64,000 bases of DNA from assembly GCA_040954595.2 (NCBI GenBank), contig CM082595.2:10095918-10159917 (forward strand). The letters are read 5' to 3'. This DNA comes from Balanoglossus misakiensis. Its lineage: Eukaryota > Animalia > Hemichordata. Each line of letters starts with the position of its first letter. Position 1 is the first letter of the stretch. Both the position numbers and the translations under genes were made by a program. The notes beneath the pieces are model-generated. The model made no database searches. It was given only the letters and a program-made list of their open reading frames with translations, and was not told the origin of the DNA. Below are positions 1 through 64,000 of the stretch, one piece after another.

Positions 1-2010
1 GCTTGGATAAAGCCCCGGCACTCTAGAGCAGAAACACGCGTACAGAGACCACGTTGATCTACTCACATTTCCTTCGGCCTGGCACGGCTGATGCCCCGGC
101 ACTATATATAGGACACAGACTGGCGTAAGTTAACAACGGTAATCACGTCGGGTTTCCTACGGCCTGGCTCAGATGAAGCCCCGGCACTCTAGAGCAGAAA
201 CAGGCGTACAGTGACCACGTTGATCAAGTCAGATTTCCTACGGCGTGACTCGGCTGGTGCACCGGCTCTATATGACACAGACTGGCGTAAGTTATCAACG
301 GTGATTACGTCGGATTTCCTACGGCATGGTTTAGCTGAAGCCCCGGCACTTCAGAGCGGAAACACGCGTACATTGACCACGATGATCAAGTCAGATCTCC
401 TACGGCCTGGCTCGACTAAAACCCCGGCACACCATGACAGACACTAGCGTTCGTTAGCAACGGTGATCAAGTCGGATTTCCTTCGGCCTGGCTCTGCAAA
501 AGACCCGACACATTAGTACAGAGACGTTGGCTAAGTCGGGCAAACCGAAGAGGGAAAGTCACAGCGGGTCAACACTCGACATTTGTTCGGGTAGGACTGC
601 ATTATTGCCTGTTAATTTATAGAGAAAGCCCGAATTTAACCAGGGCGCTTCAAACACCGACGTTAGTTGGGGGCACGGCCTGCAGTACTGCTGGGTAAGG
701 TGACATCGGCGTACCGCATATAATGTAGGGGGGGGGGGAGAAACAGAACGGTTCAATACTACATTTATCAGATATCAGCTAATTTTGGACAATCATCTAA
801 AATCTAAATCATCTTTTCATATTTGGATATCTGATGATGTATGAAATTTCCATTATATGTAAAAATGGTGCTGATTATAAAAATGCACTCTGAATGAGCT
901 GATTTAATACAAAATTGCGTTTTATTCGTTTTTGCACCAAAAAGGTCATTTTTAGGCAAAACATTCTTTATTTTTTTAATTCGGTGACCTGATCATATAT
1001 AAACAATTGCTTGTATGTTAAAAGTTTTTATGACTTTTAAAAGCAGTGACACTGGCGGCATTCAACACGAAAATAACAATTTTAGCCACAATTTGGTCAA
1101 AATGGTAAATTTTTGAAAATTACAAAAAATACCTGTTTTCTACATTTTTGGAAATCTGATGGAGTATAGAATGCTCTTCGTATGTATATATCGATACAAA
1201 TTCCACAAAAGACCGTCTAATTTGGCTCACTGCAGACAAAATTGCGTTTTACCAAATTTTCCTTTAAAATGTCATTTTTAGAAAAAAAAATAAAAAAACC
1301 TTTGTTCTTCAAATGTGGTGCCCTGATCATATATGACATGTTGATTGTATGTTAAAACTTTCGACCACTCCAAAAATGCAGAGATATTGACGGAATTCAA
1401 GAAAAAATAGCCATTTTGGCCATATTTTGACAAAAATGGTAAATTTTTAAAAAATCATAAAACATTAACTATTTTCTTCATTTTCGGAAATATTATGGAG
1501 CATGAAGTGTCGTTCTCTTGTAAAAAGTGCTGCAAATTCCAGAAAAGGTGGTATAATTTGAATCACCCAAGACAAAATTACCATTTTCGACTTTTTTTCG
1601 AAAAATTGTCTTTTTAACAAAATATATAAGAATAAATTCTTTTCTTAGTTTCAAACGGGAAGAGATACTTTCCACACGGGTTTTCTAACATTGAATTCCC
1701 GTTCATCAACTCAGATTTCCTACAGCATAAGTCAGCTAAAACCCTGATACTCTAGAGCAGAAACAGTTGCTGGTAACGTTGAACAAGTCGATTTTTCTAC
1801 GGCCTGGCTCGGCTTAATCTCCGTCACAATATGACAGACACTAGCGTACGTCAGCAACGGTGATCAAGTCAGATTTTCTACGGCATGGCTTGGATAAAGC
1901 CCCGGCACTCTAGAGCAGAAACACGCGTACATAGACCACGTTGATGAAGTCTGATCTCCTACGGCTTGGCTCGACTAAAACCCCGGCACACTATGACAGA
2001 CACTAGCGTT

Positions 2011-2197
2011 ATTATTATTATTATTATTAAGAATTGTTTAAAATGCGCTACACATACGTCTCAGCGCATTGTGCACAGCTAAAACAGTAGATTAAAAAAT
2101 ACAAGGCTGGTAAAAATAGTTAAAAGGACACAATCGAACACGTTACACATAAAACCGAGTAAAAAGGTATGTTTTCAAATTACGCTTAAAAATATTG
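2011..2197 (-). mobile_element. 5'-truncated L2/CR1-group LINE 3' end (copy 1)
   Basis: The minus strand reads NIFKRNLKTYLFTRFYV*, a typical L2/CR1 ORF2 C-terminus. A 3'UTR hairpin (tgcgct...agcgca) and a (TAA)n tail follow. The 6-bp TSD AGCGTT lies at 2005-2010 and 2198-2203. Confidence 0.85.
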
Positions 2198-5100
2198 AGC
2201 GTTCGTTAGCAACGTTGATCAAGTCAGATTTCCTACGGCATGACTTTGCTAAAGCCCTGACACTCTAGAGCAGAAACACGCGTACAGAGACCACGTTGAT
2301 CGACTAACATTTCCTTCGGCCTGGCACGGCTGATGCCCCGGCACTATATATAGGACACAGACTGGCGTAAGTTAACAACGGTAATCACGTCGGGTTTCCT
2401 ACGGCCTGGCTCAGCTGAAGCCCCGGCACTCTAGAGCAGAAACAGGCGTACATTGACCACGTTGATCAAGTCAGATTTCCTACGGCGTGACTCGGCTGGT
2501 GAACCGGCTCTATATGACACAGACTGGCGTAAGTTATCAACGGTGATTACGTCGGATTTCCTACGGCCTGGTTTAGCTGAAGCCCCGGCACTTTAGAGCG
2601 GAAACACGCGTACATTGACCACGATGATCAAGGCAGATCTCCTACGGCCTGGCTCGACTAAAACCCCGGCACACCATGACAGACACTAGCGTTCGTTAGC
2701 AACGGTGATCAAGTCGGATTTCCTTCGGCCTGGCTCTGCAAAAGACCCGACACTCTAGTACAAAGACGTTGGCTAAGTCGGGCAAACCGAAGAGGGAAAG
2801 TCACAGCGGGTCAACACTCGACATTTGTTCGGGTAGGACTGCATTATTGCCTGTCAATTTATAGAGAAAGCCCGAATTTAACCAGGGCGTTACAAACACC
2901 GACGTTAGTTGGGGGCACGGCCTGCAGTACTGCCGGGTAAGCTGACATCGGCGTACCGCATATAATATAGGGGGGGGGGGGGACAGAACGGTTCAATACT
3001 ACATTTATTAGATATCAGCTAATTTTGGACAATCATCTAAAATCTAAATCATTTTTTCATATTTGGATATCTGATGATGTATGAAATTTCCATTATATGT
3101 AAAAATGGTGCTGATTATAAAAAATGCACTCTGAATGAACTGATTTAATACAAAATTACGTTTTATTCGTTTTTGCACCTAAAAGGTCATTTTTAGGCAA
3201 AACATTCTTTATTTTTTTAATTCGGTGACCTGATCATATATAAAGAATGGCTTGTATGTTAAAAGTTTTTATGACTTTTAAAAGCAGTGACACTGGCGGC
3301 ATTCAACACGAAAATAACAATTTTAGCCACAATTTGGTCAAAATGGAAAATTTTTCAAAATTACAAAAAATACCCTTTTCTACATTTTCGGAAATCTGAT
3401 GGAGTATAGAATGCTCTTCGTATGTATATATCGATACAAATTCCACAAAAGACCGTGTAATTTGGCTCACTGCAGACAAAATTGCGTTTTACCAAATTTT
3501 CCTTGAAAATGTCATTTTTAGAAAAAAAAATAAAAAAACCTTTGTTCTTCGAATTTGGTGCCCCGATCATATATGACATGTTGATTGTATATTAAAAGTT
3601 TCGACCACTCCAAAAATGCAGAGATATTGACGGAATTCAAGAAAAAATAGCCATTTTGGCCATATTTTGACAAAATGGTAAAATTTTAAAAAATCATAAA
3701 AAATTAACTCTTTTCTTCATTTTCGGAAATATTATGGAGCATGAAGTGTCGTTCTCTTGTAAAAAGTGCTGCAAATTCCAGAAAAGGTGGTATAATTTGT
3801 ATCACCCAAGACAAAATTACCATTTTCGCCTTTGTTTCGAAACATTGTCTTTTTTACAAAATAAATAAGAATAAATTCTTTTCTTAGTTTCAAACGAGTA
3901 GAGATACTTTCCACACGGGTTTTCTAACATTGAATTCCCGTTCATCAACTCTGATTTCCTACAGCATAAATCGGCTAAAACCCTGACACTCTAGAGCAGA
4001 AACAGTTGCACACTGATAACGTTGAACAAGTCGATTTTTCTACGGCCTGGCTCGGCTAAATCTCGTCACAATATGACAGACACTAGCGTACGTTAGCAAC
4101 GGTGATCAAGTCAGATTTTCTACGGCATGGGTTGGATAAAGCCCCGGCACTCTAGAGCAGAAACACGCGTACAGAGACCACGTTGATCAAGTCTGATCTC
4201 CTACGGCTTGGCTCGACTAAAACCCCGGCACACTATGACAGACACTAGCGTTCGTTAGCAACGTTGATCAAGTCAGATTTCCTACGGCATGGCTTTGCTA
4301 AAGCCCTGACACTCTAGAGCAGAAACACGCGTACAGAGACCACGTTGATCTACTCACATTTCCTTCGGCCTGGCACGGCTGATGCCCCGGCACTATATAT
4401 AGGACACAGACTGGCGTAAGTTAACAACGGTAATCACGTCGGGTTTCCTACGGCCTGGCTCAGCTGAAGCCCCGGCACTCTAGAGCAGAAACAGGCGTAC
4501 ATTGACCACGTTGATCAAGTCAGATTTCCTACGGCGTGACTCGGCTGGTGCACCGGCTCTATATGACACAGACTGGCGTAAGTTATCAACGGTGATTACG
4601 TCGGATTTCCTACGGCATGGTTTAGCTAAAGCCCCGGCACTTTAGAGCAGAAACAGGCGTACATTGACCAAGTTGATCAAGTCAGATTTCCTACGGCGTG
4701 ACTCGGCTGGTGCACTGGCTCTATATGACACAGACTGGCGTGAGTTATCAACGGTGATTACGCCGGATTTCCTACGGCATGGTTTAGCTGAAGCCCCGGC
4801 ACTTTAGAGCGGAAACACGCGTACATTGACCACGATGATCAAGTCAGATCTCCTACGGCCTGGCTCGACTAAAACCCCGGCACACCATGACAGACACTAG
4901 CGTTCGTTAGCAACGGTGATCAAGTCGGATTTCCTTTGGCCTGGCTCTGCAAAAGACCCGACACATTAGTACAAAGACGTTGGCTAAGTCGGGCAAACCG
5001 AAGAGGGAAAGTCACAGCGGGTCAACACTCGACATTTGTTCGGGTAGGACTGCATTATTGCCTGTCAATTTATAGAGAAAGCCCGAATTTAACCAGGGCG

Positions 5101-6463
5101 TTTCAAACACCGACGTTATTTGGGGGCACGGCCTGCAGTACTGCCGGGTAAGCTGACATCGGCGTACCGCATATAATGTAGGGGGGGGACAGAACGGTTC
5201 AATACTACATTTATTAGATATCAGCTAATTTTGGACAATCATCTAAAATCTAAATCATTTTTTCATATTTGGATATCTGATGATGTATGAAATTTCCATT
5301 ATATGTAAAAATGGTGCTGATTATAAAAAATGCACTCTGAATGAGCTGATTTAATACAAAATTGCGTTTTATTCGTTTTTGCACCAAAAAGGTCATTTTT
5401 AGGCAAAACATTCTTTATTTTTTTAATTCGGTGACCTGATCATATATAAGCAATTGCTTGCATGTTAAAAGTTTTTATGACTTTTAAAAGCAGTGACACT
5501 GGCGGCATTCAACACGAAAATAACAATTTTAACCACAATTTGGTCAAAATGGTAAATTTTTGAAAATTACAAAAAATACCTGTTTTCTACATTTTCGGAA
5601 ATCTGATGGAGTATAGAATGCTCTTCGTATATATATATCGATACCAATTCCACAAAAGACCGTCTAATTTGGCTCACTGCAGACAAAATTGCGTTTTACC
5701 AAATTTTCCTTGAAAATGTCATTTTTAGAAAAATAAAATAAAAAAACCTTCGTTCTTCGAATTTGGTGCCCTGATCATATATGACATGTTGATTGTATGT
5801 TAAAACTTTAGACCACTCCAAAAATGCAGAGATATTGACGGAATTCAAGAAAAAAATAGCCATTTTGGCCATATTTTGACAAAATGGTACATTTTTAAAA
5901 AATCATAAAAAATAAAACTCTTTTCTTCATTTTCGGAAATATTATGGAGCATGAAGTGTCGTTCTCTTGTAAAAAGTGCTGCAAATTCCAGAAAATGTGG
6001 TATAATTTGAATCACCCAAGACAAAATTACAATTTTCGACTTGTTTTCGAAAAATTGTCTTTTTTACAAAATAAATAAGAATAAATTCTTTTCTTAGTTT
6101 CAAACGGGTAGAGATACTTTCCACACGGGTTTTCTAACATTGAATTCCCGTTCATCAACTCAGATTTCCTACAGCATAAGTCGGCTAAAACCCAGACACT
6201 CTAGAGCAGAAACAGTTGCACACTGGTAACGTTGAACAAGTCGATTTTTCTACGGCCTGGCTCGGCTAAATCTCCGTAACAATATGACAGACACTAGCGT
6301 ACGTTAGCAACGGTGACCAAGTCAGATTTTCTACGGCATGGCTTGGATAAAGCCCCGGCACTCTAGAGCAGAAACACGCGTACAGAGACCACGTTGATGT
6401 AGTCTGATCTCCTACGGCTTGGCTCGACTAAAACCCCGGCACACTATGACAGACACTAGCGTT

Positions 6464-6653
6464 ATTATTATTATTATTATTATTAAGAATTGTTTAAAAT
6501 GCGCTACACATACGTCTCAGCGCATTGTGCACAGCTAAAACAGTAGATTAAAAAATACAAGGCTGGTAAAAATAGTTAAAAGGACACAATCGAACACGTT
6601 ACACATAAAACCGAGTAAAAAGGTATGTTTTCAAATTACGCTTAAAAATATTG
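6464..6653 (-). mobile_element. 5'-truncated L2/CR1-group LINE 3' end (copy 2)
   Basis: Same sequence, site and AGCGTT TSD as copy 1, with a tail one TAA longer. Confidence 0.85.
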
Positions 6654-9600
6654 AGCGTTCGTTAGCAACGTTGATCAAGTCAGATTTCCTACGGCATGGC
6701 TTTGCTAAAGCCCTGACACTCTAGAGCAGAAACACGCGTACAGAGACCACGTTGATCGACTAACATTTCCTTCGGCCTGGCACGGCTGATGCCCCGGCAC
6801 TATATATAGGACACAGACTGGCGTAAGTTAACAACGGTAATCACGTCGGGTTTCCTACGGCCTGGCTCAGCTGAAGCCCCGGCACTCTAGAGCAGAAACA
6901 GGCGTACATTGACCACGTTGATCAAGTCAGATTTCCTACGGCGTGACTCGGCTGGTGAACCGGCTCTATATGACACAGACTGGCGTAAGTTATCAACGGT
7001 GATTACGTCGGATTTCCTACGGCCTGGTTTAGCTGAAGCCCCGGCACTTTAGAGCGGAAACACGCGTACATTGACCACGATGATCAAGGCAGATCTCCTA
7101 CGGCCTGGCTCGACTAAAACCCCGGCACACCATGACAGACACTAGCGTTCGTTAGCAACGGTGATCAAGTCGGATTTCCTTCGGCCTGGCTCTGCAAAAG
7201 ACCCGACACTCTAGTACAAAGACGTTGGCTAAGTCGGGCAAACCGAAGAGGGAAAGCCACAGCGGGTCAACACTCGACATTTGTTCGGGTAGGACTGCAT
7301 TATTGCCTGTCAATTTATAGAGAAAGCCCGAATTTAACCAGGGCGTTACAAACACCGACGTTAGTTGGGGGCACGGCCTGCAGTACTGCCGGGTAAGCTG
7401 ACATCGGCGTACCGCATATAATATAGGGGGGGGGGGAAACAGAACGGTTCAATACTACATTTATTAGATATCAGCTAATTTTGGACAATCATCTAAAATC
7501 TAAATCATTTTTTCATATTTGGATATCTGATGATGTATGAAATTTCCATTATATGTAAAAATGGTGCTGATTATAAAAAATGCACTCTGAATGAACTGAT
7601 TTAATACAAAATTACGTTTTATTCGTTTTTGCACCTAAAAGGTCATTTTTAGGCAAAACATTCTTTATTTTTTTAATTCGGTGACCTGATCATATATAAA
7701 GAATGGCTTGTATGTTAAAAGTTTTTATGACTTTTAAAAGCAGTGACACTGGCGGCATTCAACACGAAAATAACAATTTTAGCCATAATTTGGTCAAAAT
7801 GGTAAATTTTTGAAAATTACAAAAAATACCTGTTTTCTACATTTTCGGAAATCTGATGGAGTATAGAATGCTCTTCGTATGTATATATCGATACAAATTC
7901 CACAAAAGACAATCTAATTTGGCTCACTGCAGACAAAATTGCGTTTTACCAAATGTTCCTTGAAAATGTCATTTTTAGAAAAAAAACTAAAAAAAACTTT
8001 GTTCTTCGAATTTGGTGCCCTGATCATATATGACATGTTGATTGTATGTTAAAACTTTCGACCACTCCAAAAATGCAGAGATATTGACGGAATTCAAGAA
8101 AAAATTGCCATTTTGGCCATATTTTGACAAAAATGGTACATTTTTAAAAAATCATAAAAAATAAAACTCTTTTCTTCATTTTCGGAAATATTATGGAGCA
8201 TGAAGTGTCGTTCTCTTGTAAAAAGTGCTGCAAATTCCAGAAAAGGCGGTATAATTTGAATGACCCAAGAGAAAATTACCATTTTCGACTTTTTTTCGAA
8301 AAATTGTCTTGTTTTACAAAATAAATAAGAATAAATTCTTTTCTTAGTTTCAAACGGGTAGAGATACTTTACACACGGGTTTTCTAACATTGAATTCCCG
8401 TTCATCAACTCAGATTTCCTACAGCACAAGTCGGCTAAAACCCTGACACTCTAGAGCAGAAACAGTTGCACACTGGTAACGTTGAAAAAGTCGATTTTTC
8501 TACGGCCTGGCTCGGCTAAATCTCCGTCACAATATGACAGACACTAGCGTAAGTTAGCAACGGTGATCAAGTCAGATTTTCTACGGCATAGCTCGGATAA
8601 AGCCCCGGCACTCTAGAGCAGAAACACGCGTACAGAGACCACGTTGATCAAGTCTGATCTCCTACGGCTTGGCTCGACTAAAACCCCGGCACACTATGAC
8701 AGACACTAACGTTCGTTAGCAACGTTGATCAAGTCAGATTTCCTACGGCATGGCTTGGCTAAAGCCCTGGCACTCTAGAGCAGAAACACGCGTACAGAGA
8801 CCACGTTGATCTACTCACATTTCCTTCGGCCTGGCACGGCTGATGCCCCGGCACTATATATAGGACACAGACTGGCGTAAGTTAACAACGGTAATCACGT
8901 CGGGTTTCCTACGGCCTGGCTCAGATGAAGCCCCGGCACTCTAGAGCAGAAACAGGCGTACAGTGACCACGTTGATCAAGTCAGATTTCCTACGGCGTGA
9001 CTCGGCTGGTGCACCGGCTCTATATGACACAGACTGGCGTAAGTTATCAACGGTGATTACGTCGGATTTCCTACGGCCTGGTTTAGCTGAAGCCCCGGCA
9101 CTTTAGAGCGGAAACACGCGTACATTGACCACGATGATCAAGTCAGATCTCCTACGGCCTGGCTCGACTAAACACCGGCACACCATGACAGACACTAGCG
9201 TTCGTTAGCAACGGTGATCAAGTCGGATTTCCTTCGGCCTGGCTCTGCAAAAGACCCGACACTCTAGTACAAAGACGTTGGCTAAGTCGGGCAAAACTAA
9301 CAGGGAAAGTCACAGCGGTTCAACACTTGACATTTGTTCCGGTAGGACTGCATTATTGCCTGTCGATTTATAGAGAGAGCCCGAATTTAACCAGGGCGTT
9401 TCAAACACCGACGTTTGTTGGGGGCACGGCCTACAGTACTGCCAGGTAAGCTGACATCGGCGTACCGCATATAATGTAAGGGAGGGGGGGGGGGCAGAAC
9501 GGTTCAATACTACATTTATTAGATATCAGCTAATTTTGGACAATCATCTAAAATCTAAATCATTTTTTCATATTTGGATATCTGATGATGTATGAAATTT

Positions 9601-11654
9601 CCATTATATGTAAAATTGGTGCTTATTATAAAACATGCACTCTGAATGAACTGATTTAATACAAGATTGCGTTTTATTCGTTTTTGCACCAAAAAGGTCA
9701 TTTTTAGGCGAAACATTCTTTATTTTTTTAATTCGGTGACCTGATCATATATAAACAATTGCTTGTATGTTAAAAGTTTTTATGACTTTTAAAAGCAGTG
9801 ACACTGGCGGCATTCATCACGAAAATAACAATTTTAGCCACAATTTAGTCAAAATGGTAAATTTTTGAAATTTACAAAAAGTACCTGTTTTCTACATTTT
9901 CGGAAATCTGATGGAGTGTAAAATGCTCTTCGTATGTATATATCGATACAATTTCCACAAAAGACCGTCTAATTTGGCTCACTGCAGACAAAATTGCGTT
10001 TTACCAAATTTTCCTTGAAAATGTCATTTTTAGAAAAAAAAAAAAAAACCTTTGTTCTTCGAATTTTGTGCCCTGATCATATATGACATGTTGATTGTAT
10101 GTTAAAGCTCCCGACTACTCCAAAAATGCTGAGATATTGGCGGAATTCAAGAAAAATAGCCATTTTGGCCATATTGTGACAAAAATGGTAAATTTTTGAA
10201 AAATCATAAAAAATTAACTCTTTTCTTCATTTTCGGAAATATTATGGAGCATGAAGTGTCGTTCTCTTGTAAAAAGTGCTGCAAATTCCAGAAAAGGCGG
10301 TATAATTTGAATCACCCAAGACAAAATTGCAATTTTCGACTTTTTTTTCGAAAAATTGTCTTTTTTACAAAATAAATAAGAATAAATTCTTTTCTTAGTT
10401 TCAAACGGGTAGAGATACTTTCCACACGGGTTTTCTAACATTGAATTCCCGTTCATCAACTCAGATTTCCTACAGCATAAGTCGGCTAAAACCCTGACAC
10501 TCTAGAGCAGAAACAGTTGCACACTGGTAACGTTGAACAAGTCGATTTTTCTACGGCCTGGCTCGGCTAAATCTCCGTCACAATATGACAGACACTAGCG
10601 TACGTTAGCAACGGTGATCAAGTCAGATTTCCTACGGCATGGGTTGGATAAAGCCCCGGCACTCTAGAGCAGAAACACGCGTACAGAGACCACGTTGATC
10701 AAGTCTGATCTCCTACGGCTTGGCTCGACTAAAACCCCGGCACACTATGACAGACACTAGCGTTCGTTAGCAACGTTGATCAAGTCAGATTTCCTACGGC
10801 ATGGCTTGGCTAAAGCCCTGGCACTCTAGAGCAGAAACACGCGTACAGAGACCACGTTGATCTACTCACATTTCCTTCGGCCTGGCACGGCTGATGCCCC
10901 GGCACTATATATAGGACACAAACTGGCGTAAGTTAACAACGGTAATCACGTCGGGTTTCCTACGGCCTGGCTCAGCTGAAGCCCCGGCACTCTAGAGCAG
11001 AAACAGGCGTACATTGACCACGTTGATCAAGTCAGATTTCCTACGGCGTGACTCGGCTGGTGCACCGGCTCTATATGACACAGACTGGCGTAAGTTATCA
11101 ACGGTGATTACGTCGGATTTCCTACGGCCTGGTTTAGCTGAAGCCCCGGCACTTTAGAGCGGAAACACGCGTACATTGACCACGATGATCAAGTCAGATC
11201 TCCTACGGCCTGGCTCGACTAAAACCCCGGCACACCATGACAGACACTAGCGTTCGTTAGCAACGGTGATCAAGTCGGATTTCCTTCGGCCTGGCTCTGC
11301 AAAAGACCCGACACTCTAGTACAAAGACGTTGGCTAAGTTGGGCAAACCGAAGAGGGAAAGTCGCAGCGGGTCAACACTCGACATTTGTTCCGGTAGGAC
11401 TGCATTATTGCCTGTCGATTTATAGAGAGAGCCCGAATTTAACCAGGGCGTTTCAAACACCGACGTTTGTTGGGGGCACGGCCTACAGTACTGCCGGGTA
11501 AGCTGACATCGGCGTACCGCATATAATGTAAGGGGGGGGGGGGGACAGAACGGTTCAATACTACATTTATTAGATATCAGCTATGTTAAAACTTTCGACC
11601 ACTCCAAAAATGCAGAGATATTGACGGAATTCAAGAAAAAATAGCCATTTCATA

Positions 11655-12950
11655 GTCAGGATTTTAGCCGACTTATGCTGTAGGAAATCTGAGTTGATGA
11701 ACGGGAATTCATTGTTAGAAAACCCGTGTGGAAAGTATCTCTACCCGTTTCAAACTAAGAAAAGAATTTATTCTTATTTATTTTGTAAAAAAGACAATTG
11801 TTCGAAAAAAAGTCGAAAAGGGTAATTTTGTCTTGGGTGATTCAAATTATACTGCCTTTTCTGGAATTTGCAGCACTTTTTACAAGAGAACGACACTTCA
11901 TGCTCCATACTATTTCCGAAAATGAAGAAAAGAGTTTATTTTTTGATGATTTTTTAAAAATTTACCATTTTTGTCAAAATATGGCCAAAATGGCTATTTT
12001 TTCTTGAATTCCGTCAATATCTCTGCATTTTTGGAGTGGTCGAAAGTTTTAACATACAATCAACATGTCATATATGATCAGGGCACCAAATTCGAGGAAC
12101 AAAGGTGTTTTTTTTTTCTTTTTCTAAAAATGACATTTTCAAGGTAAATTTGGTAAAACGTAATTTTGTCTGCAGTGAGCCATATTAGACTGTCTTTTGT
12201 GGAATTTATATCGATATATACATACGAAGAGCATTCTATACTCCATCAGATTTCCGAAAATGTAGAAAACAGGTATTTTTTGTAATTTTCAAAAATTTAC
12301 CATTTTGACCAAATTGTGGCTAAAATTGTTATTTTCGTGTTGAATGCCGCCAGTGTCACTGCTTTTAAAAGTCATAAAAACTTTTAACATACAAGCAATT
12401 GTTTATATATGATGAGGTCACCGAATTAAAAAAAAAAAAAGAATGTTTTGCCTAAAAATGACCTTTTTGGTGCAAAAACGAATAAAACGCAATTTTGTAT
12501 TAAATCAGCTCATTCAGAGTGCATTTTTTATAATCAGCACCATTTTTACATATGATGGAAATTTCATACATCATCAGATATCCAAATATGAAAAAATGAT
12601 TTAGATTTTAGATGATTGTCCAAAATTAGCTAGTATTGAACCGTTCTGTTTCCCCCCCCCCCTACATTATATGCGGTACGCCGATGTCAGCTTACCCGGC
12701 AGTACTGCAGGCCGTGCCCCCAACTAACGTCGGTGTTTGAAACGCCCTGGTAAAATTCGGGCTTTCTCTATAAATTGACAGGCAATAATGCAGTCCTACC
12801 CGAACAAATGTCGAGTGTTGACCCGCTGTGACTTTCCTTCTTCGGTTTGCCCGATTAGCCAACGTCTTTAGCTTCAGCTAAACCAGGCCGTAGGAAATCC
12901 GACGTAATCACCGTTGATAACTTACGCCAGTCTGTGTCATATAGAGCCGG
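11655..12950. repeat. Composite macrosatellite, orientation B (inverted relative to 1-11650)
   Basis: Reverse complement of the same unit, with poly-C at ~12652 and an internal deletion at ~12869. Confidence 0.95.
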
Positions 12951-13590
12951 TGTAAGTGCAGTCCTCCCTGATTGGATGGCTGTGTGTGCAGGTGCACATG
13001 CACATAGTGGTTATCCAATATGCAAATTTCCTTTTCACTATAAATTGGCACCTCGCCAGTGTGCAAGTTTTCATTTTGCCACGTCAGGCCTTCTAGGCTA
13101 CATGTTTGTGACCACTGCACTGCATGCTTTTTGAGCCCCTAAAAGCGTCACCATCTGAGGTAAGACTGTTTTATTTAGCGATACAGAGCGGTCTTTCAAC
13201 AGAAGCAGCGACTATCCAGGACGCAGACTACTTCATTTATAAACCATTAATTTTGAGCGATTGAATAGAATTGATTTGAATTTACTTACCTGTAAACGCT
13301 GTATTTTTGGAATTTGCTTTGTAATTGAGTTTGAACTTCTGTATCGGCATTTTACATTTACCTTTGAATACTTACTTGAATTTATTTCGTCTATGTATTT
13401 GTTTATACAGAACCGTGTTGTACCCGTGTTATACCAGTGTTATACCAGTATTAGAACCGTGTTATTACGTCGTGCACGTCTATTTTGTATGCACCGAACA
13501 GTTTGCTCCTCGTAGAGAGTAAAATAAAAGGAGAATTTTTATACAACACGAGTGTCGAGGGGCCCATGCAAGTAGGAATTGGATCCTACA
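12951..13590 (+). repeat. Putative 5' LTR of the BEL/Pao element
   Basis: TGTAAG...CCTACA termini, AATAAA at ~13523, followed by TAGT and then the Gag ATG at 13657. The end is inferred because there is no second LTR to compare. Confidence 0.65.
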
Positions 13591-13656
13591 TAGTTCTCAG
13601 ATGACGTTGGACTGAAACCTGGTGTAACCGTGTACTAGCAGATACATTAGAAAGTC

Positions 13657-16600
13657 ATGGCAACTGGAAACGACGAGATGTTCCACGTTCCAGCAGCACC
13701 AGGCCCTGTCTCCGTCAAGAGTAGCAGTTCATCAAAAACAGCTAGCTCAACAAGAGAAGAAAATTTAGTTCCCAAATTAAGGAGATCAATTATCGCTTAC
13801 CGCGGTCATATGACACGTATTTACATGGATGTAGAGACCATGTTAATGTCGTCGCCTGACTACCAAGCAGTTACCAAAAAGAAAGAAGACTTGGATAGGA
13901 TTTTTACTTCATATACAAATACTTGTTATGAATATCAGAAACATCTTTCAAGGTCCGAACAAGAAAGTGTACGACTTGAACACGAATCTGAAGTTAACAG
14001 AAAAGAGTGTCTGGAACAACGCCTGAAGAACTGGATTTCGTCTCATCGAATCACGATAACAACTCCGTCACGTGGGTTGGAGCCAGAAGTGCCACCAGCT
14101 TCACAAGAGGATGATGTCAACGGTTCAGCGGCTTCCAAAAATTCATGTCACTCTACCAAGGACCAGGTAAAATCTGTAAAAAAGAAATCACATAGTCAAA
14201 CGTCTTATGGAAATGGTAACCGGCAGACAAGTAATATATGTTCTTTATCGAGTTCAAAGGCAAGTCGAGCTTCAAGAATTGCAAGAAGGAAGATATTGGA
14301 AACCCAGCTTGAACTTGAAAAGATACAGCAAGAAGAAGAAGCCAAAGCCAAGCTTCGTGATCTGCGACTTCGAGAAGAAGAAATAAAGATGCAGTCAACA
14401 TTGAAGATTCTAGACGTTCAACAGAAGTTAAAACAGGCTGAAATGGAGGCTGAATTAGCAGAAGAGGGAACTTCGTTTCATTCCGAAGAATATTCTGTTG
14501 ATACAAGTGAAGCAAAGATGACCAGTCCAAGTGAGAAGATTGACAGGTATTTCCAGTCTTTTCAAGATTATCACCCCCATGTATTGTCGAGTGGTCCCCC
14601 AGTAGAAGTTTCCCAGTTCAACACAATAACAACTTTGCTTAAAGACAGACCGCTGTCCGAAAATGTGAAACAGTTGGAGGGCAATGTGGCAGCATTAAAT
14701 CCGAATGCACCAGAATGGCAGCCCGTGGACCACAATATTGGGGAACAACTTTATAGAAATGAACCAAGTCCATTGCGGGATGGGCAACACGAAATCCTAC
14801 AGAGTATGATAAGACAACAGAGTGAAGCCACGCAAGCACTTGTAACTAGTTTGAATTTGCCGAAGCGGGAATTCCTATCGTTTAATGGTGACCCAGTAGT
14901 GTACCCCACGTTCATCAGAAATTTTGAGATAAACATTGTAAAGGGAACAACCAATGATGGCACTAGATTGGCTTATCTCATCCAATACTGCACTGGACCA
15001 GCCAAAGAAGCAATCAAGAACTGTGTGATTCTACCTCCAGAACAAGGTTACACTGAAGCAAGGAAAATATTATACCAGAATTTCGGCCAGAAACACACGA
15101 TCGTCCATGCCACCATAGACAAAGTCGTCAAGGGACCACAGATCAAGGCCACGGACACATCAAAGTTGCTACAGTTGGCACGTGACATGAATAATTGTCA
15201 TATGTGTTCCAGCCAAATGAAATACACCGCTGATCTGAACTCCATGGATACATTGGAGAAGATAGTGAGACGCCTACCTACATTTCTACAAGGAGATTGG
15301 GCAAAAGAAGCTGGAAGAATGATTTACTCCGGTATTGAACCAGAATTCATCCATCTGACAGCGTTTTTGGAGAAGCGAGCAGCCTTGGCCAATACAAGAT
15401 TCGGGATGTTGGTTGGATCAAAACCAGAACCAGAGAGAGACGTAAAGTCCAGGGTCAAACAATTCACCAAGGCTACTACTTTGACCACACAAGTAAGTCA
15501 TGAAATGTACGGCAAGACGCAAGACAAACCCTACTGCCAATCCAAGAGAGAAATTAGATGTCTTTTCTGCCAAGGACAACACCAACTGCAGAGATGCCGG
15601 AAGTTTGCCAGGAAGTCGTTCATGGAGAAGAAAACGTTTGTGCGAAAACAGAACCTCTGTGATTGTTGTCTGGAAGCAACCCCTCGACACTTCGCTAAAA
15701 ACTGCAAAAGTGGATTGTTTTGTCCAGTAACTGACTGTGGAAGACTTCACCACCCATTACTACACCCAGTATCGTCACATCCTAGCCAGTCGTCAAATGA
15801 AGTGTATCCCAGTGGAAGTGGTAGACCAGCTCCACCCACAACACGTCTTGGGAAGAATAAAGACGAGAAAAGTGACGGGAATTCTGAAGTAACCAATGGG
15901 GCCGGTAACACCGTTCATTGTAAAGCAACCAGGACAAACAAGCCACGTATCAGCCTACAAGTTGTACCAGTCCGAGTAAGTGGAGTGGAGGGAGGAGCAG
16001 AGATTGAAACTTATGCATTCCTGGACAATGGTTCAGACACAACAATATGTCTCTCATCTCTAGCAGACAGACTTGGTTTGGGTGGACAACCCATTACATA
16101 TACACTTTCCACACTCGATGCTGAAACGAAGAAGTATGGACGTGAAGTTAAATTAGATGTACGAGGTCTACATAGAAATCAAAGTGTTCATCTTGATAAG
16201 GTATGGACGACGGACAAACTTCCCATAACGGCAAACAGTATACCAACAGCAGAGGATACGAAGGAATGGTCTCATCTGAAGGATGTTGAATTACCAGAAT
16301 TGCAGAACAAGGAAGTCACAATCCTGATCGGTAACGACATTCCAGAAGCACACTGGGTCCTGGAGGAAAGACGTGCCGGGAGAAAACAACCATACGCAAT
16401 CCGAACATTACTTGGATGGACGTTGATTGGGCCGATGAAAGGAAAGAAAGAAACCAACTCATCAATCAACTGTATCAATATGGACCAGATCATCGACAGT
16501 GATACTTCTATCAAAGGTATGGAGTCCATTTCATCACAATTGGAAAGGATGTACAATGCCGACTTCAACGAAAATCTAGTGGATACTAAAGAATGCATGT

Positions 16601-19600
16601 CATTAGAAGACCGAAGGGCAAAGGCGATAATGGATCGATCTGTCCGTCTACAAAATGGCCACTATCAGTTGAAGCTACCTTGGAAATTTGAAGAACCAGC
16701 CTTACCAAATAACAGGCATGTAGCTGAGAAACGACTCAACCTACTCAAAAGACGTCTACTTAAAGATCCAGATCTCCATGAAAAGTACAGTACAATTATA
16801 CAAGACTATATTGTACAAGGTCATGCAAAAGAAGTATCTGATGAAAACAAAGAAGACGATTATGGACGGTTATGGTACCTACCTCATCATCCGGTGACGC
16901 ATCCCATGAAACCAGAAAAGGTGAGAGTCGTCTTCGATTGTGCTGCCAAATGTGGAGGAACTTCACTGAACGATCAACTCCTGCAGGGTCCGGATTTGAC
17001 CAATTCCTTGGTTGGAGTCTTGCTACGGTTCCGTCAGTATCCTGTTGCAGTGGTTGCTGATATCAAGCAAATGTTTCACCAAGTTCATGTCGACCCCGAA
17101 GATTGTGATGTCCTGCGATTCCTATGGTGGCCTAACGGTGACCTCACGAAGGAGCCCGTCGATCATCAAATGCTTGTTCATTTGTTTGGCGCGACATCAT
17201 CACCTAGTTGTTCAGCATACGCCCTCCGGAGAACAGCTGATGACAATAGAAGTAACTTCGACTCGGACATCATAGATGCTGTCTACAGAAATTTCTACGT
17301 GGATGATTTCTTAAAATCAGTACTTGCCGTGGACACAGCCAAGAGACTCATCACTGAAGTTTCAGCTCTTTTGTCTAATGGTGGATTTCATCTGACCAAA
17401 TGGATTTCTAATTGCACAGAAGTATTGTCCTCCATCCCGTCAGAAGAAAGGGCGCCATCTGTGATGAATTTAGACCTGGAAGACTTACCAGTTGACAGAG
17501 CTCTTGGTGTACAATGGGACATTCAAGAAGATACTATGAGCTTCAGAGTTGGCAAGGAAAGTAAAAGTGAAACTCGAAGAGGGATTCTCTCAGTTGTAGC
17601 ATCTGTGTACGACCCACTAGGATTTGTTGCACCATTTGTATTGCCGGCTAAGCGCTTATTACAAGAATTATGCAAAGAAGGATGTGGATGGGATGAAGCC
17701 ATACCAGTGAAATATCTAGTTGTTTGGCGTGAATGGTTACAGAAGTTACCGATGTTAAAAGCCATGGTAATTCCACGGTGTTACACACCTCCAGGTTTTG
17801 GCCAGCCACAATCTATAGAAATTCATCATTTCTGCGATGCTTCAACGGAAGGATATGGGGTTGTTTCCTACCTACGGTTTACTGACAAAGGTGGTAACTT
17901 TCACTGCAGCCTCGTGACTGGCAAATCTAGAGTTGCTCCACTGAAGACCATTACAGTACCAAGATTGGAATTGACAGCAGCAACAGTGGCCGTTAACGTC
18001 AGCAAACAGATAAAAGAAGAACTTCAATTTCCTATCCATCGAGAGCGATTCTGGACAGACTCTACCATTGTTATACAATATATCTGCAGCTCAACAAGAC
18101 GCTTCAAGACCTTTGTAGCCAACCACCTACAACTAATACACGATGCAACACTACCGTCACAATGGCATCATGTTCCTTCACAACTCAATCCAGCTGATTG
18201 TGCCTCCCGAGGTATTACCTTGAAAGCCGCCAAAGCGAAGTCCAAACTGTGGTTCGAAGGTCCAGAATTTCTCTGGAAATCTGAAGGAAACTGGCCAACC
18301 CAACCTACCGACTTACCAAGAATATCGGATGAGGACAACGAATTGAAAATGGCAAAGGTATGCGCAGTGGTAAACAGCAACCAGACAGATGACACTGATA
18401 TCATCCATTCGTTAATTCACAGATTTTCGTCATGGTACAAACTTTGCAAATCTGTCGCTTGGATTTTACGATACAAGAAGTATCTCCGAGCTCGCATTGA
18501 GAATGGCGGAAATGGTAAAGTTCCGGTTGGTGCTCTAACGGTGTCAGAAGTGTCCGATGCTACCTTAGAAGTCATTAGAGTCGTTCAACGGAAAGCGTTT
18601 CCTAAGGAAATATCAACACAGTTGAAGAATCCAAGCAGAAAACCAGATTCTGAAGGATATACCAGTCCACTTTGCAGACTCAGTCCAATCTACAAAGATG
18701 GCATTATACACGTTGGTGGAAGACTAAACAACGCCCCCATAGATGAAACCACAAAACATCCTATTATTCTACCCCATAATCATCAAGTGACCGAATTAAT
18801 TGTTCAGTTTTTCCATGAGCAGGAAGGTCACGTAGGAACCACCCATGTGTTATCCAGAATCCGAAAAGAATATTGGATTTTGAGAGGCCAAGCTACTGTC
18901 AGAAGAATTCCAACCCCAAGAGTTACTCCAGGTGAGAGTGCATTTGCTGCAGTGGGAATCGACTTCTTTGGTCCTCCGAAAGTCAAGTGGAGAAGAGGAA
19001 CGTCCAAACGATACGGATGTATATTCACCTGTCTCGCCATACGAGCTGTGCATATTGAAGTCACCCACAGTTTATCCACAGATTCATTTATTCAGGCAGT
19101 ATGGAGATTTGTCAGCAGACGTGGTCCACCAAAAACGGTATACAGTGACAACGGAACAAATTTCCGGGGAGCGGAAACTGAAATCAAAGAAGCTCTAGCG
19201 AGTTGGAATCAAGAGAAGATAACTGATAGTCTACGCAAGAGGGATATCCAATGGTATTTCAATGCACCCGCAGCCAGTCATACTGGAGGAGTTTGGGAAA
19301 GGATGATACGTTCAGTGCGGAAAATCCTACGAGCACTCGTTGGAAACCAACTAATTGACGACGAAACTTTACTTACTGTCTTGGCGGAGGTGGAGAAGAT
19401 TATCAATGATCGACCTTTGACCCGTCAATCAGATGACCCGAATGACCTTGAAGCACTGACGCCTAATAGCCTGTTACTACTGAGGCCGAATCCATGCACA
19501 TCTCCTGCAGACACTGTCACGACCAGTACAGCTAATCACAGAAGGAACCAAGCTAATCTCATAGCGAACTCGTTTTGGAAACGATGGCTACACGAATACC

Positions 19601-19848
19601 TGCCTTCCCTTCAGCAGAGACAGAAGTGGTTGAAGCCCAAGAGAAATCTGACTGTTGGAGATTTGGTTATCGTGGTAGAGGAAAATATCCCAAGAGGACA
19701 GTGGTCAAAAGGACTAGTTCAGCAAACTTACCCAGATCAGTACGGCAATGTGCGCCAGGTCCTAGTGAAGACTGAAACAGGAAGATTGCGTAGAGATGTT
19801 CGCAAACTGTGCTTGCTTGAGGAAAGTAGTACACGTATTACACCATAA
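13657..19848 (+). CDS. BEL/Pao Gag-Pol polyprotein (Gag with three Cys/His knuckles, aspartic protease, RT, RNase H, integrase)
   Basis: 2063-aa ORF. Gag knuckles CLFCQGQHQLQRC, CDCC..H....C and CPVTDCGRLHHPLLH; protease AFLDNGS; RT KVRVVFDC and NFYVDD; RNase H FCDAS, WTDS and NPAD; integrase GIDFFGP, SDNGTNF and WERMIRSV; C-terminal FWKRW..EYL. Confidence 0.95.
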   Translation: MATGNDEMFHVPAAPGPVSVKSSSSSKTASSTREENLVPKLRRSIIAYRGHMTRIYMDVETMLMSSPDYQAVTKKKEDLDRIFTSYTNTCYEYQKHLSRSEQESVRLEHESEVNRKECLEQRLKNWISSHRITITTPSRGLEPEVPPASQEDDVNGSAASKNSCHSTKDQVKSVKKKSHSQTSYGNGNRQTSNICSLSSSKASRASRIARRKILETQLELEKIQQEEEAKAKLRDLRLREEEIKMQSTLKILDVQQKLKQAEMEAELAEEGTSFHSEEYSVDTSEAKMTSPSEKIDRYFQSFQDYHPHVLSSGPPVEVSQFNTITTLLKDRPLSENVKQLEGNVAALNPNAPEWQPVDHNIGEQLYRNEPSPLRDGQHEILQSMIRQQSEATQALVTSLNLPKREFLSFNGDPVVYPTFIRNFEINIVKGTTNDGTRLAYLIQYCTGPAKEAIKNCVILPPEQGYTEARKILYQNFGQKHTIVHATIDKVVKGPQIKATDTSKLLQLARDMNNCHMCSSQMKYTADLNSMDTLEKIVRRLPTFLQGDWAKEAGRMIYSGIEPEFIHLTAFLEKRAALANTRFGMLVGSKPEPERDVKSRVKQFTKATTLTTQVSHEMYGKTQDKPYCQSKREIRCLFCQGQHQLQRCRKFARKSFMEKKTFVRKQNLCDCCLEATPRHFAKNCKSGLFCPVTDCGRLHHPLLHPVSSHPSQSSNEVYPSGSGRPAPPTTRLGKNKDEKSDGNSEVTNGAGNTVHCKATRTNKPRISLQVVPVRVSGVEGGAEIETYAFLDNGSDTTICLSSLADRLGLGGQPITYTLSTLDAETKKYGREVKLDVRGLHRNQSVHLDKVWTTDKLPITANSIPTAEDTKEWSHLKDVELPELQNKEVTILIGNDIPEAHWVLEERRAGRKQPYAIRTLLGWTLIGPMKGKKETNSSINCINMDQIIDSDTSIKGMESISSQLERMYNADFNENLVDTKECMSLEDRRAKAIMDRSVRLQNGHYQLKLPWKFEEPALPNNRHVAEKRLNLLKRRLLKDPDLHEKYSTIIQDYIVQGHAKEVSDENKEDDYGRLWYLPHHPVTHPMKPEKVRVVFDCAAKCGGTSLNDQLLQGPDLTNSLVGVLLRFRQYPVAVVADIKQMFHQVHVDPEDCDVLRFLWWPNGDLTKEPVDHQMLVHLFGATSSPSCSAYALRRTADDNRSNFDSDIIDAVYRNFYVDDFLKSVLAVDTAKRLITEVSALLSNGGFHLTKWISNCTEVLSSIPSEERAPSVMNLDLEDLPVDRALGVQWDIQEDTMSFRVGKESKSETRRGILSVVASVYDPLGFVAPFVLPAKRLLQELCKEGCGWDEAIPVKYLVVWREWLQKLPMLKAMVIPRCYTPPGFGQPQSIEIHHFCDASTEGYGVVSYLRFTDKGGNFHCSLVTGKSRVAPLKTITVPRLELTAATVAVNVSKQIKEELQFPIHRERFWTDSTIVIQYICSSTRRFKTFVANHLQLIHDATLPSQWHHVPSQLNPADCASRGITLKAAKAKSKLWFEGPEFLWKSEGNWPTQPTDLPRISDEDNELKMAKVCAVVNSNQTDDTDIIHSLIHRFSSWYKLCKSVAWILRYKKYLRARIENGGNGKVPVGALTVSEVSDATLEVIRVVQRKAFPKEISTQLKNPSRKPDSEGYTSPLCRLSPIYKDGIIHVGGRLNNAPIDETTKHPIILPHNHQVTELIVQFFHEQEGHVGTTHVLSRIRKEYWILRGQATVRRIPTPRVTPGESAFAAVGIDFFGPPKVKWRRGTSKRYGCIFTCLAIRAVHIEVTHSLSTDSFIQAVWRFVSRRGPPKTVYSDNGTNFRGAETEIKEALASWNQEKITDSLRKRDIQWYFNAPAASHTGGVWERMIRSVRKILRALVGNQLIDDETLLTVLAEVEKIINDRPLTRQSDDPNDLEALTPNSLLLLRPNPCTSPADTVTTSTANHRRNQANLIANSFWKRWLHEYLPSLQQRQKWLKPKRNLTVGDLVIVVEENIPRGQWSKGLVQQTYPDQYGNVRQVLVKTETGRLRRDVRKLCLLEESSTRITP

Positions 19849-19886
19849 TTAATTAGTAATAGCATATCTGGAATTCGTAATTTAAA

Positions 19887-20785
19887 TCACGCCGTAGGAA
19901 ATCTGACTTGATCAACGTGGTCAATGTACGCCTGTTTCTGCTCTAGAGTGCCGGGGCTTCAGCTGAGCCAGGCCGTAGGAAACCCGACGTGATTACCGTT
20001 GTTAACTTACGCCAGTCTGTGTCCTATATATAGTGCCGGGGCATCAGCTGTGCCAGGCCGAAGGAAATGTGAATAGATCAACGTGGTCTCTGTACGCGTG
20101 TTTCTGCTCTAGAGTGCCAGGGCTTTAGCCAAGCCATGCCATAGGAAATCTGACTTGATCAACGTTGCTAACGAACGCTAGTGTATGTCATGGTGTGCCG
20201 GGGTTTTAGTCGAGCCAGGCCGTAGGAAATCTGACTTGATCATCGTGGTCAATGTACGCGTGTTTCCACTCTAAAGTGCCGGGGCTTCAGCTAAACCAGG
20301 CCGTAGGAAATCTGACTTGATCACCGTTGCTAACGTACGCTAGTGTCTGTCATATTGTGACGGAGATTTAGCCGAGCCAGGCCGTAGAAAAATCGACTTG
20401 TTCAACGTTACCAGTGTGCAACTGTTTCTGCTCTAGAGTAACTGGGTTTTAGCCGACTTATGCTGTAGGAAATGTGAGTTGATGAACGGGAATTCAATGT
20501 TAGAAAACCCGTGTGGAAAGTATCTCTACCCGTTTGAAACTAAGAAAAGAATTTATTCTTATTTATTTTGTAAAAAAGACAATTTTTCGAAAAAAAGTCG
20601 AAAATGGTAATTTTGTCTTGGGTGATTCAAATTATACCGCCTTTTCTGGAATTTGCAGCACTTTCTACAAGAGAACGACACTTCATGCTCCATAATATTT
20701 CCGAAAATGAAGAAAAGAGTTAATTTTTTATGATTTTTTAAAAATTTACCATTTTTGTCAAAATATGGCCAAAATGGCTATTTTT
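19887..20785. repeat. Composite macrosatellite, orientation B
   Basis: 81-bp monomers followed by the start of the AT-rich part, interrupted at 'ggctattttt'. Confidence 0.95.
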
Positions 20786-20835
20786 AGCTCGGCTGTCACT
20801 TGTGTCAGCTGAGCTGTAGCAGTAGGTTGATTAGT

Positions 20836-20895
20836 GTCCGTCCGTCGTCCGTCGTCTGTCATCCGTCGTCCGTCGTCCGTCGTCCGTCGTCCGTC
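20836..20895 (+). repeat. (GTCCGTC)n microsatellite of HINE family A
   Basis: Directly visible heptamer-type repeat. Confidence 0.9.
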
Positions 20896-20910
20896 AACTT
20901 TTGGTATTTC

Positions 20911-21570
20911 AATCTTCTTCTTTAAAACAACTTGGCATATTTAGCTGAAATTTGGTTGGAATGTGTGTTATGGTGCCCTTCACTGATTTTGTTAATTTGG
21001 ACTTGGTGGGGTCATGAATATGCAAATTAGATCTAAAAATAGAATTTTTGGTAAAAATCTTCTTCTCCACAACTACATGTACAATGGAGCTGAAATTTGG
21101 TAGGAATGTGTGTTATGGGGCCCCTACCTGATTTTGTAAATTTGGATTTGATGGGGTCATTAATATGCAAATTAGATCTAAAAATAGAATTTTTGGTAAA
21201 AAATCTTCTTCTCCACAACTACATGTACAATGGAGCTGAAATTTGGTAGGAATGTGTGTTATGGGGCCCCTACCTGATTTTGTAAATTTGGATTTGATGG
21301 GGTCATTAATATGCAAATTAGATCTAAAAATAGAATTTTTTGTAAAAAATATTTTTCTCCATAACTACATGTACGATAGAGCTGAAATTTGGTAGGAATG
21401 TGTGTTATGGTGTCCCTACCTGATTTTGTTAATTTGGATTTGATGGGGTCATAAATATGCAAATAAGATCTAAAAATAGATTTTTTGGTAAAAAATCTTC
21501 TTCCTAACTACATGTACGATGGAGCTGAAATTTGGTAGGAATGTATGTTATGGTGTCCCTACCTGATTTT
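20911..21570 (+). repeat. ~146-bp tandem repeat inside the HINE (about 4.5 units; resumes at 23554-23615)
   Basis: 'aatcttcttc' recurs at ~20911, 21057, 21203 and 21494, with a variant at ~21349. Confidence 0.92.
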
Positions 21571-23553
21571 TAGTCTTCGGACTGAGCGCGCAAAGTGGGC
21601 GTGTCCATTATCACTCATTAAGTATTCAAAAAGGCTGACTACGCTGTCGAGTGTCCGGAAAATTATGGTCGGAAACAGAAATTACAAGTCGCAGTGTCTC
21701 CAACACGAAAAAAATCCAGCGAGCTTAGCTTTTAACAAAGAACTGACATTAAGTTCCTTACTCGCTGTGACAAATCCAAAAACCGACGTGATTTTTTTAC
21801 AAAAATTAACTCAGAAAAAACATCAACACTTGAATTTACCAGCCCCGCACTGCAAATTGCATGGCGATGCCTATGGAACTGACCAAAATTTGACATATCG
21901 TGGTTGCTAAAATGGTGCTGGTGCAATATTTCAGCATATGCAGCAAGCAGCGAAACCTGCCGATTCCCAGACGACTTTCTCTGACCAATGAACCTCAATT
22001 GAATGACGAGAAACCACAATTTCTCAATGACTTTCAGTCTGCCGACTGATGACCCCAAAATGTTATGACCTTTTGAATACGCCAACCAGTGGGTGTCATT
22101 TAGTGCACGTGATATGCTAAATAGCGTTACTATTTCTATGGCGCCATGGTAACGTAAACAACATGCGTCAATCTCCCGCCAAGAAAGGCAAGGCTTCACG
22201 CTTTTGCTCAAAGTTTATTCGATACATCTAAGTTTGTTGTAAACAAATATCTGAATATTTATATATAAGATCATGTCAGTTATGAGTATATCTACCCACC
22301 CATTGATCAATGATGCTGTCATCAGGCTTGAACGTCATGAAAGGGGCGTTGATATCTCTGTGTCAGAGACTGACCCATGTGATTAGGGTACACACATGGG
22401 CTCTAGTGGGGTAATTCTGCATGTAATCGCGGTTCTTACGGAAGTCAGAGGAAGTAAATATGCGTGTTTGTTCCAGATGCGTCTCTTTTTTCGCTGTTGG
22501 AGTCTTATTTTGGCTGATTGCGGGATACATGACTGCAAGCACTTCCCTTGAAATTGGTGTTAAATTCACAATACCGTTGAAAAACGACATGGTGCTTGCA
22601 TCCACGCGAGGTATCTGTGTTCGATCGGTGTGATTACGAAATAACAACATGTATCGTAAGTATTTTGGGCACTGCGGACGGTCGTACCTGATAAATTATT
22701 GATTGAAGGCCCACAAACATTCATAACCAAAATATCGACAAACTACGTTTTATGCCTCACTTCGAGTGGCTGCATATTTTTTTAGAGGCTTAGCACTAGC
22801 TAAAATAGGTTCGTATGATAACAATAAAGTATCTATGACCCCAGAAATTCGAGTTTGAATAGTTTTCACTCTTTGGATGAAAAGGCACAAAAAATCAAAC
22901 AAATCACTGCATTTTCACCCAAAAACAGTGTGTGCCAGGAAGACCCTGTCAGAAAGTGTGGAATTTACGGGTAAGATGTTCTGGACGAAAAAATGAGCAT
23001 AAGAGGTGATGAGTGATTAAAATAAACACTCTGCATGACATTTGCGTCTGGATTTTTTTTACTACGACACGGCAAAATCGCGGTATTTTGCTACAAAATC
23101 GCCAATTTAACAACAACAATTGGAGACGTCCCACAGTCTCTATTCAGTCGTTGATCATGATATACGATAGTTTCCAACAAAGTTCTAATGAAATAGAGTA
23201 TATACCACGTTTTTTCTCGTCCATTGAAGCTTTGGATGAAAAGGCACAAAAAATCAAAGTTGGTATATGCCTCTGAAGGCTAAAATAGAAGGGGTCAAAG
23301 GTAACTCTTTTATTTTTATTTTTCGCAAATCTACCGAATTCATCTCTTTGATTCTCTTATTGCTTTATTTCAATAATTTTCACAAAGATAACGAAATCTG
23401 TCAAGTACACTCAAAACATGGAAAAAAATGGATTGAAATCTCTCCACGTACGCTGGGTTCTTGGCCGCCATAACAGAGGTCAATGAGTGCTGAAATTTCC
23501 CAGCATGCTTTGCGGTGTTTTGATAATGGGAATCGCGCTCAGTCCGAAGACTA
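21571..23553. mobile_element. Non-autonomous TIR DNA transposon, Academ-like
   Basis: Perfect 20-bp TIRs TAGTCTTCGGACTGAGCGCG / CGCGCTCAGTCCGAAGACTA and a TTTT duplication (empty site cctgattttgttaa). TAG termini with a 3-4 bp TSD fit Academ. No transposase ORF is present. Confidence 0.8.
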
Positions 23554-23615
23554 TTTTGTTAATTTGGATTTGATGGGGTCATCAATATGCAAATTAGATC
23601 TAAAAATAGAATTTT

Positions 23616-24702
23616 ATGGGGTCAAAAAAATTTGCCCAAATTTTGGGTGACCTCAGATGACCTTTGACCTACTTTCCTATATCTCGGCATACAGAGCAGG
23701 TACAGACTTGGCGTTTTGAGGGTTGGGGCTAAAATTTAAAAGCCGAAATGGGGGTCACCTGTGACACATGCATATCTCATTAATTATGCACATACCTAAT
23801 TCTAGGCTAACCAATAGGGCTATAGGTTTTGTTTTTGTTGAACATGGACAATTATGGGGTCAAAATTTCTTGCCCAAATTTTTGGTGACCTTAGGTGACC
23901 TTTGACCTACTTTACCATATCTCTGTATCCAGAGCAGGTACAGCCTTGGTATTTGGAAGGATGGAACTCCTAATGGAGTCTTACACTTTACCTCATTAAT
24001 TATGTGCATACCTAATTCTAGGCGAACCAATAAGGCTAGAGGTCTGGTTTTTGTTGGACCTGGATTAGTAAAGGGTCAAAATTTCTTGCCCAAATTTTGG
24101 GTGACCTTAGGTAGCCTTTGACCTACTTTACCATATCTCGGTATCCAGAGCAGGTACAGCCTTGGTATTTGGAGGGATGGAACTCCTAATGGAGTCTTAC
24201 ACTTTACCTCATTAATTATGTACATACCTAATTCTAGGCGAACCAATAAGGCTAGAGGTCTGGTTTTTGTTGGACCTGGATAAGTATAGGGTCAAAATTT
24301 CTTGCCCAAATTTTGGTGACCTTTGACATTCTTCTGCATAACTCGGCACCCAGAGTAGGTACAGTACGGATGGGACCAAAATAAGAAACCAAATTTAAAG
24401 GTCACCTGTGACACCTACTTAACTCATTAAGTATGTGCATACCTAATTCCAGGCTAACTAATAGGGGTTGAGGTTTCGTTCTTGTGGGACATGGACCAGT
24501 ATAGGGTCAAAATTATTACCCAAATTTCTGGTGACCTCACATGACCTTTGATGTAAATATGACGGAAATGCGAAATACTACATAAATTAAAAGTCTGCTG
24601 ACTTTATATTTGGTAAGAATAAGCACACACCTGTAATGATTACCGCTATGTGCTATGTGCAATGTTGGCTTGTGCCCGCTATTGCTGCTTGGCAGCTATA
24701 TT
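23616..24702 (+). mobile_element. 3' part of a second HINE (related to family B) embedded in the family A element
   Basis: ~210-240-bp repeats similar to the reverse complement of those in 43.5-51.3 kb. It ends in ggcttgtgcccgctattgctgcttggcagctatatt, a diverged version of the family B 3' end gcttgggcccggacaatgctgcttgcagctttaatt. Confidence 0.7.
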
Positions 24703-24836
24703 GATGTCTATGTTTGGTTTTGTTTAATAGAATACAATTGTTATAAATTAAAACCTATGGTATTCTGTATTCATATCATTGCCCAGGTTACACTGTTAAA
24801 GTCAGCAGAGCTCTTTTGACCAATAGGTCACTTGTT

Positions 24837-27800
24837 TCTTGAATTCCGTCAATATCTCTGCATTTTTGGAGAGGTCGAAAGTTTTAACATACAATCAACA
24901 TGTCATATATGATCAGGGCACCAAATTCGAAGAACAAAGGTTTTTTATTTTTTTCTAAAAATGACATTTTCAAGAAAAATTTGGTAAAACGCAATTTTGT
25001 CTGCAGTGAGCCAAATTAGACTGTCTTTTGTGGAATTTGTATCGATATATACATACGAAGAGCATTCTATACTCCATCAGATTTCCGAAAATGTAGAAAA
25101 CAGGTGTTTTTTGTAATTTTCAAAAATTTACTATTTTGACCAAATTGTGGCTAAAATTGTTATTTTCGTGTTGAATGCCGCCAGTGTCACTGCTTTTAAA
25201 AGTCATAAAAACTTTTAACATACAAGCAATTGTTTATATATGATCAGGTCACCGAATTAAAAAAAATTGTCTGCGGTGAGCCAAATTGGCCGTTTTTTTG
25301 TGGAATTTGTATCGATATATATATACGAAGAGGATTCTATACTCCATCAGATTTCCGAAAATGTAGAAAACAGGTATTTTTTGTAATTTTCAAAAATTTA
25401 CCATTTTGACCAAATTGTGGCTAAAATTGTTATTTTCGTGTTAAATGCCGCCAGTGTCACTGCTTTTAAAAGTCATAAAAACTTTTAACATGCAAGCAAT
25501 TGTTTATATATGATCAGGTCACCGAATTAAAAAAATAAATTGTTATTTTCGTGTTGAATGCCGCCAGTGTCACTGCTTTTAAAAGTCATAAAAACTTTTA
25601 ACATACAAGCAATTGTTTATATATGATCAGGTCACCGAATTAAAAAAATAAAGAATGTTTTGCCTAAAAATGACCTTTTTGGTGCAAAAACGAATAAAAC
25701 GCAATTTTGTATTAAATCAGCTCATTCATAGTGCATTTTTTAGAATCAGCACCATTTTTACATATAATAGAAATTTCATACATCATCAGATATCCAAATA
25801 TGAAAAAATGATTTAGATTTTGGATGATTGTCCAAAATTAGCTGATATCTAATAAATGTAGTATTGAACCGTTCTGTTCCCCCCCCCCTACATTATATGC
25901 GGTACGCCGATGTCAGCTTACCCGGCAGTACTGCAGGCCGTGCCCCCCCCCCCCCAACTAACGTCGGTGTTTGAAACGCCCTGGTTAAATTCGGGCTTTC
26001 TCTATAAATTGACCGGCAATAATGCAGTCCTACCGGAACAAATGTCGAGTGTTGACCCGCTGTGACTTTCCCTCTTCGGTTTGCCCGACTTAGCCAACGT
26101 CTTTGTACTAGAGTGTCGGGTCTTTTGCAGAGCCAGGCCGAAGGAAATCCGACTTGATCACCGTTGCTAACGAACGCTAGTGTCTGTCATGGTGTGCCGG
26201 GGTTTTAGTCGAGCCAGGCCGTAGGAGATCTGACTTGATCATCGTGGTCAATGTACGCGTGTTTCCGCTCTAAAGTGCCGGGGCTTCAGCTAAACCAGGC
26301 CGTAGGACATCCGACGTAATCACCGTTGATAACTTACGCCAGTCTGTGTCATATAGAGCCGGTGCACCAGCCGAGTCACGCCGTAGGAAATCTGACTTGA
26401 TCAACGTGGTCAATGTACGCCTGTTTCCGCTCTAGAATGCTCGGGCTTCAGCTGAGCCAGGCCGTAGGAAACCCGACGTGATTACCGTTGTTAACTTACG
26501 CCAGTCTGTGTCCTATATATAGTGCCGGGGCATCAGCCGTGCCAGGCCGAAGGAAATGTGAGTAGATCAACGTGGTCTCCGTACGCGTGTTTCTGCTCTA
26601 GAGTGCCGGGGCTTTAGCCAAGCCATGCCGTAGGAAATCTGACTTGATCAACGTTGCTAACGAACGCTAGTGTCTGTCATAGTGTGCCGGGGTTTTAGTC
26701 GAGCCAAGCCGTAGGAGATCAGACTTGATCAACGTGGTCTCTGTACGCGTGTTTCTGCTCTAGAGTGCCGGGGCTTTATCCAACCCATGCCGTAGAAAAT
26801 CTGACTTGATCACCGTTGCTAACGTACGCTAGTGTCTGTCATATTGTGAGATTTAGCCGAGCCAGGCCGTAGAAAAATCGACTTGTTCAACGTTACCAGT
26901 GTGCAACTCTTTCTGCTCTAGAGTGTTAGGGTTTTAGCCGACTTATGCTGTGGGAAATCTGAGTTGATGAACGGGAATTCAATGTTAGAAAACCCGTGTG
27001 GAAAGTATCTCTACCCGTTTGAAACTAAGAAAAGAATTTATTCTTATTTATTTTGCAAAAAAGAAAATTTTTCGAAAAAAAGTCGAAAATGGTAATTTTG
27101 TCTTGGGTGATTATACCGCCTTTTCTGGAATTTGCAGCATTTTTTTACAAGAGAACGACACTTCATGCTCCACAATATTTCCGAAAATGAAGAAAAGAGT
27201 TAGTTTTTTATGATTTTTTTAAAAAATTACCATTTTTGACAAAATATGGCCAAAATGGCTATTTTTTATTGAATTCCGTCAGTATCTCTGCATTTTTGGA
27301 GTGGTCGAAAGTTTTAACATACAATCAACATGTCATATATGATCAGGGCACCAAATTCGAAGAACAAAGGTTTTTTTATTTTTTTTTCTAAATATGACAT
27401 TTTCAAGGAAAAGTTGGTAAAACGCAATTTTGTCTGCAGTGAGCCAAATTAGACGGTCTTTTGTGGAATTTGTATCGATATATACATACAAAGAGCATTC
27501 TATACTCCTTCAGATTTCCGAAAATGTAGAAAACAGGTATTTTTTGTAATTTTCAAAAATTTACCATTTTGACCAAATTGTGGCTAAAATTGTTATTTTC
27601 GTGTTGAATGCCGCCAGTGTCACTGCTTTTAAAAGACATAAAAACTTTTAACATACAAGCAATTGTTTATATATGATCAGGTCACCGAATTAAAAAAATA
27701 ATGAATGTTTTGCCTAAAAATGACCTTTTTGGTGCAAAAACGAATAAAACGCAATTTTGTATTAAATCAGAGTGCATTTTTTATAATCAGCACCATTTTC

Positions 27801-30800
27801 ACATATAATGGAAATTTCATACATCATCAGATATCCAAATATTTTAGATTTTAAATGATTGTCAAAAATTAGCTGATATCTAATAAATGTAGTATTGAAC
27901 CGTCCTCCCCCCCCCCCCCCTACATTATGTGCGGTACGCCGATGTCAGTATTGCAGGCCGTGCCCCCAACTAACGTCGGTGTTTGAAACGCCCTGGTTAA
28001 ATTCGGGCTTTCTCTATAAATTGACAGGCAATAATGCAGTCCTACCCGAACAAATGTCGAGTGTTGACCCGCTGTGACTTTCCCTCTTCGGTTTGCCCGA
28101 CTTAGCCAACGTCTTTGTACTAGAGTGTCGGGTCTTTTGCAGAGCCAGGCCGAAGGAAATCCGACTTGATCACCGTTGCTAACGATGGCTAGTGTCTGTC
28201 ATGGTGTGCCGGGGTTTTAGTCGAGCCAGGCCGTAGGAGATCTGACTTGATCATCGTGGTCAATGTACGCGTGTTTCAGCTCTAAAGTGCCGGGGCTTCA
28301 GCTAAACCAGGCCGTAGGAAACCCGACGTAGTCACCGTTGATAACTTACGTCTGTGTCATATAGAGCCGGTGCACCAGCCGAGTCACGCCGTAGGAAATC
28401 TGACTTGATCAACGTGGTCAGTGTACGCCTGTTTCTGCTCTAGAGTGCCGGGGCTTTATCCAAGCCATGCCGTAGAAAATCTGACTTGATCACCGTTGCT
28501 AACGTTCGCTAGTGTCTGTCATATTGTGACGGAGATTTAGCCGAGCCAGGCCGTAGAAAAATCGACTTGTTCAACGTTACCAGTGTGCAACTGTTTCTGC
28601 TCTAGAGTGTCAGGGTTTTAGCCGACTTATGCTGTAGGAAATCTGAGTTGATGAACGGGAATTCAATGTTAGAAAACCCGTGTGGAAAGTATCTCTACCC
28701 GTTTGAAACTAAGAAAAGAATTTATTCTTATTTATTTTGTAAAAAAGACAATTTTTCGAAAAAAAGTCGAAAATGGTAATTTTGTCTTGGGTGATTCAAA
28801 TTATACCGCCTTTTCTGGAATTTGCAGCACTTTTTACAAGAGAACGACACTTCATGCTTCATAATATTTCCGAAAATGAAGAAAAGAGTTAATTTTTTAT
28901 GATTTTTTAAAAATTTACCATTTTTGTCAAAATATGGCAAAAATGGCTATTTTTTCTTGAATTCCGTCAATATCTCTGCATTTTTTGAGTGGTCGAAAGT
29001 TTTAACATACAATCAACATGTCATATATGATCAGGGCACCAAATTCGAAGAACAAAGGTTTTTTTTTTTTTCTAAAAATGACATTTTCAAGGAAAATTTG
29101 GTAAAACGCAATTTTGTCTGCTGTGAGCCAAATTAGACGGTCTTTTGTGGAATTTGTATCGATATATACATACGAAGAGCATTCTATACTCCATCAGATT
29201 TCCGAAAATGTAGAAAACAGGTATTTTTTGTAATTTTCAAAAATTTACCATTTTGACCAAATTGTGGCTAAAATTGTTATTTTCGTGTTGAATGCCGCCA
29301 GTGTCACTGCTTTTAAAAGTCATAAAAACTTTTAACATACAAGCAATTCTTTATATATGATCAGGTCACCGAATTAAAAAAATAAAGAATTGTTTGCCTA
29401 GAAATGACCTTTTTGGTGCAAAAACGAATAAAACGCAATTTTGTATTAAATCAGAGTGCATTTTTTATAATCAGCACCATTTTCACATATATAATGGAAA
29501 TTTCATACATCATCAGATATCCAAATATGAAAAAAATGATTTAGATGATTGTCCAAAATTAGCTGATATCTAATAAATGTAGTATTCAACCGTTCTGTTT
29601 CCCCCCCCCCCCCCCTACATTATATGCGGTCCGCCGATGTCAGCTTACCCGGCAGTACTGCAGGCCGTGCCCCCAACTAACGTCGGTGTTTGAAACGCCC
29701 GTGTTAAATTCGGGCTTTCTCAATAAATTGACAGGCAATAATGCAGTCCTACCCGAACAAATGTCGAGTGTTGACCCGCTGTGACTTTCCCTCTTCGGTT
29801 TGCCCGACTTAGCCAACGTCTTTGTACTAGAGTGTCGGGTCTTTTGCCGAGCCAGGCCGAAGGAAATCCGACTTGATCACCGTTGCTAACGAACGCTAGT
29901 GTCTGTCATGGTGTGCCGGGGTTTTAGTCGAGCCAGGCCGTAGGAAATCTGACTTGATCAACGTGGTCAATGTACGCCTGTTTCTGCTCTAGAGTGCCGG
30001 GGCTTCAGCTGATCCAGGCCGTAGGAAACCCGACGTGATTACCGCTGTTAACTTACGCCAGTCTGTGTCCTATATATAGTGCCGGGGCATCAGCCGTGCC
30101 AGGCCTAAGGAAATGTGAGTAGATCAATGTGGTCTCTGTACGCGTGTTTCTGCTCTACAATGCCAGGGCTTTAGCCAAGCCATGCCGTAGGAAATCTGAC
30201 TTGATCAACGTTGCTAACGAACGCTAGTGTCTGTCATATTGTGCCGGGGTTTTAGTCGAGCCAAGCCGTAGGAGATCTGACTTGATCATCGTGGTCAATG
30301 TACGCGTGTTTCCGCTCTAAAGTGCCAGGGTCTTCAGCTAAACCAGGCCGTACGAAATACGACGTAATCACCGTTGATAACTTACGCCAGTCTGTGTCAT
30401 ATAGAGCCGGTGCACCAGCCGAGTCATGCCGTAGGAAATCTGACTTGATCAACGTGGTCAATGTACACCTGTTTCTGCTCTAGAGTGCCGGGGCTTCAGC
30501 TGAGCCAGGCCGTAGGAAACCCGACGTGATTACCGTTGTTAACTTACGCCAGTCTGTGTCCTATATATAGTGCCGGGGCATCAGCCGTGCCAGGCCGAAG
30601 GAAATGTGAGTAGATCGACGTGGTCTCTGTACGCGTGTTTCTGCTCTAGAGTGCCAGGGCTTTAGCCAAGCCATGCCGTAGGAAATCTGACTTGATCAAC
30701 GTTGCTAACGAACGCTAGTGTCTGTCATAGTGTGCCGGGGTTTTAGTCGAGCCAAGCCGTAGGAGATCAGACTTGATCAACGTGGTCTCTGTACGCGTGT

Positions 30801-30879
30801 TTCTGCTCTAGAGTGCCGGGGCTTTATCCAAGCCATGCCGTAGAAAATCTGACTTGATCACCGTTGCTAACGTACGCTA
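24837..30879. repeat. Composite macrosatellite, orientation B (~3 units)
   Basis: Poly-C markers at ~25878, 27905 and 29600. Monomer number per unit varies. Confidence 0.96.
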
Positions 30880-31670
30880 CACTGCAAATTCTGCAAAAAC
30901 AAGCCGGTTTGTACTCAAGCCATTCGGGTTTGCTGACAAGCCACCTCGTCATACTTGCCGAAACTTCGGTATTTCCACAAGCCGCTAAATTTTCTGGTGT
31001 GTGCCAGCAAGCCAGTAAATGTTAGAAAAATGGTTTGTAAATACGCCGCTGGACAACCTGTCTGGAATGGCTTATTATTAAGCCATTGAACACAATCTCT
31101 GGTTTGCTCGCAAACTTTAGTGATACTTATGTCTGGCTCGAATTTGTACCATATTTAACCTTGGCTGCATTTTAAGCCGTTGGAGTTAGTGGTCGCTTTT
31201 CAAACCATAAAAAGATGTATGTATGGTTTGAAAACACGCCATGGAAAACTTTGCCGGGATGTGGTTCATATACACGCCACGCTGGGCACAATGTCTTGCG
31301 AAATACCCTGATTTGGCGCGCGAATGCAGGGTCAAAGGTTATTTATTACACAACTACAACGTTTTGACGCGAGAGAAGACGGTCCACGGGTGAGGAAGCC
31401 GATCGAATCACGTCGTTCCCTTTATAAAATTCGTTCAGCGATTTACAATGCACTCAACCTGTTCCTAAGGTAGAACCGAAATACTATATGCGTGGATAAT
31501 TACTTTGGCACCGAGCATCGTTATGGAAGGATGACATCTAATGACTTAGCAGTTGACCGCCAGCATCTACGAGACCGTAACATAGAACAATGCCGGTTGG
31601 GGTAAGTCCTGCTTCCATTCCATTTTGTGACAGTAACTACATTTTTGCGAGCAGTGAAGATAATACAAAA

Positions 31671-32300
31671 TTAACAGGCCCGAATCCTGTATATACTGAC
31701 TTGATCATGTGTTGATGATAGCTGAAAAGCATGTGAGAAGAAGTAATGTCAAAAGTTTGACAGCATAAAATGATAAAGTAGGGAGTGGGGCCCCAAAGGA
31801 ATTTCATTATTCTTGCTATTTTCAGCCTCCATCCCCGTTCATTTTTGTTTATGCATTTTTGTGAGCGAAGGCGATGCAAAGTATGTCACTATTAACAGGC
31901 CCGAATCCTGTATATACTGACTTGATCATGTGTTGATGATAGCTGAAAAGCATGTGAGAAGAAGTAATGTCAAAAGTTTGACAGCATAAAGTAGGGAGTG
32001 GGGCCCCAAAGGAATTTCATTATTCTTGCTATTTTCAGCCTCCATCCCCGTTCATTTTTGTTTATGCATTTTTGTGAGCGAAGACGATGCAAAGTATGTC
32101 ACTATTAAAAGGCCTGAATCCTTTATATACTGCATTGATCATGTGTGGATGGTTACAAAAAAGTCTGAGCAAATCAAAAGAATTTTTTTAATGCAGCTCT
32201 GGAGTGGGGCCCTATAGCGCTATAGCCTAGGAATTTCACCATGCTTGCTATTGGCAGCCTACATCCCCATTCATGTTTGTTTATGCACTTTTACTAGTCA
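31671..32300. repeat. ~215-220-bp internal tandem duplication (about 3 units)
   Basis: 'ttaacaggcccgaatcctgtatatactg' at ~31671 and 31892, with a diverged copy at ~32105. Confidence 0.85.
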
Positions 32301-33110
32301 AGATAATTCAAAATATGTAATAATATCTATACTGTATTGATCATTTGTAGATCGAGAGATATTTCAAATATATGAAGCTTCGAGTGGGGCTAGTGGCAGT
32401 GGAAGTCAACATTGGGGGGGGGGGGGGGTAACCGCAATAAAAATGTTGTTTTGTGTTCCAATACTATATCAATGGATACCCATAATATTTAAATCATTGG
32501 CTGAATAATTTTTTTTTGATAAACCATGATCTCGGACCACAGGATTATTTAACCCCTGCATGCCTGCGATTTGTAACAATAATGATTCCTACTTTAATTG
32601 AACCCCAGATATTTGCATAAGAATGAAATAAATGATCTTGGTTTTGCAGGAGTGGTGATACTGGTTATGGGAAGGAGCAGTTGTTATTTTATTAGGCACC
32701 ACAAAAATATGAAAAAGTCAACAAGTAGCATTGATGTTGAAGCATACACGGTATGTATAATTAAGTAGATTTTGTTATTTTTTTAATATCCATTTTTGTC
32801 ATCTAGTCATCTGTTTTCTTTACAGTTTAGTTTGTAGGGACTTCATTATAAAATACCAACCACGTGGTTATAATTTCAGTATTGCATTTGGGAAGAGATT
32901 TTATTATTTATGCCTAAAAACTAATTTTAAAGGAACATGCCTATCCGTATTTATTAATATAGTCCAGCTATCATGTATGTAACATGTATTCAGTTATAGT
33001 CAAAGGAAACAATTCACTAAACTCTAGGTGCGAAATTTCATGCATTGCTCATTGAATCAATTTCATCTTGTTTGTTACATGCTGTGTATCTCATGGTTAT
33101 GTTTGTGTTT

Positions 33111-33670
33111 CATGGTTGCTGCCTATAACATTAGGATGTCTCCATATTGTAGTGTTGTATCGATCAGTCTCATGTTCTCATATGGTTGCTGCCTATAACA
33201 GTAGGATGGCACCATATCGTAGTGTTGTATCGGTCAGTCTCATGTTCTCATATGGTTGCTGCCTATAACAGTAGGATGGCACCATATCGTAGTGTTGTAT
33301 CAGTCAGTCTCATGTTCTCATATGGTTGCTGCCTATAACATTAGGATGGCACCATATCGTAGTGTTGTATCGGTCAGTCTCATGATCTCATATGGTTGCT
33401 GCCTATAACAGTAGGATGGCACCATATCGTAGTGTTGTATCGGTCAGTCTCATGTTCTCATATGGTTGCTGCCTATAACAGTAGGATGGCACCATATCGT
33501 AGTGTTGTATCGGTCAGTCTCATGTTCTCATATGGTTGCTGCCTATAACAGTAGGATGGCACCATATCGTAGTGTTGTATCGGTCAGTCTCATGTTCTCA
33601 TATGGTTGCTGCCTATAACAGTAGGATGGCACCATATCGTAGTGTTTTGTGGTATGTGTGTCAGTCTCAT
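33111..33670. repeat. 70-bp minisatellite (~8 units)
   Basis: 'atggttgctgcctataaca' recurs every 70 bp from 33112 to 33602. Confidence 0.95.
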
Positions 33671-35332
33671 GGTCATTCCCCATTGATAAATAGAGAGACA
33701 CTATCTTCTTTTGTTGAGTATGTCTCATACGAGTCATTGTCATATTTTCTTGTGTACATATGTGTTATGTGTTGTTTTCATGCTGGAAATTGTTTCTAAT
33801 ATACACTCATGTTAATTTCTAACAAGATTGTTTTCTCTTTTTGTTTTTCACTATTTGAGAGTGTTTCCCATTGAAAGAAGACGAAGTTTCATAGTAAGGA
33901 AGAAGATACTCAAGGCTACTGCCATGACTCCAATACTCAAATGCATATAAAGGAGGATTTAAAAGTACTTTTCCACACTTAATGGTGACTTTGAAATCTG
34001 TATTCATGTCAGTTTTGACAAACAGTAGATAAAAAAAATGAGGCATTTTGATGGATTGAAATGATTTTCCCTAACCACTTGAACGGAAAATGAGATAAAA
34101 GTTTTATTGTATATATTTTCTATCATTTATGGGGTTAATTCATTTGATTTACATAATACCATGTATTTACCGTTGTTCCTTTTTTCTTACATTGTCATTA
34201 CAATAATAATGATTGACCAAAAAAAGATCTTTCTCGGTGTGCTTTTTTGACAGGTTAACATACCATTGACTGTGGAGTACTAAGATGCTGCACATTATGA
34301 CACATGTTATGCTTCAAGACCAAGTTATTTAAGGGCATAGTAACTAACTTTGGGCTATTTTTATGTATTTTTGTTCAGTGTATCGACTCCTTATTTCTGT
34401 TCTACTCCTTAAAGCATGATTAACTGCCCAGGTTCGGGATCTCAACTTTGGCCTTTGCAAATGAGTTCAGGTCTGGACTAAAATTATGTTTTTTGACAAT
34501 TGCTGATTGTACAATTATGGCAGTGTATAGAATCTAGTAAATGGCATTGCATCATGCTTTGGTGAGTTGAACAAGAAACTGCAGTCACTTGAAAGAGCAA
34601 AAATGCTAAAAATGGCCCAAATTTATAACTATAGCTTTTAGGTAAACAGAAGCAAAACATGCAATTCAAATGTTTGGCTTGCTTACAAACTGCATTCTGT
34701 GTAAGAATGGTTTGTATACATGTACATGCCAAAGCCTAAGCAGAGTGGCTGATTTTTAAACCACTGCTCAAGCATTCTCAGTTTGTCAGCAAACCAGGAA
34801 ATGCTAATTTTTGGTTTGCTGGCAAACTGAAGTGATTCATGTTTGGTTTGCTAGCACACCAGTTTTAAGTAGAAGTTGGCTTTCAGACAAGCCAATGTAA
34901 ATTTTAAGGGTTTACATACAACCCCCTTGTATTATTCGACGGTTGGTTGGTAAGCCATTGTTTTAGAAAGTGGCTTACATGCAAGCCATCATAATATATT
35001 CATTGGTTTATATACAAACCCCTTAGATTTGTGATGGTTTGTTGACAAACCACTGGATAATGAATCGGTGTGTCTTCAAGCTCATTTGCTGAATAGAATG
35101 GCACGCCAGCAAGCCATATTTCATTACTATGGTTGGCCTACACACCACTCATTAAACTTGCTGTGGTCTATCAGCAAGCCGGTAAGTTATATAAAACGGC
35201 AACTCAGCAAGCTAAATTCAAGCCAAAATCAAGCCAAATTTGAAGAAACGAAAGAAGCCGATTTGCGACAAACAAGCCGGTTTGGATTTGGCTTGAATTT
35301 AGCTTGCAGGAAAGCCAGAAGAATTTGCAGTG

Positions 35333-38300
35333 TAGTGTCTGTCATATTGTGACGGAGATTTAGCCGAGCCAGGCCGTAGAAAATTCGACTTGTTCATCGT
35401 TACCAGTGTGCAACTGTTTCTGCTCTAGAGTGTCAGGGTTTTAGCCGACTTATGCTGTAGGAAATCTGAGTTGATGAACGGGATTTCAATGTTAGAAAAC
35501 CCGCGTGGAAAGTATCTCTACCCGTTTGAAACTAAGAAAATAATTTATTCTTATTTATTTTGTAAAAAAGACAATTTTTCGAAAAAAAGTCGAAAATGGT
35601 AATTTTGTCTTGGGTGATTCAAATTATACCGCCTTTTCTAGAATTTGCAGCACTTTTTACAAGAGAACGACACTTCATGCTCCATAATATTTCCGAAAAT
35701 GAAGAAAAGAGTTAATTTTTTAAGATTTTTTTAAAAATTTTCCATTTTTGTCAAAATATGGCCAAAATGGCTATTTTTTCTTGAATTCCGTCAATATCTC
35801 AGCATTTTTGGAGTGGTCGCAAGTTTTAACATACAATCAACATGTCATATATGATCAGGCACCAAATTCGAAGAACAAAGGTTTTTTATTTTTTTTCTTC
35901 TAAAAATGACATTTTCAAGGAAAATTTGGTAAAACGCAATTTTGTCTGCAGTGAGCCAAATTAGACGGTCTTTTGTGGAATTTGTATCGATATATATATA
36001 CGAAGAGCATTCTATACTCCATCAGATTTCCGAAAATGTAGAAAACAGGTATTTTTGTAATTTTCAAAAATTTACCATTTTGACCAAATTGTGGCTAAAA
36101 TTGTTATTTTCGTGATGAATGCCGCCAGTGTCACTACTTTTAAAAGTCATAAAAACTTTTAACATACAAGCAATTGTTTATATATGATCAGGTCACCGAA
36201 TTAAAAAAATAAAGAATGTTTTGCCTAAAAATGAACTTTTTGGTGCAAAAACGAATAAAACACAATCTTGTATTAAATCAGTTCATTCAGAGTGCATGTT
36301 TTATAATAAGCACCATTTTTACATATAATGGAAATTTCATACATCATCAGATATCCAAATATGAAAAAATGATTTAGATTTTAGATGATTGTCCAAAATA
36401 AGCTGATATCTAATAAATGTAGTATTGAACCGTTCTGTTCCCCCCCCTACATTATATGCGGTACGCCGATGTCAGCTTACCCGGCAGTACTGCAGGCCGT
36501 GCTCCCAACTAACGTCGGTGTTTGAAGCGCCCTGGTTAAATTCGGGCTTTCTCTATAAATTGACAGGCAATAATGCAGTCCTACCCGAACAAATGTCGAG
36601 TGTTGACCCGCTGTGACTTTCCCTCTTCGGTTTGCCCGACTTAGCCAACGTCTTTGTACTAGAGTGTCGGGTCTTTTGCAGAGCCAGGCCGAAGGAAATC
36701 CGACTTGATCACCGTTGCTAACGAACGCTAGTGTCTGTCATGGTGTACCGGGGTTTTAGTCGAGCCAGGCCGTAGGAGAACTGACTTGATCATCGTGGTC
36801 AATGTGCGCGTGTTTCCGCTCTAAAGTGCCGGGGCTTCAGCTAAACCAGACCGTAGGAAATCCGACGTAATCACCGTTGATAACTTACGCCAGTCTGTGT
36901 CATATAGAGCCGGTGCACCAGCCGAGTCACGCCGTAGGAAATCTGACTTGATCAACGTGGTCAATGTAAGCCTGTTTCTGCTCTAGAGTGCCGGGGCTTC
37001 AGCTGAGCCAGGCCGTAGGAAACCCGACGTGATTACCGTTGTTAACTTACGCCAGTCTGTGTCCTATATATAGTGCCGGGGCATCAGCCGTGCCAGGCCG
37101 AAGGAAATGTGAGTAGATCAACGTGTTCTCTGTACGCGTGTTTCTGCTCTAGAGTGCCAGGGCTTTAGCCAAGCCATGCCGTAGGAAATCTGACTTGATC
37201 AACGTTGCTAACGAACGCTAGTGTCTGTCATAGTGTGCCGGGGTTTTAGTCGAGCCAAGCCGTAAGAGATCTGACTTGATCATCGTGGTCAATGTACGCG
37301 TGTTTCCGCTCTAAAGTGCCGGGGCTTCAGCTAAACCAGACCGTAGGAAATCCGACGTAATCACCGTTGATAACTTACGCCAGTCTGTGTCATATAGAGC
37401 CGGTGCACCAGCCGAGTCACGCCGTAGGAAATCTGACTTGATCAACGTGGTCAATGTAAGCCTGTTTCTACTCTAGAGTGCCGGGGCTTCAGCTGAGCCA
37501 GGCCGTAGGAAACCCGACGTGATTACCGTTGTTAACTTACGCCAGTCTGTGTCCTATATATAGTGCCGGGGCATCAGCCGTGCCAGGCCGAAGGAAATGT
37601 GAGTAGATCAACGTGTTCTCTGTACGCGTGTTTCTGCTCTAGAGTGCCAGGGCTTTAGCCAAGCCATGCCGTAGGAAATCTGACTTGATCAACGTTGCTA
37701 ACGAACGCTAGTGTCTGTCATAGTGTTCCGGGGTTTTAGTCGAGCCAAGCCATAGGAGATCTGACTTGATCATCGTGGTCAATGTACGCGTGTTTCCGCT
37801 CTAAAGTGCCGGGGCTTCAGCTAAACCAGACCGTAGGAAATCCGACGTAATCACCGTTGATAACTTACGCCAGTCTGTGTCATATAGAGCCGGTGCACCA
37901 GCCGAGTCACGCCGTAGGAAATCTGACTTGATCAACGTGGTCAATGTAAGCCTGTTTCTGCTCTAGAGTGCCGGGGCTTCAGCTGAGCCAGGCCGTAGGA
38001 AACCCGACGTGATTACCGTTGTTAACTTACGCCAGTCTGTGTCCTATATATAGTGCCGGGGCATCAGCCGTGCCAGGCCGAAGGAAATGTGAGTAGATCA
38101 ACGTGTTTTCTGTACGCGTGTTTCTGCTCTAGAGGGCCAGGGCTTTAGCCAAGCCATGCCGTAGGAAATATGACTTGATCAACGTTGCTAACGAACGCTA
38201 GTGTCTGTCATAGTGTGCCGGGGTTTTAGTCGAGCCAAGCCGTAGATCAGACTTGATCAACGTGGTCTCTGTACGCGTGTTTCTGCTCTAGAGTGCCGGG

Positions 38301-39926
38301 GCTTTATCCAAGCCATGCCGTAGAAAATCTGACTTGATCACCGTTGCTAACCTACGCTAGTGTCTGTCATATTGTGACGGAGATTTAGCCGAGCCAGGCC
38401 GTAGAAAAATCGACTTGTTCAACGTTGCCAGTGTGCAACTGTTTCTGCTCTAGAGTGTCAGGGTTTTAGCCGACTTATGCTGTAGGAAATCTGAGTTGAT
38501 GAACGTGAATTCAATGTTAGAAAACCCGTGTAGAAAGTATCTCTACCCGTTTGAAACTAAGAAAAGAATTTATTCTTATTTATTTTGTAAAAAAGACAAT
38601 TTTTCGAAAAAAAGTCGAAAAATTGCAATTTTGTCTTGGGTGATTCAAATTATACCGCCTTTGCTGGAATTTGCAGCACTTTTTACAAGAGAACGACACT
38701 TCATGCTCCATAATATTTCCGAAAATGAAGAAAAGGCTTAATTTTTTATGATTTTTCAAAAATTTACCATTTTTGTCAAAATATGGCGAAAATGGCTATT
38801 TTTCTTGAATTCCGTCAATATCTCTGCATTTTTGGAGTGGTCGAGAGTTTTAACATACAATCAACATGTCATATATGATCAGGGCACCAAATTCGAAGAA
38901 CAAAGGTTTTTTTAGTTTTTTTTCTAAAAATGACATTTTCAAGGAAAATTTGGTAAAAAGCAATTTTGTCTGCAGTGAGCCACATTAGACGGTCTTTTGT
39001 GGAATTTGTATCGATATATACATACGAAGAGCATTCTATACTCCATCAGATTTCCGAAAATGTAGAAAACAGGTATTTTTTGTAATTTTCAAAAATTTAC
39101 CATTTTGACCAAATTGTGGCTAAAATTGTTATTTTCGTGTTGAATGCCGCCAGTGTCACTGCTTTTAAAAGTCATAAAAACTTTAAACATACAAGCAATT
39201 GTTTATATATGATCAGGTCACCGAATTAAAAAAATAAAGACTGTTTTGCCTAAAAATGACCTTTTTGGTGCAAAAACGAATAAAACGCAATTTTGTATTA
39301 AATCAGCTCATTCAGAGTGCATTTTTTATAATCAGCACCATTTTTACATATAATGGAAATTTCATACATCATCAGATATCCAAATATGAAAAAATGATTT
39401 AGATTTTAGATGATTGTCCAAAATTAGCTGATATCTAATAAATGTAGTATTGAACCGTTCTGTTCCCCCCCCCCCCCCTACATTATATGCGGTACGCCGA
39501 TGTCAGCTTACCCGGCAGTACTGCAGGCCGTGCCCCCAACTAACGTCGGTGTTTGAAACGCCCTGGTTAAATTCGAGCTTTCTCTATAAATTGACAGGCA
39601 ATAATGCAGTCCTACCCGAACAAATGTCGAGTGTTGACCCGCTGTGACTTTCCCTCTTCGGTTTGCCCGACTTAGCCAACGTCTTTGTACTAGAGTGTCG
39701 GGTCTTTTGCAGAGCCAGGCCGAAGGAAATCCGACTTGACCACCGTTGCTAACGAACGCTAGTGTCTGTCATGGTGTGCCGGGGTTTTAGTCGAGCCAGG
39801 CCGTAGGAGATCTGACTTGATCATCGTGGTCAATGTACGCGTGTTTCCGCTCTAAAGTGCCGGGGCTTCAGCTAAACCAGGCCGTAGGAAATCCGACGTA
39901 ATCACCGTTGATAACTTACGCCAGTC
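35333..39926. repeat. Composite macrosatellite, orientation B
   Basis: Poly-C at ~36439 and 39465. The unit between them is expanded by a 490-bp block present three times. Confidence 0.96.
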
Positions 39927-40122
39927 AATCAATCAATCAATCAATCAAATTTATTTCACTTCAATTTTTTTTACATCGAATGGTGAAAAAGAAAATGTAC
40001 TATTTAAGTGAAAAAGGAGGTAGGAAAAATAGTGCATTCGCACTAGTCAAGTCCATCCCCTCATGGTGAACAGTAGAACACTTGGTTAGTAATACATACA
40101 AAAGGAAGAAATAAAAGTCAAA

Positions 40123-41781
40123 CTATACTTTTCCTAACAAGGATTTCATATGTTTCTTAAATGAAAATGTTGACCTTGTTGAGCGCATATTTTCAGGAAG
40201 TTTATTCCAAACCTTTGCTGCAGTGTACTTTATGGAATGTTGGCCAGCATTACTGTTATATTTCGGAATAAAAAGATCACCTATATCTTTTGATCTGGTA
40301 TGATAAGAGTGTTGAATAGGAACGAAATACTCTGAGAATCCTGGTGGAAGCTTGCCATTAAGAGCATCATGAACAAACAAGGACAGTTGAAGATCACGTT
40401 GCTTGTATACATTCAAAATATGTAACTCATTAAACAATGGTGAAGAGTGTGCAAGACGGTCTGATCCCGCCAATACACGTACAATTCTTTTCTGTGTAAC
40501 AAGTATTGGCCTCAAAAAAGATAAATAAGTATTTCCCCAAGTTTCTATAGCATAGGAAATGTGTGGGAGGATAAAACAATTGTACAATAGTATAAGAATA
40601 TGTCGTGGGACAACATCCCTTAACCTATAAAGAATACCAGTCTTCATACTAATCGTTCTGTTTACATTTCTAATGTGATGTTTCCATGTTAACTTATTGT
40701 CTATTTCTACACCGATATACTTAGTTGTTTGTACTTCGTCTATTGTTACCCCTTTAACATCAATTTCTCCTGTTGTCTCTACTGACACGTTCTTACCTCT
40801 AAAAATAACATATTCAGTTTTCTTTGAGTGTACAGTTAATTTGTTGGCATCACACCAGTTTATAACATTTTTCAATTGTGAATTAACTTCTGAGAGATCT
40901 ATTATATTTCTTGGATTAAATGTATGAAATAGACTGGTATCGTCTGCAAATAGACGCGTGTCAAAATACCTTGCTGCCCCTGCTATATCATTTACATAGA
41001 TGAGAAAAAGTGTTGGACCCAGCACAGAACCTTGTGGAACTCCACAGGATATTTGTAATTCATCTGATCGTACCCCATTTACATTTACATGTTGCCTTCT
41101 GTTGGTCAAATAGCTTCTAAAAAGATTTTTAGGGAGTCCCCTAACACCATAATTGTCCAGTTTGTCTATCAAAATGTCATGATTCGCGGTGTCAAATGCT
41201 TTCTTCAAGTCAAGAAATATCCCGATAACCTTATTTCCCATATCAATTTCGTCCAGAATTTTCTGTGCTAGTTCCACAATTGCCAATTTAGTACTATAAT
41301 TCTCTCTGAAGCCATACTGGTAAGGGTACAGTAAATCAAATTTGTTAAAATAGGAAATAATTTGCTTATTAATAAGTTTTTCAAAAATTTTACTAATTTG
41401 TGGCAATACAGACACTGGTCTAAAATTACCTGGATCAGTCGTCTCTCCTTTTTTGAAGATAGGAGTCACTTTTGCTATTTTTAAGGAATCTGGGAAAATT
41501 CAAGTTGTGATCGTTAAATTGATAATATAACTAAGAGGCTTAGAAATATATAATGCTGCATTGATTAACAATTTTGGGCTAATGTAGTCATAACCCACTG
41601 CCTTCCGCGTATCTAATGCTTGAAGTAATTTAAAAACTTCTTGTTCAGAGGTTCCTTGAAGAAAAAAAGAATGCAATGTACAATGTGATAAGTATGACAA
41701 GTAACTTTTGTTTGAATGAGTTATACTACTAGCAAGAGCCTCTCCAATTTGGACAAAAAACTCATTAAACCCATTGACAAT
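40123..41781 (-). pseudogene. LINE ORF2 reverse-transcriptase part
   Basis: Motifs NFRPVSVLP, QYGFR, FLDLKKAFDT, GVPQGSVLGP, LFADD and KYIGV. An in-frame TGA at 41500-41502 separates the two collinear ORFs. Confidence 0.92.
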
Positions 41782-43015
41782 TCATGGTTCCACAGCTGTC
41801 AATCACACTGAACCCTCAGCCAATCAGAGCCGAGAAAAGTCATGCTGTTCACACAACCGCCATTTTGTCCCACATATAATCAACAACGTGGCCCAGCCTA
41901 CAGTACACGCTCAGGTAGAGATAGACAGACTGGAAGAGTTTTTTCAGTTTTAGGAACTTAATGGTTTTAAAATATCGGCCAGAATAGTGAAGAGATGCGC
42001 CTGGGGGACGTGTAAATCAGATGAAAGGTACCTTGACCCAACATCGAGTATATTTTTTTGTTCCGTTTCCGAAGCCAAAAACGCAAAGAGAGAGGTGTCT
42101 CAGGTGGTGGATATTAACAGTTTGCGTTTAGATTTTAAACTGACACGTCTTCAATATAAATATTTAACCAAGATTTTATTGCTAAAGTGTTTGAAAATTT
42201 TGAAATTCATATGCTGCTTGCAATTTCCATTCGAAAAGTCAATGTTGTTCGACCCGTTATAAAATGTCCGGCGTTGTAAACAATGGGGCCGCCCGCTGTC
42301 AATCCAAGTAACGTTCACGTAGTTTTCTGAATTCGCCGTGTTATCAGTGCTTTCACCCATATTTACCTACCAAAAATATCTTCAGGTGAAGTGATACCTC
42401 TTGTGTCTCTTATTTCGTCTGATTTCACTCAGAAATAGCACGATAAACTTAACCTTCGAGGTCCGTTATTACTAGTACTATAGCCACTGCTACAGCTGAT
42501 CGCGGTTTAATGCCCGTTTGCGTGTGACCCGGGCCGACCGCATAACATGATCTTTCGATCGTTTTAAAATAGTGCTATTTTTTCGCTGAAATGTTTTAAA
42601 TTCACAAAGGAGCTCAATTTCATGGACACTTGGTCTATGTATGTGATAAACATATAATTCCCCCGTATTCCTCACTCGTGTGTCTGCGTCGCGAACTCGA
42701 CATTCCCAGTATAGCCTGCGGCCCGGGGGATACGGCCGCTATCGTCCGCGATGCAGGCACTTTCGTTCGAAATACGGGGGAATTATACCTAATTAAACCC
42801 TTTTCCTGTGACTTCTTGGATAGGTTTTTTAACTCTGGTAGGTAGCATACAGAAATATCGCCAGGAACGTTGCGCAGACTATCGCTGAATGAATCTAGTT
42901 TCCCCATCCACGTTGTGGAGCTATGGAGGTCAAAGTCCCACAAGCTCGAAGCTTGTGGGGCGTAGCAACAGTAACTAAGGGGGGCGTGGCTTATTACCGT
43001 AGGGTGGAACTATGA
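41782..43015 (+). mobile_element. Non-autonomous ISL2EU-like (PIF/Harbinger-related) DNA transposon with THAP remnant
   Basis: 12-bp TIRs TCATGGTTCCAC / GTGGAACTATGA (1 mismatch) and an AT duplication. Removing it restores the LINE frame ...TQCDI|VNGFNEFF. Confidence 0.75.
41984..42110 (+). pseudogene. N-terminal half of a THAP zinc-finger domain
   Basis: VKRCAWGTCKSDERY, then after a frameshift in a T-run FVPFPKPKTQRERCLRW, giving the THAP pattern C-x4-C...FP...W. The start codon appears as ATA. Confidence 0.75.
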
Positions 43016-43503
43016 ATGTCACACTGGGTGATCAGGGTAGTCTGCCGACCAGCTGAAGACATTTGTAAACTACTTGGTAGATTTACATGTTTACCACCAC
43101 CCCTCAAAATATCATTAATAACTTTCCATGTCTTACTAGTATCTGCTTGATAGTATGTAAACTGGTCAGAATAATAATCTTGCTTAGCCTTTTTCAGAAT
43201 ATTTGTAAGCATGTTCCGGTAGCATTTGTATTTTGTAAAGACGTCTGGCCGATAATTAGTTTTTAAGACATTTGAGTAGAGCTTGTGTTTCTGGTCAATT
43301 GATTTTTTTATTCCAGCAGTTATCCATGGTTTCCGTATTTTTCTTTTTGAACTAAGCTTTTTAGAAAGCAGTGGAGCATGCTTATTACAAATATTCGAGA
43401 AAATGGTTAAAAACGAGTCATATGCTGTATTAGCATCAGTACTCTCATACACAGCTGCCCAATTGACACTACTTAACTCATCTTGAAATAAACCTATATT
43501 AAA
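43016..43503 (-). pseudogene. LINE ORF2 linker segment between APE and RT
   Basis: FNIGLFQDELSSVNW...KPWITAGIKKSI...YKCYRN...KTWKVIN, typical of the CR1/L2 ORF2 linker. Confidence 0.88.
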
Positions 43504-46500
43504 ATTAAAGCTGCAAGCAGCATTGTCCGGGCCCAAGCTCTATTATCTGATCTGATGCTAATATAGTGTTAAGTAGGTCAAAGGTCACCCGAGGTCACCC
43601 AACATTTGGGCAAAATATTTTGACCCCATACTGGTCCATGTATAACAAAAACAAAACCTCTAGGTCTATTGGTTCATCTGTAATTAGGTATATGCATATT
43701 TAATGAGGTCAGCAGAGGTCAAAGGGGTCATGAAAAGTAGCAAAATTTTTTGATCACATACAAATCCACATACATCAAAAACCAAACTTATAGCCCTATT
43801 GGTTAGCCTGGAATTAGATATGCAGAAAAATGATGCGTCAAAAGTAGGTCAAAGGTCATTGCCAAAATTACCAAAATATTTATAGGTTATTCTTGTCATA
43901 TGATGATTCATATCCATAAAAAGAATTTCTGTGCTATCAATTTTTAGGCTAGAAAAGGAATTTTTACTTTTTAATCGTTTTTCACAAAATCCAATATGGC
44001 CGCCATAATCTTCGACCAATCACATTCCCCTTCGCAAACTTGATAGACATCTGTTTAATGACCACACACACCAAATCTTGTGACTCGGTTATCGCCCGTT
44101 CTGGAGAAGAAGATTTTTGAAGTTTTACTATGGTTTTTCGAAAATCCAATATGGCCGCCATAATCTTCGACCAATCACAATGATCTTCGCAAACTTGATA
44201 GACATCAGTTAGGTGACCACATACCCCAAACGGCGTGACTCGGTTATCGCCGGTTCTGGAGAAGAAGATTTTTGAAATTTTGACCAGATTTCAGAAAAAC
44301 AACTGTAGCAAAAAAACTGCAACATTGACAGCAAAATATCCAATTACAAAAATGATGGGCAGAGGGTATACTACCAGCACGCCAAATCTGAACTCGATCT
44401 GACTTGTAGTTTCTGAGATCTGAGATTTGCATTTTTTCAGAAAATCCAATATGGCCGCCATGTCACGTGACTAATTAAGTATTCACAAGTCACTGCACAT
44501 CTACTCATTGACCTTGACCACTGTAGCAAGTTTGAGAACTGTACCTGCAGCGGTGTCTGAGATCTAGAGCGCGAAAGAAGTGAACCAAGAATAAAGAAAG
44601 AAAGAAAGATTAAAGCTGCAAGCAGCATTGTCCGGGCCCAAGCTCTATTATCTGATCTGATTATTAGATATGCACATAATTAATGAATACAAACATAATG
44701 CTGTGTTTTATCCCAAGAAATATCAAGGTTATATCTATGTTTGGTGCTGATATAGTGTTAAGTAGGTCAAAGGTCACCCAGGGGTCACCCACAATTTGGG
44801 GAGAATATTTTGACCCATAGTGGTCCATGTCCAACAAAAACCAGACCTCTAGCCCTTTTGGTTAGCCCGGAATTAGGTATGCACATAAATAATGAGTTAA
44901 GCAGGTGTCACAGGTGACCCAAAACTTTGGCTTTTCATTATGGCCCCATATCTCCAAATGCCAAGGCTGTACCTGCTTTGGATGCCGAGATAAGCAAAAG
45001 TAGGTCAAAGGTCATCTGAGGTCACCCAAAATTTGGGCAGAAAATGTTTACCCATAGTGGTCCATGTCCAATAAAAACTAGACCTCTAGCTCTATCGGTT
45101 CGCCTGTAATTAGTTATGCACATAATTAATGAGGTCAGCTGAGGTCACAGGTGACCCAAAACTTTGGCTTTTCATTATGGCCCCATATCTCCAAATGCCA
45201 AGACTGTACCTGCTTTGGATGCAGAGATATGCAAAAGTAGGTCAAAGGTCACCGGAGGTCACCCAACATTTGGGCAAAACATTTTGACCCCATACTGATC
45301 CATGTCCAAGAAAACCCAAACCTTTAGGTCTATTGGTTAATCTGTAATTAGGTATGCGCATATTTAATGAGGTCACCAGAGGTCAAAGGGGTCATGAAAA
45401 GTAGCAAAATTTTTTGATCACATACAAATCCACATACATCAAAAACCAAACTTATAGCCCTATTGGTTAGCCTGGAATTAGATATGCAGAAAAATGATGC
45501 GTCAAAAGTAGGTCAAAGGTCATTGCCAAAATTACCAAAATATTTATAGCTTATTCTTTTCATATGATGATTCATATCCATAAAAAGAATTTCTGTGCTA
45601 TCAATTTTTAGGCTAGAAAAGGAATTTTTACTTTTTAATCGTTTTTCACAAAATCCAATATGGCCGCCATAATCTTCGACCAATCACATTCCCCTTCGCA
45701 AACTTGATAGACATCTGTTTAATGACCACACACACCAAATCTTGTGACTCGGTTATCGCCCGTTCTTGAGAAGAAGATTTTTGAAGTTTTACTATGGTTT
45801 TTCGAAAATCCAATATGGCCGCCATAATCTTCGACCAATCACAATGATCTTCGCAAACTTGATAGACATCAGTTAGGTGACCACATACCCCAAACCGCGT
45901 GACTCAGTTATCACCGGTTCTGGAGAAGAAGATTTTTGAAATTTAAGCCAGATTTCAGAAAAAAAATTGTAGCAAAAAAACTGCAACATTTACAGCAAAA
46001 TATCCAATTACAAAAATGATGGGTAGAAGGTAGACTACCTGCACACCAAATTTGAAGTCGATCTGACTTGTAGTTTCTGAGATCTGAGATTTGCATTTTT
46101 TCAGAAAATCCAATATGGCCGCCAGGTCACGTGACTAATTAAAAATTCAAGGGTTCAATGCACGACTACTCATTGACCTTGACCACTGTAGCAAGTTTCA
46201 GAAGTGTACCTGCAGCGGTGTCTGAGATCTAGAGCGACAAAGAATTGACAGAAGAATAAAGAAAGAAAGAAAGAAAGAAAGAAAGAATTAAAGCTGCAAG
46301 CAGCATTGTCCGGGCCCAAGCTCTATTATCTGATCTGATTATTAGATATGCACATAATTAATGAGTAGAAACATAATGCAGTGTTTTATCCCATGAAATA
46401 TCAAGGTTATATCTATGTTTGGTGCTGATATAGTGTTAAGTAGGTCAAAGGTCACCCAGGGGTCACCCACAATTTGGGCAGAATATTTTGACCCATAGTG

Positions 46501-49500
46501 GTCAATGTCCAACAAAAACCAGACCTCTAGCCCTTTTGGTTAACCCGGAATTAGGTATGCACATAAATAATGCGTAAAGCAGGTGTCACAGGTGACCCCA
46601 CAACTTTGGCTTTTCATTATGGCCCCATACCTCCAAACGCCAAGGTTGTACCTGCTTTGGATGCTGAGATATGCAAAAGTAGGTCAAAGGTCATCTGAGG
46701 TCACCCAAAATTTGGGTAGAAAATTTTGACCCGTAGTGGTCCATGTATAACAAAAACAAAACCTCTAGGTCTATTGGTTCATCTGTAATTAGGTATGTGC
46801 ATATTTAATGAGTAAAGCAGGTGTCACAGGTGACCCAAAACTTTGGCTTTTCATTATGGCCCCATACCTCCAAACGCCAAGGCTGTATCTGGTGTGGATG
46901 TCGAGATATGCAAAAGTAGGTCAAAGGTCACCCGAGGTCATCCAACATTTGGGCAAAATATTTTGACCCCATACTGATCCATGTCCAGAAAAAAACAAAC
47001 CTCTAGGTCATTTGGTTCATCTGTAATTAGGTATGCGCATATTTAATGAGGTCACCAGAGGTCAAAGGGGTCATGAAAAGTAGCAAAAATTTTTGATCAC
47101 ATACAAAACCACATACATCAAAAACCAAACTTATAGCCCTATTGGTTAGCCTGGAATTAGATATGCAGAAAAATGATGCGTCAAAAGTAGGTCAAAGGTC
47201 ATTGCCAAAATTACCAAAATATTTATAGCTTATTCTTGTCATATGATGATTCATATCCATAAAAAGAATTTCTGTGCTATCAATTTTTAGGCTAGAAACA
47301 GAATTTTTACTTTTTAATCGTTGTTCACAAAATCCAATATGGCCGCCAAAATCTTCGACCAATCACAATGATCTTCGCAAACTTGATAGACATCTGTTTA
47401 ATGACCACACACACCAAATCTTGTGACTCGGTTATCGCCGGTTCTTGAGAAGAAGATTTTTGAAATTTTACTAGGGTTTTTCGAAAATCCAATATGGCCG
47501 CCGTAATCTTCGACCAATCACAATGATCTTCGCAAACTTGATAGACCTCAGTTTGGTGACCACATACCCCAAACCGCGTGACTCGGTTATCGCCGGTTCT
47601 GGAGAAGAAGATTTTTGAAATTTTGACCAGATTTCAGAAAAACAACTGTAGCAAAAAAACTGCAACATTGACAGCAAAATATCCAATTACAAAAATGATG
47701 GGTAGAAGGTAGACTACCTGCACACCAAGTTTGAAGTCGATCTGACTTGTAGTTTCTGAGATCTGAGATTTGCATTTTTTCAGAAAATCTAATATGGCCG
47801 CCAGGTCACGTGACTAATTAAAAATTCAAGGGTTCAATGCACATCTACTCATTGACCTTGACCACTGTAGCAAGTTTGAGAAGTGTACCTGCAGTGGTGT
47901 CTGAGATCTAGAGCGACAAAGAATTGACACAAGAATAAAGAAAGAAGAAAGAAGAAAGAAGGAAAGACAGAATTAAAGCTGCAAGCAGCATTGTCCGGGC
48001 CCAAGCTCTATTATCTGATCTGATTATTAGATATGCACATAATTAATGAGTAGAAACATAATGCTGTGTTTTATCCCATGAAATATCAAGGTTATATCTA
48101 TGTTTGGTGTTGATATAGTGTTAAGTAGGTCAAAGGTCATCTGAGGTCACCCAAAATTTGGGCAGAAAATTTTGACCCATAGTGGTCCATGTCCAACAAA
48201 AACCAGACCTCTAGCCCTTTTGGTTAGCCCGGAATTAGGTATGCACATAAATAATGCGTAAAGCAGGTGTCACAGGTGACCCAAAACTTTGGCTTTTCAT
48301 TATGGCCCCAAACCTCCAAATGCCAAGACTATACCTGCTTTGGATGCCGATATATGCAAAAGTAGGTCAAAGGTCATCTGAGGTCATCCAAAATTTGGGC
48401 AGAAAATTTTGACCCATAGTGGTCCATGTCCAACAAAAACCAGACATCTAGCCCTTTTGGTTAGCCCGGAATTAGGTATGCACATAAATAATGAGTAAAG
48501 CAGGTGTCACAGGTGACCCAAAACTTTGGCTTTTCATTATGGCCCCATACCTCCAAACGCCAAGGCTGTATCTGGTTTGGATGTCGAGATATGCAAAAGT
48601 AGGTCAAAGGTCACCCGAGGTCACCCAACATTTGGGCAAAATATTTTGACCCCATACTGGTCCATGTATAACAAAAACAAAACCTCTAAGGTCTATTGGT
48701 TGATCATTAATTAGGTATGCGCATATTTAATGAGGTCACCAGAGGTCAAAGGGGTCATGAAAAGTAGCAAAATTTTTTGATCACATACAAATCCACATAC
48801 ATCAAAAACCAAACTTATAGCCCTATTGGGTAGCCTGGAATTAGATATGCAGAAAAATGATGCGTCAAAAGTAGGTCAAAGGTCATTGCCAAAATTACCA
48901 AAATATTTATAGCTTATTCTTGGCATATGATGATTCATATCCATAAAAAGAATTTCTGTGCTATCAATTTTTAGGCTAGAAAGGGAATTTTTACTTTTTA
49001 ATTGTTTTTCACAAAATCCAATATGGCCGCCATAATCTTCGACCAATTACATTCTTCTTCGCAAATTTGATAGACATCTGTTTAATGACCACACACACCA
49101 AATCTTGTGACTCAGTTATCGCCGGTTCTTGAGAAGAAGATTTTTGAAATTTTACTAGGGTTTTACGAAAATCCAATATGGCCGCCATAATCTTCGACCA
49201 ATCACAATGATCTTCGCAAACTTGATAGACATCAGTTAGGTGACCACATACCCAAAACCCCGTGTCTTGGTTTTCACTGGTTCTGGAGAAGAAGATTTTT
49301 AAAATTTATGCCAGATTTCAGAAAAAAAATTGTAGCAAAAAACTGCAACTTTGTCAGCATAATTTCTAATTACAAAAATGATGGGCAGAAGGTAGTCTAC
49401 CAGCTTGCCAAATTTGAAGTCGATCTGACTTGTAGTTTCTGAGATCTGAGATTTGCATTTTTTCAGAAAATCCAAGATGGCCGCCAGGTCACGTGACTAA

Positions 49501-51570
49501 TTAAAAATTCAAGGGTTCAATGCACGACTACTCATTGACCTTGACCACTGTAGCAAGTTTCAGAAGTGTACCTGCAGCGGTGTCTGAGATCTCGTGGGTC
49601 AAAGAATTGACACAAGAATAAAGAAAGAAAGAAAGTATTAAAGCTGCAAGCAGCATTGTCCGGGCCCAAGCTCTATTATCTGATCTGATTATTAGATATG
49701 CACATAATTAATGAGTAGAAACATAATGCTGTGTTTTATCCCATGAAATATCAAGGTTATATGTATGTTTGGTGCTGATATAGTGTTAAGTAGGTCAAAG
49801 GTCTCCCTGAGGTCACCCACAATTTGGGCAGAAAATTTTACCCATAGTGGTCCATGTCCAACAAAAACAGACCTCTAGCCCTTTTGGTTAGCCCGGAATT
49901 AGGTATGCACATAAATAATGAGTTAAGCAGGTGTCACTGGTGACCCAAAACTTTGGCTTTTCATTATGGCCCCATATCTCCAAATGCCAAGGCTGTACCT
50001 GCTTTGGATGCCGAGATATGCAAAAGTAGGTCAAAGGTCATCTGAGGTCACCCAAAATTTGGGCAGAAAATTTTGACCAATAGTGGTCCATGTCCAACAA
50101 AAAACAGACCTCTAGCCCTTTTGGTTAGCCCGGAATTAGGTATGCACATAAATAATGAGTTAAGCAGGTGTCACAGATGACCCAAAACTTTGGCTTTTCA
50201 TTATGGCCCCATATCTCCAAATGCCAAGGCTGTACCTGCTTTGGATGCCGAGATATGCAAAAGTAGGTCAAAGGTCACCCGAGGTCACCCAACATTTGGG
50301 CAACAAATTTTGACCCAATACTGGTCCATGTCCAACAAAAACCAAACCTCTAGGTCTATTGGTTCATCTGTAATTAGGTATGTGCATATTTAATGAGGTC
50401 AGCAGGGGTCAAAGGGGTCATGAAAAGTAGCGAAATTTTTTGATCACATACAAATCCACATACATCAAAAACCAAAATGATAGCCCTATAGGTTAGCCTG
50501 GAATTAGATATGCAGAAAAAACGATGTGTCAAAAGTAGGTCAAAGGTCATTGCCAAAATTACCAAAATATTTATAGCTTATTCTTGGCATATGATGATTC
50601 ATATCCGTAAAAAGAATTTTTGTGCTATCAATTTTTAGGCTAGAAAGGGAATTTTTACTTTTTAATCGTTTTTCACAAAATCCAATATGGCCGCCATAAT
50701 CTTCGACCAATCACATTCCTCTTCGCAAACTTGATAGACATCTGTTTAATGACCACACACACCAAATCTTGTGACTCAGTTATCGCCGGTTCTTGAGAAG
50801 AAGATTTTTGAAATTTTACTAGGGTTTTTTTAAAATCCAATATGGCCGCCATAATCTTCGACTAATCACAATGATCTTCGCAAACTTGATAGACCTCAGC
50901 TTGGTGACCACATACCCCAAACCGCGTGACTCGGTTATCGCCGGTTCTGGAGAAGAAGATTTTTGAAATTTAAGCCAGATTTCAGAAAAACAACTGTAGC
51001 AAAAAAACTGCAACATTGACAGCAAAATATCTAATTACAAAAATGATGGGCAGAAGGTACACTACCAGCACACCAAATCTGAAGTAAATCTGACTTGTAG
51101 TTTCTGAGATCTGAGATTTGCATTTTTTCAGAAAATCCAAGATGGCCGCCAGGTCATGTGACTAATTAAAAATTCATGGGTTCAATGCACGACTACTCAT
51201 TGACCTTGACCACTGTAGCAAGTTTCAGAAGTGTACCTGCAGTGGTGTCTGAGATCTAGAGCGACAAAGAATTGACACAAGAATAAAGAAAGAAGAAAGA
51301 AAGAAAAACCCCAACGAAACCAATAGGGCCCAAGCGCTGGCTTGCGCTTGGGCCCTAAAAATTCCAACGAAACCAATACGGGCCCAAGCCTGGCTTGGCT
51401 TGGGCCCGTAAAAACCCCAACGAAACCAATAGGGCCCAAGCGCTGGTATGCGCTTGGGCCCTAAAAACCCCAACGAAACCAATAGGGCCCAAGCGCTGGT
51501 ATGCGCTTGGGCCCTAAAAAACCCCAACGAAACCAATACGGGCCCAAGCCTGGCTTGGCTTGGGCCCGTA
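43504..51570 (-). mobile_element. Stack of five non-autonomous Helentrons (HINE family B)
   Basis: Five 3' ends (plus strand attaaagctgcaagcagcattgtccgggcccaagc) at ~43504, 44609, 46287, 47972 and 49637, each body bounded by a (GAAA/GAA)n microsatellite. Five 5' hairpin heads lie at 51304-51570. The subTIR GGGCCCAAGC is shared by heads and tails. Inserted at an A/T run of the LINE. Confidence 0.85.
51304..51570 (-). repeat. Five ~52-bp palindromic HINE 5' heads in tandem
   Basis: Unit ccaacgaaaccaata[c]gggcccaagc-loop-gcttgggccc[g]ta repeated five times, in two main variants. Confidence 0.93.
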
Positions 51571-52442
51571 ATTACGGTAGTCCCTGAAAGTCTCTTTGGT
51601 TTTTGGAAATAAATACGTAGATCCTCAAAGATGGCAAATATAGGCAAATGGTCAGCAAGATGAACATCAATAGTTCCACAATTAACAAAATGACTATGTA
51701 TATTTGTATAAATATGATCAATAACCGTTCTTGAATGATCTGATATACGTGTTGGCACAGTGATCATCTGAGTTAGGTTAAAAGAAGACATACTATTATT
51801 AAGATCAACCGTATCATATGCATTTAAATCAGACGCATTTACATTAAAGTCACCCACAAGTATGCACTGCATCTTCTTGCGGTCAATATCAGTCAATACA
51901 GATTCAAGACTTTCAAGGAATTCGCCTATATTAGTGTTTGGTTTCCTATACACTACTCCAAGAATGAGTGATTTTTTCTTTGGCAAGTCAAATTTGAGCC
52001 AGATAGATTCAGAATGATTTACAGTCGCTTCAATGGAGGTATAATTCAAAGATGAGTCTATATATGCCCCAACTCCCCCACCCCGCTGGTCATTTCGACA
52101 TTTTGTTTCCAAATGATAGCCTTCTAAACAATAAAGCTCTTTATTTTGAACCTGCCAAATCTCTGATAATGCTATAACTTTGATTTTTGATTCATCAAGT
52201 GACTCATAAAACAATTTAAAGTCATGAAAGTTTCGACTGAGGGACCGAACATTACAATGAGATATACAGAATGTAGAAATAGGTGTATTACTAACCAAGT
52301 TGCAGAACTCAGAGTAAGAATATGAATTACATTTCCTATAACAATCAGAGTTTAACAATTGTTCCGCTTCTACAGAAGTCATTGAAATACAATAAATCCA
52401 CAGATTCAGAAAAATAAAATTATTGAACGAATCTATCAACAT
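51571..52442 (-). pseudogene. LINE ORF2 apurinic-like endonuclease part
   Basis: Motifs HCNVRSL, IALSEIW, RGGGVGAYI, GVVYRKP, LVGDFN, TVIDHIY and ADHLPIF. After a frameshift near 51600, TFRDYRN joins FNIGLFQDEL across the HINE stack. Confidence 0.92.
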
Positions 52443-52628
52443 CTGTGGAGTCGTTTTTTCTTTGTATACGGTTTAATTGACTCTCTGAAAATTTTTGTTC
52501 ACCTAGCCACTGTCTACAAAATACATTTGGTGGCCAGAAACTAGACTCAAGCAAAAGCTTAGCCTGGTGAAAGGATACGTCGATTTTAGCAGCAACAGCG
52601 CCTTTGCGTTTACTGGAGATGATTCTCG
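52420..52628 (-). pseudogene. C-terminal remnant of LINE ORF1
   Basis: ...LLLESSFWPPNVFCRQW...*, resembling the FWP-containing ORF1 C-termini of CR1/L2-group elements, lies directly upstream of ORF2. Confidence 0.6.
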
Positions 52629-53914
52629 AGTCTGTGTCATATAGAGCCGGTGCACCAGCCGAGTCACGCCGTACGAAATCTGACTTGATCAACGTGGTCA
52701 ATGTACGCCTGTTTCTGCTCTAGAGTGCCGGGGCTTCAGCTGAGCCAGGCCGTAGGAAACCCGACGTGATTACCGTTGTTAACTTACGCCAGTCTGTGTC
52801 CTATATATAGTGCCGGGGCATCAGCCGTGCCAGGCCGAAGGAAATGTGAGTAGATTAACGTGGTCTCTGTACGCGTGTTTCTGCTCTAGAGTGCCAGGGT
52901 TTTAGCCAAGCCAAGCCGTAGGAAATCTGACTTGATCAACGTTGCTAACGAACGCTAGTGTCTGTCATAGTGTGCCGGGGTTTTAGTCGAGCCAAGCCGT
53001 AGGAGATCAGACTTGATCAACGTGGTCTCTGTACGCGTGTTTCTGCTCTAGAGTGCCGGGGCTTCAGCTGAGCCCGGCCGTAGGAAACCCGACGTGATTA
53101 CCGTTGTTAACATACGCCAGTCTCTGTCCTATATATAGTGCCGGGGCATCAGCCGTGCCAGGCCGAAGGAAATGTGAGTAGATCAACGTGGTCTCTGTAG
53201 GCGTGTTTCTGCTCTAGAGTGCCAGGGCTTTAGCCAAGCCATGCCGTAGGAAATCTGACTTGATCACCGTTGCTAACGAACGCTAGTGTCTGTCATAGTG
53301 TGCCGGGGTTTTAGTCGAGCCAGGCCGTAGGAGATCAGACTTGATCAACGTGGTCTCTGTACGCGTGTTTCTGCTCTAGAGTGCCGGTGCTTTATCCAAG
53401 CCATGCCGTAGAAAATCTGACTTGATCACCGTTGCTAACGTACGCTAGTGTCTGTCATATTGTGACGGAGATTTAGCCGAGCCAGGCCGTAGAAAAATCG
53501 ACTTGTTCAACGTTACCAGTGTGCAACTGTTTCTGCTCTAGAGTGTCAGGGTTTAAGCCGACTTATGCTGTAGGAAATCTGAGTTGATGAACGGGAATTC
53601 AATGTTAGAAAACCCGTGTGGAAAGTATCTCCACCCGTTTGAAACTAAGAAAAGAATTTATTCTTATTTATTTTGTAAAAAAGACAATTTTTCGAAAAAA
53701 AGTCGAAAATGGTAATTTTGTCTTGGGTGATTCAAATTATACCGCCTTTTCTGGAATTTGCAGCACTTTTTTCAAGAGAACGACACTTCATGCTCCATAA
53801 TATTTCCGAAAATGAAGAAAAGAGTTAATTTTTTATGTTTTTTTTAAAAATTTACCATTTTTGTCAAAATATGGCCAAAATGGTTATTTTTTCTTGAATT
53901 CCGTCAATATCTCT
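52629..53914. repeat. Composite macrosatellite, orientation B
   Basis: Continues the monomer interrupted at 39926. Confidence 0.95.
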
Positions 53915-54873
53915 TAGTCCGTGGGCTCGACGGGTCCACCGTGCACCCCCCCCCCCCCATAAACCTACCACTTGGGTATTTTTTTGTTCTTTAGAACGTG
54001 CTGAACAAGAAAAAAGATGTTAACATTGAATATTTGGGTTGCACTACCCCTCCGGGGTGGTTTTTGAATGGTATGTGCCGCTCAAAATGGCGAAAAATTG
54101 GTTGGGGTAGGGGGTACTATATTCTCTCCTAAAAAAATAAAACTACCATGAAATTACATAAACCTCATATTTTTAGAAAGCTTAGATACTGCTCTTTACG
54201 GGAAGCACAAACTTTATTAAACAATATTTATGAATATTTAATTAGATGATTTTTAAATTAATTTTTTCGGCAATTTTGAAAATTTTCACTCAAAAGACAA
54301 TGTTACAATTGTGATTTTCTTTTTGTGAAGCAAATTTTTGACAACGTTTTAGGTTTGGATTATTGACTTCTATTTATTAAACAAGAAAACAAATGTTAAC
54401 ATTAGTTATATAACAATACAATACTTCTTTAGAGACAACTTTGAAATGCATGTATCCTATGGGATTACGCATGGTCTTCGGGTAGGGGGTACTATATCCT
54501 CTCCTACAACAATAAAGCTAGCTTCAAAGTACATAAACCTTATATTTTTAGAAAGCTTAGACACTGCTCTTTACGGGAAGTGCAAATAGGAGTAAAATTA
54601 ATTTTTGATTATTTAATTATATGATTTTTAAATTATTTTCTTCGGCAATTTTGAAAATATTCATCCCCAAAGACAACGCAATGATTGTGATTTTGTTTTT
54701 GTGAAGCAAATTTTTGACAGCTTTTTGGGGTTTGGATTATTGACTTCTATATATACTAAACAAGAAAGGAAATGTTAACATTAGTTATTTAACAATAAAA
54801 CACTTCTTTAGAGACAACTTTGAAATGTGTGTATCCTATGGGATTACGCATGGTCTTGGGGTAGGTGGTACTA
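53915..54873. mobile_element. Unclassified repeat element with ~378-bp internal units, possibly the left arm of an Academ-like transposon (copy 1)
   Basis: Abrupt start TAGTCCGTGGG in the satellite. 'gggtagg(g/t)ggtacta' recurs at ~54105, 54480 and 54859. No matching right terminus is seen. Confidence 0.5.
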
Positions 54874-57800
54874 GATTCTATATTGATTTGAAATGGCAGA
54901 TCAATATGTTTGGTAATAATTCAGTTATTGCAGTTGGGGACTGGAATGTAGTGAGGGTTTTGATGCTGACACAGCTGGCCGCACTACAGACTCTCACTCG
55001 GATGCAAGGCAACAAATTGATCTTCTCTGTGATGAGTATAATTTGATAGATATTTGGCGGGTGATAAACGAGTCCTCGCGTACATTTACGTAGTTTAGGC
55101 GCAAAAGACTGGATTATTTTCTTATTACGCCTGAATTCGCTAATATGACCGCAACTGCAAATATTTGTGTCGGTTACCGGAGTGACCACTCTGCAATACG
55201 TCTCTCTCGGATGACAACGATTATGTGGACATTGTTAAAAACACAATTCGGGATACTAAGGATGAGTACAGACAGGAGGGAAGCTCTCAAGCTGGTCCCA
55301 CTTTTACCATTTCGGATCAACTTTTCTTGGATACGTTGAAAATAAAAATTCGTGGAGTTACGATTTCGTATGCAACTAGGAATTTATTAGGGCCGAGAAA
55401 CAGCTTGAAACGGAGAATATTTTACTAGAAACTCGTGTGAATGATCTATAAACGCCTGACATGTTAGATGAACTGCATGAAAAAAGAACAGTTGATAGCA
55501 TACTGTCAAAAAAGTAGAAGGAAGTCGCGTACGTGCTCGGGCCAGGTGGTCTACAGAAGGGGAAAAACCTACTAAGTATTTTTGCTCTATGGAAAAGAGA
55601 CATTTCACCAATAAAGCCATCGGTCAGCTGTGCCTGAGTGTTGGCTCCACAATAACTGAGGACGAAGACATCCTTCGTGAACAATCTAAGTTTTACCGGA
55701 ATCTATATGCGGCTACCAAAAACGTTGCTTGCAATATTGATCAGTTAGATAATTTTATGCAGCATGGAAATACTTTGCCTACTTTGAGTACTGAGGAACG
55801 GGATTCTTTGGAAGGGGCCCTGTCTAAGCATGAATGTGGAGTAGTGTTGAAGTCAATAGCAAATAATAAGTCACCAGGAACAGACGGTTTTTCTGCCGAA
55901 ATTTTTTTGGCCCGACATTGGTGTTTATATAGCCCGTGCAATTAATTCCGCCTACTCCTCAGGCGAAATGTCTATTTCTCAAAAGCGGGGAATTGTTACT
56001 TGTATCCCGAAACCCAACAAGAATAGATTTCACATGAAAAATTGGCGCCGTATTACATTGCTAAACACGGATGATAAGATTGCATCTGGTGTTATAGCAA
56101 ACCGTATGAAACGGTTCTTGCCAAAAATTATTCACCCTGACTAGAAAGGTTTTCTGAGGAAAGGAAGGTATATTGGTGAAAATACACGTTTGATTGATGA
56201 TGTATCGTTAACTTCAAAGATAGACAAGGTTTTCTTGTACTTCTAGACTTTGAAATGGCGTTTGACACGCTTTCTTGGGAATTTATCGATAAAGCATTGA
56301 GAAAGTTTAATTTTTATCCCTCTTTCAGAAAATGGGTCAAAGTGTTTTATAAAAACACCACTAGTTGTGTTATAAATAACGGAAACTTTCCTGATTTTTT
56401 CCCCTCGAGAGAGGTGTTAGACAAGGTGATCCTCTATCACCGTACCTGTTTATCACCTGTGTTGAAAAACTTGCGCATGAAATCAGAGCCCATAGTAATA
56501 TAGAAGGAATTACACTTAGAGATAAAAAAAATTTACTGGGGCAATACGCAGATGATATTTTTGTATATTTAGATGGTTCTGAAAGTTCTCTGAAAAATCT
56601 GTTTGCTACCTTGGGTTTCTTTACTTTTCTGTCGGGTTTGCGAATTAACTACCAAAAAACTAAATTGGTTTGGTTTGGCGCTAAATGCCATTCACATGAT
56701 ATTTTGTTGCCAAACAAGAACTTATTATGGGTTGATGAACCGTTAACAGTTCTTGGTATTAACCTGAACGTTGATCTTGTTGGGCTCGATATGTTAAATT
56801 TTACACCAAAAGTAAGGGAAGTGTCCACACTGCTTACTAAGTGGTCATGGCGACCTGTGACCTTGTTTGGCAAGATTACAATAGCTAAAACACTTGCTTT
56901 GTCAAAGTTTATTCATATTTTCTCATCCTTACCTCCCATGTCAGATCATCAAATATGTACACTTATTAGAGTTTTATCGGAATTCAAAACCTGATAAAGT
57001 CAATAGATTAAGATTATGTTGTAATTGTGATGAGTGGGGTTTGCGAATGACCCATCTTCCCTCATTCGTTCAAGCAGTGCATGCTTCGTGGATTAACAGA
57101 TTAATGTCCAATCAATATTCTCAGTGGATAGAAATGTTTAAACTGTGGGTATATCCCCTGCTATCTTACCCACTTCACCCCCGCTCAGGTCGTGGAGTTT
57201 GCCAGAAACAGATTTTCACGTCATAGCTTCTGGTACTCAGTACTACTATGTTGGTCAAAAACTTTACCCCCCCCCCCCGACCCTATTAATAACATAAAAA
57301 AGTGTATATAGTTCAACCAGAGATGAAAGTTAACAACGCTACCATATTTTATAAAAACTGGTATGATAATGTTGTAATGTATATTTCGGATTTATTAGAT
57401 TTTTCCGGTTCCATTTTATCTTTCCAAGATTTTAGTAACAGACACAATTTTTCACCAAACTTCATATGGGTTTAATCAACGCTTTTCCAAGATCACGGTT
57501 CAGAAAGATTCAGCAACAAGGCTCTGTAAATAATGACCACCCAAACATGTATTACACAAATAGATCCTGAAAAAAACCTACTCTATTTTACTTATAATAA
57601 GTTATTTTTGAAGAATAATCTTAAACCGATGTGATGTACGCAAAAATGGAAAGACCTCTTCGGGAATTTTGATTCGCAATTACACTATGCTTTACCATTT
57701 ATTGTAACAAAGGATTCTACTTTGCGTAATTTTCAATTCAGAATTGCTAGTAGAATCTGTACTACAAATACATTTTTAAAGATAAGGGGGAAAATGCGAT

Positions 57801-58126
57801 TCTGTGAAATGCACCTTCTGTGAAAATTATGAGGAAATCCTTATACATTTATTTTTCGAATGCGACTGTATTTTGTCTTTTTGGAAGGATGTAGAGTTGC
57901 AATTACAGACAAAGTGTAATATTGCCATTGAGCTGTCCCCTTTTGATGTTTTGGTGGGTATAAAATAGAATTTTCAAAGTAACCACACAAACGATGAGTG
58001 GTTAGCCCTGAATTACTTTATATTACTTTCAAAGAATTTTATCTTTAAATATAAATTTAAGCCAGTATTGCCAAACCTTCGCACATTTTTATCTTACCTC
58101 AATAATATACAAAAAATTGATACTTA
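54874..58126 (+). pseudogene. Degenerate Tx1/L1-clade LINE ORF2 (APE C-half, RT, C-terminal Cys/His finger)
   Basis: Fragments AVGDWNVV, RLDYFLI, YRSDHSAI, GEKPTKYF, NNKSPGTDGF, ITLLNTDDKIA, LDFEMAFDTLSW, GVRQGDPLSPYLF, QYADD (~56542) and CTFC...HLFFEC, with many frameshifts and stops. No poly-A tail. Confidence 0.88.
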
Positions 58127-61100
58127 CCAAAATGGCTATTTTTTCTTGAATTCCGTCAATATCGCTGCATTTTTGGAGTGGTCGAAAGTTTTAACATACA
58201 ATCAACATGTCATATATGATCAGGGCACCAAATTCGAAGAACAAAGGTTTTTTTATTTTTTTCTTCTAAAAATGACATTTTCAAGGAAAATTTGGTAAAA
58301 CGCAATTTTGTCTGCAGTGAGCCAAATTAGACGGTCTTTTGTGGAATTTGTATCGATATACACATACGAAGAGCATTCTATACTCCATCAGATTTCCGAA
58401 AATGTAGAAAACAGGTATTTACCATTTTGACCAAATTGTGGCTAAAATTGTTATTTTCGTGTTGAATGCCGCCAGTGTCACTGCTTTTAAAAGTCATAAA
58501 AACTTTAAACATACAAGCAATTGTTTATATATGATCAGGTCACCGAATTAAAAAAATAAAGAATGCTTTGCCTAAAAATGACCTTTTTGGTGCAAAAACG
58601 AATAAAACGCAATTTTGTATTAAATTAGAGTGCATTTTTTATAATCAGCACCATTTTTACATATAATGGAAATTTCATACATCATCAGATATCCAAATAT
58701 GAAAAAATGATTTAGATTTTAGATGATTGTCCAAAATTAGCTGATAACAGATAAATGTAGTATTAAACCGTTCTGTTCCCCCCCCCCCCCCTACATTATA
58801 TGCGGTACGCCGATGTCAGCTTACCCGGCAGTACTGCAGGCCGTGCCCCCAACTAACGTTGGTGTTTGAAACGCCCTGGTTAAATTCGAGCTTTCTCTAT
58901 AAATTGACAGGCAATAATGCAGTCCTACCCGAACAAATGTCGAGTGTTGACCCGCTGTGACTTTCCCTCTTCGGTTTGCCCGACTAAGCCAACGTCTTTG
59001 TACTAGAGTGTCGGGTCTTTTGCAGAGCCAGGCCGAAGGAAATCCGACTTGATCACCGTTGCTAACGAAAGCTAGTGTCTGTCATGGTGTGCCGGGGTTT
59101 TAGTCGAGCCAGGCCGTAGGAGATCTGACTTGATCATCGTGGTCAATGTACGCGTGTTTCCGCTCTAAAGTGCCGGGGCTTCAGCTAAACCAGGCCGTAG
59201 GAAATCCGACGTAATCACTGTTGATAACTTACGCCAGTCTGTGTCATATAGAGCCGGTGCACCAGCCGAGTCACGCCGTAGGAAATCTGACTTGATCAAC
59301 GTGGTCAATGTATGCCTGTTTCTGCTCTAGAGTGCCGGGGCTTCAGCTGAGCCAGGCCGTAGGAAACCCGACGTGATTACCGTTGTTAACTTACGCCAGT
59401 CTGTGTCCTATATATAGTGCCGGGGCATCAGCCGTGCCAGGCCGAAGGAAATGTGAGTAGATCAACGTGGTCTCTGTACGCGTGTTTCTGCTCTATAGTG
59501 CCAGGGCTTTAGCCAAGCCATGCCGTAGGAAATCTGACTTGATCAACGTTGCTTACTAACGCTAGTGTCTGTCATAGTGTGCCGGGGTTTTAGTCGAGCC
59601 AAGCCGTAGGAGATCAGACTTGATCAACGTGCTCTCTGTACGCGTGTTTCTGCTTTAGAGTGCCGGGGCTTTATCCAAGCCATGCCGTAGAAAATCTGAC
59701 TTCATCACCGTTGCTAACGTACGCTAGTGTCTGTCATATTGTGACGGAGATTTAGCCGAGCCAGGCCGTAGAAAAATCGACTTGTTCAACGTTACCAGTG
59801 TGCAACTGCAACTGTTTCTGCTCTAGAGTGTCAGGGTTTTAGCCGACTTATGCTGTAAGAAATCTGAGTTGATGAACGGGAATTCAATGTTAGAAAACCC
59901 GTGTGGAAAGTATCTCTACCCGTTTGAAACTAAGAAAAGAATTTATTCTTATTTATTTTGTAAAAAAGACAATTTTTCGAAAAAAAGTCGAAAATGGTAA
60001 TTTTGTCTTGGGTGATTCAAATTATACCGCCTTTTCTGGAATTTGCAGCACTTTTTACAAGAGAACGACACTTCATGCTCCATAATTTTTCCGAAAATGA
60101 AGAAAAGAGTTTATTTTTTATGATTTTTTTGAAAATTTACCATTTAGTCAAAATATGGCCAAAATGGCTATTTTTTCTTGAATTCCGTCAATATCTCTGC
60201 ATTTTTGGAGTGGTCGAAAGTTTTAACATACAATCAACATGTCATATATGATCAGGGCACCAAATTCGAAGAACAAAGGTTTTTTTATTTATTTTTCTAA
60301 AAATGACATTTTCAAGGAAACTTTGGTAAAACGCAATTTTGTCTGCAGTGAGCCAAATTAGACGGTCTTTTATGGAATTTGTATCGATATATACATACGA
60401 AGAGCATTGTATACTCCATCAGATTTCCGAAAATGTAGAAAACAGGTATTTTTTGTAATTTTCAAAAATTTACCATTTTGACCAAATTGTGGCTAAAATT
60501 GTTATTTTCGTGTTGAATGCCGCTAGTGTCCCTGCTTTTAAAAGTCATAAAAACTTTTAACATACAAGCAATTGTTTTTATATGATCAGGTCACCGAATT
60601 AAAAAAATAAAGAATGTTTTGCCTAAAAATGACCTTTTTGGTGCAAAAACGAATAAAACGCAATTTTGTATTAAATCAGCTCATTCAGAGTGTATTTTTT
60701 ATAATCAGCACCATTTTTACATATAATGGAAATTTCATACATCATCAGATATCCAAATATGAAAAAATGATTTAGATTTTAGATGATTGTCCAAAATTAG
60801 CTGATATCTAATAAATGTAGTATTGAGCCGTTCTGTTTCCCCCCCCCCCCCTTACATTATATGCGGTCCGCCGATGTCAGCTTACCCGGCAGTACTGCAG
60901 GCCGTGCCCCCAACTAACGTCGGTGTTTGAAACGCCCCTGTTAAATTCGGGCTTTCTCAATAAATTGACAGGCAATAATGCAGTCCTACCCGAACAAATG
61001 TCGAGTGTTGACCCGCTGTGACTTTCCCTCTTCGGTTTGCCCGACTTAGCCAACGTCTTTGTACTAGAGTGTCGGGTCTTTTGCCGAGCCAGGCCGAAGG

Positions 61101-62419
61101 AAATCCGACTTGATCACCGTTGCTAACGAACGCTAGTGTCTGTCATGGTGTGCCGGGGTTTTAGTCGAGCCAGGCCGTAGGAAATCTGACTTGATCAACG
61201 TGGTCAATGTACACCTGTTTCTGCTCTAGAGTGCCGGGGCTTCAGCTGAGCCAGGCCGTAGGAAACCCGACGTGATTACCGTTGTTAACTTACGCCAGTC
61301 TGTGTCCTATATATAGTGCCGGGGCATCAGCCGTGCCAGGCCGAAGGAAATGTGAGTAGATTAACGTGGTCTCTGTACGCGTGTTTCTGCTCTAGAGTGC
61401 CAGGGTTTTAGCCAAGCCAAGCCGTAGGAAATCTGACTTGATCAACGTTGCTAACGAACGCTAGTGTCTGTCATAGTGTGCCGGGGTTTTAGTCGAGCCA
61501 AGCCGTAGGAGATCAGACTTGATCAACGTGGTCTCTGTACGCGTGTTTCTGCTCTAGAGTGCCGGGGCTTCAGCTGAGCCAGGCCGTAGGAAACCCGACG
61601 TGATTACCGTTGTTAACTTACGCCAGTCTCTGTCCTATATATAGTGCCGGGGCATCAGCCGGCCAGGCCGAAGGAAATGTGAGTAGATCAACGTGGTCTC
61701 TGTAGGCGTGTTTCTGCTCTAGAGTGCCAGGGCTTTAGCCAAGCCATGCCGTAGGAAATCTGACTTGATCAACGTTGCTAACGAACGCTAGTGTCTGTCA
61801 TAGTGTGCCGGGGTTTTAGTCGAGCCAAGCCGTAGGAGATCAGACTTGATCAACGTGGTCTCTGTACGCGTGTTTCTGCTCTAGAGTGCCGGTGCTTTAT
61901 CCAAGCCATGCCGTAGAAAATCTGACTTGATCACCGTTGCTAACGTACGCTAGTGTCTGTCATATTGTGACGGAGATTTAGCCGAGCCAGGCCGTAGAAA
62001 AATCGACTTGTTCAACGTTACCAGTGTGCAACTGTTTCTGCTCTAGAGTGTCAGGGTTTTAGCCGACTTATGCTGTAGGAAATCTGAGTTGATGAACGGG
62101 AATTCAATGTTAGAAAACCCGTGTGGAAAGTATCTCCACCCGTTTGAAACTAAGAAAAGAATTTATTCTTATTTATTTTGTAAAAAAGACAATTTTTCGA
62201 AAAAAAGTCGAAAATGGTAATTTTGTCTTGGGTGATTCAAATTATACCGCCTTTTCTGGAATTTGCAGCACTTTTTTCAAGAGAACGACACTTCATGCTC
62301 CATAATATTTCCGAAAATGAAGAAAAGAGTTAATTTTTTATGATTTTTTTAAAAATTTACCATTTTTGTCAAAATATGGCCAAAATGGTTATTTTTTCTT
62401 GAATTCCGTCAATATCTCT
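58127..62419. repeat. Composite macrosatellite, orientation B (~2 units)
   Basis: Poly-C at ~58777 and 60839. Confidence 0.96.
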
Positions 62420-63759
62420 TAGTCCGTGGGCTCGACGGGTCCACCGTGCACCCCCCCCCCCCCCCATAAACCTACCACTTGGGTATTTTTTTGTTCTTTA
62501 GATCGTGCTGAACAAGAAAAAAGATGTTAACATTGAATATTTGGGTTGCACTACCCCTCCGGGGTGGTTTTTGAATGGTATGTGCCGCTCAAAATGGCGA
62601 AAAATGGGTTGGGGTAGGGGGTACTATATTCTCTCCTAAAAAAATAAAACTACCATGAAATTACATAAACCTCATATTTTTAGAAAGCTTAGATACTGCT
62701 CTTTACGGGAAGCACAAACTTTATTAAACAATATTTATGAATATTTAATTAGATGATTTTTAAATTAATTTTTTCGGCAATTTTGAAAGTTTTCACTCAA
62801 AAGACAATGTTACAATTGTGATTTTCTTTTTGTGAAGCAAATTTTTGACAACGTTTTAGGTTTGGATTATTTAATTCTATATATTAAACAAGAAAACAAA
62901 TGTTAACATTAGTTATTTAACAATACAATACTTCTTTAGAGACAACTTTGAAATGCATGTATCCTATGGGATTACGCATGGTCTTGGGGTAGGGGGGTAC
63001 TATATCCTCTCCTAAAAAAAATAAAACTAGCAAACAATTACATAAACCTTATATTTTTAGAAAGCTTAGACACTGCTCTTTACGGGAAGCACAAACTTAA
63101 TTATAAAAAAAATTATGAATATTTAATTATAAGATTTTTAAATTAATTTTTTCGGCAATTTTGAAAATATTCACCCCAAAGACAACGCAACAATTGTGAT
63201 TTTTTTTTTTGTGAAGCAAATTATTGACATCTTTGGGGGTTTGGATTATTGACTTCTATTTATTAAACAAGAAAACAAATGTTAACATTAGTTATATAAC
63301 AATACAATACTTCTTTAGAGACAACTTTGAAATGCATGTATCCTATGGGATTACGCATGGTCTTCGGGTAGGGGGTACTATATCCTCTCCTACAACAATA
63401 AAGCTAGCTTCAATATACATAAACCTTATATTTTTAGAAAGCTTAGACACTGCTCTTTACGGGAAGTGCAAATAGGAGTAAAATTAATTTTTGATTATTT
63501 AATTATATGATTTTTAAATTATTTTCTTCGGCAATTTTGAAAATATTCATCCCCAAAGACAACGCAATGATTGTGATTTTGTTTTTGTGAAGCAAATTTT
63601 TGACAGCTTTTTGGGGTTTGGATTATTGACTTCTATATATACTAAACAAGAAAGGAAATGTTAACATTAGTTATTTAACAATAAAACACTTCTTTAGAGA
63701 CAACTTTGAAATGTGTGTATCCTATGGGATTACGCATGGTCTTGGGGTAGGTGGTACTA
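62420..63759. mobile_element. Unclassified ~378-bp-unit element (copy 2, one extra unit)
   Basis: Same junction (aatatctct|tagtccgtggg) as 53915. The unit marker recurs at ~62611, 62987, 63367 and 63745. Confidence 0.5.
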
Positions 63760-64000
63760 GATTCTATATTGATTTGAAATGGCAGATCAATATGTTTGGT
63801 AATAATTCAGTTATTGCAGTTGGGGACTGGAATGTAGTGAGGGTTTTGATGCTGACACAGCTGGCCGCACTACAGACTCTCACTCGGATGCAAGGCAACA
63901 AATTGATCTTCTCTGTGATGAGTATAATTTGATAGATATTTGGCGGATGATAAACGAGTCCTCGCGTACATTTACGTAGTTTAGGCGCAAAAGACTGGAT
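63760..64000 (+). pseudogene. Start of the second copy of the degenerate Tx1/L1 ORF2 (runs off the window)
   Basis: Near-identical to 54874-55114. Confidence 0.85.

Follow-up and report, generated by a model that had tools for sequence, protein, structure and literature searches.

Organisation of the locus

On the minus strand of the window, i.e., the whole 64-kb stretch of DNA that was analysed, the ORF2 of an old LINE is interrupted by a block of five hairpin heads of 53-54 bp followed by five bodies. In minus-strand order the locus comprises the following features:

51572..52472, minus strand: host LINE ORF2, 5′ part, endonuclease (PF14529/PF03372)
51516..51571, minus strand: head H1, type A; starts with two T's, followed by the 14-bp hairpin with its 5′ subterminal inverted repeat, a spacer of 15 nt and T6
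51463..51515, minus strand: head H2, type B; T5 at its end
51410..51462, minus strand: head H3, type B; identical in sequence to H2
51357..51409, minus strand: head H4, type A; two changes ahead of the T-run
51304..51356, minus strand: head H5, type B; variant loop; runs directly into B1
49638..51303, minus strand: body B1, 1666 bp; contains a (CTTT)n microsatellite, repeats of 155 bp and of 237 bp, the 3′ inverted repeat and a small hairpin
47973..49637, minus strand: body B2, 1665 bp
46288..47972, minus strand: body B3, 1685 bp; microsatellite degenerate
44610..46287, minus strand: body B4, 1678 bp
43505..44609, minus strand: body B5, 1105 bp; the bulk of the 237-bp array and a segment ahead of the tail are missing
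40123..43504, minus strand: host LINE ORF2, 3′ part, reverse transcriptase (PF00078); restarts immediately past the last tail

A motif scan of both strands of the whole 64 kb located exactly five heads and five tails of the family, all of them inside the block, in agreement with the equal counts of the initial annotation. Its two interleaved head variants are confirmed as well, the types running A,B,B,A,B along the stack. All five of its 3′ ends were likewise located, although its coordinates lay one T too far out. Head by head, H1 was delimited at 51569-51516. Heads of type A and type B align at 70-77%, and the five heads derive from at least four distinct sequences. Each contains a perfect 14-bp stem starting from the second base (folding energy -18.6 to -18.9 kcal/mol), which is preserved between the two types via compensating changes. 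Since five of the only seven hairpins with stems of at least 11 bp in the 64 kb are these heads, the pattern is not due to chance.

The 155-bp repeats are found in all five bodies and the 237-bp arrays in four, and the final 45 bp are identical throughout. While the bodies do differ in length (1105 versus 1665-1685 bp) as originally described, their repeats come in the same order: the four long ones align collinearly over their full length, and B5 departs from them by missing internal sequence alone. At the 3′ end an inverted match lies 23-24 bp from the end; it measures 11 bp for type A and 10 bp for type B. The 3′ hairpin, identical in all tails, is small, with a stem of 4 bp, and weak, the tail as a whole folding at -3.0 kcal/mol. 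H5 and B1 together form a single uninterrupted copy of about 1.72 kb, and the T5 of H5 (51308-51304) is the sole unoccupied landing site in the stack.

The host LINE and its empty site

In homologues the two LINE halves are consecutive (P0003: left piece to residue 276, right piece from 282). Unoccupied copies of the LINE were found in contigs of the sequencing runs X1 and X2, which together with a third run, X3, come from one sample, possibly the source of the assembly; X3 contains only 0.14 of the words and added little, and contig depth does not equal copy number. In an X2 contig of 506 letters (depth 592) the left LINE flank continues directly into the letters of the right flank, the same LINE loose end occurs in two X1 contigs, and the X1 depth at 51576-51617 is the sum of two contigs of the unoccupied LINE. 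The empty site has four T's and the filled site in the window two plus four, with no other letter duplicated. In comparison with the unoccupied LINE copies the outer insertion hence brought a net gain of two T's, for which terminal T's of the element and a TT target duplication are indistinguishable. Among the contigs no LINE-to-H1 junction of this locus itself was detected, and contigs of this type lose rare variants.

With respect to the LINE itself, its 5′ part misses 4 bp near 51591 when compared to some other copies, and at about 41895-43015 its 3′ part carries a further insert, which is unrelated. Located within a broken LINE amid repeat-rich DNA, the block looks to be without effect on the host.

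Family identity

Judged by its sequence characters, the element is likely a small non-coding transposon of the non-autonomous Helitron2/Helentron type. In the descriptions of Helitron2 by Bao and Jurka 2013 (PMC3627910) and of HLE2 in HELIANO (PMC11417382), a hairpin-forming 5′ inverted repeat that lies within 0-2 bp of the end, as in all five heads, is combined with a 3′ inverted repeat of 8-15 bp located 20-30 bp from the end and before a hairpin, compensating stem changes between subfamilies, and insertion in T runs with other letters unduplicated, all of which are also found here. However, head stacking at a fixed internal site is absent from these descriptions.

Similarly, HINE/DINE-1 elements, which are non-autonomous Helentrons and include the oyster Cg_HINE, are described (PMC4067079, PMC2374699, PMC7492417) as having a 5′ subTIR with a nested inverted repeat, a 4-nt microsatellite, central tandem repeats, a 3′ subTIR with a stem-loop, a TT or T-rich target and variable terminal T's. 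They also lack coding capacity, in line with the longest stop-free frame wholly within the block, which measures 102 aa. In contrast to these elements, the microsatellite here is (CTTT)n instead of GTCY and directly follows the T5 landing site, and their descriptions mention clustering and head-to-tail arrays but not balanced nests. Helentrons in the strict sense have an autonomous partner in which RepHel is fused to an AP endonuclease; the endonuclease beside the block is that of the host LINE. HLE2 elements share their ends with an autonomous RepHel element; no autonomous partner was detected in the window, none of the nine window ORFs scanned having a Rep or helicase domain. The T-rich ends and the T-run target do not agree with a canonical Helitron (HLE1; 5′ TC, 3′ CTRR, A/T insertion), and a SINE with a head derived from a structured RNA does not agree with the lack of any Rfam match at gathering score in 43400-51700.

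Junctions and T counts

When two T's are assigned to each element, three of the inner layers give back a host run of T5, and the fourth gives an equally long run that includes one A. Accordingly, the T's at the left and right junctions sum to 7, 7, 7 and 7 in the nested pairing, which is one of six out of 24 possible pairings that balance. As T numbers at Helentron ends vary (PMC4067079), this arithmetic is weakened as a strict rule.

Junctions of both kinds are abundant in the contigs. A head-to-head junction variant reaches a summed depth of at least 45,032 in X1 (at least 10 contigs) and at least 20,886 in X2 (at least 4 contigs), and a tail-to-microsatellite variant, which is not matched to the former, at least 36,083 in X1 (at least 2 contigs) and at least 10,157 in X2 (at least 3 contigs); for comparison, the LINE flank reaches up to 9,670 (X1) and 592 (X2). 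Most minor junction variants among those listed have depths of 10-52. None of the contigs listed extends for 31 letters to both sides of a head-to-head junction, the best having 36 and 23. Joints from the end of H4 to the start of a body occur in one X1 contig, with 12 other letters in between, and in four X2 contigs, the short sides of 19-22 letters being too short to establish H4-B2. Tail-to-head joints exist as well (depths 714 and 1,144 in X1; a loose end in three contigs), and look rarer than the nested junctions among the contigs listed.

Body divergence and head-body pairing

The bodies are 93.3-95.6% identical to each other, with longest identical runs of 72-207 bp, and neighbouring bodies are no more alike than others, as 52 of the 120 possible orderings match the observed neighbour similarity; this argues against local duplication. 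Nesting predicts the pairs H1-B5, H2-B4, H3-B3, H4-B2 and H5-B1. Over 1083 shared columns the corresponding split of the bodies by head type ranks second of ten, and that of a parallel pairing tenth. In the first 60 and the first 260 columns, both windows having been picked after viewing the alignment, the predicted split ranks first, and in the first 120 second. The closest pair of bodies (42 differences) is B3 and B4, the predicted owners of the identical heads H2 and H3; these two bodies also adjoin, so that their closeness is compatible with duplication, too. Counting against the pairing, B2 and B5, both predicted owners of type A heads, are the most distant pair (71 differences). Across the nested pairing, of which the initial annotation had named the outer and inner pairs, head type is linked to body type only weakly. 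Eight conflicting two-body groupings, each with 3-5 columns, mark the bodies as mosaic. Private changes amount to 6-27 per body, and the expectation that inner copies are nearest to the consensus fails among the five bodies, the innermost B1 having 19 and B4 only 6.

Origin of the stack

Given the empty site in the LINE, the balanced T's, the even divergence of the bodies and the abundance of both kinds of junctions, we consider it probable (about 0.85) that the stack was made by serial self-insertion, each copy entering the T-run behind the front hairpin of the previous one, as had been proposed from the sequence at first inspection. A first copy would have inserted into the LINE, followed by four later copies that, in the same direction, each entered the T5 about 50 bp inside the preceding copy. 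For all four insertions to meet in a single T/A run of five or more, of the 21 per copy, the probability is 5e-6 with the run named, and about 1e-4 if it was not named beforehand. Every event would be a separate rolling-circle insertion, with the RepHel enzyme presumably provided from elsewhere in the genome. Each arrival would separate a 53-bp head from the body of the resident copy and also supply a new head-T5-(CTTT)n site, such that the stack would renew its own target; the last copy in would be the innermost, and H1/B5 the outermost and earliest.

The least certain point is why this T-run was used among the 46 T/A runs of at least four letters that a copy offers. RepHel might be recruited by the 14-bp hairpin of the resident copy together with the inverted repeat, 15 nt upstream, single-stranded DNA possibly being exposed as well. 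Alternatively, and compatible with serial insertion, there may be no hairpin recognition at all, T5-(CTTT)n simply being the best sequence match that an abundant family strikes often; the chances of this alternative are not far short of even. In its favour, the Helitron2 elements of Chlamydomonas enter between TTTT and T/C (PMC3627910), the outermost copy took an ordinary T4 in the LINE, and one contig (depth 140) has an insertion a few bases further along, within the microsatellite. Also the T5-T6 runs between the stacked heads, which likewise lie behind a hairpin, were never reused. Were every head T-run as likely a target as the next, the chance of this would be 1 in 24, and it directs attention to the sequence downstream. 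However, of the 21 T/A runs of five or more per copy no other was struck in the five bodies. Hairpin recruitment is favoured, yet the odds are close to even when it is set against a simple sequence preference, namely for TTTT and then T/C within a pyrimidine tract. The more far-reaching proposal that the family's RepHel binds the resident hairpin and cuts an intact T5-(CTTT)n 15-20 nt behind it, and that the element carries and renews its own landing pad genome-wide, is put forward tentatively.

It is unlikely that the stack was wholly or partly built elsewhere and moved as a composite, a RepHel starting from the outer head reading through the inner ends, with fewer than five events at this locus. 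Copies with several 5′ ends do transpose in Fusarium and Helitrons are known to bypass ends (PMC5148889), and copied composites could partly explain the high junction depths; however, the published case combines a single 3′ end with many 5′ ends, in contrast to the equal counts observed here, a move of the whole block requires four bypasses, and nesting would still be required as the initial step. Separate local amplification of heads and bodies by slippage or unequal crossing-over, with equal counts by coincidence, is highly improbable: besides the relationship of B3 and B4 it could account for the adjacent identical heads H2 and H3, but not readily for alternating head types, bodies that differ by 4-7% or junction T's that balance in nested order, and a body before nesting has no repeat at both ends that could seed a duplication. 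An assembly artefact might be suspected for a locus known from the assembly and a family so extremely abundant in the contigs, but is hardly credible, as every body has private changes, the flanks rejoin to an empty site present in contigs, and read-derived contigs hold both junction types.

Integration of a circle by homologous recombination is rejected by reasoning, as it would yield head-to-tail dimers; a rolling-circle array would consist of tandem head-body-tail units, whereas here all heads precede the bodies; and equal counts are at odds with truncated rolling-circle arrays, in which a single 3′ end goes with many 5′ ends (Xiong et al. 2016, via PMC12628747).

Relation to known nests and significance

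Closest to the present case is FoHeli of Fusarium oxysporum, a Helitron2-like element with short repeated 5′ termini (31-85 nt; up to five) ascribed to self-insertion; in Metarhizium a case was read either as two insertions into a different copy's 5′ end or as rolling-circle replication (PMC5148889, PMC13342296). By the main-text description, however, the many 5′ ends of FoHeli mostly go with one 3′ end and occur at several positions, whereas in the present stack the five heads are matched by five bodies at a single site, with the empty site of the host resolved as well. For MITEs, an insertion preference leads to same-family multimers by independent events, which were proposed as satellite seeds (PMC5172404, citing Jiang and Wessler 2001; PMC5932611). 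In contrast to the stack, these multimers and the TE dimers formed by double insertion are, as described there, mostly target-duplicating, and the dimers are head-to-tail and not nested. SaTar arrays target microsatellites and are explicitly non-nested (PMC5907723), and the nesting described in PMC3630058 concerns only elements of other types.

For animal HINEs, stacks with equal numbers of heads and bodies were not found described in the literature searched, which comprised main texts and few subscription papers. The stacked-head pattern matched 29 loci in metagenome contigs, none of which resembled a relative (GC-rich or simple-repeat matches), and the head and tail patterns had no match in viral contigs or in prokaryote genomes.

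As self-insertion near the 5′ end has already been published for fungal Helitron2-like elements (PMC5148889, PMC13342296), the stack is a clean animal example and not a new kind of element. Biochemical work on the target choice of Helitron2/Helentron elements has been called for (PMC4067079), and a fixed, self-renewing internal site offers a precise substrate for testing it. In annotation, such stacks would be mistaken for two tandem repeats, one of 53 bp and one of 1.7 kb. A site of this kind also provides a route to satellite-like arrays without unequal crossing-over, and orders the activity of subfamilies. If RepHel does bind the resident hairpin and the element carries its landing pad genome-wide, new copies would be sheltered in already-dead DNA, their order of arrival would be kept like nested brackets, and long repeat arrays could arise from transposition alone.

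Structure and classification of the nest

The nest is real and well resolved, and occupies a single block of the minus strand:

51571-43505, minus strand: nest block, five heads followed by five bodies (motif scan and alignment)

The heads are numbered from H1, outermost on the 51571 side, to H5, and the bodies from B1, which adjoins H5, to B5; outside the block, the motif scan found 0 further heads or tails of the family in the window. The five heads are 53-54 bp long, and each (5/5) has a perfect 14-bp hairpin with a folding energy of -18.6 to -18.9 kcal/mol (DNA parameters), followed by 15 nt of spacer and then 5-6 T's. They belong to type A (H1, H4) or type B (H2, H3, H5), which differ by changes that compensate for each other and so preserve the stem. 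The bodies (B1 to B5: 1666, 1665, 1685, 1678 and 1105 bp) all start with a (CTTT)n tract, contain 155-bp repeats and are identical over their final 45 bp. In each tail, 10-11 bp of the head recur in inverted orientation, 23-24 bp short of the end, and a small hairpin is present. The four long bodies, which are collinear, also contain arrays of 237-bp repeats; B5 lacks some internal sequence, and the difference in repeat order claimed in the initial annotation was not found. The longest reading frame in the block has 102 aa, Rfam gave no matches in the block, and a Rep or helicase domain was detected in 0 of the 9 ORFs scanned in the window.

These features agree with the definition of Helitron2 as worded in part of PMC3627910, and with the layout of HINE/DINE-1 elements, i.e., non-autonomous Helentrons, as described in passages of PMC4067079, PMC2374699 and PMC7492417. 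The element, known here from non-autonomous copies alone, thus appears to work like a non-autonomous Helitron2/Helentron, with which all structural tests run agreed.

The host retrotransposon and its empty site

The flanks of the block are the two halves of one LINE ORF2, with the endonuclease on one side and the reverse transcriptase on the other, and these halves are consecutive in nine homologues. The region was found in three public sequencing runs, all from one sample of one study and possibly the source of the assembly. In one run (X2), a contig of 506 letters with a depth of 592 matches the left flank up to 51570 and then continues with right-flank letters, and in another (X1) two contigs have the same loose end at the LINE flank. 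The empty LINE site contains four T's, against two plus four in the occupied site, so that arrival of the outer element left a net gain of two T's and of no other letter.

The host LINE also lacks 4 bp at 51591 that other copies carry. Unoccupied LINE copies with the same loss reach a depth of 2,349 in X1, so that the broken LINE variant was itself multiplied. Another insert, single-copy and about 1.1 kb long, splits the host LINE further on (41895-43015).

Probable serial insertion behind the newest head

It is highly probable (about 0.85) that the block records five separate insertion events, of which the last four used the T5 run behind the newest head. The first element would have entered the LINE and each of the four later arrivals the T5 run behind the most recent head, pairing H1 with B5, H2 with B4, H3 with B3 and H4 with B2 and leaving H5 and B1 as one uninterrupted copy. 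One copy contains 46 T/A runs with a length of at least four, of which 21 reach at least five, and the chance of 4/4 insertions at one named run is 2e-7 to 5e-6, for a locus that was picked for its striking look. A pure nest further needs the T runs between the stacked heads never to have been reused (1 in 24 if the head T runs are equal), which suggests that the target includes the downstream microsatellite. We would give about even odds to recruitment of RepHel, the enzyme of the autonomous Helitron partner, by the resident hairpin, and much the same to use of the T5 site merely as the best TTTT-T/C sequence.

Under nested pairing, 4/4 layers give a total of 7 when the T's to the left of an inner head are added to the letters that separate the matching tail from the microsatellite, i.e., the five-letter host run plus two, and the same run stands unoccupied behind H5; in one of these layers an A replaces one of the five run letters. 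These balanced counts fit nesting but discriminate only mildly, because 6 of the 24 possible left/right junction pairings balance. The T's at Helentron ends vary according to part of PMC4067079.

With respect to local duplication as opposed to independent arrival, the bodies are 93.3-95.6% identical in pairwise comparison, identical runs between them never exceed 207 bp, and neighbouring bodies are no more alike than expected (52/120 orderings). The claim that head type predicts body pairing was weakly borne out: over 1083 shared columns the predicted split ranks second of ten, since the three type-B bodies cluster, and the parallel pairing ranks last, but B2 and B5, the predicted type-A bodies, lie furthest apart of all pairs. 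B3 and B4, predicted owners of the identical heads H3 and H2, are the closest pair, yet they are also adjacent. Body similarity thus weakly supports the nested pairing, and the conflicting groupings point to mosaic bodies. Private changes number 19, 27, 15, 6 and 18 from B1 to B5; the innermost copy, expected to be nearest to the consensus, has 19 as against 6 in B4, which leaves an age gradient unsupported.

Junctions in sequencing contigs

Among the contigs listed, a head-to-head junction with one T fewer than H1-H2 has a summed depth of 45,032 in X1 (10 contigs) and 20,886 in X2 (4 contigs), and a tail-to-microsatellite junction that lacks one letter of the window's version reaches 36,083 (2 contigs) and 10,157 (3 contigs), respectively, as compared to 9,670 and 592 for the multi-copy LINE flank; contig depth is not copy number, and the two junction variants are not a matched pair. 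Tail-to-head joints have depths of 714 and 1,144 among the matches listed. No contig among those listed has at least 31 letters on both sides of the head-to-head junction. We read both junction types as common in this genome and comparable in magnitude, in line with what nesting would predict.

At 51574, exactly two T's separate a tail from a type A head in three X1 contigs, the arrangement expected of a circle junction or a tandem pair.

Other elements in the window

A repeat whose units measure about 2.0-2.3 kb, are 92-97% alike and contain 81/162-bp subrepeats occupies much of the window; it looks like a satellite interrupted by many insertions.

1-12950, 19888-20785, 24830-30880, 35330-39930, 52630-53910, 58130-62420, strand switch near 11650: repeat of about 2.0-2.3 kb
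13651-19848, plus strand: BEL/Pao retrotransposon, stop-free frame of 2065 aa with Pao peptidase, reverse transcriptase and integrase matches
20785-24828, plus strand: second HINE-type element of a different family, with its own head, matching tail, (CGTC)n tract and 146-bp repeats
54102-55114, 62609-64000: element containing tandem repeats of 375-379 bp, present in two copies that are about 97% alike and both adjoin the ~2-kb repeat
55499-56994, plus strand: pieces of a further non-LTR retrotransposon, the second of them matching reverse transcriptase

A search starting from the left flank of the BEL/Pao element gave no match for a terminal repeat. A T run in the ~2-kb repeat is the insertion site of the second HINE-type element, which contains an element bounded by terminal inverted repeats (21572-23552) and, from a relative of the nest family, a 3' part that lacks the head, with 216-bp repeats 73-83% alike and a related tail near 24690.

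Relation to known cases

For Fusarium Helitron2-like elements, passages of PMC5148889 and PMC13342296 report insertion of the element into itself near the 5' end, and repeated 5' termini of 31-85 nt with up to five 5' ends. MITE self-insertion (part of PMC5172404) and TE dimers (part of PMC5932611) are likewise known and have been proposed as seeds for satellites, and nested, shuffled Helentron parts have been reviewed for the oyster (PMC12628747). In the literature searched, mostly the main texts of open-access papers, animal HINEs were not found described as forming balanced stacks at a single fixed site. The insertion step itself is already documented in fungi, and the nest would add to it a balanced fixed-site stack in an animal; hairpin-guided self-targeting, if true, would raise the significance of the nest.
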